Shown: piece by piece, positions 1 through 64,000 of the stretch
How positions within the stretch are numbered: the stretch's first letter is position 1
Layout: each line of letters begins with the position of its first letter
Assembly (NCBI GenBank): GCA_022840825.1
Contig: JALHDB010000001.1
Location: 54,059-118,058 of the forward strand
Source: Negativicutes bacterium
GTDB taxonomy: Bacteria > Bacillota > Negativicutes > JALHDB01
DNA: 64,000 nt
Direction of reading: 5' to 3'
Notes under the pieces: generated by a model
Told to the model about the DNA's origin: nothing
What the model saw: the letters and a program-made list of their open reading frames with translations, nothing else
The model's database searches: none
Translations under genes and position numbers: made by a program

Positions 1-70
1 TATTAACAGCACATACTGCTTTATGAGGATCTAAGTATAGCTAGCAGACTAATCACTGAGCTTCAATTAT

Positions 71-93
71 AACGGGTTGCGGCCCGTTTTTTT
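71..93 (+). terminator. Rho-independent terminator of the gene lying upstream of the window
   Basis: Hairpin AACGGG-ttgcgg-CCCGTT running into a T7 tract. Confidence 0.6.
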
Positions 94-177
94 ATACAGA
101 TAAGGCAGGAAATATTCAAGAAGAAGCGAAGTTCCACAAGAAAGCATGTACAATTTTGAGGAGTTATAGAAATAAGA

Positions 178-810
178 ATGAGCGAACATATTTTTATTAA
201 AGGTAAGAGGAACGGGCTTGAGCTAGTCTTTGATCAAAGTATTGATTTTGAGGTCATATATAATCAGCTAAAAAACAAATTAGCAGCCGCAACAGCGTTT
301 TTTAATGAAGAGGCCGCAATGCATGTAAGGTGTGATAGAAACTTAACTGAAGAACAGAAAAATAAATTAGTTTCTTTACTTGCAAATTATGGGCTAAAGT
401 ATGACGAGCAGCACATGAACAAGGATAATAATGGATCATGCTCAATTAGCTCGGCACAAGAAGTTATTTTTGAGATACAAAAGAATAAAACGCTTATTCT
501 CAATAAAACATTACGCAATGGACAGAAAATAGAATATGAAGGATCGATAGTGATTATTGGGGACGTTAATCCTGGGGCACAAGTAATCGCCGGTGGCAAT
601 ATCCACATTATCGGTACCTGCCGGGGTACTGCCCATGCCGGGGCTCAAGGGGATAAGTCGGCCACAATCACTGCAACGCGCCTTATAGCTAGTCAGTTGC
701 GGATCGCTTCGTTGATCACCAGGGCGCCGGACAATTTGATAGAATCACAGACGGCTGAAACGGCAAGAATTTTACGGGATACTGTGGTCATACAACCAGC
801 AAATTGCTAG
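178..810 (+). CDS. minC: Septum site-determining protein MinC
   Basis: 210-aa ORF with typical C-terminal GDVNPGAQVIAGGNIHIIG...AHAG repeat region; directly followed by minD and minE. Confidence 0.9.
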   Translation: MSEHIFIKGKRNGLELVFDQSIDFEVIYNQLKNKLAAATAFFNEEAAMHVRCDRNLTEEQKNKLVSLLANYGLKYDEQHMNKDNNGSCSISSAQEVIFEIQKNKTLILNKTLRNGQKIEYEGSIVIIGDVNPGAQVIAGGNIHIIGTCRGTAHAGAQGDKSATITATRLIASQLRIASLITRAPDNLIESQTAETARILRDTVVIQPANC

Positions 811-821
811 GGAGGTTTGTT

Positions 822-1619
822 ATGGGAGAAGTAATCGTAATTACATCCGGAAAAGGCGGAGTAGGTAAAACAACCACAACTGCCAATCTGGGAACCGGTT
901 TTGCATTATTAGGGAAAAAAGTAGTGCTTATTGATGCTGATATTGGCTTAAGAAATTTGGATGTTGTAATGGGTTTAGAAAACAGAATAGTATATGACTT
1001 GGTGGATGTAACGGATGGGAATTGCCGGTTAAAACAAGCACTTATTCGTGACAAGCGTTATGATACGCTTTATCTATTGCCGGCTGCACAGACCAGGGAT
1101 AAGACTGCAGTTAGTCCGGACCAAATGAAGCAGTTGTGTCACGATTTAGCTGAGGATTTCGACTATGTATTGATTGATTGTCCGGCCGGAATTGAACAAG
1201 GTTTTAAAAATGCTATCGCCGGTGCGGACAAGGCTGTAATTGTTACTACTCCGGAAGTATCAGCAGTCAGAGACGCCGACCGAATAATCGGGCTGCTTGA
1301 ATCTGAAGGCAAGGAAGGTCCAAAATTAATTATTAATCGTATTCGTCCGCAAATGGTCAAGAAAGGCGATATGATGGACATTGAGGACATAATTGAAATT
1401 TTGGCAGTAGATTTGTTAGGCATTATACCTGAAGATGAATATATTGTCATTTCTACTAATCGCGGTGAACCGGCTGTTGCCAATCCGGTATCGATGGCAG
1501 GTGCTGCTTATAAGAATATAGTTCGCCGGCTAATGGGAGAAAATGTTCCTTTGATGAATTTTGATTCACAAGACGGTTTTATCGATAAAGTTAAGAAAAT
1601 GTTTGGTTTTGGGGGGTAG
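822..1619 (+). CDS. minD: Septum site-determining ATPase MinD
   Basis: Deviant Walker A SGKGGVGKTT at N-terminus; C-terminal amphipathic tail KKMFGFG; start moved from ORF-track 804 to ATG 822 behind GGGAGG. Confidence 0.93.
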   Translation: MGEVIVITSGKGGVGKTTTTANLGTGFALLGKKVVLIDADIGLRNLDVVMGLENRIVYDLVDVTDGNCRLKQALIRDKRYDTLYLLPAAQTRDKTAVSPDQMKQLCHDLAEDFDYVLIDCPAGIEQGFKNAIAGADKAVIVTTPEVSAVRDADRIIGLLESEGKEGPKLIINRIRPQMVKKGDMMDIEDIIEILAVDLLGIIPEDEYIVISTNRGEPAVANPVSMAGAAYKNIVRRLMGENVPLMNFDSQDGFIDKVKKMFGFGG

Positions 1620-1624
1620 ACGGT

Positions 1625-1903
1625 ATGTTAGATTTGCTGCAAAAAATGTTTGGCAAGGAAACGATAGGTTCAAAAGATATTGCCAAAGAACGACTACGCC
1701 TTGTCTTGGTACATGACCGAATAAATGTATCTCCGCAATTTATGGAATCTTTAAAGGATGATATGATCAAAGTAATATCAAATTACATGGATATTAATGA
1801 ACAAGAGATGGAAGTCAATCTAACTACTTCGAAGTCGACGGTGGCGCTGGTGGCCAACATTCCTGTGAATCGAATGAAACGCGGCTGCACTTTGGAAGAC
1901 TAA
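1625..1903 (+). CDS. minE: Cell division topological specificity factor MinE
   Basis: 92-aa ORF after minD; KERLRLVLVHDR motif typical of MinE. Confidence 0.9.
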   Translation: MLDLLQKMFGKETIGSKDIAKERLRLVLVHDRINVSPQFMESLKDDMIKVISNYMDINEQEMEVNLTTSKSTVALVANIPVNRMKRGCTLED

Positions 1904-1933
1904 TATTGAAATACGGAAGGTAAGTGTCCAATT

Positions 1934-3040
1934 ATGCTGAATCGTCGCTTACTAAAGAATCTGGATTTTGTCGCAATATTTGTAACATTACTATTACTGG
2001 CAATTAGTCTTGTATTTATTGGCAGTGCGACACACATTAATACTCCCAGTGAGGACCGCTATTGGTACGTACAACGCCAAGGTTTATTTACGCTGTTTAA
2101 TATTATTTTGGTATATTTTACCCTGAATTTTGATTACAAAATATTGAGTAGATTTGCCAATGCTTTATATGTAATAAATCTTGTTATGTTACTGGCAGTT
2201 ATGTTTGTCGGACATTCAGCGTTGGGGGCGCAACGGTGGATACAAATTGGTCCGGTTTCACTGCAGCCTTCGGAATTCTCTAAAATAATTATGATCATTG
2301 CGTTGGCCAATATGCTAGACCATCGTTGGGGGCAGCTTCGAACCTTACGTGAGGTGCTTCCGGTTTTTGTTTATGTCGGTATACCGTTTTTACTTGTTTT
2401 AAAGCAGCCGGATTTAGGTACTTCATTGGTTTTTATGGCTATTTTGTTTGGTATGATTTATGTGGCCGGTATTAATACTAAGATTCTTATGGGTATTTTT
2501 GCCGCGGGAATTGCATTTATGCCAATTTTTTGGCACTTTTTGAAAGATTATCAAAAAATGCGGTTGTTAGTATTTTTAGATCCGAATGTCGACCCGTTAG
2601 GATCGGGGTATCATATTATTCAGTCCAAAATTGCTATTGGTTCGGGCATGGTCTTAGGCAAAGGATTGTTTGGCGGTACGCAAAGTCAACTGAATTTTTT
2701 ACCGGAAAATCACACTGATTTTATTTTTGCCGTTATTGGTGAAGAAATGGGATTTGTTGGTGCATTTTTAATATTGTTTCTATACTTCATATTGCTGTAC
2801 CGTGGCTTGAAAATTGCCGGAGTAGCTAGGGATAATTTCGGAACTTTGCTGGCTGCCGGAATTATTTCAATGTTAACATTTCATATTTTAGTTAATGTTG
2901 GGATGACGGCAGGGATTATGCCGGTAACCGGAATTCCTCTACCGTTTATGAGTTATGGCGTAAGTGCTCTTACTACTAACATGTTGAGTATTGGTATTAT
3001 GTTGAATATTTATATGCGTCGACAAAAAATATTATTTTAA
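1934..3040 (+). CDS. rodA: SEDS-family peptidoglycan glycosyltransferase (RodA/FtsW/SpoVE family)
   Basis: 368-aa polytopic membrane protein, motifs QPSEFSKI, DLGT, NHTDFIFA, TGIPLPFMSYG; position after minCDE. Confidence 0.88.
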   Translation: MLNRRLLKNLDFVAIFVTLLLLAISLVFIGSATHINTPSEDRYWYVQRQGLFTLFNIILVYFTLNFDYKILSRFANALYVINLVMLLAVMFVGHSALGAQRWIQIGPVSLQPSEFSKIIMIIALANMLDHRWGQLRTLREVLPVFVYVGIPFLLVLKQPDLGTSLVFMAILFGMIYVAGINTKILMGIFAAGIAFMPIFWHFLKDYQKMRLLVFLDPNVDPLGSGYHIIQSKIAIGSGMVLGKGLFGGTQSQLNFLPENHTDFIFAVIGEEMGFVGAFLILFLYFILLYRGLKIAGVARDNFGTLLAAGIISMLTFHILVNVGMTAGIMPVTGIPLPFMSYGVSALTTNMLSIGIMLNIYMRRQKILF

Positions 3041-3054
3041 TAGCAGGTGAAAAA

Positions 3055-3082
3055 AAAGCAGACAAATGTGTCTGCTTTTTTG
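3055..3082 (+). terminator. Rho-independent terminator after rodA
   Basis: AGCAGACA-aatg-TGTCTGCT hairpin followed by T-run. Confidence 0.75.
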
Positions 3083-3152
3083 TGTGGGTATAAACAGAAC
3101 AGTTTGTCATATATATTAATATATCTATGGGCTTAAGCGGGAGGTTTGGCGT

Positions 3153-3890
3153 ATGACAAATTGGCGTAAAATTAAAAATTACCACTGGGATTCAAATGAT
3201 GGATGGCATTCGAACGAGCGGTGGAAAAACAGGGAAAAACCACAGAACTATTGGTGGAAACGTACTGCAGCCGCAATGCTGATTTTCGCTATAGTGTATC
3301 TTGCCCATATTTCGGATACCGGGTTTGGCCGTGAAGTTGATTACCAGATTAAAAATATTGTTACTGAGTCTACTAATTTTAAAGAGATTGCCAATAACTT
3401 TATTAAGTATATGGATGAATCATTAGATATGGCTGCAATTCGCAAGGTCACAAGCAAGATGTTAACTGTTGCACCTGCTCAGCCCCTAAAATATATGAAT
3501 ATGCCGGTTACCGGTACGATCGTTTCATCATTTGGGGAGTACGTGCCAACTGCAACTAACAAAAAGAGCATATTGCAAGGCATATTGATAAAAACGAAAC
3601 CGGACGAACCGGTCAAGGCGGCTGCTGCCGGAAAGGTAAAAACTGTAATAACCGACAAGGAAGGTTTCAATATTGTGATCGATCATGGCATTGGTACTGA
3701 GACTTATTACGGACGCTTAAGCAAAGTGGTAGTAAAGAAAGAAGAAGTCATAAGCCAGAATCAGATTATCGGGTTTGCAAACTCTCAGCTGAAGGAACCA
3801 TTACTATATTTTGAAATCAGGGATAAAGGAGTACCGGTTGATCCTGCAGCAAGATTGACAGGAATAGATGTAGTTAGTGAAAGGAAGTGA
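3153..3890 (+). CDS. M23/LytM-domain membrane protein, SpoIVFA-like
   Basis: N-terminal TM segment, C-terminal LytM-like region (IVIDHGIGTETYYG...LYFEIRDKGVPVDP); sits directly upstream of and overlapping the SpoIVFB-like protease as in Bacillus. Confidence 0.7.
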   Translation: MTNWRKIKNYHWDSNDGWHSNERWKNREKPQNYWWKRTAAAMLIFAIVYLAHISDTGFGREVDYQIKNIVTESTNFKEIANNFIKYMDESLDMAAIRKVTSKMLTVAPAQPLKYMNMPVTGTIVSSFGEYVPTATNKKSILQGILIKTKPDEPVKAAAAGKVKTVITDKEGFNIVIDHGIGTETYYGRLSKVVVKKEEVISQNQIIGFANSQLKEPLLYFEIRDKGVPVDPAARLTGIDVVSERK

Positions 3891-4768
3891 ACTCTTTGCG
3901 GGCTGGGAAGGTTGCCGGAATACAAATAGTTATTAGCAACTGGTTTTTGGTGTTGCTAATAATTTTTTTACTGGCCGGTATGGCCGGTAAATTAATGTTA
4001 GCTTTTATAAGCGTAATAATTCATGAATTAGCTCATATATGTGTGGCCCGATTTCTCGGATATCAGGTGGGTACGTTGGAATTATTACCGTTTGGCGGGG
4101 TAGCTCATATTTACAATTTGGGTAAGGCTAGTGCCGGACAAGAAATTTTGATTGCGTTGGCCGGTCCGGCGGTCAGTCTGGTTATAACCATTGTTAGTTA
4201 TTTGTCGGCGCAGGGTATTCCGCAATATAGAGAATTACTTCAATTTATATATGATACTAATTTCATGCTGGCAACATTTAATATGTTGCCGGCTTTACCT
4301 TTAGATGGGGGAAGAATTGTACGAGCGTGGCTATCACTTTTTTACGGGCATTTGCAGGCAACAATAATTGCGGTCAAATGTACGAAAATAATATGCTTGT
4401 TATTGATAGTCATTACTGGGTGGCTGTTTTATGATACACGAACATTAAATATTACATTCGTTGTGGCTGTGTTGTTTCTGTATTTATCGGTAAGAGCAGA
4501 GATAAGTGCTGCAAGATTAAGAAACATGCAAATACTTGCTCAAAAGAAAGCGTTACTGCTAACCCAAGGAGCAATGCAGACTATTCACCTCACTGTATTA
4601 TCACATGTTAAAATCAAGGATATTCTTAAACTGTTTAAAGAAGATTATTATTATGTTGTGTTGGTCGTTAATCCCGATTTTCATTTACAAGGGGCTATTA
4701 CGGAAACCGAGGTTTGGGAATCTTTGCCTCTTAAAGGCATTTTTACGGAAATTGGTGATTTTTTATAG
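3887..4768 (+). CDS. spoIVFB: Site-2 (M50) intramembrane metalloprotease, SpoIVFB-like pro-sigma-K processing enzyme
   Basis: HELAH zinc motif in TM helix, NMLPALPLDGGR motif, C-terminal CBS-like region; GTG start overlaps the upstream stop. Confidence 0.8.
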   Translation: MNSLRAGKVAGIQIVISNWFLVLLIIFLLAGMAGKLMLAFISVIIHELAHICVARFLGYQVGTLELLPFGGVAHIYNLGKASAGQEILIALAGPAVSLVITIVSYLSAQGIPQYRELLQFIYDTNFMLATFNMLPALPLDGGRIVRAWLSLFYGHLQATIIAVKCTKIICLLLIVITGWLFYDTRTLNITFVVAVLFLYLSVRAEISAARLRNMQILAQKKALLLTQGAMQTIHLTVLSHVKIKDILKLFKEDYYYVVLVVNPDFHLQGAITETEVWESLPLKGIFTEIGDFL

Positions 4769-4873
4769 TATTGGCAGGATTTTTTGGTGAAACGTAGAAC
4801 GTAGGGTAAAATGTTTAGAGGTCTTAATTGCGAAACATAATATCAATAAAATATTAAACCGGAGGATATTGTA

Positions 4874-6730
4874 GTGAGTAAAGTAATTGTACCATCAGCT
4901 TTGCTAAACAGGGTTGTGAAACCTTCCCGTTATACCGGACAAGAATGGAATACAATTGTAAAAGAACAGTCAAAGGTCGATGTTTCATTTGCATTGGCCT
5001 TCCCTGATGTCTATGAAGTGGGCATGTCTTATTTGGGCTATAAGATTTTATATCACATACTCAATGGCCGGCAGGAGGTTGCCGCTGAACGGGTTTATGC
5101 ACCTTGGGTAGACATGGAAGAACAGATGCGCAACAGTAATATCCCGTTGTTTTCCCTAGAAAGTTTTCGCCCGTTGGGTGAATTTGATTTTGTTGGTTTT
5201 ACTTTACAATATGAAATGTCGTACAGTAATATCTTAAATATGCTGGATCTTGGCGGAATACCCTTATTGGCTTGTGACCGCAATGAAACCCAGTCATTCG
5301 TAGTCGGCGGCGGACCTTGCGTATATAATCCGGAGCCCTTAGCTGATTTTTTCGACATTTTTCTTATTGGCGAAGCAGAGGAGTTAATTTTAGAAATCGT
5401 AGATTGTTATAAGCAATGGAAACAAAGCGGACGGAGCGGCGGACGGGCCGGCTTTTTAAAAGAAGCTGCTCTGATCGAAGGGGTTTATGTACCGTCCTGT
5501 TATGACGTTAACTATAATGCGGATGGAACGGTAATGAGTATTGGACTGACCAGCAAGGATATAAAGCCGCAAGTACATAAGCGTGTAATCAAAGATCTGG
5601 AGACAGTAGATTTTCCCACTCGGCCAGTGGTTCCGTTTGGCGAAATTGTCCATGACCGAATCATGCTGGAAATCTTCCGCGGCTGTACGCGTGGCTGCCG
5701 TTTTTGTCAGGCCGGTATGATTTATCGCCCGGTACGCGAACGAAAGGTTGATACACTGGTTGAGCTGGCTCAACAATTAGTTAATAATACAGGTTATAAT
5801 GAAATTTCATTGGTCTCGTTAAGTACTGCTGATTATTCATGCTTGCATCCTTTGATCACTGCCTTGATGAGTCGTATGAAAGAGCAAGGGGTCAGTGTAT
5901 CGTTGCCTTCATTGCGTATTGATAGTTTCTCAATTCAATTAGCGCAAGAAGTTCAGCAGGTTCGTAAGAGCGGGCTTACCTTTGCGCCGGAAGCAGGTAC
6001 TCAGCGGCTGCGAGATGTTATTAATAAAGGTGTCAATGAAGACAATTTAAGAGATGCGGTTTGTGCGGCATTTCGAGCCGGTTGGTCGTCGGTTAAGCTG
6101 TATTTTATGATTGGTTTGCCTACCGAAGAAGATGATGATATCAGGGGTATTGCCAAGTTAGCTTATCAGGTGCTTGATTGGTATAAAGAAGTGAAGGGAA
6201 GAAGAGGAGCAAAAGTGACTGTCAGTGTTTCGTCATTTGTTCCTAAGCCGCATACTCCTTTTCAGTGGTTTGGACAAGACTCTATTGAGCAATTGGAACG
6301 GAAACAACATTTACTGCGAGATATGCTTAAGAATCGGGATATTAATTTCAATTGGCATGATGCCAAGACCAGTTTTTTAGAAGGTGTGTTTGCCCGTGGG
6401 GACCGGCGGTTAGGTAAAGTGTTATTAAAAGCATGGTCTACCGGGGCAAGATTTGATGGTTGGTCGGAGCAGTTTGATTACGAGAATTGGCTCACAGCTT
6501 TTGCTGAATGTAATATTGACCCGCATTTTTATGCTAACCGGGAGCGTCAAGAGCAAGAAATTATGCCGTGGAGTCACATTCAGCCAGGTGTAGAAAAAAA
6601 ATTTTTGTGGAGAGAATACCAACAAGCTCTAAAACAGGAACTAACAGCAGATTGCCGGCGCGGTGACTGCGGAGCTTGCGGGGTTTGCTCCGGACTGGGC
6701 GTAGGAATCATTGACTGGGGGAATGAATAA
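4874..6730 (+). CDS. Radical SAM protein with B12-binding-like N-terminal domain (TIGR03960-type)
   Basis: CxxxCxxC cluster motif RGCTRGCRFCQAG; 618 aa; conserved pairing with the DUF2344 gene downstream. Confidence 0.85.
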   Translation: MSKVIVPSALLNRVVKPSRYTGQEWNTIVKEQSKVDVSFALAFPDVYEVGMSYLGYKILYHILNGRQEVAAERVYAPWVDMEEQMRNSNIPLFSLESFRPLGEFDFVGFTLQYEMSYSNILNMLDLGGIPLLACDRNETQSFVVGGGPCVYNPEPLADFFDIFLIGEAEELILEIVDCYKQWKQSGRSGGRAGFLKEAALIEGVYVPSCYDVNYNADGTVMSIGLTSKDIKPQVHKRVIKDLETVDFPTRPVVPFGEIVHDRIMLEIFRGCTRGCRFCQAGMIYRPVRERKVDTLVELAQQLVNNTGYNEISLVSLSTADYSCLHPLITALMSRMKEQGVSVSLPSLRIDSFSIQLAQEVQQVRKSGLTFAPEAGTQRLRDVINKGVNEDNLRDAVCAAFRAGWSSVKLYFMIGLPTEEDDDIRGIAKLAYQVLDWYKEVKGRRGAKVTVSVSSFVPKPHTPFQWFGQDSIEQLERKQHLLRDMLKNRDINFNWHDAKTSFLEGVFARGDRRLGKVLLKAWSTGARFDGWSEQFDYENWLTAFAECNIDPHFYANRERQEQEIMPWSHIQPGVEKKFLWREYQQALKQELTADCRRGDCGACGVCSGLGVGIIDWGNE

Positions 6731-6731
6731 G

Positions 6732-7430
6732 ATGAAAATCAGGGCTGAAATTTCAAAGGGTGATGAAATACGATATATTTCCCACCTTGATTATTCCCGG
6801 GCAATAGAGAGAGCGCTCCGCCGAGCCCAATTGCCGCTTGCCTACTCCGAAGGATTTAATCCGCATGTAAAACTTTCGTTCGCCTCGGCCTTGGCAGTTG
6901 GGATTACCAGCCAATCGGAATTTATGGATTTGGAATTAACTAAAACTATGAATATTGATACGATCAAGTCTTGTTTAGAACCCCAATTACCCGCCGGTAT
7001 AAATTTAATTCGCTGCCAGCAAATTTATAATAACGCGGCTAAACTAATGGCCGTGGTAAATTTAGCATGTTACAAGGTCTTTTTCTCGGAGTTGTCTGGC
7101 CATGAACAACTAGAGAAAAGCATTCATAAGTTTAATTTTAGTGATAATTTATTGTTTGTGCGGGAGAATCCGAAAGGAAAAAAACAAATTGATGTAAAAG
7201 AATATGTACAGGAAATTTGTTGCAATTTTTACCCTTATGGTTTGGAATTGAGTTTTGATACCAAGATCACTCCCAGCGGGAGTATCAAACCAGGTGAAGT
7301 GTTACAAGCATTAGACCATCATTATGACCTCAATTTGCCGCTTGATGATGCTTTAATATGCCGAACCGGTTTGTTTATTGAAAAAGGAACAAAGCGAATG
7401 TCGCCATTTGATTTGATAGGAGAAAAATGA
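6732..7430 (+). CDS. DUF2344 (TIGR03936-type) protein, partner of the radical SAM enzyme
   Basis: IRYISHLD...FNPH N-terminal motif typical of the family; start chosen at ATG 6732 (GGGGGA 9 nt upstream), ORF track starts at TTG 6711. Confidence 0.75.
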   Translation: MKIRAEISKGDEIRYISHLDYSRAIERALRRAQLPLAYSEGFNPHVKLSFASALAVGITSQSEFMDLELTKTMNIDTIKSCLEPQLPAGINLIRCQQIYNNAAKLMAVVNLACYKVFFSELSGHEQLEKSIHKFNFSDNLLFVRENPKGKKQIDVKEYVQEICCNFYPYGLELSFDTKITPSGSIKPGEVLQALDHHYDLNLPLDDALICRTGLFIEKGTKRMSPFDLIGEK

Positions 7431-8878
7431 TGGTTAAGAAGATTTTAGCAAATATTTCTCCGGAAGAGACCAGAATTGCTATATTAGAAGACGGTCAGCT
7501 TGCAGAAGTAGCTGTGGAAAGACGCGATGCCGAAAACATTGTCGGTAATATTTATAAAGGTAAAATAAAGAATATTTTGCCGGGGATGCAGGCCGCATTT
7601 GTTGATATCGGTGAACAAAAAAACGCTTTCTTATATACCGGTGAAACAGCTGAGGGTAATTTGATACCGGCCAAAACGGGGGATACCGTTCTTAGTATCG
7701 GGCAAGATGTACTAATTCAAATTACTAAAGATGCAGTAGGTAAGAAAGGTCCACGGGGAACTTTACACTTAGCCTTGCCGGGTAGATATGCCGTTTTAAT
7801 GCCTACTGTTGAATACATTGGAATATCCAGGCGCATCACTGATGATTCAGAACGGGAACGGCTAAAAAAAATTGCCAGTGATTTAAAGCCGGCCGGTATG
7901 GGAGTCATTATTCGGACTGTTGCCGAAGATAAAAACAGTGATGAGTTACAAAAAGATATTTCTTATTTGTATAAGTTATGGACAGCGATATTAGCTCGAT
8001 TCAAACGTGAACCGGCGCCGTTATTACTTTATCGTGATGTTGATCTTATAATTCGGATTGTCAGGGACCATCTTACGGATGATGTTAGTGAATTTATCAT
8101 CGATGATCGGGAAGCATTTGGCCGTGTTTGCGATTTATTATCATATTTATCGCCGGAGTATGCAGGAAAGGTCAAAATGTTCACCGATTCACAAGATCTG
8201 TTTTTTAAATTTGGAATTGAAAGTACTTTGAGTGAATTAACCAAACGCCAAGTTATGCTCAATTGTGGAGGTTATTTAGTTTTTGACCACACTGAAGCCT
8301 TGACGGTCATTGATGTAAATACCGGAAGTTTTGTTGGAACGACTAACTTATCAGATACAGTGTTTCGCACAAATTTAGAAGCGGCAGATGAAATTGCCCG
8401 GCAGATTCGTTTGCGGGACATCGGTGGTATAATCATTGTTGATTTTATCGATATGGACAGTGATGAGCATCGGGATACGGTACTTAATTATCTGCAAGAA
8501 AAAGTTAAGTATGATCGCACTAAAACCAATGTGCTAGGTTGGACATCGCTGGGATTGGTGGAGATCACTCGCAAAAAATCCAGGCGTAATGTAACCGGTA
8601 TTTTATATTCAGATTGCCCATTATGTGAAGGCCGGGGCAGTGTTCAGTCACCGGAAACAGTTGCCGTCAATATTCGGCGCCAATTACGTCGTATTGTCCG
8701 GCAGCACCGCAGAGGGATGAATATCTTGATCCAGGTTAATCCGCAAATCGCTAGTGTCTTTGGTAAAAAGGGTGAACTGAATGACTTGCAACAGGAGCTG
8801 TTTTGTACGATTTCGGTTGAGGCGGTAGCCAATATGCATCCGGAGACATTTTCTATCCTTGAACAAACGAATAAATGA
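7427..8878 (+). CDS. rng: Ribonuclease E/G family endoribonuclease (RNase G-like)
   Basis: N-terminal S1 domain (VGNIYKGKIKNILPGMQAAFVDIG), DNase-I-like core VIDVNTG, Zn-link CPxCxG; ATGA overlap with the upstream gene. Confidence 0.88.
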   Translation: MMVKKILANISPEETRIAILEDGQLAEVAVERRDAENIVGNIYKGKIKNILPGMQAAFVDIGEQKNAFLYTGETAEGNLIPAKTGDTVLSIGQDVLIQITKDAVGKKGPRGTLHLALPGRYAVLMPTVEYIGISRRITDDSERERLKKIASDLKPAGMGVIIRTVAEDKNSDELQKDISYLYKLWTAILARFKREPAPLLLYRDVDLIIRIVRDHLTDDVSEFIIDDREAFGRVCDLLSYLSPEYAGKVKMFTDSQDLFFKFGIESTLSELTKRQVMLNCGGYLVFDHTEALTVIDVNTGSFVGTTNLSDTVFRTNLEAADEIARQIRLRDIGGIIIVDFIDMDSDEHRDTVLNYLQEKVKYDRTKTNVLGWTSLGLVEITRKKSRRNVTGILYSDCPLCEGRGSVQSPETVAVNIRRQLRRIVRQHRRGMNILIQVNPQIASVFGKKGELNDLQQELFCTISVEAVANMHPETFSILEQTNK

Positions 8879-8885
8879 ATGTTAT

Positions 8886-8914
8886 TTGACAAGTTATTGT
8901 TAATATGCTAAAAT
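8886..8914 (+). promoter_or_regulatory. Sigma-A type promoter of the rplU operon
   Basis: TTGACA (8886-8891), 17-nt spacer, TAAAAT (8909-8914). Confidence 0.65.
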
Positions 8915-8920
8915 TTCTTA

Positions 8921-9005
8921 GCATGGGTTTTTCTATGCGTCCCAAACCGCACAGAGAGGTTTTAAATCCGTACAGGTACCGTATCTGGCGAGTATGATTG
9001 CAAGG
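8921..9005 (+). promoter_or_regulatory. Probable L21 ribosomal-protein leader (5' UTR of rplU-prp-rpmA)
   Basis: About 100-nt untranslated leader between promoter and rplU RBS. Firmicutes are known to carry an L21 leader RNA at this position. Structure not verified here. Confidence 0.4.
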
Positions 9006-9017
9006 GAGGTGTAAGTT

Positions 9018-9329
9018 ATGTACGCTATTATAGCTACTGGTGGAAAACAATATCGTGTTGCCGAAGGCGATGTACTGCGCGTGGAAAAGATTGAAGCCGG
9101 CGTTGGTGAAGTATTTGAATTCAATGATGTGTTAACTGTGGTTAAAGATGGAGAAGTTGTGGTTGGTAAGCCAATGGTAAACGGAGCCAAAGTCATAGCA
9201 AAAGTTGTAGAGCATGGCAAAGGAAAGAAAATTTTAGTTTTTAAATATAAAGCTAAATCCAATTATCGCAAGCGTCAAGGTCACCGCCAACCGTTCACTA
9301 AAATAATGATTGAGAAGATCGATGCATAA
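9018..9329 (+). CDS. rplU: 50S ribosomal protein L21
   Basis: [21 protein letters not shown]-terminus; 103 aa. Confidence 0.97.
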
Positions 9330-9332
9330 TTT

Positions 9333-9650
9333 ATGGTTAAAATTATTGTTTATCGAAATAATGAGTCGATAGAGGGGTTCAATGTTCACGGACATGCGAA
9401 TAAAGCTCCTCATGGACACGATATCGTTTGTGCCGGTATTTCAGCTTTGACTCAGGCTTGTGTGCTGGGACTGCAAAATCATTTGCAGCGAAAATTAGAT
9501 CTTCATGTTGCAAGTGGAAGTTTAGAAATGACATTAGTAGATAAGCCCGATGCACTTTCGAATGCAATATTAGAAACAATGTGCATGGGGCTGAACGAAA
9601 TATGCCGGTTGTACCCGGAAAGTGTTTGTATGTTAGAACGCAGGAGGTGA
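9333..9650 (+). CDS. prp: Ribosomal-processing cysteine protease Prp (YsxB family)
   Basis: 105 aa between rplU and rpmA; GHA...DIVCAGIS catalytic His/Cys region. Confidence 0.9.
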
Positions 9651-9652
9651 GA

Positions 9653-9946
9653 ATGATGCTTAATTTTGATTTGCAATTATTTGCACATAAAAAAGGTGTT
9701 GGTAGTTCCCGTAATGGACGTGACAGTCATTCCAAACGGCTGGGGGTAAAACGCCATGCCGGTGAAGTTGTGACTGCCGGAAGTATTTTGGTTCGTCAAA
9801 GAGGAACGCGGTTTTTCCCAGGAGAGAACGTGGGCATTGGTAAAGACCATACCTTGTTTGCCAAAGTTCCCGGCCGGGTAGCTTTTGAACGTAAAGGACG
9901 GGAGGATAGACAAATTAGCGTCTATCCGGTAGAAGCGGCAATGTAA
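9653..9946 (+). CDS. rpmA: 50S ribosomal protein L27 with cleavable N-terminal extension
   Basis: [25 protein letters not shown]: Prp cleavage-type propeptide followed by the conserved L27 N-terminus; start set at ATG 9653 behind AGGAGG. Confidence 0.95.
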
Positions 9947-9951
9947 TTATG

Positions 9952-9984
9952 ATACCTGCGACTGCGCGTCGCAGGTATTTTTTA
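9952..9984 (+). terminator. Rho-independent terminator after rpmA
   Basis: ATACCTGCGAC-tgcg-CGTCGCAGGTAT hairpin plus T6. Confidence 0.85.
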
Positions 9985-10033
9985 TCTGATTAGGATATAT
10001 TAAAAGGAATTTTGGTCGTGTAACGCGAAAAGC

Positions 10034-10288
10034 ATGGTGTCAAGGAAAATGGAAGAAGGTCATAGTATGAATGAAGAAAAAGTTTGTGATGAAGTAGTTC
10101 GGCTGTTACGTATACAGCGTCATGATTTTATTAATCATCTCCAGGTTTTGCATGCCTTGCTGCAGATGGGTAAGATCGATAGGGCAATGAACTATATGGA
10201 AGACCTTGCTAAAGATACCAATGCAGTTCCTGAATTATTGCTGCAACATAATTTTCGCAGTGACTGTAGGCAAAAATCTACTACTTGA
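10034..10288 (+). CDS. Small Spo0B-type alpha-helical domain protein
   Basis: LLRIQRHDFINHLQVLHALLQMGKIDRAMNYMEDL resembles the histidine-containing helical hairpin of Spo0B; same position as spo0B in Bacillus (rpmA-spo0B-obg). Start uncertain. Confidence 0.55.
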   Translation: MVSRKMEEGHSMNEEKVCDEVVRLLRIQRHDFINHLQVLHALLQMGKIDRAMNYMEDLAKDTNAVPELLLQHNFRSDCRQKSTT

Positions 10289-10348
10289 TAATATTTATGT
10301 TCGGATAAGTACATATTACAAAATAATGAAAAAGCATTATTTTAGTGA

Positions 10349-11629
<1,281 letters not shown>

Positions 11630-11648
11630 AAAGGGGTAGATTGTTTTA

Positions 11649-11939
11649 ATGTTGACTGGAAAACAGAAAAGACTGTTGCGGGCAATGGGTAGTGTTATCG
11701 ATCCGGTTGTACAGGTAGGTAAAGGCGGAATTAGCGGGCAGGTCATTGATAGCGTAGATGAGGCATTAGCAGCACGGGAACTTATAAAAATTAAAGTTCT
11801 TCAGAATTGTCCCTTGGAGACTGCGGAAGCTATTGCTGAATTGGCTCGTGCCGTACAGGCTGAACTGGTCCAAGTTATCGGGCGAAATGGACTGCTGTAT
11901 AAGCAAAACACGGAAAATCCGAAAATAGATTTACCGTAG
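11649..11939 (+). CDS. yhbY: CRM-domain RNA-binding protein YhbY
   Basis: LTGKQKRLLRAMG...VQVGKGGI motif; 96 aa. Confidence 0.85.
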   Translation: MLTGKQKRLLRAMGSVIDPVVQVGKGGISGQVIDSVDEALAARELIKIKVLQNCPLETAEAIAELARAVQAELVQVIGRNGLLYKQNTENPKIDLP

Positions 11940-11968
11940 AAATTTAAGCAGTATGGGGGAGAAGGGAA

Positions 11969-13096
11969 ATGTTGACAAGAAACAATCTGCATTGTGCCAA
12001 GCGTATTGTCGTGAAAGTTGGTACTTCTACCTTAACATATGCTACAGGCAAATTGAATTTTTTGCGTATTGAAAAGTTAGTGCGCGAACTTTCTGATTTA
12101 GCTAATCAAGGAAAAGAAATCATCTTGGTTACTTCTGGCGCAGTTGGCGCAGGGATGGACCGGCTGGGTTTAAAGGAAAAACCGAAAACAATCCCGGAAA
12201 AGCAGGCCGCCGCAGCCATTGGACAAGGTATTTTAATGCATACCTACGAGAAAATATTTGCTGAATATGGGCAAATTGTAGCACAAGTATTACTAACCAG
12301 GGAAGACTCGGTAAACCGCCGGCGTTATACCAACTCAAGAAACACGTTATTATCGTTACTTTCGATGGGAGTAATTCCAATTATCAATGAAAACGATGCC
12401 GTGGCGGTGGATGAATTAAAAATTGGCGATAATGACACTTTATCCGCGATGGTGGCAAGTATTATTGATGCCGATTTATTAATTATTCTATCAGACGTTG
12501 ACGGTCTATTTACGAAAAATCCGCAGGAGTTTCCAGATGCTGAATTAATTACTGAAATTACTGATATCACACCGGAAATAGAAAGTATCGCCGGCGGGGC
12601 GGGAACCTTGCGGGGGACCGGCGGCATGCATACGAAAATTCAAGCGGCTAAAATTGCCGTTAATTCCGGGGTTGCAATGCTAATAGCGTCCGGATCGCAT
12701 GAGGGTGTTCTTCGCCGAATTTTATGCGGTGAAATAATTGGCACAATATTTCTTTCGAAAGAAAACAGGCTGCAAATCCGCAAACGGTGGTTAGCTTTTG
12801 GTGCCAGAATCCATGGAGCAGTTTTCATTGACTCCGGTTGTGAAAATGCTATCGTAAGTGGAGGAAGCAGTTTATTAGCGCCGGGTATTACCGGAGTTGA
12901 CGGGTATTTTGAACAAGGCAATACTATTAGAATTTGTACTGCCGGTGGTAGGGAAATAGCTAGAGGAATAGCAAACTATGGTTCGGAAGACATAAAAAAA
13001 ATTATGGGTGTTCATACCAATGAAATATCCGATATATTAGGACACAAACCATATGATGAAATTGTTCATCGCGATAACATGGTGCCGTTGGTATGA
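11969..13096 (+). CDS. proB: Glutamate 5-kinase with PUA domain
   Basis: RIVVKVGTSTLT, VTSGAVGAG, INENDAV, GTGGM motifs; C-terminal PUA region. Confidence 0.93.
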   Translation: MLTRNNLHCAKRIVVKVGTSTLTYATGKLNFLRIEKLVRELSDLANQGKEIILVTSGAVGAGMDRLGLKEKPKTIPEKQAAAAIGQGILMHTYEKIFAEYGQIVAQVLLTREDSVNRRRYTNSRNTLLSLLSMGVIPIINENDAVAVDELKIGDNDTLSAMVASIIDADLLIILSDVDGLFTKNPQEFPDAELITEITDITPEIESIAGGAGTLRGTGGMHTKIQAAKIAVNSGVAMLIASGSHEGVLRRILCGEIIGTIFLSKENRLQIRKRWLAFGARIHGAVFIDSGCENAIVSGGSSLLAPGITGVDGYFEQGNTIRICTAGGREIARGIANYGSEDIKKIMGVHTNEISDILGHKPYDEIVHRDNMVPLV

Positions 13097-13175
13097 GTAA
13101 CAGACACGACTGATGGTATCGTTTTTATTTAACTGAATTTCGCCAATAAAATGTCACAATTTGTTCACAGGATGG

Positions 13176-13204
13176 CCGATTGACTTAATAGTCAATCGGT
13201 TTTA
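13176..13204 (+). terminator. Hairpin terminator after proB
   Basis: CCGATTGAC-ttaata-GTCAATCGG followed by TTTT. Confidence 0.6.
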
Positions 13205-13232
13205 AAATTATAGCAAAGGATGGAGGTGCGGC

Positions 13233-14351
13233 ATGCAAAAGCTAATAAAGATGCTAACAAATCATAAAAAGTGGATCATATTGTTGATTGTATTGATTGC
13301 TGCCGGTTCATGGGGCTATTCGGCTTATTCGCAAAAAAATAAACCAGTATTTACCGGTAAAATAATAGCGGTGGAGCGCGGAGATATATTGGCTATAACC
13401 TCTGCTACAGGCACTATTAATCCGGTGAATAGTGTAGACGTTAGTTCAAAAATTACCGGTCGGATTGAACAAGTTTTCGTTGAAGAAAATCAGCAGGTTA
13501 AAGAAGGACAGATCTTAATAAAACTTGATGACACCAAACTTCAGGCCACGGTCGCCCAAGCGAAAGCTAAAAGGGATAATTATTTAGCAAACTACCAGCG
13601 GATGCAGCGATTAAGTAATATTGGCGCAATTGCACCACAACAATTAGATTCAGCTAAGATGGATTATTCCGTTGCTCAGGCAGCTTACGATGATGCTGTA
13701 TCACAATTATCAGATACCGTGATTACAGCACCGGTTAGCGGGATTGTCATCGGCAAGCCGATACCGGCCGGCCAGACTGTTTCACCCGGTATATCTACAC
13801 CAATGGTTCTACTTACCATTGCCGATATGTCCAAGATGCAGATCGAGACCAAAGTAGATGAAACAGATATTGGTAAGATCAAACTGGGACAAAAAGCAAG
13901 TTTTAACGTTGACTCCTATCCGGACAAAACGTTTACCGGAGTTGTATCAAGTATTTCCAAAAAGGCTGTAATTGAACAGAATGTAGTTTATTATACGGTA
14001 TATATAGATATTGATTCTTCCGAAGGATTGTTGATGCCGACGATGACAGCGCGCGTATCGGTCAATGTCGGTGAGAGCAAGGATACTATCGTTGTTCCGT
14101 TGTCAGCCCTCAAGGAAAGTAAAGGCCAAAAGTATGTTCAAGTAATGATATCAGGCAAAGTAACTGATGTTCCGGTCCAAATTGGTCTAATGAGTGAAGA
14201 TCGAGTTGAAGTTATTACCGGGCTCAAAGATTCGGACCAGATTGTTCTGCGGGCTAAATCATCCAACGGGTCAGCAAGTGCAGCAAATGCAAATGATGCC
14301 CAAAAATCAAGAAATGCATCACGCACTATGCGCAGTGTTATGGGTCGATAG
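13233..14351 (+). CDS. Efflux transporter periplasmic adaptor subunit (HlyD/MacA-like)
   Basis: N-terminal TM anchor, coiled-coil hairpin region, [12 protein letters not shown] lipoyl-like motif; upstream of MacB-type ATPase and permease. Confidence 0.85.
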
Positions 14352-14365
14352 GCGGTGACATTAAA

Positions 14366-15043
14366 ATGGGTATAGAGTTAACTGAAGTCCAAAAGATCTA
14401 TCAGATGGGGGAAACGAAAGTATTTGCTCTAGCCGGAGTTTCTTTAGATATTAAAGATGGTGAGTTTACGGCTATTATGGGACCATCAGGATCGGGAAAA
14501 TCAACATTGATGAATATTTTGGGCTGTCTTGACCGCCCGACAAGCGGTTCTTACCGGCTGGATGAACTTGAAGTAGCTAATATGACTGATGATCAGCTTG
14601 CCGTAACCCGCAACAAAAAAATTGGATTTGTTTTTCAAAACTTTAATTTATTACCGCGTATGGATGCATTGCAGAATGTAACTTTGCCGCTTGTATATGC
14701 CAAAATAGCGGGCAAAGAGCGCAGACAACGGGGGGAGCAAGCACTGCGGCTTGTTGGCTTGGGGAATAGAATGGAGCATAAGCCCAATGAACTGTCCGGC
14801 GGCCAGCGGCAGCGGGTTGCGATTGCCAGGGCATTGGTTAATAATCCTTCGATTGTCATGGCTGATGAACCGACAGGAAATTTGGATACCAAATCAGGTG
14901 AAGAAATCATGACGGTATTCCAGGAATTACATAATCAAGGGAAAACAATTATATTAGTAACACATGAACCGGATATTGCCGATCATGCTGCACGAGTTAT
15001 CCATGTACGCGACGGATTGGTTGTTAGTGATGAAAGAAAGTAG
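14366..15043 (+). CDS. ABC transporter ATP-binding protein (MacB/LolD type)
   Basis: Walker [10 protein letters not shown], signature LSGGQRQR, Walker B IVMADEPT. Confidence 0.93.
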
Positions 15044-15051
15044 GTGGTCCT

Positions 15052-16266
15052 GTGTTTTGGGAAAGTATCGTAATAGCGCTTGATGGTTTGCGTGCTAATA
15101 AAATGCGGTCAGTGTTGACAATGCTCGGTATTATTATCGGGGTGGGGGCCGTAATTGCAATGGTCTCAATCGGAATGGGAGTCCGGGCCAAGGTTCAAGA
15201 TTCTATTGCCGGCTTAGGCAGCAACCTGATTATTGTTCTTCCCGGCGGCACAGCTCCTTCAGGCGCCCGCATAGCTGCAGGATCAGGAACACGTTTAACT
15301 TTAAATGATGCCCAGGCTATCGCGCGCGAGATATCTGGTATTGAAAAAGTAGATCCGAATGTCCGTAAACAATATCAAATTGTGGCCGGCAACAAGAATT
15401 GGATAACAAATGTTCAAGGAACATCGCAGGATTTTTTAGTAGTACGCAACTATGCAGTTGAGTCAGGAATCTTTTTTGATTCGCAAGATGTATCATCGCG
15501 GGCTCGGGTCGCAGTTATTGGTAAGACAATTGCTGACAATTTATTTGCTGACGGTAATCCAATTGGGCAAGCAATTCGAATTAATAAATCGCCATTTCGA
15601 ATCATTGGGGTATTCGAATCAAAAGGCCAATCGGCCAACGGCATGGACCAAGATGATTTGATTGTTATACCGATAACCACTGCACAGCAAAGAATGTTGG
15701 GAATTACACATATTCACAGTATAAACGTGCAAGCCCAAAACCCGGAAGTAATTGATCAAGTCCAAAATGATATTAGAAGTTTGCTGCGGGCCCGTCACCG
15801 CCTTTCGCCGACGACTGACGACGATTTTACTGTCCGAAATCTATCTTCGGTAATGGCTACCGCTGAGGAAACTACTAATACAATCACTTTATTGCTGGCT
15901 AATATTGCCGCAATTTCACTGCTGGTCGGCGGTATAGGCATTATGAATATTATGTTAGTTTCGGTTACGGAACGAACGAGAGAGATTGGTATCCGCAAAG
16001 CGCTGGGGGCAACTTACCAAAATATCTTATTGCAATTTTTAATCGAAGCTGTTGTTATTGGGGTAACCGGCGGAATGATTGGGGTAATGCTTGGTGTTGG
16101 CAGTTCTTATGCTATTTCCGCATTCGCCGGGTGGCGAACGGTAGTGTCCACAGGTTCGATAATATTGGCATTTGGGTTTTCGATTATGATCGGATTGTTC
16201 TTTGGCATTTATCCGGCCCGGAAAGCAGCCCTGCTTGATCCAATCGAAGCGTTGAGATATGAATGA
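15052..16266 (+). CDS. ABC transporter permease, MacB periplasmic domain plus FtsX domain
   Basis: 404 aa; TM1, large extracytoplasmic domain, 3 C-terminal TMs; ERTREIGIRKALGA motif. Confidence 0.9.
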   Translation: MFWESIVIALDGLRANKMRSVLTMLGIIIGVGAVIAMVSIGMGVRAKVQDSIAGLGSNLIIVLPGGTAPSGARIAAGSGTRLTLNDAQAIAREISGIEKVDPNVRKQYQIVAGNKNWITNVQGTSQDFLVVRNYAVESGIFFDSQDVSSRARVAVIGKTIADNLFADGNPIGQAIRINKSPFRIIGVFESKGQSANGMDQDDLIVIPITTAQQRMLGITHIHSINVQAQNPEVIDQVQNDIRSLLRARHRLSPTTDDDFTVRNLSSVMATAEETTNTITLLLANIAAISLLVGGIGIMNIMLVSVTERTREIGIRKALGATYQNILLQFLIEAVVIGVTGGMIGVMLGVGSSYAISAFAGWRTVVSTGSIILAFGFSIMIGLFFGIYPARKAALLDPIEALRYE

Positions 16267-16424
16267 TTAAGAGATTTTGGGGTAATACCAAAGCTTTTAT
16301 TAACTACTGCCGGACGCAAAAAGGTAAACATGATCTAATTGATTACAGCAGAGCGCTACTTATAATATTTGTCACCATTTTGTTGGTCTATGCTTTTATT
16401 ATTGTGATAGTTAAGAACAATTGA
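16263..16424 (+). CDS. Possible 53-aa membrane-anchored peptide coupled to the permease gene
   Basis: ATG overlaps the permease stop (ATGA); hydrophobic C-terminus LLIIFVTILLVYAFIIVIV; below the ORF-track size cut-off, no homology evidence. Confidence 0.3.
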   Translation: MIKRFWGNTKAFINYCRTQKGKHDLIDYSRALLIIFVTILLVYAFIIVIVKNN

Positions 16425-16465
16425 TATAATAAGCTTGAAATTATACGCATAGGGAGCATACATTA

Positions 16466-17089
16466 ATGGATCAACAGCAACAGCGGATTGGTATTATGGG
16501 CGGGACATTTGATCCAATCCATATTGGCCACCTTGTTACAGCAGAGACAGTAAGACTAGCTTTTAATTTGGACAAGGTAATTTTTGTGCCAGCCGGCTTG
16601 CCGCCAAATAAGCAAAGCGCCTCGATAACTTCTATACGTCATCGTTATATTATGACGGTAATGGCAACTTACTCGAATCCTTATTTCTTTGTCTCTTCAA
16701 TTGAGATGGACCGACCGGGTCCTTCTTATACTATCGATACTATCAGAGAATTTTGTGCTTTATATGGCAGAAAAACTGAATTCTTCTTTATAACCGGATC
16801 TGATGCTGTGACTGATTTACCTACCTGGAAAGAAGTAGATTCCTTACTGACTATCTGCCAGTTTGTGGTTGCCGCCCGGCCGGGATGCAGTATTGCTGTA
16901 GATAAGGCGATAAATTATTTTGATGGCATGCAGCGGCAGCGAATACATCGCTTCGCGACCAAAGAATTAGAAATATCTTCAACCGATATTCGTGAACGGG
17001 TAAAAAAGGGTTTTTCCATAAAATACATTGTTCCCGAGAGTGTTGAGAATTATATACTTAAAGAGGGTTTATACGCAAATAGCAAATAA
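16466..17089 (+). CDS. nadD: Nicotinate-nucleotide adenylyltransferase
   Basis: GGTFDPIHIGH nucleotidyltransferase motif; ISSTDIR near C-terminus. Confidence 0.93.
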   Translation: MDQQQQRIGIMGGTFDPIHIGHLVTAETVRLAFNLDKVIFVPAGLPPNKQSASITSIRHRYIMTVMATYSNPYFFVSSIEMDRPGPSYTIDTIREFCALYGRKTEFFFITGSDAVTDLPTWKEVDSLLTICQFVVAARPGCSIAVDKAINYFDGMQRQRIHRFATKELEISSTDIRERVKKGFSIKYIVPESVENYILKEGLYANSK

Positions 17090-17169
17090 AGGCAGGCATA
17101 ATAAACTATGACTTGCAAATAATGTGATTGAAAGTATTTTAGAATCTAGAAAGAGAGGTGACCGATTGA

Positions 17170-17421
17170 ATGACCAAAACTCTCTACGTAGGGAATTTAC
17201 CTTGGTCGTCTACGGAAAGTACATTGGCTGACGCTTTTCGTCCTTATGGAAACGTAATTTCCAGTAGAATAATCACTGATAAAGAGACCGGTAGATCCAG
17301 AGGATTTGGCTTTGTGGAAGTTGCAGACGAAGACGCTGAAAAGATGATTGAAGCTATGAACGGCAATGAAATTGGCGGGCGCCAAATTGTTGTAAACGAA
17401 GCTAAACCAAAACAAGGATAG
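17170..17421 (+). CDS. RRM-type RNA-binding protein
   Basis: RNP-2 LYVGNL and RNP-1 RGFGFVEV motifs; 83 aa. Confidence 0.9.
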   Translation: MTKTLYVGNLPWSSTESTLADAFRPYGNVISSRIITDKETGRSRGFGFVEVADEDAEKMIEAMNGNEIGGRQIVVNEAKPKQG

Positions 17422-17427
17422 TTTCGC

Positions 17428-17455
17428 AGCCTCCATTTGGAGGCTTTTATTTTTG
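17428..17455 (+). terminator. Rho-independent terminator
   Basis: AGCCTCC-attt-GGAGGCT followed by TTTATTTTT. Confidence 0.85.
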
Positions 17456-17518
17456 CCTAGTTACAGAGGAAAATGCTTATATTTTGGCGAATGTTAGCAG
17501 AAATAGGGGGCAAAAGCA

Positions 17519-18088
17519 ATGTACCAGGCAATTTATCAACAACTTGCACAGCAACTATCGCCACACCGTTTTAAACACAGTATCGGCGTTGCTCAGACGG
17601 CACATAAATTAGCAATGATGTATGACTTAAATGGGGAAAAAGCAAGATTAGCAGGCATATTGCATGATTGTGCCCGGGAAATTCCCAAAAATCACTTGTT
17701 GCAATTAGCGCGTGAATTTGGTATATTAGTGGATAATGTGGAATTATGTCAACCTATATTGCTCCACGCGCCAGTGGGTGCCAAAATTGCGCAAACCAAA
17801 TATGGTATTGATGACGAGGAAATTTTACAGGCTATTGCATTGCATACTACCGGTGGATTAAATATGACCAAACTGGCGATGGTGATCTACGTTGCTGATT
17901 TTATTGAGCCTGGACGGGATTTTCCCGGAATTGATAAATATCGGCTTTTAGCGCAACAAGATTTAAAAGCGGCATTGTTAGCTACATTGGATGCGAGTAT
18001 TGATTATATAATTAAGAAAAGGCTGCTGATTCATCCGGCTACTATTGAAGCCCGTAATGAGTTATTGTTAAAAAATAGAGGTTATTGA
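17519..18088 (+). CDS. yqeK: HD-domain bis(5'-nucleosyl)-tetraphosphatase YqeK
   Basis: HSIGVA...LHDCARE HD motif; classic nadD-yqeK-rsfS neighbourhood. Confidence 0.85.
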   Translation: MYQAIYQQLAQQLSPHRFKHSIGVAQTAHKLAMMYDLNGEKARLAGILHDCAREIPKNHLLQLAREFGILVDNVELCQPILLHAPVGAKIAQTKYGIDDEEILQAIALHTTGGLNMTKLAMVIYVADFIEPGRDFPGIDKYRLLAQQDLKAALLATLDASIDYIIKKRLLIHPATIEARNELLLKNRGY

Positions 18089-18115
18089 TGTTTTATTGAT
18101 GGGAGGAGGATCATC

Positions 18116-19075
18116 ATGCAGAATATGCCGGATCGGATCTCGCGCAACCGTAAGCGTAGAATTCGTTGGCCGCGGGTATTTTTATTGCTGGTAATACTAG
18201 TTGTTCTGACTGCAGGTACTTTTCGTGCCGGAATGTATGCATATGAATTATTGTTTCCCCCACGGAAAAATGTAGCAGTAGCTACTACTGATAATAAGAA
18301 GATAAACTTGCCTGCTGAGGCTATTAGTAAAAGAGTGAATGTTTTGTTATTAGGTACTGATGATGGTGAAGTCGATAATCCAAAGTCACCAAAGAGATCT
18401 GATACCATGATCGTTGCCAGTGTAAATCCCGATGATAAAAGTATAATTTTATTATCTATTCCCCGTGATACACGGGTTCATATTCCTGGTAAGAACGGAT
18501 ATGATAAAATTACTCATGCCTATGCTTATGGCGGAGCTGACCTGGCCAAACGTACTGTTGAAGAATTGCTGGATATACCGATTCATTATTATATGAGTAT
18601 GGATTGGGAGGGCTTTATTAAAATAATTGACATTCTGGGTGGAGTTAATTTATATGTTGAACATAATATGCATTATAAAGACCCATATGCCAACCTAACT
18701 ATATATTTAGATCAAGGGTATCAACATTTAGATGGCAAGAAAGCAGGCCAATATATCCGTTTCCGCAGTGATGAACTGGGCGACATTGGCCGAGTTCAGC
18801 GGCAGATGAAATTTTTAAAGGCGTTGTCTGATGAGACTTTTCAAGTGGGCACGATTTTAAAACTGCCTTCGCTGGTTTCTGTGATCAAAGATTACGTAAG
18901 TACCGATATGAATATGTTTACAATGCTGAAACTTGCCAATAGTGTAAAAACCTTTACCGGTGGCGGAGTTCATACGCAAATGCTGCCAGGTAAGTTTGGT
19001 GATATAAAAGGATTGAGCTTCTGGATTCCGGATGATAAACAAACTAAGCAAATAGTTGACCAATTAAAAACGTGA
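18116..19075 (+). CDS. LytR-CpsA-Psr (LCP) family cell-envelope phosphotransferase
   Basis: TM anchor then NVLLLGTDD...RSDTMIVASVNP...LSIPRDT motifs. Confidence 0.88.
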   Translation: MQNMPDRISRNRKRRIRWPRVFLLLVILVVLTAGTFRAGMYAYELLFPPRKNVAVATTDNKKINLPAEAISKRVNVLLLGTDDGEVDNPKSPKRSDTMIVASVNPDDKSIILLSIPRDTRVHIPGKNGYDKITHAYAYGGADLAKRTVEELLDIPIHYYMSMDWEGFIKIIDILGGVNLYVEHNMHYKDPYANLTIYLDQGYQHLDGKKAGQYIRFRSDELGDIGRVQRQMKFLKALSDETFQVGTILKLPSLVSVIKDYVSTDMNMFTMLKLANSVKTFTGGGVHTQMLPGKFGDIKGLSFWIPDDKQTKQIVDQLKT

Positions 19076-19080
19076 ACTAT

Positions 19081-19126
19081 ATGTGGACCGGACCGGTAGT
19101 GGTACGGTTCACATTTTACTTTTTTG
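19081..19126 (+). terminator. Rho-independent terminator
   Basis: ATGTGGACCG...CGGTTCACAT stem followed by T-rich tract. Confidence 0.7.
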
Positions 19127-19225
19127 TTTAGTATTATAAAATGAAGGAAACCTAACGTACTGACAAGAATAGAAATGGTTAGATCAGTTAACAATTATGA
19201 TAAGTATGAGCATGGGAGGACAAAG

Positions 19226-19573
19226 ATGATTGATAAAACGCCTTTGCAAATAGCAATTGCCCAAGCAGCCAGTGAAAAAAAAGCCCACGATATCGTTATT
19301 ATGGAAATTGGCAAAGTTTCATTAATGACAGATTTTTTCGTTATTTGTAGCGCAAATTCGACAACACAAGTAAAAGCTATTGCTGATAATATTGAGGAAA
19401 AGCTGGAACAATCCGGAATTCGCTTCTTACATAAAGAGGGATATAACCAGGCTCGCTGGATCCTATTGGATTATGGTGCTGCCGTGGCCCATATTTTTGT
19501 TAATGAAGATCGTGAATTTTACAATTTGGAAAGATTGTGGGGAGATGCGCCATTAGAACATTATCAGGATTAG
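19226..19573 (+). CDS. rsfS: Ribosome silencing factor RsfS
   Basis: DIVIMEIGKVSLMTDFFVICSANSTTQVKAIADNI and NLERLWGDAP motifs; start moved to ATG 19226 behind GGGAGGA. Confidence 0.92.
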   Translation: MIDKTPLQIAIAQAASEKKAHDIVIMEIGKVSLMTDFFVICSANSTTQVKAIADNIEEKLEQSGIRFLHKEGYNQARWILLDYGAAVAHIFVNEDREFYNLERLWGDAPLEHYQD

Positions 19574-20451
19574 ATGATCAAAAAAATAGTAAATATAAGC
19601 CGGGCAGTGTTGTTACACTTAGTGCCGTACGGGAAAGCGAATTAGGGATTTTTCTTGATGCCCAGACAGGCAGTACCAATGATGACATCTTACTACATAA
19701 GGCTCAGCAGACAACTCCGGTTAAAGTTGGCGAAGAAGTCACCGTTTTTTTGTATTTGGACCCCAAAAATCGTTTGGCAGCCAGTATGAGAGTACCGAAA
19801 ATGCGCATCGGACAAGTTGCCAGAGTAAAAGTAATTAATACCTCTAAAGACGGCGCATTTGTAGATGTTGGTGCTGAACGGGGAATATTTATGCCATTTG
19901 CCGGAATGCGGGGGAAAGTACGTACCGGTGATATGGTGTGGGTAAAACTGTACATAGACAAGTCCGGCCGGCCGGCCGTAACGATGGAAGTGGAAGAAGA
20001 GCTTCAGCGTGCTTCGCGTCCGGCCGAGAATATTAAAGTCGGTGATGAAGTAACAGGATCAGTCTATAATTATACCGATCAAGGCGGATTTCTCTTTACT
20101 TCAGACCGTAACATAGCATTCCTGCATGTCAATGAAATCCCCGCTGCCCGACCTAAGGTTGGTGAGGAAATTACTGCACGGGTTACCTATGTTCGCGAAG
20201 ATGGCAAGATCAATGTGTCGTTACGGCCGCTTAAACAGGATGCAATTGATGTTGATGCCGAAAAAATTTTAACGCTGTTAAAAGCGAGAAATGGGAAAAT
20301 GCCGTATAGCGATGAGACTCCGCCTGAGATAATTAAGGATAAGTTTAATATTAGTAAGGCAGCTTTTAAACGAGCTATGGGACGATTGCTGAAAACCGGA
20401 CAAATTACTCAGCAGGAAGGCTGGACCTATTTAAACCAGAATGAGAACTAG
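19537..20451 (+). CDS. S1-domain RNA-binding protein, CvfB/YitL family
   Basis: Repeated S1-like segments and C-terminal winged-helix (FNISKAAFKRAMGRLLKTGQI). GTG start overlapping rsfS is uncertain. Confidence 0.75.
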   Translation: MGRCAIRTLSGLDDQKNSKYKPGSVVTLSAVRESELGIFLDAQTGSTNDDILLHKAQQTTPVKVGEEVTVFLYLDPKNRLAASMRVPKMRIGQVARVKVINTSKDGAFVDVGAERGIFMPFAGMRGKVRTGDMVWVKLYIDKSGRPAVTMEVEEELQRASRPAENIKVGDEVTGSVYNYTDQGGFLFTSDRNIAFLHVNEIPAARPKVGEEITARVTYVREDGKINVSLRPLKQDAIDVDAEKILTLLKARNGKMPYSDETPPEIIKDKFNISKAAFKRAMGRLLKTGQITQQEGWTYLNQNEN

Positions 20452-20459
20452 CGTTTTTG

Positions 20460-20493
20460 ACCGGCCAGGCTTGTTGGCCGGTTTGTTTGTTTG
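20460..20493 (+). terminator. Rho-independent terminator
   Basis: ACCGGCCA-ggcttgt-TGGCCGGT plus T-rich tail. Confidence 0.75.
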
Positions 20494-20514
20494 GAGTAAG
20501 ATGGAGGGATTACA

Positions 20515-21732
20515 ATGCAAACAGAAAAACTATATTATCAAGATGCTTATCTGACCGAATGTAAGGCCAAAATATTAAAGACTGAACAGCATTCAAACCA
20601 GGAATGGGCAATTATTTTAGATCGTACCGTTTTTTACCCTGAAGGCGGGGGGCAGCCATGCGATCTTGGCCTAATTGATAATATTCCTGTCCATAAAGTA
20701 CTGGAAAGAGGCGGCCGGATAATTCATATTACAAATGAATTACCCCAGCAAGAATACGTTGATATGAAGATTGATTGGGACCGAAGATTTGACTATATGC
20801 AGCAACATAGCGGTGAACATATCCTGTCGTGGGCTTTTGTTAATCTTATGAAAGCTAATAACATTGGGTTTCACTTAAATAATAATATAACTTACATTGA
20901 TGTAGATGTTGAAGCAGTTAGTGAACAACAAATAAAAGAAGTAGAAGCGGCTGCCAATAAAATCGTTTTTTCTAATTTACCGGTAATAAGCAGATTTGTT
21001 GAACAGGATCAGGTGCAAAATTTTTCGCTTAGAAAACAACTGGCCAAGGAATATGAACAGATAAGAATTGTTGAAATTAAACATTCAGACTGCTGTCCTT
21101 GTGGCGGAACGCACGTCAATTATACCGGTGAGATTGGGCTTATCAAAATTTGCTCTGTTGAAAGAAAAAATAAAGCAACCCGTGTATACTTTGTCTGCGG
21201 GGGCAGAGCTTTAACCGACTATCAACACAAAAATACGACTGCAAATTTCTTGTCAAGAGAATTAACGGTACCGGCAGCAGATATTTCGGCTGCTTATTGC
21301 CGGCAAACCCAACGATGGGAAGAAATGAGCCGGCAAATGGCCGAACTGAGGAAGGAAATACATAGATATATTGGACGCGAACTTATTGCTCAAGCCGAAT
21401 TTATCAAAGATACGTGCGTTATAAGCAAAATATTCGTTGATATGACAGTTAAAGATGGTGCTGATCTTGCTAAACGTCTCGTAACAGAGGCTAACACAAT
21501 TGTTATGTTTGCTTTCGTAGATACAAATAAGAACACTGCTAACCTTATTTTCGCCTGTTCCGACAATATAGCGGCAGATATGAACGCGCAGCTTAGACAA
21601 GTTTTGCCGTTGATAAGTGGTAAAGGCGGTGGAACACCGCATTATGCCCAAGGCGGAGCTGCTAATAGCTCTAATATTAATGAGGCCATCGAACAGGCCA
21701 AAATAAATATAAAGACATTAGTTGGACAATAG
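20515..21732 (+). CDS. Alanyl-tRNA editing protein AlaX-L (tRNA_SAD plus DHHA1-like domain)
   Basis: Zinc motifs HSGEHIL and CCPCGGTHV; C-terminal GKGGGTPHYAQGG. Confidence 0.85.
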   Translation: MQTEKLYYQDAYLTECKAKILKTEQHSNQEWAIILDRTVFYPEGGGQPCDLGLIDNIPVHKVLERGGRIIHITNELPQQEYVDMKIDWDRRFDYMQQHSGEHILSWAFVNLMKANNIGFHLNNNITYIDVDVEAVSEQQIKEVEAAANKIVFSNLPVISRFVEQDQVQNFSLRKQLAKEYEQIRIVEIKHSDCCPCGGTHVNYTGEIGLIKICSVERKNKATRVYFVCGGRALTDYQHKNTTANFLSRELTVPAADISAAYCRQTQRWEEMSRQMAELRKEIHRYIGRELIAQAEFIKDTCVISKIFVDMTVKDGADLAKRLVTEANTIVMFAFVDTNKNTANLIFACSDNIAADMNAQLRQVLPLISGKGGGTPHYAQGGAANSSNINEAIEQAKINIKTLVGQ

Positions 21733-21769
21733 CAAGCCGGTTAAGTATTTTTGGAGGGCGGGTTATTTT

Positions 21770-22003
21770 ATGAAAGAGATTGAATTAAGTAAAGAAGTGA
21801 GACAAGACTTGGTTGAAGCAATCAGTAATTTTTTCTGGCAAGAAAGATCTGAACGGATAAGTGAGTTTCAAGCTTCAACTATCCTTGATTTCATGATAAG
21901 TCAAATGGGGCCGGCTATTTATAATCAAGCAATTGCCGATGCTCATGCACTAATGTCTGACCGCATTGATGACTTATACGGACTGGAAAAACGATCAAGA
22001 TGA
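21770..22003 (+). CDS. DUF2164 family protein
   Basis: MKEIELSKE...ISEFQASTILDF...GPAIYNQAIADA pattern as I recall for DUF2164; start moved to ATG 21770. Confidence 0.6.
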   Translation: MKEIELSKEVRQDLVEAISNFFWQERSERISEFQASTILDFMISQMGPAIYNQAIADAHALMSDRIDDLYGLEKRSR

Positions 22004-22201
22004 TATAAATGTCCGAGCATGACTTACAACTTCGCTGCTTTATGCTCTGCTTGATTATTAATTTCTGTTGTGCTGAAATCTTGAAAATATTATCCAGCCG
22101 TTTAATAGAACAATAAGCAGAAATAGCTATGCTTAAGGATATTAAGTAATACGAATTAATTTTTAACTATCAAAAAGATATTTCCAGCTATCTAAAATAT
22201 A

Positions 22202-22231
22202 TTGACATTATGTAGTGTAATATAATATAAT
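22202..22231 (+). promoter_or_regulatory. Sigma-A type promoter for tRNA-Ala
   Basis: TTGACA (22202-22207), 18-nt spacer, TATAAT (22226-22231), about 30 nt upstream of the tRNA. Confidence 0.6.
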
Positions 22232-22260
22232 ACTTTTTGTAAGTGATTGATTATTCATAT

Positions 22261-22342
<82 letters not shown>

Positions 22343-22344
22343 TC

Positions 22345-22388
22345 AAGGCTTCGCGGGTTTAGACCGCGAAGCCTTTGTGCTGTTTTTC
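22345..22388 (+). terminator. Island-borne terminator behind the reconstituted tRNA
   Basis: AAGGCTTCGCGG-gtttaga-CCGCGAAGCCTT 12-bp stem, T-rich tract a few nt downstream. Confidence 0.7.
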
Positions 22389-22654
22389 TAACATTCTTCT
22401 AACAAAGCAAACCACGGGCTACTTAAAATATCTCGAATTGGACTAATATAGATGCAGGAAAATATATATTTATACCGTGCAAGTTATAAAAATTGTTTAC
22501 GAAATAACGCCTGTCCTCAGACATTTTTTTATCGTGAGATTAATTTTTGAGTTGCCGGAACCATATCGTATTTAGCGGCAGACTGGATAAGCGCAGGTGG
22601 GCAGTGGAAGATAAGACTGCATTAGCCTCTAGATTAGGATTATTATCAAATCGT

Positions 22655-22699
22655 ATAGAAAAAACAAAGCAACCTGCGAAACAATTTCGCAGGTTGCTT
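22655..22699 (-). terminator. Terminator downstream of the integrase gene
   Basis: AAGCAACCTGCGAAA-caa-TTTCGCAGGTTGCTT 15-bp stem, T-run on the minus strand. Confidence 0.75.
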
Positions 22700-22728
22700 G
22701 ATTTGTATAGTGGGTAGTCGTTAACTCT

Positions 22729-23836
22729 CTAGGTGTTTTTCATAAGTAAGTCGTCAATCTTATCGGCAGCTGCCTCTTGCATCTGGGGCAGGACGTGACT
22801 GTAGATGTCTTGGGTTACCCGGGTGCTGGAATGCCCCAGCCGTTCGCTGATCACCTTGATTGGCACGCCAGCTGACAAAAGATACGTCGCGTGGCTATGC
22901 CGCAGATCGTGGAAGCGAATGATGGGAAGCAGCAAATCTTTCTTATCATTCTCCGGGATATCCGGATCTTCTTCAATTGACTTGTTATGGCGTTTGGCAG
23001 CTTTTGAAATGTCCGGTACAGATAATCCGGATCGTGCGGTCGTCCGTCGTCCCAGGCCCAGACAAAGTCCAGTTTGTGATAGAGCTTGCCGGCCGCCAGT
23101 CTCTGCTTGGCCTGTTCTTTGCGTTCGGCCTTTAACACTTCTTGCGTAGCATGGGGCAGCTTTACGGCCCGCTGGCTGCTGGAGGTTTTGACCGGGCGCA
23201 GCGTGAGCTTGCTGTCTTCCCAGTCCAGCGAATGCCGCAGGTGATGGCCAGCAGAATCGGAATGTATACGTTGGTGTTTTTGGCCGCTTCTACAAGAATG
23301 GCGATCTGCTCTGCCGTAACGATTCCCGCTTCATACTTCCGCTTGCGCGGAGGTTCTACGGCGAGGCAGGGATTATGTTCGATAATCTGCCAAGTGACCG
23401 CTTGATTCAGTGATTCCTTTAACACATTATAAACATAGCGGATCGAGGTTGGAGAAAGTCTAGTCTTGTGCAGACTATTGAAGAATTCTTGCAGATACAG
23501 CGGCCTTAATTGCTCCAGCTTATAGTGCCCGATCGTTGGGATCAGGTGCTTTTTTATTGCCCAGCTATAGCTGTCGTAGGTGGATGAGCGGACGCTGTTT
23601 TTGGCGTAGCTCTCCAGCCACTTCTCCAGGTACTCCTTGAGGGTTAGTTTGGAGGGCTCCACATAGGTATTGCCGTTAGCCTTGCGAATAATCTCTTCAA
23701 GCATGGCTTCGGCGGTTTTCTTACGGTTCGAATTGGTCGCGACCCATTTCTGCTTGCGCCTATGGGTTTTCGGATCTTGTCCCAAGTCGAGAATTATGTA
23801 GTATTGGCCGCCTTTTTTCTGGATGCTTCCCCGCAC
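22729..23836 (-). pseudogene. Tyrosine integrase (phage-integrase family) disrupted by two frame shifts
   Basis: Three consecutive minus-strand ORFs in three frames. 23836-23162 holds the SAM-like N-domain and ends at CGIR. 23138-22851 reads ..LDWEDSKLTL...DPDYLYRTF. 22935-22729 reads IRFHDLRHSHATYLL...DIYSHV with the catalytic H-x-x-R and Tyr. Confidence 0.85.
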
Positions 23837-23849
23837 GGTGCATCATCTC

Positions 23850-24509
23850 CTATGTTTGGGCAGGAGCAGGTCGGCGGGAGACAAACTCGATGATACTTTC
23901 CCTGACCCTGCCGATGATGTGGATCTGGTCATTCTCCAAGTCGGTGAAGAACAGAGTTTCATACACAGGGTTGGATGGTTGCAGAATAAGCAGGTTTGGT
24001 TTTTTTATCACGCGGTACAGTGTACCGGCTTGGTCTTTTACATTGACGATGGCGATGTCGCCGGAATCGACGTTGTCGGCCATCTCGATGAGAGCGAGGT
24101 CGCCCTCACCGATGCGGTCTCCCAGCATGCGGTTGTCTTGCACGCGCCATAGAAAATAATCTGGATTACCTTCTGGGCGCTCATCGGCCAAGTGTATCAC
24201 TTTATCCCCTTCGTAATCATCAAAGATTACCGATCCGTGCGAATGGTGAACAGTAGCGTAGATGGGAACCGGCATGCCGTGATAGCAGGCGGTATCCCGG
24301 TCTAGGGACGCTGGGATGCCGAGTAGAAAGTCCGTTGTGACGTTGTAGAGCAAAGACAACTTCATCAAGGTATCTGTATCGGGTCGGCGTAAACCACGTT
24401 CATAAGAAGCGACGGTGACCGTCCGGACGTTCAGCAAAATGGCTACCTGTTCCTGGGTGAGCCCTTTCTTTTTGCGCGCATTTTTCAGGTTTTCTCCCAG
24501 TGCAGCCAT
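23850..24509 (-). CDS. cI/LexA-like repressor: XRE HTH domain plus S24-peptidase-like C-terminal domain
   Basis: LKNARKKKGLTQEQVAILLNVRTVTVASYERG HTH; C-terminal DNRMLGDRIGEGDLALIE...GDIAIVNV...LYRVIKK...IIGRV resembles the S24 fold. Confidence 0.8.
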   Translation of the reverse strand: MAALGENLKNARKKKGLTQEQVAILLNVRTVTVASYERGLRRPDTDTLMKLSLLYNVTTDFLLGIPASLDRDTACYHGMPVPIYATVHHSHGSVIFDDYEGDKVIHLADERPEGNPDYFLWRVQDNRMLGDRIGEGDLALIEMADNVDSGDIAIVNVKDQAGTLYRVIKKPNLLILQPSNPVYETLFFTDLENDQIHIIGRVRESIIEFVSRRPAPAQT

Positions 24510-24562
24510 TTATCATCACGCTCCTCGATTTCTATTATAGTCCGATTTTGCAAAAATGCTAG

Positions 24563-24645
24563 TACATTTTGTAAAAAAATATCTAGACAGATACAAAATG
24601 TAAGAGTAAAATAAAAATCGTTCAAACAAATACATACAAATTGTA
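24563..24645. promoter_or_regulatory. Divergent immunity region with three TACA-N3-TGTA operator-like palindromes
   Basis: tacattttgta 24563-24573, tacaaaatgta 24592-24602, tacaaattgta 24635-24645. Candidate rightward promoter TAGACA-17-TAAAAT (24583-24611) overlaps the second site. Confidence 0.55.
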
Positions 24646-24663
24646 TTGGTAGAGGTGGTCAAT

Positions 24664-24900
24664 GTGACAAACAAGCACGGAAACGCATTACGGCGTGAGC
24701 GGGAGGCCAGAGGCTTGAAGGCATCGTATGTAGCCTATCGGCTGGGTGTTTCACCCGCCACCTATTCGCAGATCGAGAGGGAGAAGCAAGGCCTGAGCGT
24801 GGATCGGCTGCTGCGGATCCTGGCGATATTGGAAATCAAGCCGTCTGATTTTCTGGCGGCTGATAGCGCAACCAGCGGCAACGGAAAGAAGGCGATATGA
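24664..24900 (+). CDS. Cro-like XRE-family HTH regulator
   Basis: LRREREARGLKASYVAYRLGVSPATYSQIEREKQG HTH; divergent from the repressor. Start placed at GTG 24664 behind GAGGTGG (ORF track 24646). Confidence 0.75.
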   Translation: MTNKHGNALRREREARGLKASYVAYRLGVSPATYSQIEREKQGLSVDRLLRILAILEIKPSDFLAADSATSGNGKKAI

Positions 24901-25223
24901 TGTATTGCACAAAGTGTATGGGTAACATTCCGGAAGGGGCGAAATTCTGTCCGGTGTGCGGCAAAAAGGCTCTGGTCCCCAAGCCGAAAAAGGTGATTGA
25001 TATTGAATCCAAGCTAGGATTCAGCGTGGCCGAAGCAGCGGCTGCGGTCGGGGTTTCCAGCTGGTTTATCTACGAAGAGATCAAGCGGGGTTGCATCGGC
25101 TACGCCAAGCTGCACGGACGCAAAGTGATTCCCCGTTGGGACTTGGAGAAGTACCTACGGCAGAATGAAGTCCTCCCGCGCGAAGACAGCCCGGACGAGC
25201 CGGATAAGGGGGTACGGGTTTGA
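24897..25223 (+). CDS. Zinc-ribbon plus excisionase/MerR-like HTH DNA-binding protein
   Basis: N-terminal CxxC...CPVC ribbon; SVAEAAAAVGVSSWFIYEEIKRG...IPRWDLEKYL resembles excisionase-family HTH; ATGA overlap with the cro-like gene. Confidence 0.6.
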   Translation: MMYCTKCMGNIPEGAKFCPVCGKKALVPKPKKVIDIESKLGFSVAEAAAAVGVSSWFIYEEIKRGCIGYAKLHGRKVIPRWDLEKYLRQNEVLPREDSPDEPDKGVRV

Positions 25224-25355
25224 CATTATGGGACCGCGTCAAACAGCAGCATGCCGCCGACCGGGTGCTGGAGGATGTGATTGTGGGATTAGGACTACTT
25301 CTCTATTTCATCCTGCTATGGGAGCTGTAGGGCAAAAGAAGCGGGGCGGTGCAGT

Positions 25356-26171
25356 ATGGCGGCAGAGGCGCCAGGGTATGTGAAGCTCTACCGGCGGCTG
25401 GTGGACAAGCCGATCTGGCTGCAGTCCACTCCCGAGCAGAAGGCGGTGCTGATCGCCATTCTGCTGATGGCTAATTTTAAAGAACAGGAATGGCTATGGC
25501 AGGGAACCAAGTATCTTTGCCAGCCGGGGCAGTTTGTCAGCAGCCTGGAGGGGATCGCCAAACGGTGCGGCAAGGGTGTGTCTGCGCGAAATGTTCGGAC
25601 CGCGCTGGAAAAATTTCAAAACCTCGGATTTTTGACAAGCGAAGCGTCAAACCAGGGAAGGCTGGTGACGGTAGTAAATTGGCGGGTTTTTCAGCAGGAT
25701 GAGGAAGAAGCAGTCAAGCAACCGGTCAGGTACCAGTCAAACGACAGTCAAGCACCAGTCAGGCACCAGTCAACTAGTAAGAAAGAAAGAAGGAAAGAAA
25801 GCAATAAGGCAAACAAATACATACCGTATGAAGATATAGTGTCCGCCTTCAACTGCATCTGCATAGCACTGCCTAAAGTGATGTCGCTGACCAATAATCG
25901 AAAAAGCGTAATAGCGGCAAGGTGGGAGGACCTGGCCAGCCTCGAGGCCGTAGAAGACTTCTTCCGGCGAGTGGCTGCATCGGATTATCTATGCGGCCGG
26001 GTCAATACGTTTACCGCCAGTTTTGATTGGATCTTCAAAGAGGCCAATTTCGTCAAGGTGCGGGAAGGCAACTACGATAACCGTGAAAAACCGCCGGACA
26101 GTCCGGCGGTAGCCAGTCTGCGGCGGTTCTTGTCAGGGGGGAATGGCGATGACCAAGCAAATGGCCGCTAA
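25356..26171 (+). CDS. Phage replisome-organiser-like replication protein
   Basis: N-terminal winged-helix-like region (YVKLYRRLVDKPIW...GQFVSSLEGIAKRCG.SARNVRTALEKFQNLGFL) and conserved phage C-terminal region (ASFDWIFKEANFVKVREGNYDN), as recalled from phage replication proteins. Confidence 0.65.
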   Translation: MAAEAPGYVKLYRRLVDKPIWLQSTPEQKAVLIAILLMANFKEQEWLWQGTKYLCQPGQFVSSLEGIAKRCGKGVSARNVRTALEKFQNLGFLTSEASNQGRLVTVVNWRVFQQDEEEAVKQPVRYQSNDSQAPVRHQSTSKKERRKESNKANKYIPYEDIVSAFNCICIALPKVMSLTNNRKSVIAARWEDLASLEAVEDFFRRVAASDYLCGRVNTFTASFDWIFKEANFVKVREGNYDNREKPPDSPAVASLRRFLSGGNGDDQANGR

Positions 26172-26754
26172 GCTGGTATTTACTGCCGCGGCTAATTTCC
26201 CAGGGATGCAGAGCCGGCAGCTGGATGCCACCGCCGCCCTATGGCTGGAATCCTTCCGCAAGTACGAGGACAAGCAGATGGAGACAGCATTGCGGTTGGC
26301 GCTCTTTACCTGCAAATACTTCCCCACCGTTGCAGATCTGGAGGAGGCGGTAACCAGTCTGCGCTATAACGAGCAGACAGTCCCCAAACTGCCGATGGCC
26401 GATGATAAGAGGATTAATCCGAAGATCAGCGAGCTGATGAGCCGGGCGGCCAATGGGGAATTGCATGAACTGGCGACCGGGATCGACATTAGGGAGCTGA
26501 AAACATTTGCCCGGTCCCGCTACCCGAACCTGTCGGATGAATTGATCCGGTTGAATTGTATCGAGCTGATCCGGCTAAAAGAGGAAGTCACGCGCTGCGA
26601 ACGGTGCGGCGGACCGGAATATTGCCCGACAGGGCAGTACGCGGCGACCCCGCGCCTTGCGGCAAATGGGTATATTACGCTCGCTTACGATCGTTGCAGC
26701 AAATGGCAGCGGCAACCGGCGGACGGCGATCAGGGCAGGAGGTGGGGCAGATGA
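26149..26754 (+). CDS. G39P-like replicative-helicase loader/inhibitor domain protein with C-terminal zinc ribbon
   Basis: MTKQMAAKLVFTAAANFPG...LWLESFRKYEDKQMETALRLAL..CKYFPTVADLEEA pattern matches my recollection of the SPP1 G39P family; CERCGG...CPTG ribbon. Confidence 0.5.
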   Translation: MTKQMAAKLVFTAAANFPGMQSRQLDATAALWLESFRKYEDKQMETALRLALFTCKYFPTVADLEEAVTSLRYNEQTVPKLPMADDKRINPKISELMSRAANGELHELATGIDIRELKTFARSRYPNLSDELIRLNCIELIRLKEEVTRCERCGGPEYCPTGQYAATPRLAANGYITLAYDRCSKWQRQPADGDQGRRWGR

Positions 26755-27134
26755 ATTTCGTATCAATCAGCGGGCGGTTGGCGCAGAATCCCAAGAGCTA
26801 TGTAATAGACGAGGGGAAGACTGTCAGCCGGTTTACGGTTGCCGTGAACCGGTACTACGCGGGAGAGGAGCTGACGGATTTTATACCTGTTTCCGCATGG
26901 GGCAAGCTGGGAGATACTTGCAAGGAGAATCTATACCAGGGACGCAAGGTGCTGGTGGAGGGAAGGATAAGTATACGGAGCTATACCACGAAGACTGGGA
27001 AAAAGAATAGACTGGCCGAGATAGTGGCCAGCCGAGTGGTGTATCTAGATTATAAGAAGAATAGTCCCGCAGATTACGCCGCCGAGTTCGGGGAGGAGAT
27101 AGGGGAAGCTGAATATTTCGCGGGGAGAAAATAA
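26751..27134 (+). CDS. ssb: Single-stranded DNA-binding protein
   Basis: MNFVSISGRLAQNP...RFTVAVNR...FIPVSAWGKLGD.C..NLYQGRKVLVEGRI OB-fold pattern, acidic tail; ATGA overlap with the upstream gene, GGAGGTGGGG RBS. Confidence 0.88.
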   Translation: MNFVSISGRLAQNPKSYVIDEGKTVSRFTVAVNRYYAGEELTDFIPVSAWGKLGDTCKENLYQGRKVLVEGRISIRSYTTKTGKKNRLAEIVASRVVYLDYKKNSPADYAAEFGEEIGEAEYFAGRK

Positions 27135-27159
27135 GCACCCGAGGGGCGCTGTGAATGCA

Positions 27160-27576
27160 TTATTTAAGATAGGAATCAGAATTGTCCAGTTCAAAGCTAT
27201 AGTTTGTAACATTGTCTGTGATAGTAGATAAATCAATGGGACAGACGTTTGACACACTGTGTGTAGCCAACAATAATTCCTGTTCTTCAGAGAGAGTACC
27301 AGTTTTAATTCTCTGCTTAATGTTTTCACAGGCGTAGTGAAATAACAATTTTTTTACAGACTCATTTGGTAGTCGCCAGACTATAAGTAACGATGTTGTG
27401 ATGCCCACCCTGATGGTATGTTTGGTAGATAACGTTTGATGATGAGACCCAGTAGTTGAGGATAATTCTGTTACACAGAAAGGAAATAGGTATTCGGTTG
27501 CGTCCTTAAGCCGGGGCAGTTCGAACGGCTCAGAAAATGTGACTCTTTTTCTCAAGAGAAACCCTCCTTTCGACAT
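27160..27576 (-). CDS. Hypothetical protein (orphan, A+T-rich, antisense to the replication module)
   Basis: 138-aa ORF with an RBS-like AAAGGAGGG upstream; no recognisable motif. Confidence 0.45.
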   Translation of the reverse strand: MSKGGFLLRKRVTFSEPFELPRLKDATEYLFPFCVTELSSTTGSHHQTLSTKHTIRVGITTSLLIVWRLPNESVKKLLFHYACENIKQRIKTGTLSEEQELLLATHSVSNVCPIDLSTITDNVTNYSFELDNSDSYLK

Positions 27577-27943
27577 ATAATGCTACTTCTTTAAAAAGAG
27601 GTAAATTCCTTTTTTTGGTGAATTGCAATTTGATATTTTGGATTCGTGCGAAGCACCACTTTGCTTCTACCGCTGCGGCGTCGGATAAAGTCGGTTATGT
27701 ATGAACGGTCTGGGCGAAGACATAACCTCACTTTATCGGATGCCGATACCCCCAAAGAGTGGGGGAAGGGGGATGAATCCCCTGGGCAACTTGTCCGGAG
27801 AAATGGCCGCCTGATATAGTAGGCGGCCAAAAGTATTGTAAAGTATTAATTGGCGATATGCACGAAATGGGCAGAGAGCTTGAGCGCACGGGTGAGGCGG
27901 AGGGATACCGGAGACCGAACCGGTGCGCTAGGAAAGAGAGTAG

Positions 27944-28132
27944 ATGTCAAGTGGCGGAGGTGGGACCGGGTGCGAGCAGGCAATTGATCTTGGCCTGCGA
28001 AGGACAGCCCGGTGCGACCGGAGCATATATGTATGGCACGAGCGCAGCGGTCCGAGGACGGCAGACGAAAGACGGAGCAACGCGACGGCTGGAGGCCGCC
28101 CGCAGGAACGCGGAGCGGGACCGCTTAGCCAT
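27944..28132 (+). repeat. G+C-rich structured repeat element, copy A (candidate ncRNA or cis-regulatory leader)
   Basis: About 89 percent identical by hand alignment to the reverse complement of 32438-32628. Hairpins GCAGGC/GCCTGC and CCGG/CCGG. Reading frame not conserved between the copies. Confidence 0.75.
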
Positions 28133-28227
28133 ATTTCATGTTTGCAAAGTGATTGACCGCAGTATGGGCAGGATTAGCCTTCTTTTGAACGAAGCCTTAG
28201 TATAATATCGGAAAAGAAGGCGATGTC

Positions 28228-28788
28228 ATGTCCTGTCGAAAAATCTGTATTGACCCTGGCCATTCCGGTCCCAGTGAGCCAGGAGCATATGCAGGCGGAG
28301 TGAGCGAAGCTGAAGTCAATCTATTGATCACGAAGCGATTGGGGACCGTATTGGCTGACTGTGGTTATGAAGTGATTTATACCCGCGAGGGAGACATCGA
28401 GGATGATGCGCTATCTTGGCGGGCGGAGTTGGCCAACGAGCAGCAAGCGGATCTATTTATCAGCATCCATTGCAATGCAGCCGAAAATACGTTGGCACAG
28501 GGTTTCGAGATTTATCATTATCCCAACTCTGTTCTGGGAAAGCAGGTTGCAGAAAACATTCATCGAGCATTTAATCTGGCACCGTATACCTCAGATCGTG
28601 GAATAAAGAAAGCAGAATTCACCGTACTGTCAGAGACAGTCATGCCGGCAATACTGGTTGAGTGTGCGTTCTTAACTTCAGCGGATGATCGTAAGATACT
28701 AACGGATCCGGCTGGCCAGGCAATGATCTCATTAATCATTGCCATCGGTATTCACAAGTACTTCTTACCCAAGCTTATTAGTGACTGA
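28228..28788 (+). CDS. N-acetylmuramoyl-L-alanine amidase (Amidase_3 catalytic domain only)
   Basis: ICIDPGHSG...SIHCNA...GFEIYHY...AILVECAFLTS zinc-amidase motifs; close paralogue at 43408-43947. Confidence 0.88.
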   Translation: MSCRKICIDPGHSGPSEPGAYAGGVSEAEVNLLITKRLGTVLADCGYEVIYTREGDIEDDALSWRAELANEQQADLFISIHCNAAENTLAQGFEIYHYPNSVLGKQVAENIHRAFNLAPYTSDRGIKKAEFTVLSETVMPAILVECAFLTSADDRKILTDPAGQAMISLIIAIGIHKYFLPKLISD

Positions 28789-29024
28789 GCGCAGAAACAT
28801 ACGGATTACCTGTTGGAATACGAAACTTGATTCGATTGACCATCCTAGGCATTGGGCGTACTATGTAAGTGAACACACAATCAAATATCTTGCGGGGGAG
28901 AGCATTCATCACGCGGCTGGCGGCGCGTTATGCGCTGTTAGTATAAATCTTCCCCGCCGCAGGGCCGTGCTGGGATTTCCCAGTGCGGCTTTTGCATGCT
29001 CAGGGAGAAAAGGAGGCGAGTAGG

Positions 29025-29249
29025 ATGGCAGTAGTGAAGCAACCCAACGGATGCGTGCTGGCGGTACAAGTCCAAAATGGGATGAGTGCAGGCGGTACGC
29101 AGCTGTATAAGTACCTCCGGTACAAGAACATCAAAGGAGATGTCACCGATGATGCGTTGTTCGCAGTCGGGACCGGGCTGGCCGGTCTGCAAAGCTCGAT
29201 TGCAACCGCAATCCAGCGGCAAGACACCTCGAACTTGATCGAAGGCTAA
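29025..29249 (+). CDS. DUF1659 family small protein
   Basis: 74 aa behind an AAAGGAGG RBS (ORF-track frame of 28983-29249, start moved to ATG 29025); pattern and pairing with a DUF2922 gene as recalled for this family. Confidence 0.6.
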   Translation: MAVVKQPNGCVLAVQVQNGMSAGGTQLYKYLRYKNIKGDVTDDALFAVGTGLAGLQSSIATAIQRQDTSNLIEG

Positions 29250-29283
29250 TATCCCGCGAGGGAGGAAAAGGAGGTAACCGATT

Positions 29284-29496
29284 ATGAAAAAGACGATTGA
29301 AATGGTCTTTCGAAATGCGGGCAACAAGGAGATCGTGCTATATGTCCCATCGCCGCGCGAGGATTTAACGCTGGCGCAGGTGCAGCCGGTCATGCAGGAT
29401 ATCATCGCTAAGAATGTGTTTGATACTTCCGGCGGCGATCTAGTCCAGGTCGTTGAGGCGCGAGTCCGCATCACCGACACGACTTCGCTTGCATAG
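29284..29496 (+). CDS. DUF2922 family small protein
   Basis: MKKTIEMVFRNAGNKEIVLYVPSPREDLTLAQV...IIAKNVF pattern; AAAGGAGG RBS. Confidence 0.6.
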   Translation: MKKTIEMVFRNAGNKEIVLYVPSPREDLTLAQVQPVMQDIIAKNVFDTSGGDLVQVVEARVRITDTTSLA

Positions 29497-29684
29497 TAGA
29501 ATGTGCATGTAAAAACCGACGGGAGAAGGCGAGCAAGTGGACAATGAACTGAAAATCGTATATGGACCGGCACCGGATGTGGAAAGCCTGAATGGCGATA
29601 GTGATGAGCCGGATGAACTGGTCCAAGAAAGATAAGGTGGGGCGCTATGCGTCCCCTTATTATTTTATATGGGGGGTGAATGGT

Positions 29685-29894
29685 ATGGAAGAAATGATGA
29701 AGTTTGTCGGTCAAGTCGGCTTCCCAATCGTGGTAGCCGGATGGCTGCTCGTCAAGTTTGAGAACAAGCTAGATGCTGCCGAGGTGGCCATGCGCAGTCT
29801 GGGCGAGCGGCTGGAGATGCACCTGGCCCAGTGCGTGAAGTGCCGGGAGAGCCGGATGAATGGGAACTGTGAGAAGAAGGGAGAGGATAAGTAA
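29685..29894 (+). CDS. YvrJ family small membrane protein
   Basis: MEEMMKFVGQVGFPIVVAGWLLVKFENKLD matches the YvrJ N-terminal motif as I remember it; start moved to ATG 29685 within ORF 29592-29894. Confidence 0.6.
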   Translation: MEEMMKFVGQVGFPIVVAGWLLVKFENKLDAAEVAMRSLGERLEMHLAQCVKCRESRMNGNCEKKGEDK

Positions 29895-30040
29895 TGAAGC
29901 TACAGGAGATTGCGCGCTGCGTTGAAGTGCTGGATGAAGTAAGCGAGCTTCTGCCAGAAGATGTACTGGATGAGGAGAAGAGAAAACACCTGCATAAAAT
30001 TCACCAGGTGTTGGAGGCGTTATCGAGGTTAAGGATATAG
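29894..30040 (+). CDS. Possible 48-aa helical peptide
   Basis: ATG overlaps the yvrJ-like stop (TAATG); MKLQEIARCVEVLDEVSELLPEDVLDEEKRKHLHKIHQVLEALSRLRI; followed by a terminator; below the ORF-track cut-off. Confidence 0.35.
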   Translation: MKLQEIARCVEVLDEVSELLPEDVLDEEKRKHLHKIHQVLEALSRLRI

Positions 30041-30050
30041 TGCAAAGCAA

Positions 30051-30085
30051 AAATAGTACTTCCCATGCGAAGCACTATTTTTTTG
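30051..30085 (+). terminator. Rho-independent terminator closing the amidase-yvrJ operon
   Basis: AAATAGTACTTC-ccatgc-GAAGCACTATTT (one mismatch) plus T7. Confidence 0.75.
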
Positions 30086-30196
30086 AAAATTGTAGGAAAT
30101 TTTGTCATTATTAAAGGTAATTCGGATTAGCACAGTGAATAAAAAAGAAAGTATTTGTTAATTTATGCATTGATCTATGATGGTAGGAGTGATGCC

Positions 30197-32377
30197 ATGA
30201 TCCGGGAAATCAAGATCCATAAGATTGCTTCGTATGCTGATCCTGTAGTTATTCACCCGTTAAAAATAAATTTTTGCTATGGCAGTAACGGTAGTGGCAA
30301 GACCACCTTGTCAAATTTTCTTGGTGGTTATAAATCTTCAGAGGATAGTGCTATAGCCTGGAGAGATGAGCGAGAGCTCCCAGTAGTCGTATATAATAAA
30401 TGTTTTGTGGAAAATAATTTTGCTGCCAGAGAGCCTATAAGAGGTATTTTTACGTTGGGGCAAGATTCCAAAGAAGCACAAGAGTATATTGATAAGATGC
30501 AAGCAAAGGTGAATTTCTGTCAAACTCTGATCGACTCGTATTACAAATCGCTAATAGGCTTAAATTCTGAAATAAATGATTTGAATGATGAGTTTACGGA
30601 CACGTGTTGGGCAGTTCAGCAGATATACGGGCCAAAATTCCGGGAAGCATTAACGGGATTTAGAGCCAGTAAGGCCTTATTCCGAGATAATTGTTTGAAG
30701 GAATTTTCCAAACTGGATGCAGAAAATATTACTGATTTTACGGTAATCGAAGATATATATAATGCTGCTTATGGGACTATAGCACAAGAATATCCACTTT
30801 TTAAGCCAATTGATATACAAGAGGTTATCGAATGTGAAGCATGTTCCCTATTGGACAAGCGCATTTCCGGTAGCTCAGAAACACCGATTGGGAAGTTTAT
30901 TGAGTATTTAAACGCGAGCGACTGGGTGAAACAAGGGATTGGGTTTGCCCGGGAGGCGAAAGGCAAGTGTCCCTATTGTCAGCAACAACTGCCGATTGAT
31001 GTCCAAAAAGACATCGAAGGTTATTTTGACGAAACCTATAATAAAGAGTGCGAAACGGTGCGTAATTTTCAAATCCGGTATGTGACAGTATGCAACGAAT
31101 TGTTGGAGCGGATGCGAGATATTTCGCACACGTCTATTTCATTTTTGGAGTACACTTTGTTTAAAGCAGAAATAGAAGTGCTTGCAGCGGTAATTGAAAC
31201 GAATAAAAAAACAATTGAAAGGAAAATGGAGTCACCCTCAACTTTAGTAAATATCGAAAGTATTAAACCAATTGCACAGCGGATTAATACTAAAATTGAT
31301 GAGTTTAATGCCGCTATCAGACGCAATAATGAAATAGTGCAAAATAAAGCCGCGGAAAAGATGCGATGCAAAGAGCTTCTCTGGCAGCATATGGTTTATG
31401 AACTACGCTCGTCTATACAGCATTATAATGATAGGCTTAAAGGCAAGAAGGATGGGATTGTTAGGCTCAATAATAAAATTGACGAACAAAAGGCTTTAAA
31501 GAAGACACTTAATCTAATGATTGAGGAAAAGGAAGCAACGATGACTAGCGTTGCGCCTACAGTTAATGCAATAAATAGTATACTTGATCGCTTTGGCTTT
31601 AAAGGATTTCAATTAGCAGAGAACACTGAAGCCAGAGGTACATACAAAATTATACGCACAGATGGCAGCGATGCTCAAAAGAGCCTTAGCGAAGGCGAAT
31701 ACAACTTCATCACTTTCTTGTACTTTTATCACCTTGTTTACGGAAGTCAAGATAGTACAGGTATTGCCACCGATAAGGTCGTAGTGGTCGATGATCCGAT
31801 CTCAAGTTTAGATAGTAACGTACTTTTTATCATTAGTACATTGGTACGGAATATTCTCAATGACTGTAAAGCAGAAAAAAACGGAATTCAGCAGATTTTT
31901 GTGTTGACCCATAATGTGTATTTCCATAAAGAAGTATCATTTTTAGGTAGTCGAAAAGAGTATCCTTCTACAATGGCGGCATTTTGGATCGTGAAAAAAA
32001 ATAATAATGTCACCGAATTTGTTAAGCATGCAAAAAATCCAATTCAAACTGCTTATGAGTTGATGTGGTCAGAACTTAAAGATGGAAGTGCACATCAACG
32101 CGTAACGATTTTTAATACGCTTCGAAGAATACTCGAATATTATTTCAACGTTATTGGCGGGATGAACTATGAGAAGTGTATTGATGAGTTTGACGGCGAA
32201 GATAAAATCATCTGCAAGGCTTTGATTTCGTGTATAAACGATGGTTCGCATTTCATTAGTGATGACTATGTGCAGTGTTTTGAGACAGACTCGCTTGAGA
32301 ATTACTTTCGGGTCTTTAAATTGATATTTGAGAAAATGGGGCATGGTAGCCATTATGAAATGATGATGAATAGATAA
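30197..32377 (+). CDS. AAA_13-type ABC-like ATPase with zinc hook and C-terminal anticodon-nuclease-like domain (RloC/PrrC family candidate)
   Basis: Walker A GSNGSGKTT, long helical insert containing KGKCPYCQQQLP, signature-like LSEGEYNF, Walker B VVVVDDPISSLD, THN. C-terminal RRILE (R-x3-E) followed 38 aa later by NDGSH. Start moved to ATG 30197 behind AGGAG. Confidence 0.65.
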   Translation: MIREIKIHKIASYADPVVIHPLKINFCYGSNGSGKTTLSNFLGGYKSSEDSAIAWRDERELPVVVYNKCFVENNFAAREPIRGIFTLGQDSKEAQEYIDKMQAKVNFCQTLIDSYYKSLIGLNSEINDLNDEFTDTCWAVQQIYGPKFREALTGFRASKALFRDNCLKEFSKLDAENITDFTVIEDIYNAAYGTIAQEYPLFKPIDIQEVIECEACSLLDKRISGSSETPIGKFIEYLNASDWVKQGIGFAREAKGKCPYCQQQLPIDVQKDIEGYFDETYNKECETVRNFQIRYVTVCNELLERMRDISHTSISFLEYTLFKAEIEVLAAVIETNKKTIERKMESPSTLVNIESIKPIAQRINTKIDEFNAAIRRNNEIVQNKAAEKMRCKELLWQHMVYELRSSIQHYNDRLKGKKDGIVRLNNKIDEQKALKKTLNLMIEEKEATMTSVAPTVNAINSILDRFGFKGFQLAENTEARGTYKIIRTDGSDAQKSLSEGEYNFITFLYFYHLVYGSQDSTGIATDKVVVVDDPISSLDSNVLFIISTLVRNILNDCKAEKNGIQQIFVLTHNVYFHKEVSFLGSRKEYPSTMAAFWIVKKNNNVTEFVKHAKNPIQTAYELMWSELKDGSAHQRVTIFNTLRRILEYYFNVIGGMNYEKCIDEFDGEDKIICKALISCINDGSHFISDDYVQCFETDSLENYFRVFKLIFEKMGHGSHYEMMMNR

Positions 32378-32437
32378 TCAGAATTCATAATCTTTTAAAG
32401 GAGAAGCGGTTTGCTGCCGAGATATTCTTACCGTTGG

Positions 32438-32628
32438 ATGGGGTAACCGGTCCCGCTTCGCGTTCCTGCGGGCGGCCTCCAGCCGTCGCTTTGCGACGTC
32501 TTCCGTCTGCCGTCCTCGGACCGCTGCGCTCGTGTCCTACATATACGATCCGGTCGCACCGGGACGGACCTTCGCAGGCTAAAAACCATTGCCTGCTCGC
32601 ACCCGGTCCCACCTCCGCTACTTGGCAT
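32438..32628 (-). repeat. G+C-rich structured repeat element, copy B (inverted relative to copy A)
   Basis: 191 nt; 19 substitutions and 2 one-base indels versus copy A by hand alignment; no gene downstream on its strand. Confidence 0.75.
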
Positions 32629-32971
32629 TTACTCTCATGGAGTGCGCGCCTGCTGGCTTCGCCCAAGCGCGCCGCAGTGCATTCAAAGTGGGAGGCCATC
32701 CGATAATCAAGTATATGTCCACGCCGTCCGCTAACACCTGCGGGGCGGTCGGCTATGGCGCTCCGGCACCACCCTGCGGGGGACATATAAAGGGGATTAT
32801 CCGACGTCCTCCGGGCCTGCGGCAGCAAGGTGTAAGGACGACCTTGTTGTCTGACCGGTGTAGTGCGAATCAGATCGGGACATGCAGGGTTTTACTAAAT
32901 TATGTGTAAATAGGAAATCGTTATAAAGTGTTTATGGAGTATATGAAATATGGCACTTGGGGGAATGTGAC

Positions 32972-35524
32972 ATGGTTAAAGAGAAAGTCGGTAAGAAAAT
33001 GATTGAGCAATATGACCACAAGGATAAGCAACGGTCAAATAATCCGCCGGTCGGGCTGGTAACGCCTGATACCGATCAGGGCGAGAGTAAAAAGCAATAT
33101 GCTTACGACCCGCATATTGACCCCAGCCTACAGTGGGCTGGCAAGGCGGAGCATACGTCATTTACTGTGCCTACTGTTTCACTCCATGTCCATGAACGCA
33201 TCGACCCGCGAACAATTATTGAAGCCGTACGGCGTAAAAGCACCGAACCCAGTTATGAGCAGGGATCGCTATTTTCTGCTGCAACAGAAAATCCTCCTCT
33301 TAGGGAAGCAGTCGAGTTTTATAAGCACAAGCACAACTGGTCAAACCGGCTAATTGCCGGAGACTCTCTACTGGTGATGAACTCTTTGCTAGAAAAAGAA
33401 GGACTTGGTGGACAAGTCCAGATGATTTATATTGATCCGCCTTATGGAATTAAATACGGTTCAAATTTCCAGCCGTTTGTGAATAAACGTGATGTGAAAG
33501 ATGGTAAAGATGAGGATCTAACACAAGAACCTGAAATGATCAAAGCATTTCGGGACACCTGGGAACTAGGAATACATTCGTATTTGACTTATCTGCAAGA
33601 CAGATTATTACTTGCGAGAGAATTACTGGCCGAGACAGGTAGCATTTTTGTGCAGATTTCGGATACCAATATTCATTTAGTGCGCTGTTTATTAGATCAA
33701 ATATTTGGAACCGAGAACTTTTTTTCGCTTATATCCTTCAAAAAGACGTTACCCTTGGGAAGCTCAGGTTTGGCTGGAATATGTGATTATATTCTTTGGT
33801 ATACGAAAAGCAAAGATCTATTTGTGAAAAAGAAATATAGAGAGCTATTTGTTGAAAAGCGAATTGGTGAGGGAACCGGTTATACATGGGTCGAAGACGT
33901 TAATGGGTTAAGAAGGAAGATGTCAAAAGAAGAGCGGCTTGATCCTCGAAAAATACCATCTGACAGTAAAGTATTTTTCACTAGTGCTTTAGCATCATCT
34001 GGATATACTCCAACCTGTATGTACGATTTTGAATTTGAAGGCAAATTGATAAAGTGTGGAAAGAAGAGCTGGCGAACAAACGAAGATGGGATGAAACGCC
34101 TAATAAAACTAAATCGAATCACGGCTCCAGGATCACTACCTTGTTTTGTCCAATATTACGAGGACTTTCCAGTTCAACCGCTTCATAATCTCTGGGACGA
34201 TACACATGGCGCTAGCGAATTAAGATATGTCGTACAAACATCTAACAAAGTAATTCAGCGTTGCATGCTCATGGCTACTGATCCAGGAGACTTGGTCTTC
34301 GACCCTACTTGTGGTAGTGGAACGACTGCTTATGTTGCTGAATTATGGGGTCGTCGATGGATAACCTGCGATACATCCAGGGTGGCGGTAACCTTAACAA
34401 AACAAAGATTATTGACCTCAATATTTGACTATTTCAAGCTCGCTCATCCTGAAGAAGGAGTAGGTAGCGGTTTTAAATATAAAACTGTCCCGCATATTAC
34501 GCTGGGGTCAATTGCAAATAATGAACCAACTTTGCAGGAAACTTTATATGATCAACCATTACTAGATAATTCAAAGACTCGAGTAACTGGCCCATTTACT
34601 GTTGAGGCCGTACCAGCGCCAGTCGTCAAGCCGTTATCAGAAATAGATGCTACTATTCCCGCAGACGCCTCGGTTGCACGTTCGGGCGAAACGCTGCGCC
34701 AGTCTGAATGGCGCGATGAACTTATGAAGACAGGCATTCGCGGCAAGAATGGTCAGAGGATTCTATTTTCTCGTTTAGAGCCGATGGCTGGCACCAGGTG
34801 GCTGCATGGAGACGCTGAAACCAAGCCGAACGCAAATGGGGTTCGGGAAACGTCAGAGCAGCTTGACCAGCCTGTACGGGCTGTCATATCGTTTGGCTCG
34901 CCTCATGCGCCACTCGAGACTAAGCAGGTGACGCTGGCTCTGGAAGAAGCTCACAAGTTGGTGCCAAAACCGAAACTGATTGTATTCGCTGCCTTCCAAT
35001 TTGACCCGGAAGCGGCTAAAGATATTGATGAAATCGAGTGGCCGGGTGTAACGATTCTCAAGGTACAAATGAATACTGACCTGCTAACAGACGACTTGAA
35101 AAAGAAACGGGCTAGTAATGAGAGCTTTTGGTTGATCGGTCAGCCTGACGTCAAAGTAAAGCGAATTTCAAAGGGAATAGATAAAGGCAAATACCAGGTG
35201 GAAGTTCTGGGATTCGACTATTACAACACAAAGACCGGTATGATCGAATCCGGTGGCAATGAGCGAATTACTATTTGGTTGCTGGATACTGACTATGACG
35301 GACGCAGTTTATTCGCCCGCCAGGTCTTCTTCCCTATGGCAGGTAAAGGTGAAGGATGGGACAAGTTGGCGAAGAATTTGAAAGCGGAGATTGATTCGGA
35401 GCTAATTGAGGCATACTCGGGAACTGTATCTTTGCCATTCAAGCCGGGTAAGTATAACCGGGTGGCAGTAAAGATTGTTGACGATAGAGGTATTGAGAGC
35501 CTGAAAATTGTGGAGGTGGAATGA
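32972..35524 (+). CDS. mod: Type III restriction-modification DNA methyltransferase (Mod), beta-class N6-adenine/N4-cytosine type
   Basis: Motif IV IYIDPPYG precedes motif I FDPTCGSGTT (order IV-TRD-I); about 300-aa C-terminal extension. Start set at ATG 32972 (ORF track 32957). Confidence 0.85.
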   Translation: MVKEKVGKKMIEQYDHKDKQRSNNPPVGLVTPDTDQGESKKQYAYDPHIDPSLQWAGKAEHTSFTVPTVSLHVHERIDPRTIIEAVRRKSTEPSYEQGSLFSAATENPPLREAVEFYKHKHNWSNRLIAGDSLLVMNSLLEKEGLGGQVQMIYIDPPYGIKYGSNFQPFVNKRDVKDGKDEDLTQEPEMIKAFRDTWELGIHSYLTYLQDRLLLARELLAETGSIFVQISDTNIHLVRCLLDQIFGTENFFSLISFKKTLPLGSSGLAGICDYILWYTKSKDLFVKKKYRELFVEKRIGEGTGYTWVEDVNGLRRKMSKEERLDPRKIPSDSKVFFTSALASSGYTPTCMYDFEFEGKLIKCGKKSWRTNEDGMKRLIKLNRITAPGSLPCFVQYYEDFPVQPLHNLWDDTHGASELRYVVQTSNKVIQRCMLMATDPGDLVFDPTCGSGTTAYVAELWGRRWITCDTSRVAVTLTKQRLLTSIFDYFKLAHPEEGVGSGFKYKTVPHITLGSIANNEPTLQETLYDQPLLDNSKTRVTGPFTVEAVPAPVVKPLSEIDATIPADASVARSGETLRQSEWRDELMKTGIRGKNGQRILFSRLEPMAGTRWLHGDAETKPNANGVRETSEQLDQPVRAVISFGSPHAPLETKQVTLALEEAHKLVPKPKLIVFAAFQFDPEAAKDIDEIEWPGVTILKVQMNTDLLTDDLKKKRASNESFWLIGQPDVKVKRISKGIDKGKYQVEVLGFDYYNTKTGMIESGGNERITIWLLDTDYDGRSLFARQVFFPMAGKGEGWDKLAKNLKAEIDSELIEAYSGTVSLPFKPGKYNRVAVKIVDDRGIESLKIVEVE

Positions 35525-38325
35525 TGGGCAAAGCGACGATTGACCAGCTCATAATTAACTCTCCATACGCAGAGCCGGCCCGTCATTGGAGTTTTGATCC
35601 ACTTACGAGGCTATTCAGCCTAGAAGATGGCCGTCGCCCGGCCGGATATGTAGTAGCCTCTGGACACTCACAGGCTTTTGATGATCCTGGTGTGTTTGTC
35701 GAGATACCTTTGGTAAATCAAATCCGGCCACGAGTTAAGGCATGGCGTGAGGCAGGTTATCCCGGCGTAACCGGCATAACTAAACGATTGCTTGAACACT
35801 GGACGAGCCCGGAGTGGCAAGCGGACCGCAGTTTTTTCTTTTGCCAGCTCGAGGCCGTCGAGACGTTGATGTGGTTGACGGAAGCGCCGGATACGGAAAA
35901 GGTAGGCATTACTATTCCTTCAGACGGCGGACAATTTAGCCGTCTCTGTTCGAAAATGGCTACCGGGTCAGGTAAAACCATTGTAATGGCCATGGTGATT
36001 GCCTGGCAGGTCCTTAATAAAGCGACATATCCGCAGCGCCCTGAATTTAGCAAAAACGTATTGGTTGTAGCGCCTGGGCTGACGGTGAAAAGCCGATTGC
36101 AGGTGCTTATTCCTTTTGGCAGTGGAAATTATTACGAACAGTTCAGATTGATCCCACCCGGCATGGAGGACAAACTGCGCCAGGGGCGAGTTATCGTACG
36201 AAACTGGCATGCGTTCAGCTGGGATAGTCCCGAAAAGCTGGCGAAGAAAAAGAGTGTTGACAAGCGCGGTGCGAAAAGCGATGAAGCATATGTACGAGAA
36301 GTCTTAGGCGAGATGGCTAATGCATCTAATATCCTAGTGATCAATGACGAGGCGCACCATGCCTGGCGGATTCCCGCAGAATCAAAAGTAAAGGGGTTAA
36401 AAAAAGAAGACATTGAGGAAGCAACTATCTGGGTTGGCGGACTTGATCGCATCCACCGTGCCCGCGGCATTTTGCGCTGCCATGATTTTTCGGCCACTCC
36501 ATTCGCACCATCCGGCAAAAAGAGCTCAGATGAAGCGCTGTTTGGCTGGATTGTCAGCGACTTCGGCCTTAATGACGCAATTGAAGCGGGACTAGTTAAG
36601 ACACCCCGGGTGGTCATTCGTGACGATAGCAGTCTGACTAAGGACTTTAAGTCCAGACTGTACCATATATACAATGATCCGGAAGTGAAGGACGACCTGA
36701 ACCGCAAAGCGGAAGAATATGAAATGCTGCCGGACTTACTGATTAACGCCTATTATCTCCTGGGTAAGGATTGGCTGGAAGCCGCTAAGGCATGGGAAGC
36801 TGTCGGTCACAAAGTACCGCCGGTCATGATCACCGTCGCTAATCGTACGGAAACTGCCGCCAGAGTGAAATATGCTTTTGATCATAATAAGATCCGGATT
36901 GATGAACTTTGCGCCCCGGAGAGAACGTTGCATATCGACTCCAGCGTTCTCGAATTAGCAGAGACAGCGTCAGAGACAGCCGAGCCGGGAACAGAACTCG
37001 ATTCCGATGAGGGGCAGGATTCAGAGGAGCAGCCTGAACGTAAATTGACGAAGAAGGAACTGGCTGAACAACTTCGACGCAAGGTAGATACAGTCGGGCA
37101 GGTGGGCAAGCCGGGAGGTCAGATTCAGAACGTCATCTCGGTCGGTATGTTATCTGAGGGTTGGGATGCAAAAACAGTTACCCATATCATGGGACTGAGG
37201 GCTTTCTCTAGCCAACTTCTCTGCGAACAGGTAGTTGGTCGTGGATTAAGACGGACCTCCTATGACGTAAACCCAGATACAGGTCTGTTCGAGGCCGAGT
37301 ATGTCAACATTTTCGGTGTACCGTTTACCTTCTTACCGCATGAAGGCGGGGGAGGAACGCCGCCACCTCCGCCGCCACCCAAAAAGCAGATTGAACCAGT
37401 AGCGGAGAAACAGCAGTTCGCTATTAGTTGGCCGAATATCGTTCGCATTGACCATATATATAAGCCGGTTCTGGAACTCGACCTGAGTAGCCTGAGAGTC
37501 TTAGAACTTAATGCTGCCGATACTGCCATGTTAGCTGAATTAGCGCCGGTCGTTGACGGCAATCCTGATGTGACAAAGATTGCCGCTATCGATTTAGAGG
37601 ACCTAGAGCGGAAGTTCCGGCTGCAGAAAATTGTCTTTGAAACCGCCCGTGACATATTTGATCAGATGCAACCAACATGGAAGGGTAGCAAAGACTATTT
37701 AATTGCACAAGTGATCCGGTTGGTCGAGAAATTCCTGACATCTAATAAAATTCAGATCGTTCCGCCCTTGTTCCAAGATGAAGCAAAACGGCGCGTCTTG
37801 ATGGCAATTAATATGGGGAAAATTGTCCAGCATATCTGGGAAGCCATCCGGATTACAAACACAGAGATGATAACCCCCGTATTTGACACGCAAAGCCCAA
37901 TTCGCTCTACCGGCGATATGAGGACATGGTACACTGGGCGGCCCTGTGAATACGCAGCGAAGTCCCATATCAATCTCTGCGTATTTGATAGCAGATGGGA
38001 AGCTAGCGAGGCATTTGAGCTGGATCGGAACAAGCTAGTTGATGCATGGGTCAAGAACGACCATCTCGGCTTTGAAATTCTATATATTTTCAACGGCGTC
38101 GTCAGCAAGTATCGCCCGGACTTTATCATCCGCCTGACGACAGGTGAATATCTGGTACTCGAGACCAAAGGACAGGATAATCAGAACAATCGTACCAAGA
38201 GAGAGTTCTTAGACGAATGGGTAAGAGCCGTCAATCAACATGGCGGGTTTGGTACATGGAAGTGGGCGGTGTCTTACAATATTGCAGATGTTAAAGGGAT
38301 TATTGAGCAGGCGGTTAAGGGTTAG
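35521..38325 (+). CDS. res: Type III restriction enzyme Res subunit (SF2 helicase plus PD-(D/E)xK nuclease)
   Basis: MATGSGKT (motif I), NDEAHH (II), SATP (III), QVVGRGLRR (VI); C-terminal YRPDF...LETKG nuclease motif; ATGA overlap with mod. Confidence 0.85.
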   Translation: MMGKATIDQLIINSPYAEPARHWSFDPLTRLFSLEDGRRPAGYVVASGHSQAFDDPGVFVEIPLVNQIRPRVKAWREAGYPGVTGITKRLLEHWTSPEWQADRSFFFCQLEAVETLMWLTEAPDTEKVGITIPSDGGQFSRLCSKMATGSGKTIVMAMVIAWQVLNKATYPQRPEFSKNVLVVAPGLTVKSRLQVLIPFGSGNYYEQFRLIPPGMEDKLRQGRVIVRNWHAFSWDSPEKLAKKKSVDKRGAKSDEAYVREVLGEMANASNILVINDEAHHAWRIPAESKVKGLKKEDIEEATIWVGGLDRIHRARGILRCHDFSATPFAPSGKKSSDEALFGWIVSDFGLNDAIEAGLVKTPRVVIRDDSSLTKDFKSRLYHIYNDPEVKDDLNRKAEEYEMLPDLLINAYYLLGKDWLEAAKAWEAVGHKVPPVMITVANRTETAARVKYAFDHNKIRIDELCAPERTLHIDSSVLELAETASETAEPGTELDSDEGQDSEEQPERKLTKKELAEQLRRKVDTVGQVGKPGGQIQNVISVGMLSEGWDAKTVTHIMGLRAFSSQLLCEQVVGRGLRRTSYDVNPDTGLFEAEYVNIFGVPFTFLPHEGGGGTPPPPPPPKKQIEPVAEKQQFAISWPNIVRIDHIYKPVLELDLSSLRVLELNAADTAMLAELAPVVDGNPDVTKIAAIDLEDLERKFRLQKIVFETARDIFDQMQPTWKGSKDYLIAQVIRLVEKFLTSNKIQIVPPLFQDEAKRRVLMAINMGKIVQHIWEAIRITNTEMITPVFDTQSPIRSTGDMRTWYTGRPCEYAAKSHINLCVFDSRWEASEAFELDRNKLVDAWVKNDHLGFEILYIFNGVVSKYRPDFIIRLTTGEYLVLETKGQDNQNNRTKREFLDEWVRAVNQHGGFGTWKWAVSYNIADVKGIIEQAVKG

Positions 38326-38370
38326 TTTGGCTAATAGATGGTTTGGGGAATTGGGAGGAGGATTTTTTCG

Positions 38371-38562
38371 ATGACGAAAGAACAGAATGGACAAACTTTT
38401 GGAGAATCTTTTAATCCAGGTTGGGGTAAGTCAATCACTGGATCGCGAAACTTATCATCTCAAAGTACGACGACTACATTAATGGTGGGGCAGTTTTCTC
38501 CTATTAAGACGCCGACAGCGAGTACAGACCAGTCAGGACAAGGGAATAGCGAATCAAAATGA
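38371..38562 (+). CDS. Small low-complexity (Ser/Thr/Gln/Gly-rich) protein
   Basis: 63 aa from ATG 38371 behind GGGAGGAGG; stop overlaps the start of the next gene (ATGA). Confidence 0.4.
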   Translation: MTKEQNGQTFGESFNPGWGKSITGSRNLSSQSTTTTLMVGQFSPIKTPTASTDQSGQGNSESK

Positions 38563-39275
38563 CGAGCGGGTTAAATTTTTTGCAAACCGCTCTATGGACA
38601 GTATTGTTTATCGTGCCCGGATTTATAGCTGCGGAGACGAAGCATTACTGGATGATGACGACTCCAAGTCGAACTACTGAGAAAACAGTGGAGAGTATAT
38701 GTTGGAGTTTTATCACTTATTTTCTACTATCTCTAGTTCCAGATAGGGTATTTGAGTTGAGCTATTTTGCTGATATCGTGTTTGCCCCTGTTCCGGAGAA
38801 AGTCTTATTTAGCGGGTTGTTTCTTAAAAGTTATATATTCATTATGATGGTTGCCGTACTCGCCGGATTTCTCTACGCCTATGTGTTTCCGGTTGCCTTT
38901 ATGTCGAAGTACTTAGGTAGAACCCCATATGCACGCGTGTGGGACGAATTCTTTAAGATAAAGTGCGACGCTGCAGCAAACAATGGGGTTTGGGTTGAAT
39001 TGAAAGATAGCACACAGTGGGTAGGTAAACTTAATTCTGCTTCGGATACCCCTGGCAGTTCAGAGTTATGGCTTACGGATGTTCGTAAATACCAGGATGG
39101 AAATATCTGTGACACTGCATATTCTGATATGCTACTCAACGTAGAAGCGGTATCAAAGATTTTTGTTGTTAAGGAGGGGCTATTGTGTAAGCCACTTGAA
39201 ACGCCTCCGAACGGTATAATAAGCCGGATTGTAAAATGGATTAACGAAAGACGAAGAAAGCTTTGGTGGAGTTAA
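38559..39275 (+). CDS. Multi-pass membrane protein with soluble C-terminal domain (possibly DUF6338-like)
   Basis: 3-4 hydrophobic helices in the first 115 aa, then YARVWDEFF...GVWVELKD..QWVGKL...ELWLTDV. The family assignment comes from memory only. Confidence 0.5.
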   Translation: MTSGLNFLQTALWTVLFIVPGFIAAETKHYWMMTTPSRTTEKTVESICWSFITYFLLSLVPDRVFELSYFADIVFAPVPEKVLFSGLFLKSYIFIMMVAVLAGFLYAYVFPVAFMSKYLGRTPYARVWDEFFKIKCDAAANNGVWVELKDSTQWVGKLNSASDTPGSSELWLTDVRKYQDGNICDTAYSDMLLNVEAVSKIFVVKEGLLCKPLETPPNGIISRIVKWINERRRKLWWS

Positions 39276-39331
39276 ACAAAAACACACAGTAGGCGAAGAA
39301 TGATGTGGCTGCTTAGGAGATAAACCTAATC

Positions 39332-39375
39332 TATAAATGGGATTATCCGGCGTCCTTCAGTCCGGCGCAGTAAGG
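39332..39375 (-). repeat. Truncated third copy of the 5' part of the repeat element
   Basis: ctataaatgggattatccggcgtccttcagtccggcgcagtaagg aligns with 32785-32830 (atataaaggggattatccgacgtcctccgggcctgcggcagcaagg). Confidence 0.6.
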
Positions 39376-39437
39376 AACTTAGACGTAACGGTTCTAGTTA
39401 AATCCCCCCCCTCATAGTAATGACCGGGGGGATTATT

Positions 39438-40088
39438 ATGGGCGTTACTGCTAGAGCCACTTTGGACGAAATCGAGGGACTTGCGCATCAACAAAAAGAC
39501 ACTCTTAGAGTTATGGTTCATCAATCTATTAACGAGGCCGATCAGAAGAAGGGGCCTGCTGATACAATCGAAGTAGCTTTAGGTAATATCGGCAATTTTT
39601 ATTGTAAAATTGTGGCAAGGGACAGAACTAAGCAACCTGCCTCCACTACTAAGAACCGTGTAAATAATTCGAACTTTTCTAGCCCGCTGAAAAAGAAGTT
39701 AATGTCTGACATAGATTCGGGCACGATTAATAGGAATCATATTTCAGATATTCAGAAAGTAGCGAAGTTAAATAAGGATATTCTTACACTAGGGGAGTCA
39801 GTGCATCAAGAACTCATAGATGATATAAAGAATAATAGGGGCAAGCTAGACGATCTAAATAGAGAAGATGCGGCTGCCCTGGCTATAAACGCAGGATTGG
39901 TTACCCAACCCCTTGTGGAATTATGGTTTAGTAGTATTATTAGGTTAGCGGAGAAGCTAAATGCAAAGCTATGTATAGGGAACCTAGCATCCGTTATTTC
40001 CTTGTTGAGCGTAGAACAAAAAAAACAGCTCCGTAATGTATTATCTAACCTAATCGGCCATGCCCAAAACTTAATTAAAAACCTTTAG
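39438..40088 (+). CDS. Hypothetical helical protein
   Basis: 216 aa from ATG 39438 behind GGGGGGA; no recognisable motif; last gene before attR. Confidence 0.5.
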   Translation: MGVTARATLDEIEGLAHQQKDTLRVMVHQSINEADQKKGPADTIEVALGNIGNFYCKIVARDRTKQPASTTKNRVNNSNFSSPLKKKLMSDIDSGTINRNHISDIQKVAKLNKDILTLGESVHQELIDDIKNNRGKLDDLNREDAAALAINAGLVTQPLVELWFSSIIRLAEKLNAKLCIGNLASVISLLSVEQKKQLRNVLSNLIGHAQNLIKNL

Positions 40089-40299
40089 AACCTGACTGTG
40101 AAATCAATTTACATAATAGCGGGCTGTCGAGTCTCATATGAAAAACTATGCAGATTTTCGATATTGCTGGTTTTGAGGAATTTCTTCTCACATTCTTCTA
40201 ACACAACTTGCAAAAAAGTACCCGAAACAGCATAGAACGAGATCGATAAAATCTAGGGATTGCAAGCGTATCCGGACCCATCTGGAATAAAATTCTTAG

Positions 40300-40350
40300 A
40301 TGGCATTCAAGAGGTCAGCGGTTCGATCCCGCTTATCTCCACCAGGAAAA
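40300..40350 (+). repeat. attR: displaced 3' fragment of tRNA-Ala (51-bp direct repeat)
   Basis: Identical to 22292-22342; lacks the 5' 31 nt of the tRNA. Confidence 0.9.
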
Positions 40351-40355
40351 CACAG

Positions 40356-40396
40356 ATGTACCAAGGATTTAAGGTCTTTGGTACATTTTTATTTTT
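40356..40396 (+). terminator. Original tRNA-Ala terminator
   Basis: ATGTACCAAGG...CTTTGGTACAT hairpin plus TTTTTATTTTT. Confidence 0.8.
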
Positions 40397-40430
40397 GGGA
40401 TGGTCCTTGAATCGGCACGTGGCATTTCAA

Positions 40431-40464
40431 AATGGACAGGCTATTTTTTAGCCTGTCCATTTTA
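40431..40464. terminator. Second hairpin terminator (bidirectional shape)
   Basis: AATGGACAGGCTA-ttttt-TAGCCTGTCCATT, A-run before and T-run after. Confidence 0.6.
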
Positions 40465-40807
40465 AATGCTTGTTTTTAATTTTTAATATACTATCATAGT
40501 TGCAGTTGTCCGAGCTTTTTCGATAAAATAAATGAGATTTCGAGTGCCGGGAGTTAATATGGAAATTTGAGTGACGGCCAATGAGTGGCTAGGCATTGAT
40601 CCGGCAATAAAACAGGCGTTGGTTAGTATTATTACGATTATGTTTTGGCTGCAGATGGTAGCTTATATATGAATGGTATTCCCCAGGTACAAAGGCCGAT
40701 GTGAACCGTATAACACTGGATAAGCCGCGCTGGGGGTGGCGTTGGTATTACCCAAGCGACAGGGCGGGGCGTAGGGTGTGAATTTGCGACAGGAAAGATC
40801 ACTGAGT

Positions 40808-41260
40808 TTAATCATTCTCAAGAAATGCAACGGGATTATTTAGTTCTATTAATATCGCCGGAGATATTTTTAACGTTCGATTCGGTTGGCCAGATCCTCC
40901 GTAGACAAACTGATATTGTAAAAGTTTCTTGTCGAATACGATTGGCAGACTAAGTCCGATCATAGGCGTATCACCAGGATCAAATCCAGTTATTTCACGA
41001 ACTTGATCCTTATCTGCCAGTTTTGCGTAAGAAACATCTAAAATTTTTTTAATTAGTTTAAAATCAATGCGGGTGCGACTGCCAGAGAAAATTATTGAGT
41101 AATATCCCTTATCAGTTTTAATAATTAAATTAGGTGCTGTTTGTCCAACTTTGATGCCAAAATATTCAGCACCTTCAAGTGCTGAGTAAATCTGTTTTTC
41201 ATGAAGTATAAATTGGTAGTCATAAGTAGATTTCTCTAAAATGCTTTTAACAATATCCAT
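40808..41260 (-). CDS. YbaK/EbsC-like aminoacyl-tRNA deacylase domain protein
   Basis: 150 aa; pattern ...APNLIIKTDKGYYSIIFSG..RIDFKLIKKIL...GF.PG..P..G...P...D..L......YGG.G resembles the YbaK fold family. Confidence 0.55.
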   Translation of the reverse strand: MDIVKSILEKSTYDYQFILHEKQIYSALEGAEYFGIKVGQTAPNLIIKTDKGYYSIIFSGSRTRIDFKLIKKILDVSYAKLADKDQVREITGFDPGDTPMIGLSLPIVFDKKLLQYQFVYGGSGQPNRTLKISPAILIELNNPVAFLEND

Positions 41261-41385
41261 AGCGAGATCCTTTCAGTTTTTAGTTAATTTTAACATCATT
41301 TTACTTTTTAATGTATATAATAAGCGCGAAACCGAGCTCAAACATAGGTAGCCTAACTATTGGATGATATTGCAGTAAAATAGCA

Positions 41386-41994
41386 ATGCTTGACTTTGAG
41401 AATTATCAGCTGGTTACGTCGGCAACGCAGAATACGCTTTCCATGGCAGCAAAATTATCATATTGTGTTAAGATAATACTAAAGAGACTTGCCAATAATA
41501 ATGCCGAAAAATTGACTAAAACAATTTGCCGTAGTATGATAATGGCAACAAATAGTACGGAGTTGATTGCAGTGGAAGAAAAAGCTGAAAGACAGGTGTC
41601 ACAAAACGGGAAGTATGCACTGATTTTATATTTTGTCGAAAATAAAAGAATGACAATACAGGAAATCATCGACATTACTCCACAAAGGGCGTTGGAATTG
41701 CTGCCATCAGATGATGAACATATAATGAGACAATTGAAGAAATACCTCGCCAGCAACGTAAACAAAATTAAAAAGAACGAAAACAGGTACTTTTTTCCTG
41801 GACAAAAGGGAAAGGCGAGCGCTCGCTCAATATTACATGAACTCCATTTTTATCTGAAACCTCTTGGATTATCATTGAAGGATTTCGGTTTGCCCTCAAG
41901 GCCCCCGAAAGTTAATGAAATAGAAGAAATGAAGAAAATCGTAAAGCCTGAGGATATAATGAACTGGGCCAAAAAAATACTGATTGATGTATAA
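41386..41994 (+). CDS. Hypothetical protein
   Basis: 202-aa ORF in an A+T-rich stretch; start uncertain; no motif recognised. Confidence 0.4.
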   Translation: MLDFENYQLVTSATQNTLSMAAKLSYCVKIILKRLANNNAEKLTKTICRSMIMATNSTELIAVEEKAERQVSQNGKYALILYFVENKRMTIQEIIDITPQRALELLPSDDEHIMRQLKKYLASNVNKIKKNENRYFFPGQKGKASARSILHELHFYLKPLGLSLKDFGLPSRPPKVNEIEEMKKIVKPEDIMNWAKKILIDV

Positions 41995-42436
41995 GATCCA
42001 GCTAGAGCTGAACGGCTTAGGTCTTTTTAGCCAAATAATGTGCTGAAAAAATTTGATAAAAATATTGCTAAAATGTTTATCAAAAAAAATATTATGACAA
42101 TACAGTCATTTGAGAGTTAATAAAATTTGATAGGTATATAATTTTATGAAAGATGTATTTAATTGTTAGGGTTAGTTTAAGCTGGTGCTAGGACTCTAAA
42201 AGTCCGACCAAAGCGATTACTTCAGCTTTTAAGCAAGGAATTGCGTGATTTTGTCATAATAGAGCCGGATGTGATCAAAGATTAGAGATCACATCCGGCT
42301 CTGTTACTAGCTGCTCGTATACAGTAAGCAGGATAATAATAAAGAAAATGGAATAAATGATTTAATTATTAAAGTGCCATTGAGTGGAACAACTGCATTT
42401 CGGAATTTAGGGTGATTTATACTAGGAGGGTTAAAA

Positions 42437-42658
42437 ATGAGTATAAAGACCTGTATTTACTGCGGAAGCGACAAATTAGTAACGGGAATCAATATCAAAA
42501 TGAGTGCCGAAGTAAATAGAATCGGTTTGTCGCATCGGTCAAAGCTGCTGAGTATGTTAAGGGGTGTTGAGCCTGTATATGCAGACCTATGTAAGGAATG
42601 CGGAAGTATTACTCGACTATGGGTAAAAAACACAGAACAATACTGGGATACGGACTAA
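42437..42658 (+). CDS. Small zinc-ribbon protein
   Basis: CIYCGS ... CKECGS cysteine pairs; AGGAGGG RBS; hairpins downstream. Confidence 0.55.
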   Translation: MSIKTCIYCGSDKLVTGINIKMSAEVNRIGLSHRSKLLSMLRGVEPVYADLCKECGSITRLWVKNTEQYWDTD

Positions 42659-42849
42659 ACCTTATAATTTATTGGTTTAGTCTCAGGTAACAGTTAGTTA
42701 CCTGAGACTAAACATCTTCTAGAACCAACGGCGACGCCCGAAAAGAAAGAAGAAGATTTTCTGAGTAGCAGGCTCTTTTGGGAGGCAGGAGTTTTGTAAT
42801 TGTAATTCGAAGTTATATTTATTATTAACAGCCGAAGGGGATATCGTTT

Positions 42850-43239
42850 ATGATAAAATGGGAACAGGACTATAACATTGGAATTACGACTATTGATGAG
42901 CAGCATAAGAAATTATTTGAGATTGCGAACAGAATTTATGATTTGTTAAAGAACCAGCTTATTACCGATAAGTATGACCAAATTGTTGAAATAATGGCTG
43001 AACTGAAAGATTACACAATATATCACTTTAAAACCGAAGAAGAATACATGAAAAGTATAGGCTATAAAAGGTTTTTGTCACAAAAGGCCGCGCACAATGA
43101 GTTTATAGAAAAAATGCAGAATATTGATTTCACCCAAATTGATAACGATCAAAACGAATATTTGATGGGGATATTGGATTTTGTCTGTGACTGGCTTGTT
43201 CAACATATTATTAGAGCAGATAAATTAATTGGAAAATAG
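42850..43239 (+). CDS. Bacteriohemerythrin-like protein
   Basis: W...YNIGI..ID.QHK.LF, HF..EE.YM, H..F and DWL..HI..D iron-ligand motifs. Confidence 0.85.
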   Translation: MIKWEQDYNIGITTIDEQHKKLFEIANRIYDLLKNQLITDKYDQIVEIMAELKDYTIYHFKTEEEYMKSIGYKRFLSQKAAHNEFIEKMQNIDFTQIDNDQNEYLMGILDFVCDWLVQHIIRADKLIGK

Positions 43240-43407
43240 CGGTAGGGTAGTTCTGCGTTATTGGCAACAACCATGAATAGGTACTCCTTGTTAGTCGTAG
43301 TAGTAAAAAATGGCTGCATTTATGCAGTCATTTTTTACTACTACGTTTATTTTTGGGGTCTGTTTGAATATATTAACAGGAAAATAAATAATGAAGTAGG
43401 AGATGTT

Positions 43408-43947
43408 ATGGTGAAGATTTGTATAGATCCGGGACATTCCGGACCTTTTGAACCAGGGGCTTATGCCGGTGGAGTCGCCGAAGCCGATATTAATCTAATG
43501 GTCGCTAAGAAACTAGGCCTGTTATTAACTGATTGCGGATATGAAGTTATCTATACCCGGGAAGGGGATATAGATAACGATGAACTGTTATGGAGAGCAG
43601 AATTAGCTAACCAGCAACAGGCAAATCTATTTGTTAGCATTCATTGCAATGCTGCCGACAGTGAGGAAGCTCGCGGATTTGAGATTTATCACTACCCAGG
43701 AGCTATAGAAGGTGGTAGATTAGCGGACTCAATCAACCGGGCGTTTATGGCGTTCCCTTATACTTTAGAAAGGGGTGTAAAAAAAGCATATTTTACTGTA
43801 CTAGCCGAGACAAATATGCCGGCTATTCTGATTGAACTTGCATTTTTATCCTCAGAATTTGACCGGCAAATATTAACCACCGCTATATTCCAAACAATGA
43901 TGGCACTTATTATTACCAGCGGAATTCATGGTTATCTGGTGCTATAA
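43408..43947 (+). CDS. N-acetylmuramoyl-L-alanine amidase (chromosomal paralogue of the island amidase)
   Basis: MVKICIDPGHSGPFEPGAYAGGVAEA...SIHCNA...GFEIYHYPG; start moved to ATG 43408 behind GTAGGAG. Confidence 0.88.
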   Translation: MVKICIDPGHSGPFEPGAYAGGVAEADINLMVAKKLGLLLTDCGYEVIYTREGDIDNDELLWRAELANQQQANLFVSIHCNAADSEEARGFEIYHYPGAIEGGRLADSINRAFMAFPYTLERGVKKAYFTVLAETNMPAILIELAFLSSEFDRQILTTAIFQTMMALIITSGIHGYLVL

Positions 43948-43977
43948 TATTTAACTACATTGACCTATTAAATTAAC

Positions 43978-44295
43978 CTATATTTCATCAGCGAATGCAG
44001 TATTTTCTACTTGCCACTGTTTAAGTCGGCAATAACCCCAGGGAATGTAAAGGCCAAAAGTAAGAAAGGTTAATATTAAGATTAAGATCCATTGCCCAAT
44101 AAAGCCAAATCCACTGCCAAGAAAAACTAACTGACGGCCATTTATATAAGTATTTGAGGCGATCCATCTTTGCTGGGCACAGCTTGCCCAGGGGAAAAAC
44201 AAGCCAAATGTTAGCAGCGTTAATAGATAGGTCCAGATCATCAGCCAAATATATCCAAAACCCGTACCGGTAAACAGAAAATGCGTTTTTTGCAT
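43978..44295 (-). CDS. DUF898-like small membrane protein
   Basis: Two repeats of the TFGL(F/Y)xPW...R(W/Q) motif in hydrophobic context. Confidence 0.55.
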   Translation of the reverse strand: MQKTHFLFTGTGFGYIWLMIWTYLLTLLTFGLFFPWASCAQQRWIASNTYINGRQLVFLGSGFGFIGQWILILILTFLTFGLYIPWGYCRLKQWQVENTAFADEI

Positions 44296-44436
44296 AATTT
44301 CCTCCCTTTATTTATTCATAAATAGGCATATCATATCTTTGGCGTAATTTTAAAGAATTCCTTTAAAATTTTTGTTATAAATAAAAAATCGCGGTTTTTT
44401 CCGCGATTCATTCTTTCGATCTTGATATTAACAGTA

Positions 44437-44592
44437 TTAGGATTTATATATAAAAAGCAGATTGGCAATTATAGCAACTATGGCAACTAATCCCATTGCT
44501 CCTTGGTAGGTAGATAACCCTGATTCAAATATATACTGAATTGCTATTGCTGCAGCCGCTAAATTAATAATTAGGGTAACTCTTTTTAACAT
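44437..44592 (-). CDS. Possible 51-aa double-TM peptide
   Basis: GGAGGA RBS, MLKRVTLIINLAAAAIAIQYIF...LVAIVAIIANLLFIY; terminator hairpin (AATCGCGG/CCGCGATT) downstream; below the ORF-track cut-off. Confidence 0.4.
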   Translation of the reverse strand: MLKRVTLIINLAAAAIAIQYIFESGLSTYQGAMGLVAIVAIIANLLFIYKS

Positions 44593-44644
44593 GGAATATC
44601 CTCCTAATCCAAAATATTAAGCCAATGCAAAAAAGTAAAACTTC

Positions 44645-45067
44645 TTAGTACTTAAGTAAGATTATTCCTCCCACGATCAACAAGCTTGCAACTGCTTTAT
44701 ATAAAGTTATTTTTTCACCTAGAAATATGACACCTAAAATTAAAGAAACTAATGGAAATGCGGCAACAATGGGGGCAATGCGGCTTACTTCGCCATATTT
44801 TAATGCGGAATAGTACGCATATTGGCCCAATAAAGCCGCACATATTCCTTCTAAAGCTATAAAAGATATATCTCTGGCTGTAATATTTTCAATAAAAGAC
44901 CAGTTGGATGAAATTGTAATTGATGTAACTAATATAACGGTAATAATTAAGCTGCGAATCGTAAGTGCCGCCAAAGGTTGAATATTACTTAACCCGATTT
45001 TCCCGAAAACGGGTGCAATTCCCCAAAATAACATGGCTATAGCGGCGAATAAATAAGCATTAACCAT
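44645..45067 (-). CDS. Single-EamA-domain (DMT superfamily) small membrane transporter
   Basis: 140 aa, 4-5 TM helices, WG..PVF.K N-terminal pattern. Confidence 0.7.
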   Translation of the reverse strand: MVNAYLFAAIAMLFWGIAPVFGKIGLSNIQPLAALTIRSLIITVILVTSITISSNWSFIENITARDISFIALEGICAALLGQYAYYSALKYGEVSRIAPIVAAFPLVSLILGVIFLGEKITLYKAVASLLIVGGIILLKY

Positions 45068-45168
45068 AATATAAATCTCCAGCCTTTAGGTTGAGTCGTT
45101 AACGATTTAACTTTGAGTATTAAATTTGAGCATATTGCATTATAGATAAACCATGGCCTTGTCGTTTA

Positions 45169-46632
45169 TTAGTGAATAGGAAATGTAATTACAAAGGTTG
45201 TACCTGATCCTTGCTGAGAAATCACTTTAAACGCTCCGCCATGTCGCTTAACGATGCTGTTGCAAATTGACAATCCCAGTCCGGTACCATTTTCTTTTGT
45301 GGTAAAGAACGGGTCAAATATTTTCTCAATATATTCAGGCGGAATGCCGCAGCCTGTGTCCGAAATGCTTAATTCGATAGTATTGGCAACCATTGATGTT
45401 TTTAATTTCAACTCTCCTTTGCCGGACATTGCTTCAATACCGTTTCGACTCAAATTTAATAATAATTGGTGAATTTCTTTATCATTTAGCGGTAACAGCG
45501 GTAACTCATCCTGAAGATTAATAATTAGGTTGATTCCTTTGGTAACTGTATCACTGTAAATTAAAGGATAAATGTTATGAATAATTCGGTTTAAATCTTG
45601 GTTTTCCAATTTGTCTGGTTTATTTCGGGCTAAGGATAAAAAATTGCTGATGATTGAATTTACTTGGTCTAGTTCATCGAGTATAATTCTAAATTTGCCA
45701 TGAAGATGTGCGGAGGATTTATTCATTAAAATTTGTAAATAGCCACGTATCACTGTCATGGGATTTCTAATTTCATGAGCCACACCGGCCGCCATTTCCG
45801 CAATTAAGTTTAAGCGGTCGAGCCGGCTTATTTCTTTTTGATATTGCTCATGGTTTGACATATCTTGAAAGATGGCCAAGGCACCTTCAATAGTCTTTAA
45901 ATCATCGCTATAGATTGGACAAGCGTTAATTAAATATGGTTTACCCATGATTTGGGTGTAATATCCTTTGGTTTCAATTCCTTGCAATGCTTTTACAGTC
46001 AATGTGTTTTCGTACTTGTACCCAATTAGATCTGTCAATTTATTTAGCTTCATGCCGGTCAGGTTAATATCTTGGTAATGATGAAACAGATCGGCAAATG
46101 CGGCATTATATACAGTAATTTGCTCTTGATTATTAATAACGTATATTGGCAAAGGACACATATTGCCTAATTTAGTAATGTATTTTGCCGTTTTACATTG
46201 AGCGGATACAGGAATATCTTTAATATTATTTGCAGCGATTTTAGATATTTCTTTTAGCATTAGTATTATTACATGATTGTCAATTGGCATAATGGTGTAT
46301 TTTGCGCATCTAAGGCCAGCACCTGTTGGCAATATCGAATTTCCAGATGTGTGTTTATTAACTTGTTGAGCAGTTTCCAACAAGAAGCGAATACTTGAAT
46401 CAAGTTTAATATCGGCCATATTTTTGCCAATAAGGTCTTGTTGCTCGTAGCCCAAAAATTGTGCTGCGGGAGGACTGGCATAAAAACAATAAAGGTCATT
46501 GCGAAGAATATAGATGTAATCCTGCAGCAGGTCGCAGTCCAGCTTAAGTTCTTGTTTTAATGAATGAAGCTGTTGACTAAGTACTTGGGCATGTTTTAAT
46601 TTTTCGATAACGCATTGAATATCAGATTGCAT
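45169..46632 (-). CDS. Cytoplasmic PAS-domain sensor histidine kinase (orphan)
   Basis: H-box AAGVAHEIRNPMT, N box LLLNLSRNGIEA, G boxes DTGCGI and GTGLGL; no response regulator adjacent. Confidence 0.88.
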   Translation of the reverse strand: MQSDIQCVIEKLKHAQVLSQQLHSLKQELKLDCDLLQDYIYILRNDLYCFYASPPAAQFLGYEQQDLIGKNMADIKLDSSIRFLLETAQQVNKHTSGNSILPTGAGLRCAKYTIMPIDNHVIILMLKEISKIAANNIKDIPVSAQCKTAKYITKLGNMCPLPIYVINNQEQITVYNAAFADLFHHYQDINLTGMKLNKLTDLIGYKYENTLTVKALQGIETKGYYTQIMGKPYLINACPIYSDDLKTIEGALAIFQDMSNHEQYQKEISRLDRLNLIAEMAAGVAHEIRNPMTVIRGYLQILMNKSSAHLHGKFRIILDELDQVNSIISNFLSLARNKPDKLENQDLNRIIHNIYPLIYSDTVTKGINLIINLQDELPLLPLNDKEIHQLLLNLSRNGIEAMSGKGELKLKTSMVANTIELSISDTGCGIPPEYIEKIFDPFFTTKENGTGLGLSICNSIVKRHGGAFKVISQQGSGTTFVITFPIH

Positions 46633-46859
46633 CCATGCACCTCTTTAATCTAATCTGATTCTGGAATAGGCAATATCTAAACTACTTTCGACAGTTAGTT
46701 TGGTATTACCTGTATTGTAGATAAATATGCCGGATACCTTGGTATTACCACACTATGCTTGTCAAAATAATGAAATTTTTGACTGATAATTGCAGGAATT
46801 ATTTTACTTTTTAACGAAAAACATTTTTAATTTTAATACTTAGGCAAAGGAGGAGGACC

Positions 46860-49592
46860 ATGTCTGATAAATTAAGCAATTTAGTTTCAGAAAAATATCG
46901 GTCTTTGTTTGAATTAGCTCCTTATGCCATTTTTGTTGAGACAACAAAGGGACAAATCATTGACTGCAATTCAGCAGCTTGTCGATTATTCGGCTATAGT
47001 AAAGAAGAACTGGTTGGCTTAACAATTAAGGACTTAGTACCAGAAGAAGCTGCGAAATTTATTCCAAATACGATTTCAGAAGACTATACTACCGGTAATG
47101 CTTTAGTAAAAAGATTAAATAAACGAAAAGATGAAACATGCTTTACGACCGAAATTTGTACAAAAATTGCTATGATAGATGGCTGCGAGCGTCTTATTGC
47201 TTTTGTGCATGACATGTCCGAATACAAAATAGCTCAAGATATTTTGAAGATCAGTGAGGAACGGCTGATGTTGGCTATGGAGGCTGTAAACGGTGGTTTG
47301 TGGGACTGGGATGTTCGCTTAGGCCGGATTTATATTACACCTCAATATTTCTCATTGCTCGGATATCAACCAGGAGAAATTATTCCAACTTTTGCTAATT
47401 GGTTAAGTTTAGTTCATCCTAGTGACCGTAGTAAAGTGCTCGAAGAAATAGACAAGTGCTTGAACAATATCGTTAGTTGCTATGAAATTGAATTTAGGGT
47501 AAAAAAGAAGAACGGAGTTTGGTGCTGGATTTTATCCCGCGGAAAAGTTGTTAAGGTGGATGACACCGGCAAGCCCATGCGGATGGTTGGGACCCATATT
47601 GATATTACTGAGCGAAAACAAGCCCAGCAATTAATTAGGGAAAGTAATACTAAGTTGGAAGAATTGAACGAAGAGTTAATTGCTGCCAATGAGGAACTAA
47701 GTATTTTAGATAAACAGCGTTCACAACAAATAAATCAGCTTAATGAAAATCGAACAAAATTAGATTTGGCAAATCAAAAATTGTTGGATATTATTGATTT
47801 CTTACCTGATGCTACTTATGTAATCGACGAAAAGGGAATTGTGATTGCTTGGAATAGAGCAATAGAAAAAATGACCGGTGTATTAAAGAAAGAAATAATC
47901 GGCACAGGGGAATATTCCTATGCTGTTCCCTTTTTTGGTAAAAGAGTTCCAATTTTAATTGACTATTTTTCCGAACAAGGTTCGCAAATTGATTTAAAAC
48001 GCTATGATACTTTTAAAAGAGAAGAGAATAGATTATTCGGTGAAATGTTTATTCCAACCTTGAATAATGGTCAAGGGGCATACTTATTTGCAACAACAGC
48101 CCCTTTATTTGATCAATTTGGCAATAAAGTTGGTGCAATTGAATCTATTCGGGATATTAGTGAACGAAAGCAAAAAGAAGAGGTTATCCGGTTAAGTGAG
48201 ATCAAATATCGGTTTTTATTTGATCATATGCTTAATGGTTTTATTTACTTTAAGGTTATAAGGGATAGTAATGACGAGCCGATCGACTTTATCATTCTGG
48301 AAGTAAATAACTCGTTTGAAATTATTACCGGCCTCCATGCTGCAGATATTATCGGTCAACGGGTATCGGACGTGTTTGCCGGGCAGGATGAATGGATAGC
48401 GCTGTGCAATAAGGTCGTAAGATATAGTGAAGCCATTAAGGTCGAGTATTATTTGGATTTTATCGGTAAATGGGTCGATGCTTCGATATATACACCACAA
48501 AAGGATTTTGTGGCTGTTGTTCTTTCAGATATCACGGAAAGTAAGTCGGCGGCTCAAAGGCTAAAGCATGTAAGTATCCATGATGGATTGACCGGACTGT
48601 ACAACCGTATGTATTTTGAGGAAGAAATGAATCGATTAAAAAATGGCCGCTATGTGCCAATTGGTATAGTTGTTTGTGATATTGATGGTCTTAAATTAAT
48701 TAACGATACATTGGGACATTTAATCGGCGATGAGATTCTACTAGCTGCTGCTAAAATAATTAAAAACTCTTTTCGGAATGGTGACGTTGTTGCCAGAATA
48801 GGCGGCGATGAGATTGCGATAATTGTACCTTGTATAACGGAAGCCGCGATGGCTGATTTATATCAACGGATTAAGGACGGTATAACCGCATATAACAGTA
48901 ATAAGCCTGGTGTTCATTTGAGTATATCGGCGGGGTATGCCATATGTACACAGGTCCCGGTCATAATTGAAAGCTTATTCAAGGAAGCTGATAATAATAT
49001 GTATAGTGAAAAGGTTCAAAAAGGACCAAAGTCTCGCAATGAGATTATTCAGTCGCTAATTGAGAGGCTTATTAATCGTGACCGAATTGACGAAGGGCAT
49101 GCCGACAGAATGGTCTATTGGACAGTTAATTTGGGTCAAGCTATTGGCTTATCGAAAGGCAGATTAGCCAAGTTAAGCTTACTGGCAAGATTTCATGATA
49201 TTGGCAAAGTTGGTATTTCAGACTCGATTTTGTTTAAGCCAGGCCGGCTAATGGAAAGCGAAAACCGGGAAATGCGGCGCCATTGTGAAATCGGACAAAG
49301 AATTGCACAAAGTTCTCCAGAGTTGAGTGGGATTGCTGCTTTTATATTGAAACATCATGAATGGTGGGATGGTAGCGGGTATCCGTTAGGTTTGAAAGGG
49401 GAAGATATTCCAGAGGAGTGTAGGATATTAGCAATTATAGATGCGTATGATTCCATGACTCATCCTCGGCCATACGGATCGTCATTAACTGAATCGGAAG
49501 CGCTTAAGGAAATTGTCAAGAATTCCGGCAGCCAATTCGATCCGCAACTTGTGCAAAAGTTTATTGAACTTCACGTGAGTATCCACGGATAA
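46860..49592 (+). CDS. Multi-PAS GGDEF plus HD-GYP c-di-GMP turnover protein
   Basis: Several PAS/PAC modules, GGDEF domain with RIGGDEIAII, HD-GYP domain with FHDIGK and HHEWWDGSGYP. Confidence 0.9.
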   Translation: MSDKLSNLVSEKYRSLFELAPYAIFVETTKGQIIDCNSAACRLFGYSKEELVGLTIKDLVPEEAAKFIPNTISEDYTTGNALVKRLNKRKDETCFTTEICTKIAMIDGCERLIAFVHDMSEYKIAQDILKISEERLMLAMEAVNGGLWDWDVRLGRIYITPQYFSLLGYQPGEIIPTFANWLSLVHPSDRSKVLEEIDKCLNNIVSCYEIEFRVKKKNGVWCWILSRGKVVKVDDTGKPMRMVGTHIDITERKQAQQLIRESNTKLEELNEELIAANEELSILDKQRSQQINQLNENRTKLDLANQKLLDIIDFLPDATYVIDEKGIVIAWNRAIEKMTGVLKKEIIGTGEYSYAVPFFGKRVPILIDYFSEQGSQIDLKRYDTFKREENRLFGEMFIPTLNNGQGAYLFATTAPLFDQFGNKVGAIESIRDISERKQKEEVIRLSEIKYRFLFDHMLNGFIYFKVIRDSNDEPIDFIILEVNNSFEIITGLHAADIIGQRVSDVFAGQDEWIALCNKVVRYSEAIKVEYYLDFIGKWVDASIYTPQKDFVAVVLSDITESKSAAQRLKHVSIHDGLTGLYNRMYFEEEMNRLKNGRYVPIGIVVCDIDGLKLINDTLGHLIGDEILLAAAKIIKNSFRNGDVVARIGGDEIAIIVPCITEAAMADLYQRIKDGITAYNSNKPGVHLSISAGYAICTQVPVIIESLFKEADNNMYSEKVQKGPKSRNEIIQSLIERLINRDRIDEGHADRMVYWTVNLGQAIGLSKGRLAKLSLLARFHDIGKVGISDSILFKPGRLMESENREMRRHCEIGQRIAQSSPELSGIAAFILKHHEWWDGSGYPLGLKGEDIPEECRILAIIDAYDSMTHPRPYGSSLTESEALKEIVKNSGSQFDPQLVQKFIELHVSIHG

Positions 49593-49680
49593 TAATTATA
49601 ATTAAATATAAATTATGGCAGGATTGGCTGACTGCAAGGCGAAGTATTTATTATAATTCAGTCTGCAAAGGAGTTTAAAG

Positions 49681-50460
49681 GTGAATTTTTTGCGCGGCAT
49701 GTTGTTACCGGTTGGAATCATTGCCTGTTGGTTTTCCTTGTCTAAATTGAATCAACTAAACAGCTTTTTGATTCCATCGCCTGCGGTTATATATCAAACG
49801 GCGATTTCTTTATTTTCCAGCGGAGTTTTGTTAAACCATATTTTAATCAGTCTTTATCGAGTATTGTTAGGTTTTGGCATAACTGTATTATTGGCTTTCC
49901 CTTTGGCAGTGCTGGTTGGATTACAACGAAATATTGAAAGGTATCTGAATCCTTTCTTGCATTTTTTGCGTCAAATTCCACCTATCGCTTGTATCCCGAT
50001 TATAATTTTATGGTTTGGGATTGGCGAAAAATCAAAACTGGTTGTTATCGTTCTTGCCGCATTTTTCCCAGTTTTTCTAAATTGTTTGGAAGGTTTTCTA
50101 AAATGTGACAACAAATTGATCGAGGTTGGAATTGCCTATGGTTTTAATAAGCATAAACGGTTTTTTCAGATTATGCTTCCAGCGGCCTTACCATCAATTA
50201 TATTAGGAATGCGGCTGGGTTTAGGCTATAGTTGGCGGGCCCTGATCGGCGCCGAGTTAATTGCTGCTTCATCGGGAATTGGTTATATGATCATTGAAGG
50301 AGAACAGATCTCCCGCCCGGATATTGTAATTGTCGGAATTGTGATGATAGGATTGTTTGGCTATCTGGTTGATTATATTTTTACTATTATATCCAATTGG
50401 TTAATGCCCTGGAGAGAGGAAGTTGATGATGGCAGTCGCAGTAATCAAAGGGCTGTGTAA
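49681..50460 (+). CDS. ABC transporter permease (nitrate/sulfonate/taurine family)
   Basis: 6 TM, EAA-like loop LGLGYSWRALIGAELIAA. Confidence 0.85.
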   Translation: MNFLRGMLLPVGIIACWFSLSKLNQLNSFLIPSPAVIYQTAISLFSSGVLLNHILISLYRVLLGFGITVLLAFPLAVLVGLQRNIERYLNPFLHFLRQIPPIACIPIIILWFGIGEKSKLVVIVLAAFFPVFLNCLEGFLKCDNKLIEVGIAYGFNKHKRFFQIMLPAALPSIILGMRLGLGYSWRALIGAELIAASSGIGYMIIEGEQISRPDIVIVGIVMIGLFGYLVDYIFTIISNWLMPWREEVDDGSRSNQRAV

Positions 50461-51154
50461 AACATACCGAATTGCTGGCAGAGAGATTAAAGCTTTGGCG
50501 GACATTAATTTACAACTGGAAAAAGATCGGATTATATCAATTGTCGGAAAAAGCGGCAGCGGCAAAACTACTCTGTTGCGGGTACTTATGGGGTTGGAAC
50601 CGAAATCTTGCGGAGAAATAGAATTTGGTTCTAAAAATGCCAAAATAGGAACTGTGTTTCAAGAGCCTAGACTAATGCCGTGGTTGACGGTAGAAGAGAA
50701 TATGGCCCTCGGATTTCAGGATTGCCTTAGTCTGACATTTAGGCAAGAACAACTATCTCACTATTTACAACTGTTGGGATTAGCGGATTTTAGAAAGGCT
50801 TATCCCCATCAGATATCCGGCGGTATGGCCCAGCGAACCGCTTTAGGGAGAGCGTTGTGTTATGATCCTGATATTATTTTGATGGATGAACCGCTTAGTG
50901 CTTTAGATGCATTCACCAGGCGCAAGCTGCAGCAAGATTTAGTAAATATTTTACTAGACAAGGCTAAGTCAGTATTATTTGTTACTCACGATATCGAAGA
51001 AGCTATTTATTTAGGAAGTAAAGTGATCGTTATGGATCAAGGAAGGAAGATCCGGGAGTTTCTAGTACCGTTTTCTTATCCGCGAAACCGTGCTGATGCT
51101 GCCTTTTATGGACTGCGTAATGAAATTATGCAACTATTAGAGCTGATTAACTAA
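50426..51154 (+). CDS. ABC transporter ATP-binding protein (sulfonate/nitrate family)
   Basis: Walker A GKSGSGKTT, signature ISGGMAQR, Walker B ILMDEPLSALD. Confidence 0.9.
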   Translation: MMAVAVIKGLCKTYRIAGREIKALADINLQLEKDRIISIVGKSGSGKTTLLRVLMGLEPKSCGEIEFGSKNAKIGTVFQEPRLMPWLTVEENMALGFQDCLSLTFRQEQLSHYLQLLGLADFRKAYPHQISGGMAQRTALGRALCYDPDIILMDEPLSALDAFTRRKLQQDLVNILLDKAKSVLFVTHDIEEAIYLGSKVIVMDQGRKIREFLVPFSYPRNRADAAFYGLRNEIMQLLELIN

Positions 51155-51167
51155 GGGAGATGATTGC

Positions 51168-52115
51168 ATGAAAAAACAGATTTCAATTATTATGATATTG
51201 ATAATATCTTTGCTGGCCTTCGGCTGTCAGTCTAAACCAACGGGAGTAAATTCAGTCAATGTGATCAGAATTTCATATGTAAAATTGCCGTTAAATATTC
51301 CTTCAATCATTGAAAAAGAGTTAAAAATGTTTGAACAAGAGTTTACAACAGATAAAATTAGAATCGAATTCCCGGAAATAACGGCAGGACCAAAGATGAC
51401 GGAGGCTATGGCTGCGGGTTCATTGGACTTTTGTAATGCGTTAGGCGGAACTTCAGCGATACTAGCTGCAGCCAACGGTGTTGATTTAAAGATTATTGGT
51501 GTATATAGCCGGGCGCCGCGGGCATTTGTAATTATGACTAATAATCCGGCAGTAAAAAGTGTAAAAGATTTAAAAGGTAAGAACATTGCCGGCCCCAAAG
51601 GCACAATTCTCCACCAGTTATTGTTGGCTGCGCAACAAAAAAATGGTCTGAATGCCGGTGAAATAAGGTTTGTTAATATGGGAATTCCTGCGGCGGTGTC
51701 GGCGATGCTATCAGGCAACGTTGAAGCCGCGCTGGTTGCAGGTCCGGCAGTTGTAAAAGCGGCTCAAGCCGGTGCGCGAATTATAGAAGACGGTGACGGA
51801 TTACTTGATGCTACAATTGTAATTGCCGTAAGGGGAGAGTTCTTGAAACAGCATCCTGACTTAGTAAAACGTTATATGAAAGTACATAATCGCAGCTTGC
51901 AATATATGAAGAATAATATGGACAAAACATTGCAACTGGCCGCGGATGAAACCCAGATACCGCTGGAGGACGTTAAAAGTATGATTGAGTGGTATGACTT
52001 TAATCCCAAAATTACGGAACGGGATATCAACGAATTGAAAAAAACGCAAGAGTTTTTAGTTCAAAATGGATTGCTTACCAAAAAGATAGACATAAAAACA
52101 ATACTGTCAGATTGA
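51168..52115 (+). CDS. ABC transporter substrate-binding lipoprotein (NMT1/SsuA-like)
   Basis: Lipobox LLAFGC, periplasmic-binding-protein pattern; last gene of the ABC operon. Confidence 0.8.
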   Translation: MKKQISIIMILIISLLAFGCQSKPTGVNSVNVIRISYVKLPLNIPSIIEKELKMFEQEFTTDKIRIEFPEITAGPKMTEAMAAGSLDFCNALGGTSAILAAANGVDLKIIGVYSRAPRAFVIMTNNPAVKSVKDLKGKNIAGPKGTILHQLLLAAQQKNGLNAGEIRFVNMGIPAAVSAMLSGNVEAALVAGPAVVKAAQAGARIIEDGDGLLDATIVIAVRGEFLKQHPDLVKRYMKVHNRSLQYMKNNMDKTLQLAADETQIPLEDVKSMIEWYDFNPKITERDINELKKTQEFLVQNGLLTKKIDIKTILSD

Positions 52116-52158
52116 AATGATAAACTGGGTCTGAATGTTTAGAAGGAGGGTCGCAGTA

Positions 52159-53376
52159 ATGACCAGCTATAGTGGTTACCGAACTCATATCGTAATTGCG
52201 GGAAAAAGGAACGTTGGTAAATCTTCAACTATTAATGCCCTAGTGGGTCAGGATGTTGCAATTGTATCAGAGTACCCGGGGACAACAACTGATCCTGTTT
52301 ATAAGATTATGGAATTGGCGCCGCTTGGACCGGTAACCATTATTGATACGCCGGGAATCGATGATCAAGGAAGCATTGGTGAATTGCGAGTTTCACGAGC
52401 AAAGCGAGCATTTTATAAAGCCGATATCGCAATACTTGTGGTGGATGATCAGCCTAGCGAATATGAACAATTTATTGCTGAGCAATTTGCTAACATGAAA
52501 ATACCGTATATTATTGCTGTAAATAAAATTGATCAGGCTCAGCAACGGTTAGCTGATGGCTATTTTGAATTGTTTCATGTCCCTGTTATCGAACTGTCTG
52601 CCAAGACAGGTGAAGGCATTGAAGAACTAAAACAGGCTGTTGCGGAGAATCTTCCGCCAATAGATGATATACCATATTTACCTGATGGCGTAAGCGCTGG
52701 TGATTTTGTTGTTATGGTGGTTCCAATTGATTTAGGAGCTCCCAAAGGACGGCTCATAATGCCGCAAGTAGTGGCGATTCGCGAAACAATAGACCGTGAG
52801 TCAGTTGCAATGGTAGTCAAAGAAAGAGAACTGCGATATGCGCTGGATAACTTAGCTGTTAAACCCAAGTTGGTTATTACTGATTCGCAAGCAATTATGA
52901 AAGTTGCTGCAGATGTACCTGAAGATATTTTATTGACGACTTTCTCGGTACTTGAAGCACGGCATAAAGGGGACTTGCGGATATTGACCGAAAGCGTAGC
53001 AGCGGTTGAGGACCTTGATGACGGGGATCTAGTTGTTATAATGGAAGGCTGTTCACATCGTCCACTTACCGAGGATATTGGAAGAATAAAAATTCCGCGC
53101 TGGTTGACCAACCATACCGGCAAGTCCTTGCAATTTAAAATAATTCCCGGGAAAGAAGTTATTGAACCGGAAGACATCGAACAGGCGAAAGTAGTTGTCC
53201 ACTGTGGCGGATGCACCTTGACAAGGGCAATGATGACGCGCAGAATTCGCTCAGTAGCTCGGTTAGGAGTTCCTATTGTGAATTATGGCATATTGATTTC
53301 ATATTTGCACGGCGTATTACCGCGCGTAATTCAGCCGTTTGATGAGGTGGCCGATCTTGCAGCGAATAGAAACTGA
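52159..53376 (+). CDS. hydF: [FeFe]-hydrogenase maturation GTPase HydF
   Basis: G1 GKRNVGKSS, DTPG, NKID; C-terminal cluster motif CSHRP ... HCGGC; start moved to ATG 52159 behind AAGGAGGG. Confidence 0.85.
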   Translation: MTSYSGYRTHIVIAGKRNVGKSSTINALVGQDVAIVSEYPGTTTDPVYKIMELAPLGPVTIIDTPGIDDQGSIGELRVSRAKRAFYKADIAILVVDDQPSEYEQFIAEQFANMKIPYIIAVNKIDQAQQRLADGYFELFHVPVIELSAKTGEGIEELKQAVAENLPPIDDIPYLPDGVSAGDFVVMVVPIDLGAPKGRLIMPQVVAIRETIDRESVAMVVKERELRYALDNLAVKPKLVITDSQAIMKVAADVPEDILLTTFSVLEARHKGDLRILTESVAAVEDLDDGDLVVIMEGCSHRPLTEDIGRIKIPRWLTNHTGKSLQFKIIPGKEVIEPEDIEQAKVVVHCGGCTLTRAMMTRRIRSVARLGVPIVNYGILISYLHGVLPRVIQPFDEVADLAANRN

Positions 53377-54745
53377 TTTTATGGGAAATATTAACATTGA
53401 GACTGAAGCATATTATGGCATACATGCCGTTCGAGCCCAAAAAAACTTTCCGCCCACCGGCGAGAAGTTTAATCAAGCCTTTTTGCATAGTTATTTTATG
53501 ATAAAAAAGGCTTGTGCGCTGTTGAATAGCAGATTAGGTTATTTAGATCAAACTAAAGCTCAAGCGATTATTAAGGCCTGTGATGACATTGAACTACTTT
53601 ACAGCAATATTATTGTTGATCCGTTAGCCGGTGGAGCTGGGACTTCACTTAATATGAATATTAATGAAGTTATTGCCAACCGTGCTGGTGAATACTTGGG
53701 TTATGAAAAAGGCAGCTATGTGATTGATCCTATCCAAGATGTAAATCTACATCAGTCCACTAATGATACCTTTGTTACGGCAGGTAAAATGGCTGTTATG
53801 ATTACTTTGCAGGAACTGGTGGAAGCCGTCATAGCTTGTCAAAATGCCATTCAACACAAAGAAAGAGAATATGGTAATATTAGAAAAATCGCCAGAACAC
53901 AGCTTATGGATGCCGTGCCGATTTTGTTTGGACAAACTTTTGGTGCTTGGGCAGAAGCCCTTTCCCGTGACCGGTGGCGGCTGTATAAAGTTGAGGAAAG
54001 AATTCGCTCGGTTAATCTTGGCGGAACTGCTGTCGGTAATGGAATTGGGTCAGCCAGGGAGTTTATCTTGTCAATTACCGAGGAATTAAGAAAAGTATCC
54101 AATTTGAGAATTGCCAAAGCGGAAAATCTGGTTGATGCTACCCAAAACTTAGATGTGTTTGTTGAAATATGCGGTCTGCTAAAGGCGTTATCCGTAAATT
54201 TAAACAAAATAGCTAACGATATTAGGTTATTAGGGTCCGGTCCGAATACGGCTATTGGCGAAATAAAGTTGCCCAGAATCCAGGCTGGTAGTTCAATTAT
54301 GCCCGGAAAAGTAAATCCAGTTGTACCGGAGTATGTTATTCAGATTTGTTTTGCCGTATCTTCCCACGAATTTGCTGTCAGCAGTGCTGCTGCTAATGGG
54401 AACTTAGAATTAAATGCCTTTGCTCCGGTCGTCGTACATTATACCTTAAAATCTATATTTTTGCTGCGGCAAGCTCTACAGGCGTTAACACCGTATATTG
54501 CTGAAATAACAGTAGATACAATTAAGTGTCGACAGCATTTGGAGCAATCTACAGCAATATTGACTCCGCTTATTAATCATTTCGGCCATGATGCAGTATC
54601 TCAAATCATTGTCCAACAAAACTATAACATCGTGGAAATTATTGCAGAGCTTGCCCAGGTTTTTAAAGTCGAAACTAAGGATATCTATGAAATTTTAGAT
54701 GAAAAAAATAATACTGGTTTAGGAAAAATAAATAAAAATTTTTAA
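53342..54745 (+). CDS. Aspartate ammonia-lyase / class II fumarase family lyase
   Basis: Signature GSSIMPGKVNP, TQLMDAVP, HQSTND. The N-terminus RIETDFMG...YYGIHAVRAQKNF requires a start overlapping the hydF 3' end. Confidence 0.8.
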   Translation: MRWPILQRIETDFMGNINIETEAYYGIHAVRAQKNFPPTGEKFNQAFLHSYFMIKKACALLNSRLGYLDQTKAQAIIKACDDIELLYSNIIVDPLAGGAGTSLNMNINEVIANRAGEYLGYEKGSYVIDPIQDVNLHQSTNDTFVTAGKMAVMITLQELVEAVIACQNAIQHKEREYGNIRKIARTQLMDAVPILFGQTFGAWAEALSRDRWRLYKVEERIRSVNLGGTAVGNGIGSAREFILSITEELRKVSNLRIAKAENLVDATQNLDVFVEICGLLKALSVNLNKIANDIRLLGSGPNTAIGEIKLPRIQAGSSIMPGKVNPVVPEYVIQICFAVSSHEFAVSSAAANGNLELNAFAPVVVHYTLKSIFLLRQALQALTPYIAEITVDTIKCRQHLEQSTAILTPLINHFGHDAVSQIIVQQNYNIVEIIAELAQVFKVETKDIYEILDEKNNTGLGKINKNF

Positions 54746-54829
54746 GAAAACTATACAAAAACAGAAAAAAATGGGTTATAATGGATATTGCATTGAGTTT
54801 TTATTAGTTGGAAGGAAGCGAACAAAGTA

Positions 54830-55012
54830 ATGACGGAACATTTGCTGAGAAAAATTGATCAATTACGCCAAAAATTGCATTATATTGCTAATATAAAAGG
54901 TATATCGCATCCGGAGGTATTAGCTGTTAGCAAGAAGTTGGATACGGTGATCCTGCAATATCAGCTTATATGCATTGGACGAGATGTAGAGAATAATGAA
55001 GTATCGGTATAG
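54830..55012 (+). CDS. Spo0E-family aspartyl-phosphate phosphatase-like regulator
   Basis: 60 aa; IDQLRQKL......G.SHPEVLAVSKKLDTVILQYQ pattern. Confidence 0.7.
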   Translation: MTEHLLRKIDQLRQKLHYIANIKGISHPEVLAVSKKLDTVILQYQLICIGRDVENNEVSV

Positions 55013-55055
55013 ACCAAGAGGAGCCGCTTATTAATTTAAGCGACTCCTCTTGGTC
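55012..55055 (+). terminator. Hairpin terminator after the spo0E-like gene
   Basis: GACCAAGAGGAG.CGCTTA...TAAGCG.CTCCTCTTGGTC long stem. Confidence 0.7.
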
Positions 55056-55092
55056 GTTATTTCGGCGTTGTTCCAAACCCGAAATAGGAGGT

Positions 55093-55239
55093 TTATTCAT
55101 CCATCATTTCTCTGAACATGAATCTAGCGGTGTGGTAGATTAAAGCACCTGCTGCTACGATTTTGATTGTAGACATCATATCCATGTCGGCATCCATATT
55201 CATCCCCATGATAGAATGATGTTTTCTTCTAAAAAACAT
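55093..55239 (-). CDS. Possible 48-aa Met/Asp-rich peptide
   Basis: GGGAGGTGG RBS; MFFRRKHHSIMGMNMDADMDMMSTIKIVAAGALIYHTARFMFREMMDE; below the ORF-track cut-off. Confidence 0.35.
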   Translation of the reverse strand: MFFRRKHHSIMGMNMDADMDMMSTIKIVAAGALIYHTARFMFREMMDE

Positions 55240-55326
55240 ATAGCCACCTCCCTACAAATAGCTTTTCCGAAAAGTATATTAAAAATATATGGAAAATTTA
55301 TCTTTATACTGATAACATAGGGTAGA

Positions 55327-55374
55327 GCAAAAAGTGAGGATCGGCCACTACTAAAATGACCGATCCTCGTTTTA
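55327..55374 (-). terminator. Terminator downstream of the repeat-protein genes
   Basis: GAGGATCGG...CCGATCCTC stem with T-run on the minus strand. Confidence 0.7.
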
Positions 55375-55424
55375 TATTACTTTGTCTATTGTTCTTGTTC
55401 TAAGATCGCTTTTTCTATGTGAGT

Positions 55425-56042
55425 TTAGTAAACAAAACCGTTTGAACCAAACTGTACACGTGAACCGGCCCGGTGAGTTCTGTATTTACCAGGGGCATAA
55501 TATAGGTTGGTATTGTATCTGAGAATACCGGAATATATATACCCGTCATTGCGGAAGGATACTGGATAGCCGGCTTGGAAGGTTGTATAGCTGCCCGGTT
55601 TGAAATATAGGTTGGTGTCATAACGGAGAACTCCGGAACGTACAAAGCCGCTTTGCCTAAATGCTACGCTGTGAAAGGCCTTGAAGGTCGTATAACTGCC
55701 GGGTTTAAAGTATAGGTTGGTATCATAACGAAGTACTCCAGAATCTACATAACCGTCATTGCCGAAATTTACAGTTGTTCCGGCTCTAAAAGTTGTATAA
55801 CTGCCTGGTTTAAAATATAAGTTGGTATCATAACGTAATACCCCGGATTTTACATAGCCTCTACCATCTACATAAGCGTTCGTTCCAGCCTTAAAAGTGG
55901 TATAAGAACCTGGTTTAAAATAGAGGTTTGTATCACTTCTTAAATACTTGGAAGCCGCTTCTGCTTGAGGATTGTTTACAAATTGTAAGCTAATGGCTAT
56001 TATAAACAGAAGAATCGAAAAATACACTAATTTTCTTTTCAT
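55425..56042 (-). CDS. Secreted protein built from five 33-aa repeats (paralogue 2)
   Basis: Signal peptide ending AEA/AS, then a repeated unit GVLRYDTNLYFKPGSYTTF.AG.....GYV.S; start moved to ATG 56042 (ORF track 56153). Confidence 0.7.
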   Translation of the reverse strand: MKRKLVYFSILLFIIAISLQFVNNPQAEAASKYLRSDTNLYFKPGSYTTFKAGTNAYVDGRGYVKSGVLRYDTNLYFKPGSYTTFRAGTTVNFGNDGYVDSGVLRYDTNLYFKPGSYTTFKAFHSVAFRQSGFVRSGVLRYDTNLYFKPGSYTTFQAGYPVSFRNDGYIYSGILRYNTNLYYAPGKYRTHRAGSRVQFGSNGFVY

Positions 56043-56161
56043 AATTAATCCACTTCCCTTCGATAGTTTGTTAATAATATTGTAATTAATTGTTCCAAAA
56101 AAGTGAATCATCCTTGCGGGTGGACGAAGGGGGGATTTTATACAAAAAAGCAAATTAGGTA

Positions 56162-56788
56162 CTAATATACATAGCCGTTGGATTTAAACGTTACTCGTCT
56201 TCCGCCGCTATAAGTCCGATAGCGGCCGGGCTGATAATAAAGATTGGTATTGTGGTTAAGTATACCGGAATGTATATAGCCGTTAGAGTAAAAGTTTACG
56301 CGATGGCCTCCTCTGAAGGTTGTATAATGGCCGGGTTTATAATAAAGATTGGTATTACGATAAAGAGTACCGGAATTGATATAGCCATAATTATTAAAAG
56401 ATACGCCATATCCTGCTCTAAAGGTTGTATAGTGTCCGCTGCGATAATAAAGATTAGTATTGCTATACAGTACTCCGGATTGTACATAGCCATTGTTAGC
56501 GAATCTTATATTGGTGCCGCCTCTAAAAGTTGTGTAATGACCAGGCTTATAATACAGATTAGTGTTGCGTGCTAATACACCGGATCTAACATAGCCGCGG
56601 TTATCAAGGTATGCGGTTGTTCCTCCTCTAAACGTAGCGTAATGTCCTGACCGGTAATAGAGATTAGTGTTATTGCGCAAATATTTGGAGGCGGCTTCAA
56701 CCTGGCTGGTGACTACAAATTGAAAGCCAATACTTACAGTTAATAACATAACCAATAAACAAACCCATCTTTTAGTTGCAATTTTCAT
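56162..56788 (-). CDS. Secreted protein built from five 33-aa repeats (paralogue 1)
   Basis: Signal peptide ending VEA/AS; NTNLYY(K/R)(P/S)GHYTTFRGG....F..NGY(V/I).SGVL repeated five times. Confidence 0.7.
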   Translation of the reverse strand: MKIATKRWVCLLVMLLTVSIGFQFVVTSQVEAASKYLRNNTNLYYRSGHYATFRGGTTAYLDNRGYVRSGVLARNTNLYYKPGHYTTFRGGTNIRFANNGYVQSGVLYSNTNLYYRSGHYTTFRAGYGVSFNNYGYINSGTLYRNTNLYYKPGHYTTFRGGHRVNFYSNGYIHSGILNHNTNLYYQPGRYRTYSGGRRVTFKSNGYVY

Positions 56789-56960
56789 AAAATACCCCTC
56801 TCTTATTAGAAATTGTCAAATTTAATTACTTTAATTATAATTTAAAAAAATAAAAAAATAAATCATCCCTTTAGGATGATTTTAAGGGATGACTTTAAGA
56901 CGATTACTCATTAATCTATGTTAAAATTAAATAAATTATGCAGTTTAGGAGGAAGACAGG

Positions 56961-57950
56961 ATGAAGTTCAAATGTCAGGAGTGTAGCAGTATTTATCCGC
57001 TTAATGGTCTTAAGTATCAATGTGACTGCGGAGGGCTGTTTCAATTATTAAAGGAACCTGGTGAAAAGGTTAATTGTACAGTTTCGCTGGGTGAAGTTGA
57101 AACCCCGGTTTTAAACAGAATGATCACTGGAATAAATTTCGCACTTAAATTGGATTATATGATGCCAACTGGCTCTTTTAAAGATAGAGGGGCTTATATT
57201 TTAGTAAACCAATTAAAGGAACTTGGTATTAAAGAGGTAGTTGAGGATTCTTCCGGAAATGCGGGGTCGGCAATTGCGGCATATTGTGCGGCAGCCGGAA
57301 TTAAGTGTCATATATATCTGCCGGAAAGCACTTCGCCGGGTAAAATTAAACAAATTAATGCCTATAATGCTGCTGTAGTAAAAGTCCCCGGCTCTAGGGA
57401 TGATACGGCAAAAGCAATAAAGAAAGCGGCTGAACATACTTACTATGCTTCACATGTGTATAATCCGCTGTTTTTTGAAGGCACGAAATCAATTGCCTAT
57501 GAGATCTATAACCAAATTGGAGTACCTGATTATATTGTTGTACCGGTTGGCAATGGAACCATGCTGCTGGGAGTATATAACGGATTTGCTGAGATCGGCA
57601 TTTTGCCTAGAATTATCGCTGTTCAAAGCGAAAACTGTGCACCAATATATAATAAAGTTGCCAAACAAGAGGGTTATAGATATCAGCCAACAGTAGCTGA
57701 GGGAATTGCGGTCCAAACACCAATGCGCATCGATGAAATTATTGCTGCAGTACAAAAAAGTGACGGAAAATTTGTTACTGTAACTGATGAGCAAGTTATC
57801 AGTGCCCAATCAATTCTTAATTCAATGGGGATTTATGTTGAACCTACTGCTGGCGCCGCATTAGCGGGTGGGATACATTATTTTAAAAACGGTTATAATC
57901 CTGATCTGAAGATCGTGGTTCCTTTAACCGGAACTGGTTTAAAAAAATAA
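56961..57950 (+). CDS. Threonine-synthase-like PLP enzyme with N-terminal zinc ribbon
   Basis: CQEC...CDCGG ribbon; PLP-lysine motif PTGSFKDRGA; glycine loop VPVGNGT. Confidence 0.7.
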   Translation: MKFKCQECSSIYPLNGLKYQCDCGGLFQLLKEPGEKVNCTVSLGEVETPVLNRMITGINFALKLDYMMPTGSFKDRGAYILVNQLKELGIKEVVEDSSGNAGSAIAAYCAAAGIKCHIYLPESTSPGKIKQINAYNAAVVKVPGSRDDTAKAIKKAAEHTYYASHVYNPLFFEGTKSIAYEIYNQIGVPDYIVVPVGNGTMLLGVYNGFAEIGILPRIIAVQSENCAPIYNKVAKQEGYRYQPTVAEGIAVQTPMRIDEIIAAVQKSDGKFVTVTDEQVISAQSILNSMGIYVEPTAGAALAGGIHYFKNGYNPDLKIVVPLTGTGLKK

Positions 57951-57986
57951 TACAAACAAAGGTTCGATTTTTGCGCCAAAATCCTT

Positions 57987-58035
57987 GAACATATGTTTGG
58001 TTTGTGATACCATATCTTTAAACAAACATTTGTTC
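57987..58035. promoter_or_regulatory. Two LexA (Cheo) box-like palindromes
   Basis: GAACATATGTTT at 57987-57998 and AAACATTTGTTC at 58024-58035, compared with the Firmicute consensus GAAC-N4-GTTC. Confidence 0.5.
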
Positions 58036-58040
58036 GAGGA

Positions 58041-58316
58041 GTGATGGTCGTGCGAGTACTGGCTGTATTAATAATTAGTCTGATATTATGGTATAATTTC
58101 AATATTCAAGAATCCTATGCATATTCTGCTAATCAATACTTAACGATATATGTTGAATCAGGAGATTCGGTCTGGAGTATTGCTCGGAGGCATGTACAAG
58201 CTAATGAAGATATTCGCGAACTGATGTATCGAATTCGCATAGCAAATAATTTAGATGCATCTGCAACTGTTTTTCCGGGGCAGTCATTGCGTGTTCCGAT
58301 AAGAATATACCGATAA
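58041..58316 (+). CDS. Small TM plus LysM protein, YneA-like candidate SOS cell-division inhibitor
   Basis: N-terminal TM (VLAVLIISLILWY), LysM motif YVESGDSVWSIARRH...IRIANNL.....FPGQSLRVP; true start may be GTG 58050. Confidence 0.65.
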   Translation: MMVVRVLAVLIISLILWYNFNIQESYAYSANQYLTIYVESGDSVWSIARRHVQANEDIRELMYRIRIANNLDASATVFPGQSLRVPIRIYR

Positions 58317-58331
58317 GTTCGAGATAATTAG

Positions 58332-58366
58332 TAATTGCCTATTTGCCATAGGCAATTATTTTTTTC
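58332..58366 (+). terminator. Rho-independent terminator
   Basis: TAATTGCCTAT-ttgcc-ATAGGCAATTA plus T7. Confidence 0.85.
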
Positions 58367-58475
58367 TAGGACTTTAAGCCCGATTTTTAGATATAAAGGG
58401 CGAAATAAGAAGGTAATTGGCGATTTTTGGGCGAATTGCATGAAAACAGTCTGAATGCAGGAGTGAATTGGCAAG

Positions 58476-59585
58476 GTGCAAAAAATTTCAGTTGCATATT
58501 TAAAGCCAGGCATGGTCGTTGGAAGAAATATTTATAATTTAGAAGGTAGTCTTCTATTGGCGGCAGGGATTGAATTAAACTTTCAATATATCGAAAAACT
58601 AAAAAAGCAGCAAATTGGCTCGGTTTATGTGACAAATCATTTATTAGGTGATGTTGAAATACCGGAAGTGATTCGTGAAGAGACTAGGGTTCAGGCTGTT
58701 CAAGCTGTCCAAAAGTCATATAAAGAGTTTTCAGTAAAACGTAAATTAAATATAATTGAGCTCCGGTCAACTGCAGACCAAATATTAGATGAGATAATTG
58801 GGAACCGTGGTGTAATGATCCAGTTGACGGATATTCGTACCTATGACAGCTATACCTTTTCACATTCGGTGCAAGTATGCGTTTTATCTGTATTAATTGC
58901 TATTTCGATGGGTTATCCTGAGCAACGCTTAAGGGAACTGGCAATAGGAGCATTGGTTCATGATATTGGTAAGACGGCAATCCCGCTTGATATATTAAAT
59001 AAGCCGGCTAGATTATCTGATGGCGAAATGGATATTGTCAGAGAGCATACTAAAATTGGCTTTGATTTATTAAGAAATCAAGGCTATTTATCCGCGAAGT
59101 CAATTTATATTGCCCTAAGTCATCATGAAAGGTTTGATGGGTCAGGATATCCACGCGGTATAAGCGGCAAAGAAATCCACGAATACGCTCGGGTCGTTGC
59201 TATTGCCGATGTTTTTGATGCAATTACAGCCGATCGCCCTTATCAGAAAGCTAAATTGCCGGATGAGGCTTATGAAATTTTGATGTCCGGGTCAGGAACA
59301 CAATTTGATACTGACATATTAAGGATATTCTTTAAACATATATCTATTTATCCGATTGGCAGTATGGTTGAATTAAATACCGGAGAATGGGCATTAGTTA
59401 CACATGTATACTCGGGTATTCCTTTCCGTCCATGCGTAAAGATTTTGGCCGATAAAGATGGCAACAGACCGTCTCAATCTAGGGAAGTCGATTTAACTGA
59501 ACAATTAACACTGACGATTGTAAGGGTATTACGGGAAGAGGAATATGTTGCGAGGTTTAAAGATATGTATGGTTTAAAAAGCTAA
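58476..59585 (+). CDS. HD-GYP domain c-di-GMP phosphodiesterase-like protein
   Basis: VHDIGK and HHERFDGSGYP motifs. Confidence 0.88.
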   Translation: MQKISVAYLKPGMVVGRNIYNLEGSLLLAAGIELNFQYIEKLKKQQIGSVYVTNHLLGDVEIPEVIREETRVQAVQAVQKSYKEFSVKRKLNIIELRSTADQILDEIIGNRGVMIQLTDIRTYDSYTFSHSVQVCVLSVLIAISMGYPEQRLRELAIGALVHDIGKTAIPLDILNKPARLSDGEMDIVREHTKIGFDLLRNQGYLSAKSIYIALSHHERFDGSGYPRGISGKEIHEYARVVAIADVFDAITADRPYQKAKLPDEAYEILMSGSGTQFDTDILRIFFKHISIYPIGSMVELNTGEWALVTHVYSGIPFRPCVKILADKDGNRPSQSREVDLTEQLTLTIVRVLREEEYVARFKDMYGLKS

Positions 59586-59620
59586 TCAAGCCATTTGTTT
59601 CTCAAGGAAGGGGTGGTAAA

Positions 59621-60655
59621 ATGCAATGGCTGATAAAGGAACATAGTATGTTTCCATTACTTTTTATTTCTGGTGCCCTGATAATAGGATTTATTTTAAA
59701 TAAAATACTGTTTAGTAAACTAAGAGCTCACGCTGATCAAATGCCGGGAACGATGTATCAAAATTTAGTTAAGTCATTTAAGGGAATGCCAATAATTTGG
59801 TCGTTGATGATTGGTATCTACGGAGCTATTTATACTATTCCTATGAATGAAAATCAATTGGTGGCGTTAGAAAAAAGCCTGTTAATATTAATATTGCTGT
59901 CAGCTACAATCGTCTCAGCAAGGATAGTAGTTAGTTTAGTCGGTTCATATGCGAAAAAGGCCGAAGGTGTCTTTCCTACTACTTCGATTTTTGTCAATTT
60001 AGCCGAGTTATTGACTTATCTAATTGGCTCTTTAATTATCCTGCAGTCTATCGGAATATCGATAACGCCTATTTTAACTGCGTTAGGAGTTGGTGGCTTA
60101 GCAGTTGCACTAGCTTTGCAAGATACGCTTTCTAATTTATTCTCAGGATTGCATATTATTGTGGCCAAGCCGGTAAAGCCTGGTGATTATGTGAAACTTA
60201 GTTCCGGCGAAGAAGGCTATGTACGCGATATTACTTGGCGTTATACAACTATTGAATCACTATTAAGCCATATGACTATCGTTCCCAACGCCAAAATTGC
60301 TTCTGCAAATATTACTAACTATTCTTTACCTAATAAAGAAGTTTATCTGTCAGTACAGATCGGTGTTAGTTATGATAGCGATTTAGAACATGTTGAACGG
60401 ATCAGCAAAGAAATTACCCGCCAAGTAATGAAAGAAGTGGAAGGCGGAATAGCTGATTTTGAGCCGGTCGTTCGTTTTCATACTTTTGCTGATTCTAGTA
60501 TTAATTTTAATTTGGGTTTTAGAGTAAAGGAATTTGCTAACCAATATGCGGTTAAGCATGAGTTGATAAAAAGGATCCATGCCGGTTATGCCCGTGAAGG
60601 GATTCAGATTCCTTTTCCGATACGAACGGTATACTGGAAAGAACAAAATCAATAA
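59621..60655 (+). CDS. MscS-family mechanosensitive channel
   Basis: TM3-like GVGGLAVALALQDTLSNLFSG followed by the beta domain PGDYV...G.V.DI.WRYT.I......IVPN. Confidence 0.88.
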   Translation: MQWLIKEHSMFPLLFISGALIIGFILNKILFSKLRAHADQMPGTMYQNLVKSFKGMPIIWSLMIGIYGAIYTIPMNENQLVALEKSLLILILLSATIVSARIVVSLVGSYAKKAEGVFPTTSIFVNLAELLTYLIGSLIILQSIGISITPILTALGVGGLAVALALQDTLSNLFSGLHIIVAKPVKPGDYVKLSSGEEGYVRDITWRYTTIESLLSHMTIVPNAKIASANITNYSLPNKEVYLSVQIGVSYDSDLEHVERISKEITRQVMKEVEGGIADFEPVVRFHTFADSSINFNLGFRVKEFANQYAVKHELIKRIHAGYAREGIQIPFPIRTVYWKEQNQ

Positions 60656-60658
60656 ACA

Positions 60659-60697
60659 AAAGTCCGGGAATTTGGATATTCCGGACTTTTGTTTATT
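60659..60697 (+). terminator. Rho-independent terminator
   Basis: AAAGTCCGG...CCGGACTTT plus T-rich tail. Confidence 0.8.
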
Positions 60698-60763
60698 ATA
60701 TAGTAATGGGAATATATTCTATTAATATGTCAAATACTAGAATTCGAATGGGGGGTGTTTGAC

Positions 60764-61438
60764 ATGTCTGTTACTATTCCAAAATTCAGCCGGTTGCCGC
60801 GGCATATTGGAATTATTCCGGATGGCAATCGGCGCTGGGCCCAGTTTCGCGGTTTACCGCGTGAAAATGGGTATGATTATGGCATTGAGCCGGGTTTCCA
60901 ACTTTATGAGTTATGCTTGGGGCTCGGAATAGAAGAAATGACATTCTATGGCTATACTAACGATAATACAAAACGACCTGTTGAGCAACGGATCGCTTTT
61001 CAACAGGCGTGTATTGACGCAGTAGAAAGTTTAAAAAACCGTGATGCATCGCTACTGGTTGTCGGAAATCATGAGTCTCCGCTGTTCCCGCCTGAGTTAA
61101 AAGAGTTTACTCAACGACGGGTTTTTGGTAAAGATCTAATGCGGATTAATTTTTTAGTTAATTATGACTGGCACTGGGACTTAAGTTATGGGTTGCAAGC
61201 CATGACTTCGGTAACTTCCCGCAGAAAGCTGCAAGAAAGTATTGCTTCAAAGGATGTTAGCCGCTTAGACTTAATCGTTCGCTGGGGTGGGAGAAGAAGA
61301 CTGAGCGGGTTGCTGCCAATTCAGTCGGTGTATGCTGATATGTATGTTTTAGATGCACTTTGGCCGGATTTTTTGCCGCAGCATTTGTTTGAGGCGTTGC
61401 ATTGGTATGAACAGCAAGATATTACCTTAGGGGGCTGA
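60764..61438 (+). CDS. cis-Prenyltransferase (undecaprenyl-diphosphate-synthase family) paralogue
   Basis: HIGIIPDGNRRWA substrate-binding motif, DL.IRWGG..RLSG near the C-terminus; start at ATG 60764. Confidence 0.75.
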   Translation: MSVTIPKFSRLPRHIGIIPDGNRRWAQFRGLPRENGYDYGIEPGFQLYELCLGLGIEEMTFYGYTNDNTKRPVEQRIAFQQACIDAVESLKNRDASLLVVGNHESPLFPPELKEFTQRRVFGKDLMRINFLVNYDWHWDLSYGLQAMTSVTSRRKLQESIASKDVSRLDLIVRWGGRRRLSGLLPIQSVYADMYVLDALWPDFLPQHLFEALHWYEQQDITLGG

Positions 61439-61444
61439 TTGTTG

Positions 61445-62395
61445 TCAAAACATCTTGCGTTTCCATAAAATTAATGTGCTGGCAACTGTTATAAACACTG
61501 AAATAATAAAAACATAGACGAATCCAAAGGGATTGTGACTAAACGGGACAGCCACATTCATGCCCCAAAAGCTGGATATCATTGTTGGTACGGCCAGGAT
61601 AATTGTCATGGAAGCCAAAAATTTCATAACTCTATTTAGGTTATTAGAGATAATTGAAGCAAAGACATCCATCATTCCGTTGAGGATGTGACTGTACATT
61701 TGCACCATGTCGATAGCCTGTTTGTATTCAATCAGAACATCTTCCAGCAGATCTTCGTCTTCTTCGTACATCGTAATTAAATGTTGCAATTGACTGTTTG
61801 ACCGCAAGCGCAGCAGTTTTTCCGTTACGATATAATTAGAACGCAATGATGCCGAGAAATAAGTAAGCCCTTTTTCCAGTTCGAGAAGCTGGAATAATTC
61901 GCGGTTCTCCATCGATTTGCGCAGATACCGTTCAATTTCATCTGTTTGGCGGTTGATATTTTTAATATATTTTAAGAAAAATACTGCTGAACGGTATAAT
62001 ATTTGGAAGAGAAAGCGGGTCTTTTTGAACGTGCAAAATAATCTGCTATTGCCTGTGTAGAACTCGGCCAGAATTGGATTTACTTCTAAACATACTGTTA
62101 TTACATAATCAGTTGTAATTATAATGCCTAGCGGAAGGGTATCATAATTATTTTTGCTTCTAAGAATTGGAATGTCGATTAATATTAAAATATGATCGGT
62201 TTCAATTTCTATACGGGAACGTTCTTCGTCATCCAGTGCTGCTGACAAGAAATCAAGAGGGGCTTGTGTTATTTCCGAAATCTTCTGCAGTTCGGCCATA
62301 GATGGATTTACTAATTCAATCCATGAACCTTTTTCTAATGTAGCGAGCGAAAGCTCTACCATGCTTTCCGGCATACTTTTGTATATATGAAGCAT
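61445..62395 (-). CDS. corA: CorA magnesium/cobalt transporter
   Basis: GMN signature in FWGMNVAVPF followed by the final TM helix. Confidence 0.9.
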   Translation of the reverse strand: MLHIYKSMPESMVELSLATLEKGSWIELVNPSMAELQKISEITQAPLDFLSAALDDEERSRIEIETDHILILIDIPILRSKNNYDTLPLGIIITTDYVITVCLEVNPILAEFYTGNSRLFCTFKKTRFLFQILYRSAVFFLKYIKNINRQTDEIERYLRKSMENRELFQLLELEKGLTYFSASLRSNYIVTEKLLRLRSNSQLQHLITMYEEDEDLLEDVLIEYKQAIDMVQMYSHILNGMMDVFASIISNNLNRVMKFLASMTIILAVPTMISSFWGMNVAVPFSHNPFGFVYVFIISVFITVASTLILWKRKMF

Positions 62396-62494
62396 TAGGT
62401 TCCCCTCCTTGTTCTCATTGTATTATATCTATTCTAAAAACAAAATATTATCATTTAAAATAGACTCCTCCACTGTGAGGAGTCTATTTTAAAA

Positions 62495-62746
62495 CTAAGT
62501 ATTTGCCGAAATTGTTTTCTCTAAAGCACAGGCCAATTGATCAGGACAGGAAGTTCCTTTATTACTGCAATTAATTCCTTTTAACCGTTTAATTACATCC
62601 TGAACGGACATTCCCTCTACCAACTTGCTGATTGCTTCTAAATTACCGGGGCAGCCCGCCGTGAATTGTACCCTTTTTACAGTATTATTCTCAACTTCAA
62701 ATGAAATTTGTTTGGAACAGACACCTAGAGGTATAAATGAGACCAT
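62495..62746 (-). CDS. TSCPD-domain small protein (TIGR03905-like)
   Basis: 83 aa, GCPGN and GTSCPDQLA motifs. Confidence 0.8.
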   Translation of the reverse strand: MVSFIPLGVCSKQISFEVENNTVKRVQFTAGCPGNLEAISKLVEGMSVQDVIKRLKGINCSNKGTSCPDQLACALEKTISANT

Positions 62747-62872
62747 TATGGTATCTCCTTTCGTACTTGAATTATTAATTTCGACAGGTTAGTCAGAAAA
62801 TCCCTGCTTGCTGTACACATTTTTTAAAATGTCCGTGGTAAAAATATAAGAAAATTAGAGGCTGGTGAAAAT

Positions 62873-63532
62873 ATGCAATTTGTGGGAAGTTTAGCGGGTA
62901 TAATTATGGTTGATATTTTATTAAGCGGTGATAATGCCTTAGTAATTGCCCTGGCTTGCCGGCAGCTAGCAGAACGCCAAAAAAAAAGAGCCATTTTTTG
63001 GGGAATTGTTGGGGCTATATTATTGCGGATCGGTCTGTCTTTTATAATTTATTATCTGCTCAAAATTCCCTATTTGCAGCTGGTAGGAGGGTTGATTCTA
63101 TTGTGGATAGCGTATCGTTTGGCCCGCATGAAAAATCAAGGCCGAACAAATATTAAAGCGGCGCACGGATCGCTGGAAGCGATTAAAACAATAGTACTTG
63201 CGGATTTGGTTATGAGTTTAGATAATGTAATCGCTTTGGCTGGTATCGCCAGAGGTAATATTATATTGCTGGCGTTAGGACTTGGCATTAGTATTCCGGT
63301 TATAGTCTGGGGCAGCCAAGCAATTATGTGGATGATGAAGAAATGGCCGATCATAATTACGGTGGGAGCAGCCTTTTTGGGGTATACCGCCGGAGAGATG
63401 ATTGTAACAGACCCGAAAGTGGCTGCCATTTTTCACCGAAGTCCGGCATTGTCATCGATAGTTCCGTTTGCGCTCGGATTGGCGGTAGTTGCCGGTAATT
63501 TTGGGTCGCAGCAAAGAATCGACCCAAATTGA
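62873..63532 (+). CDS. TerC/YjbE-family integral membrane protein
   Basis: Duplicated SGDNALVIA / SLDNVIALA motifs in TM context. Confidence 0.85.
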   Translation: MQFVGSLAGIIMVDILLSGDNALVIALACRQLAERQKKRAIFWGIVGAILLRIGLSFIIYYLLKIPYLQLVGGLILLWIAYRLARMKNQGRTNIKAAHGSLEAIKTIVLADLVMSLDNVIALAGIARGNIILLALGLGISIPVIVWGSQAIMWMMKKWPIIITVGAAFLGYTAGEMIVTDPKVAAIFHRSPALSSIVPFALGLAVVAGNFGSQQRIDPN

Positions 63533-63541
63533 ATAAGGGCT

Positions 63542-64000
63542 TTAATCGCCGAACGACAAAGACTGCTTAGGACAAATATTAATACATCGGCTGCATTTTA
63601 TACAATCAGACGAGTAAAATCCATCAGGTGAACCTTTGGCAGTATAGGGCTTTAAATCAGATGGGCAAACCTTTGCACACTTTTTGCAGCCAACACAAGA
63701 AGGTGCAACTATAATTTTAGATGCTTTAGGGCTCAGCCAGCTTGCCATTGAGCCCATCGGGCAAAAAGAGCACCAAGTACGTTGATGATAAATTAAGCCT
63801 AGAATTACACCAATCAATGTAGTGATAATAATAAGACGTACAAAAACCATACCAACTGCTGCTAAACTTCCCCAGGCATAATAAAGCTGAACAGCAAAAG
63901 CGAGCATAATTAAAGCTAATATTAGGACTCGAAACTTGGTGCTGCGCAAAAAAAGCGGAATTGGTTTTTGCGGCGAAAACTTGGCCAGGACCGTGTCATA
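63542..64000 (-). CDS. Membrane-anchored 4Fe-4S ferredoxin-domain protein (5' end beyond the window)
   Basis: CVGCKKCAKVCP and CIKCSRCINICP motifs; the open frame continues to the window edge without a stop. Confidence 0.7.
   Translation of the reverse strand, partial: YDTVLAKFSPQKPIPLFLRSTKFRVLILALIMLAFAVQLYYAWGSLAAVGMVFVRLIIITTLIGVILGLIYHQRTWCSFCPMGSMASWLSPKASKIIVAPSCVGCKKCAKVCPSDLKPYTAKGSPDGFYSSDCIKCSRCINICPKQSLSFGD

Follow-up and report, generated by a model that had tools for sequence, protein, structure and literature searches.

Inverted G+C-rich repeats in a Negativicutes island belong to a family of large, modular, hairpin-dense non-coding elements

What are the two inverted, G+C-rich repeats that bracket an amidase cassette and an RloC-like gene in a Negativicutes genome? 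The window analyzed, a 64-kb stretch of DNA, carries one repeat on each strand, copy A (27936-28130, plus strand) and copy B (32441-32636, minus strand). BLASTN joins them in one 196-nt alignment with 89.3% identity (E = 4.6e-70), and a repeat search resolves them into adjoining inverted segments, 28008-28130/32441-32563 (123 nt, 91%) and 27936-28010/32562-32636 (75 nt, 87%). The BLASTN alignment confirms that the pair described in the first-pass annotation is real. The ends given there (27944-28132 and 32438-32628) are shifted by 2-8 nt from ours, and the 19 substitutions and two indels counted there become 20 substitutions and one single-base indel upon local alignment. The three uninterrupted identical blocks of ~30 nt are each 31 nt long, exactly as quoted, and the ORFs at 27858-28205 and 32385-32828 do overlap copies A and B. 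No third copy of the 196-nt repeat was found elsewhere in the window by BLASTN or by the models R1 and R2 described below.

The proposed unit of ~190 nt proved too small. The repeat is merely the 3' half of an element of 450-500 nt, whose 5' half carries a hairpin module, M1, in both copies. Full copy A (27640-28135, plus strand, ~495 nt) was delimited by sequence, folding (z = -6.1) and R1 and R2 matches, and full copy B (32441-32890, minus strand, ~450 nt) by sequence, R1 and R2 matches and the M1 motif. From 5' to 3', copy A consists of the long M1 hairpin (27672-27750, plus strand, located by motif search), several local hairpins, M4, a lineage-specific insert and the 3' domain M5 with helices P1-P4 (28040-28120, plus strand; R1 57 bits, E = 1e-10, and an R2 match). 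Copy B has M1 at 32689-32813 (minus strand; GUCGGAUAA starts at 32805 and UUAUCGGAUG ends at 32697) and M5 at 32451-32531 (minus strand; R1 69 bits, E = 1.5e-13; R2 32 bits, E = 6e-6). The motif CGUC-G-GAUAA ... UUAUC-G-GAUG is present in the 5' halves of both copies, which share a homologous M1 hairpin, yet can no longer be aligned as sequence. The hairpins previously named 5' of copy A (GGTTATGT/ACATAACC, CCCCC/GGGGG, GGGGA/TCCCC and GGCCGCC/GGCGGCC) were all found in the sequence and in the minimum-free-energy fold. Promoter and terminator scans of the elements were uninformative, with no consistent terminator found; a promoter-like site, TTTATA-17-CATAAT (32899-32927, minus strand), identified by consensus scan only, lies just 5' of copy B and is divergent from the mod gene.

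The family to which the diverged copies A and B both belong is undescribed; its members, here named E elements, are non-coding, rich in G and in hairpins, modular and large. Homologues of 0.3-1 kb were identified on ~12 further contigs, nearly all of Negativicutes origin, and relatives reach 0.8-1 kb. They share ordered modules, M0 to M5, and their 3' end is always the ~80-nt M5. Model R1, which describes the M5 domain, identified 13 copies on 10 sources (E = 1e-20 to 2e-4) and further copies in new loci, and model R2, built from five sequences with A and B excluded, matched only A and B in the window. The elements are mosaic, with a module X on opposite sides of M3 in L015 and L103, tandem M5 units, and solo fragments including one degenerate M5. 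These mosaic modules, tandem M5 units and solo fragments, which would also be expected of selfish repeats or of arrayed binding sites for proteins, were counted against the cis-acting RNA discussed below. Scans found 1-3 elements per genome, and the JGI metagenome collection and IMG/VR yielded one match and none, respectively. Copies within one genome are diverged rather than near-identical, except for A and B, which are 87% identical to each other versus 57-64% for either against any relative. Terminal inverted repeats and target duplications are absent. Searches of six regions against Rfam 15 returned no match with E values up to 5-10, and phage and plasmid records contained no match to the repeat; the description of the element as hairpin-dense, outside any Rfam family and unlike any IS or MITE holds.

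Conservation lies at the level of nucleotides and structure, not protein, as originally proposed. The E elements are non-coding, and a comparison of the translated copy B ORF with 5.8 billion proteins found no homologue. Compared with shuffled sequences, the 501-nt region around copy A folds better (z = -6.1, with 0/100 shuffles as good), and copy B with its flanks shows a weaker excess (z = -1.8). In the M5 alignment, 93.7% of cells are paired and both sides change in six of 18 pairs, values reached by none of 500 shuffles, whereas sliding the partners reduces pairing to 28-45%. Within its helices P1-P4, M5 has conserved purine-rich internal loops. M1 folds independently into the same architecture in seven sequences, despite different stems (GAUAAAGU/ACUUUAUC, GAUAAUAG/CUAUUAUC, GACAAUAG/CUAUUGUC). 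Pairing of the M5 domain and the M1 hairpin is maintained by compensatory changes, a covariation that rests on few events among related sequences because many pairs are invariant. The two strands are not equivalent. In full-length elements, the G-rich strand (~35-41% G, 10-17% T) outfolds its complement in seven of seven cases, by 11-18% in six and ~1% for copy B; for copy A, the values are -211 versus -179 kcal/mol. The M3/M4 helix has an invariant U-G pair, with G-U versus C-A cells at 9 versus 2 (alignment A4), and wobble pairs within M5 do not fix the strand, since G-U and A-C cells are about equal there. Loops on the G-rich strand include UUCG (L103) and GAAA (L012), and a GCGAAGC motif is recurrent. 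When the complementary strand is read, a U-rich run (CUUUCGUUU) comes after the P4 hairpin.

Both copies lie within an 18-kb island (22292-40350) integrated at a tRNA gene (22261-22333). Its left boundary, on the attL side, is the 3' half of the tRNA gene (22292-22342, plus strand), of which an exact 51-nt direct copy forms the right boundary on the attR side (40300-40350, plus strand). The bracketed cassette (28228-29894, plus strand), defined by Pfam and gene calls on the identical NCBI contig L004, encodes Amidase_3 (28228-28788), DUF1659 (29025-29249), DUF2922 (29284-29496) and YvrJ-family (29592-29894) proteins, all assigned by Pfam and on the plus strand. Also inside the bracket is an RloC-like cargo gene (30155-32377, plus strand; AAA_13, Pfam 2e-170; PDC-S06, PADLOC 2e-251), which has a low G+C content (37-39%) and is convergent with copy B. 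No invertase is encoded in the island, whose integrase is apparently disrupted. It belongs to a family of phage-derived, integrative islands with defence cargo in Negativicutes, which share a common layout: a tRNA or tmRNA site, integrase, cI-like repressor, cro, xis, replication genes, an upstream element E(+), optional cargo, (antirepressor)-amidase-DUF1659-DUF2922-YvrJ, defence cargo, an inverted element E(-), optional cargo and att.

The position and orientation of E elements within this layout are conserved. E(+) comes after the replication genes and faces the amidase-DUF1659-DUF2922-YvrJ cassette, with which it is co-oriented in all eight islands that have it (window, L012, L013, L015, L117/118, L120/121, L122 and L124). 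In L090, L120, L124 and the window it lies directly behind a replication module (DnaD/Lin1244_N-like, DnaC/IstB-like, SSB), and in the first three of these it starts where the last replication gene stops, or no more than ~50 nt away. Full inverted pairs surround the cassette and defence cargo in the window, L013 and L124, with copies 4-12 kb apart; in L120/L121 the downstream partner, on the opposite strand, is partial, and L009 has an inverted M1-bearing copy 3' of the cassette, with no upstream copy detected. Opposite-strand cargo separates E(+) from the amidase in three of seven other islands (L012, L015 and L124), and opposite-strand cargo plus an antirepressor gene does so in L013 and L120/L121. 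Copy A had been likened to a structured leader of the amidase gene; the constant co-orientation supports this, whereas the genes intervening in several islands do not. Similarly, copy B was said to have nothing downstream, and its 3' end does meet a convergent gene, but this is the usual arrangement and no oddity, since in six of eight cases the distance between the 3' end of an element and a convergent gene's stop codon is 0-60 nt. The related amidase islands L106-L111 and L115 have no E element, and in the window 7.7 kb with sense-strand cargo separates E(-) from attR, two observations also counted against a cis-acting RNA.

E elements could instead be DNA-level cis sites. One would then be a replication origin and its inverted partner a second cis-replication region, or they would be signals for packaging or for single-strand initiation; the acting form would be folded single-stranded DNA or an R-loop that the G-rich transcript forms. 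Such a role would suit E(+) immediately 3' of the replication module, where many phages have their origin, the inverted copies 4-12 kb apart, the strong skew of G over C on one strand, which favours R-loops, and the recurrence of GCGAAGC, a very stable DNA mini-hairpin. The ori and crr of satellite phage P4, in which the alpha protein binds arrays of short iterons, are likewise two inverted cis elements a few kilobases apart in a small, integrative, phage-related element, one beside a replication gene. However, E elements are strand-asymmetric and conserve compensatory base-pairing and purine-rich internal loops, not iterons, and no common A+T-rich unwinding region was found. RNA is favoured by the UUCG/GNRA-type loops and by the conservation of G-U pairs, and L101, L104 and L105 have an element with no replication genes on the available sequence (L104 and L105 being short contigs). 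We consider a DNA-level role unlikely. It is also unlikely that E elements are free-standing genes for trans-acting large non-coding RNAs, putative stable particle or scaffold RNAs with a target outside the locus. The models here are GOLLD and ROOL (Rfam RF01998 and RF03087), large structured prophage RNAs of unknown function often near tRNA genes. E elements share with them a length of several hundred nucleotides, an ornate build, a conserved core (the constant 3' domain) inside a modular, variable periphery, and a home in phage-derived DNA beside tRNA or tmRNA genes. The divergent gene upstream and convergent gene downstream of B, L015, L103 and L105, and the promoter-like site 5' of B, also fit. 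Nevertheless, they match neither RNA in sequence or structure over the six regions searched, are almost all from Negativicutes, and occur as inverted pairs fixed in place and orientation relative to the cassette, which a trans-acting RNA would not need. In addition, E(+) frequently starts directly where the co-oriented gene before it stops, so that a promoter would have no space, and size (0.3 to 1 kb) and module content vary widely, with no consistent terminator.

The mosaic make-up, with the same module at different positions, tandem M5 units and a solo degenerate M5, recalls BOX of Streptococcus and BIME/REP of enterobacteria, modular hairpin-unit mosaics found between genes and at gene ends. 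E elements might thus be selfish intergenic repeats (BOX/BIME/MITE-like) with only incidental effects on transcript ends: their 3' ends adjoin stop codons of unrelated convergent genes, which the complementary-strand P4 hairpin and U-rich run could terminate. This is improbable, because BOX and BIME are 100-300 nt long and number tens to hundreds per genome, whereas E elements are larger, number 1-3 per genome and are tied to one island type, within which order and orientation are conserved. The near absence from JGI and IMG/VR, the lack of terminal inverted repeats and target duplications, and the divergence of within-genome copies other than A and B also argue against it. The first-pass annotation further suggested that the inverted copies are a substrate for flipping the 4.3-kb segment, which would mainly serve as recombination sites of an invertible switch. 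Their 89% identity over 196 nt, including the three 31-nt exact blocks, would permit this, and the excess of A-B identity over that to relatives fits gene conversion between them. We nevertheless consider a switch very improbable. The island lacks an invertase and a seemingly intact integrase, and inversion would turn all bracketed plus-strand genes away from upstream replication-operon transcription with no obvious switching logic, since no gene or promoter moves relative to another within the segment. Cassette orientation relative to its flanks is identical in every island, the same inverted bracket in the unrelated islands L013 and L124 argues for a fixed architecture, and the Logan contig break inside the repeats is expected from a k=31 assembler anyway.

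The best explanation overall, which we hold tentatively, is that E elements encode, on their G-rich strand, large structured RNAs of a new class, which may act in cis on transcription entering the cassette from either side. Judging from pairing and strand asymmetry, the working molecule is probably an RNA from that strand; that this predicted RNA acts in cis, a view suggested by its placement, is more doubtful. The put RNAs of phage HK022 and the nut sites of lambda are cis-acting RNA elements that modify RNA polymerase, present as two inverted copies, each read in sense by transcription leaving the early region before it reaches downstream genes. The E(+)/E(-) pair would be read in the same way, a likeness of layout; in contrast, put RNAs are ~70 nt long with two stem-loops, against 0.3-1 kb for E elements, neither put nor nut resembles E elements in sequence, and both have their promoters immediately upstream. 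The sizes of known antitermination RNAs (put and EAR, 70-120 nt, versus 0.4-1 kb here) were counted against the cis-acting RNA.

The DUF1659/DUF2922 pair of the cassette, relatives of Staphylococcus aureus SroA/SroB, may provide candidate partners for such an RNA. In that species, the DUF1659 protein increases sigS mRNA and the DUF2922 protein its convergent cis-antisense RNA (bioRxiv 10.1101/2022.10.19.512975). The bracket holds genes for both families, and the preference of the S. aureus proteins for sense and antisense RNA, respectively, would by analogy mirror the convergent geometry of E(+) and E(-), although organism and locus differ and no E-like structured element has been described for the S. 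aureus locus. This lead is an analogy drawn from one preprint on a distant genus. If E elements do act as cis-acting RNAs, polymerase entering the cassette and its cargo from either side would first transcribe an E element in sense, E(+) when coming from the replication operon and E(-) when coming from the far side. The folded RNA would then decide, through altered elongation or altered transcript stability, if transcription, sense or antisense, goes on into the lysis-like genes and the toxic defence genes of these islands.

Copies A (plus strand) and B (minus strand), the two G+C-rich, hairpin-dense non-coding sequences that bracket the block of genes from an amidase to AAA_13 in the window, were described in the first-pass annotation as an inverted repeat of about 190 nt. 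The inverted repeat is real. Repeat finding delineates two segment pairs, 28008-28130 versus 32441-32563 (123 nt, 91%) and 27936-28010 versus 32562-32636 (75 nt, 87%), which BLASTN merges into a single 196-nt alignment with 89.3% identity (E = 4.6e-70), 20 substitutions and one single-base gap. The three identical 31-nt blocks quoted in that annotation are found in A and B, and the hairpins that it named 5' of copy A are present both in the sequence and in the predicted fold. Two copies exist in total, with no further one in the 64-kb window as assessed by BLASTN and by the two covariance models made in this analysis (R1 and R2), and no other repeat pair was found within 26-35 kb. The repeat is, however, only part of a larger unit. 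Sequence alignment between A and B is lost 5' of the 196 nt, and a long hairpin (module M1) is present there in both, so that each copy is an element of 450-500 nt comprising the 196-nt repeat and the M1 5' half, at 27640-28135 (plus strand) for A and 32890-32441 (minus strand) for B. Copy A folds far more stably than its shuffles (z = -6.1), and the effect is weaker for copy B with its flanks (z = -1.8). We refer to A, B and their relatives as E elements.

Both copies lie inside an island of 18 kb that has integrated next to a tRNA, as indicated by the exact direct repeat of a 51-nt tRNA 3' half at its two ends (22292-22342 and 40300-40350). The island, whose G+C content is above that of its flanks, opens with a disrupted-looking integrase, a cI-like repressor, HTH genes, replication genes and SSB (to 27134), followed by a small opposite-strand gene and copy A. 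Next come Amidase_3, DUF1659, DUF2922 and YvrJ (hereafter the cassette, which may include an antirepressor), a low-G+C AAA_13 gene classified by PADLOC as PDC-S06, copy B on the minus strand, type III mod and res genes, DUF6338 and one more ORF. The integrase (22851-23836, minus strand) is called only as an N-terminal SAM-like part of 224 aa, with a 95-aa C-terminal piece in another frame, and the window island may no longer excise. The AAA_13 gene (30155-32377, plus strand) has 37-39% G+C in an island of ∼50% G+C; among the contigs and loci compared with the window, which carry L-numbers, its position is taken by AlbA_2/HATPase_c_4 in L013 and holds no cargo in L009. The gene appears to be cargo acquired recently. 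A second Amidase_3 paralogue (43408-43944, plus strand), 66% identical to that at 28228-28788 and with a small ORF upstream, lies outside the island and is accompanied by neither DUF1659/DUF2922/YvrJ genes nor an E element.

Searches of Rfam 15, whose families include GOLLD, ROOL, OLE, HEARO, raiA, c4 antisense RNA and riboswitches, agree with the earlier remark that neither copy could be placed in an RNA family. At the gathering threshold, the tRNA (22261-22333) is the only match in the whole window. With E up to 10, the region 27300-33200 yields three chance-level matches, none overlapping A or B, and with E up to 5, no match falls inside any E element of ten related loci. BLASTN with copy A and with the element of L101 as queries returned no real match in 50,697 phage records or 72,556 plasmids, and exact 20- and 22-mers of A/B gave only chance matches, in high-G+C genomes, among GTDB genomes and IMG/VR. 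A first two-block pattern matched mostly coding sequence, by chance. Literature searches on the motifs, on Negativicutes RNA motifs and on the DUF names produced a preprint on SroAB as sole lead.

Relatives were collected from loci around amidase homologues, with a degenerate two-block DNA pattern, through one spurious ORF and with the two covariance models. R1, which models the ∼80-nt constant 3' domain (M5), matches A and B, L012, L013 (three matches), L015, L099, L101, L103, L104, L105, L117/118/119, L120/121, L122 and L124 (two matches), with E-values from 1e-20 to 1e-3. R2 covers modules M3-M4-M5 and was built from five input sequences, with A and B left out; its only matches in the window are A (24 bits) and B (32 bits), which is an independent confirmation of homology. 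The named hosts are all Negativicutes (Sporomusaceae, 'Veillonellaceae' MAGs and, judged by the amidase, relatives of Pelosinus), except for a single MAG assigned to Patescibacteria, in which the amidase and the gene content agree with those of the other carriers. Members are rare. The two-block pattern found one JGI metagenome contig and no IMG/VR contig. A pattern scan detects 1-3 copies per representative genome, and some related amidase islands (L106-L111 and L115) are devoid of any E element as assessed by R1. The Pelosinus MAG with the closest named amidase relative (L007) has, downstream of the cassette, another non-coding stretch that is rich in hairpins and in G+C (7600-8525, minus strand), on which R1 and R2 are both silent and which may be unrelated to E or a very diverged counterpart. 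The last 200 nt of A and B are 87% alike and only 57-64% alike to any relative. Within the L124 pair and within the L013 pair, the two members differ from each other at least as much as from copies on other contigs, and concerted evolution of pairs was rejected as a general rule because only A/B show it.

E elements are built of ordered modules: M0 (GACCYKAGCCG...), M1 (a GAUAA hairpin), M2 (GCGUGAUCCGG-hairpin-GGUUGACGCCGA), a 5' core hairpin, M3 (...GCCAAGCCGCGACCGUGGCCG), M4 (GCRGUGGCGGAAG) and M5. The longest full-length forms measure ∼810 nt (L124, 360-1172), ∼650 nt (L101) and ∼1 kb (L117), and short forms without M0-M2 occur in L105, L015 and L103. M1 consists of a closing helix, CGUC-G-GAUAA and two covarying helices around a conserved UUAUGU/ACAUAA, and ends with UUAUC-G-GAUG. 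Its motif is found in copy A (27672-27750, plus strand), in copy B (32813-32689, minus strand) and in L009, L012, L101, L090 and L124. When folded separately, all seven sequences adopt one architecture with differing stem sequences, such as GAUAAAGU/ACUUUAUC, GAUAAUC/GAUUAUC, GAUAAUAG/CUAUUAUC, GAUAAC/GUUAUC and GACAAUAG/CUAUUGUC. M3/M4 contains a 13-bp helix with an invariant U-G pair, as predicted by RNAalifold.

M5 is an irregular hairpin with helices P1 (GCG/CGC), P2 (CCC/GGG, replaced by UCC/GGA in the window copies), P3 (CGGC/GCCG) and a variable apical helix P4, and with conserved purine-rich internal loops (GAAGA, and ARACGRAAG opposite CUGGAG). Across 13 copies, 93.7% of the cells are paired and both sides have changed in 6 of the 18 pairs; none of 500 shuffles reaches the observed values, and sliding the partners by 1-3 columns lowers pairing to 28-45%. 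With the compensatory helices of M5, above shuffled and slid controls, and the common architecture of the seven M1 folds, E has the conserved secondary structure of a structured RNA, in sequences that are few and related. In the P2/P3 junction, CCC-GAA/GAC/GAG-GA-(A)CGGC opposite GCCG..N-A-GGG, the A that precedes GGG is present in every copy and the GA following the bulge in 11 of 12. The junction bears some likeness to a kink-turn (Kt-7) and may or may not be one, as the fit is imperfect: the strand without the bulge has two extra nt, and position 2n is not constant. A/B carry a lineage-specific insert between M4 and M5 (GGGACCGGGUGCGA ... CGCAGCGGUCC), inside which lie the GCAGGC/GCCUGC and CCGG-UGCGA-CCGG hairpins noted earlier. 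In the window, CGGUCC (28049-28054) may pair with an upstream GGACCG (27964-27969) or, as part of 28049-28056, with the 3' end of M5 (28104-28112). The relatives have CGGCCC at that M5 site and GGGCCG upstream, so that either pairing accommodates the U/C difference by a matching change. This could represent a switch between structures, or a coincidence in sequence of high G+C content.

The modules can be reshuffled, as shown by a ∼95-nt module (UGGUGAAUGC...GAAGGAUG) that lies 5' of M3 in L015 (about 690-780) and 3' of M3 in L103 (about 905-1005, minus strand). Tandem M5 units are present in L013, L117 and L122. L012 contains, in addition, a solo degenerate M5 (3406-3483, plus strand) that shares its first 36 nt without mismatch with the full copy lying 1.85 kb upstream; the identity ends in the P4 hairpin loop, two opposite-strand genes separate the two, and the solo M5 may be a recombination scar. 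A short ORF starting with MKxKxGKKHxRQLxxATHG lies inside the E region of L117 (7299-7355) and L013 (520-576), with mostly synonymous-type differences. It was rejected as a small conserved gene, since the two sequences diverge completely past codon 19 and it is absent from the window copies.

Several known kinds of element were considered and set aside. Protein-coding genes do not account for the conservation: ORFs do run over both copies, as annotated at first pass, but the A/B gap shifts the reading frame, a search of 5.8 billion proteins with the translation of the B ORF found no homologue, the hairpin lengths of relatives differ by non-multiples of 3, and a six-frame concatenated query led to a single spurious ORF (the one that led to locus L105). 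The initial judgment that conservation is not at the protein level therefore stands. Neither copy has the terminal inverted repeats or target duplication of a MITE or IS terminus, the island has no transposase, representative genomes have 1-3 copies and the copies are diverged, consistent with the earlier failure to recognize an IS/MITE family. A diversity-generating retroelement is contradicted by substitutions of all kinds, with adenine in only 5-6 of the 20 on either side, by the lack of an RT domain among the island genes, and by copies that are inverted and non-coding. Integron attC sites are much shorter (57-141 nt) than these elements (300-1000 nt), there is no intI, and there is one element per several genes. 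Finally, a CsrB/RsmZ-type sponge was rejected because GGA counts are within ∼1-2 sd of mononucleotide shuffles in 10/10 elements and tblastn found no csrA in the window or the loci.

The position of E elements within islands is conserved. The same type of island is found beside tRNA genes (L117, L122) or tmRNA-like ends (L009, L105). One copy, E(+), is on the plus strand and follows the replication genes, starting in L124, L090 and L120 at the stop codon of the last of them or no more than about 50 nt from it, and is co-oriented with the cassette in all eight islands that have it. E(+) immediately precedes the cassette in the window, L117 and L122, whereas opposite-strand cargo intervenes in L012, L013, L015, L120 and L124; the proposal of a structured amidase leader is thus only partly right. 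The second, inverted copy, E(-), closes the cassette and same-strand cargo in the window, L013 (7634-7285) and L124 (13323-13071). L120/L121 has a partial opposite-strand partner, and in L009 an inverted M1-bearing copy was detected downstream of the cassette and none upstream. That copy B has nothing downstream, as remarked earlier, is the usual arrangement: in 6 of 8 cases, only 0-60 nt separate the 3' end of the element from the stop codon of a convergent gene. These genes are unrelated and include Fic, AAA_13 and, by eye, ankyrin-like and HNH-like genes; two AlbA_2/HATPase_c_4 genes are farther away (about 150-230 nt). The cargo is of anti-phage type: PDC-S06, type II and III restriction-modification, CBASS parts, GmrSD, Fic, AAA_15/21 and AlbA_2/Schlafen-like genes. 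L101 has no amidase cassette, and its element abuts AlbA_2/HATPase_c_4, TatD-like and QueC-like genes (4357-8000, minus strand), the latter two, identified by eye only, suggesting a Qat-like defence set.

Next, we consider whether E elements act as RNA or as DNA. On the given strand, G makes up about 35-41% of full-length elements and T 10-17%, and this G-rich strand outfolds its complement in 7/7 of them, by 11-18% in six (e.g. -389 versus -331 and -497 versus -435 kcal/mol) and by ∼1% for copy B. The M3-M5 alignment has nine G-U cells versus two C-A cells, and UUCG and GAAA loops are on the G-rich strand; in M5 alone, G-U and A-C cells are balanced and the strands tie. Composition, fold energies, G-U excess and loops together make it probable that E elements act as RNA from the G-rich strand, a view tempered by the M5 tie. 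Scans found no intrinsic terminator after A or B and no convincing promoter upstream of A, the sole match being inside the element.

Geometry is the main clue to what such an RNA might do. Read-through of the replication operon would meet E(+) in sense, ahead of the cassette, and transcription from the far side would meet E(-) in sense before running antisense into cargo and cassette. A cis-acting structured RNA would then control whether the polymerase or the transcript continues, and so set the sense/antisense balance over a lysis-like cassette and toxic cargo. We put this reading forward tentatively, as a prediction that has a real chance of being right and a larger one of being wrong. A lead that fits the sense/antisense reading, as an analogy and not as evidence, comes from Staphylococcus aureus, where SroA (DUF1659) increases sigS mRNA and SroB (DUF2922) increases the convergent RNA that is antisense to it in cis (bioRxiv 10.1101/2022.10.19.512975). 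Both families are encoded within every bracket. The fuller proposal, that the E family constitutes a new RNA class, large (0.4-1 kb) and modular, that gates cassette and cargo transcription of a phage-derived island from both sides and is read by the island's own SroA/SroB-like proteins choosing between sense and antisense, is speculative and rather improbable as a whole.

These readings have to be weighed against others. E elements might be free-standing large RNAs acting in trans, for which we would allow about one chance in a handful. The position of E(+) after the replication genes favors an origin- or crr-like signal or a single-strand or R-loop DNA signal, to which we give slightly less credence. 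A selfish mosaic repeat seems unlikely. That A/B form an inversion switch appears very improbable; a Logan contig of 4406 nt from three samples (L005) corresponds to window ∼28083-32488 with both ends inside the two repeats, as expected of a k=31 assembly with 31-nt identical blocks, and is uninformative on inversion.

Known systems offer parallels. GOLLD and ROOL, large RNAs of mobile elements with no known function, are alike in kind, but E does not belong to either. The likeness to put/nut cis-acting antitermination elements is one of geometry only, with inverted copies each read in sense by transcription leaving the early region. The likeness to P4 ori/crr, of which E is no member, is again in geometry. 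We regard the E family as a new class among the large structured elements of mobile DNA; that it is real, conserved and unannotated is solid.

The E family is absent from Rfam, rare and lineage-restricted, and is unusual in having a fixed place and a paired, fixed orientation in a mobile island with anti-phage systems. Large structured bacterial RNAs with no known function have been discovered in small number (OLE, GOLLD, ROOL, raiA and HEARO), and each opened new biology. Should E prove to be an RNA that acts in cis, it would reveal the means by which islands hold a lysis-like cassette and toxic cargo in a silent or inducible state, and would provide a testable RNA partner for the widespread, uncharacterized DUF1659/DUF2922/YvrJ trio. 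If it turns out instead to be a DNA site, such as an origin, the signals for replication or for the boundaries would be defined for a family of Negativicutes islands that has not been described before.
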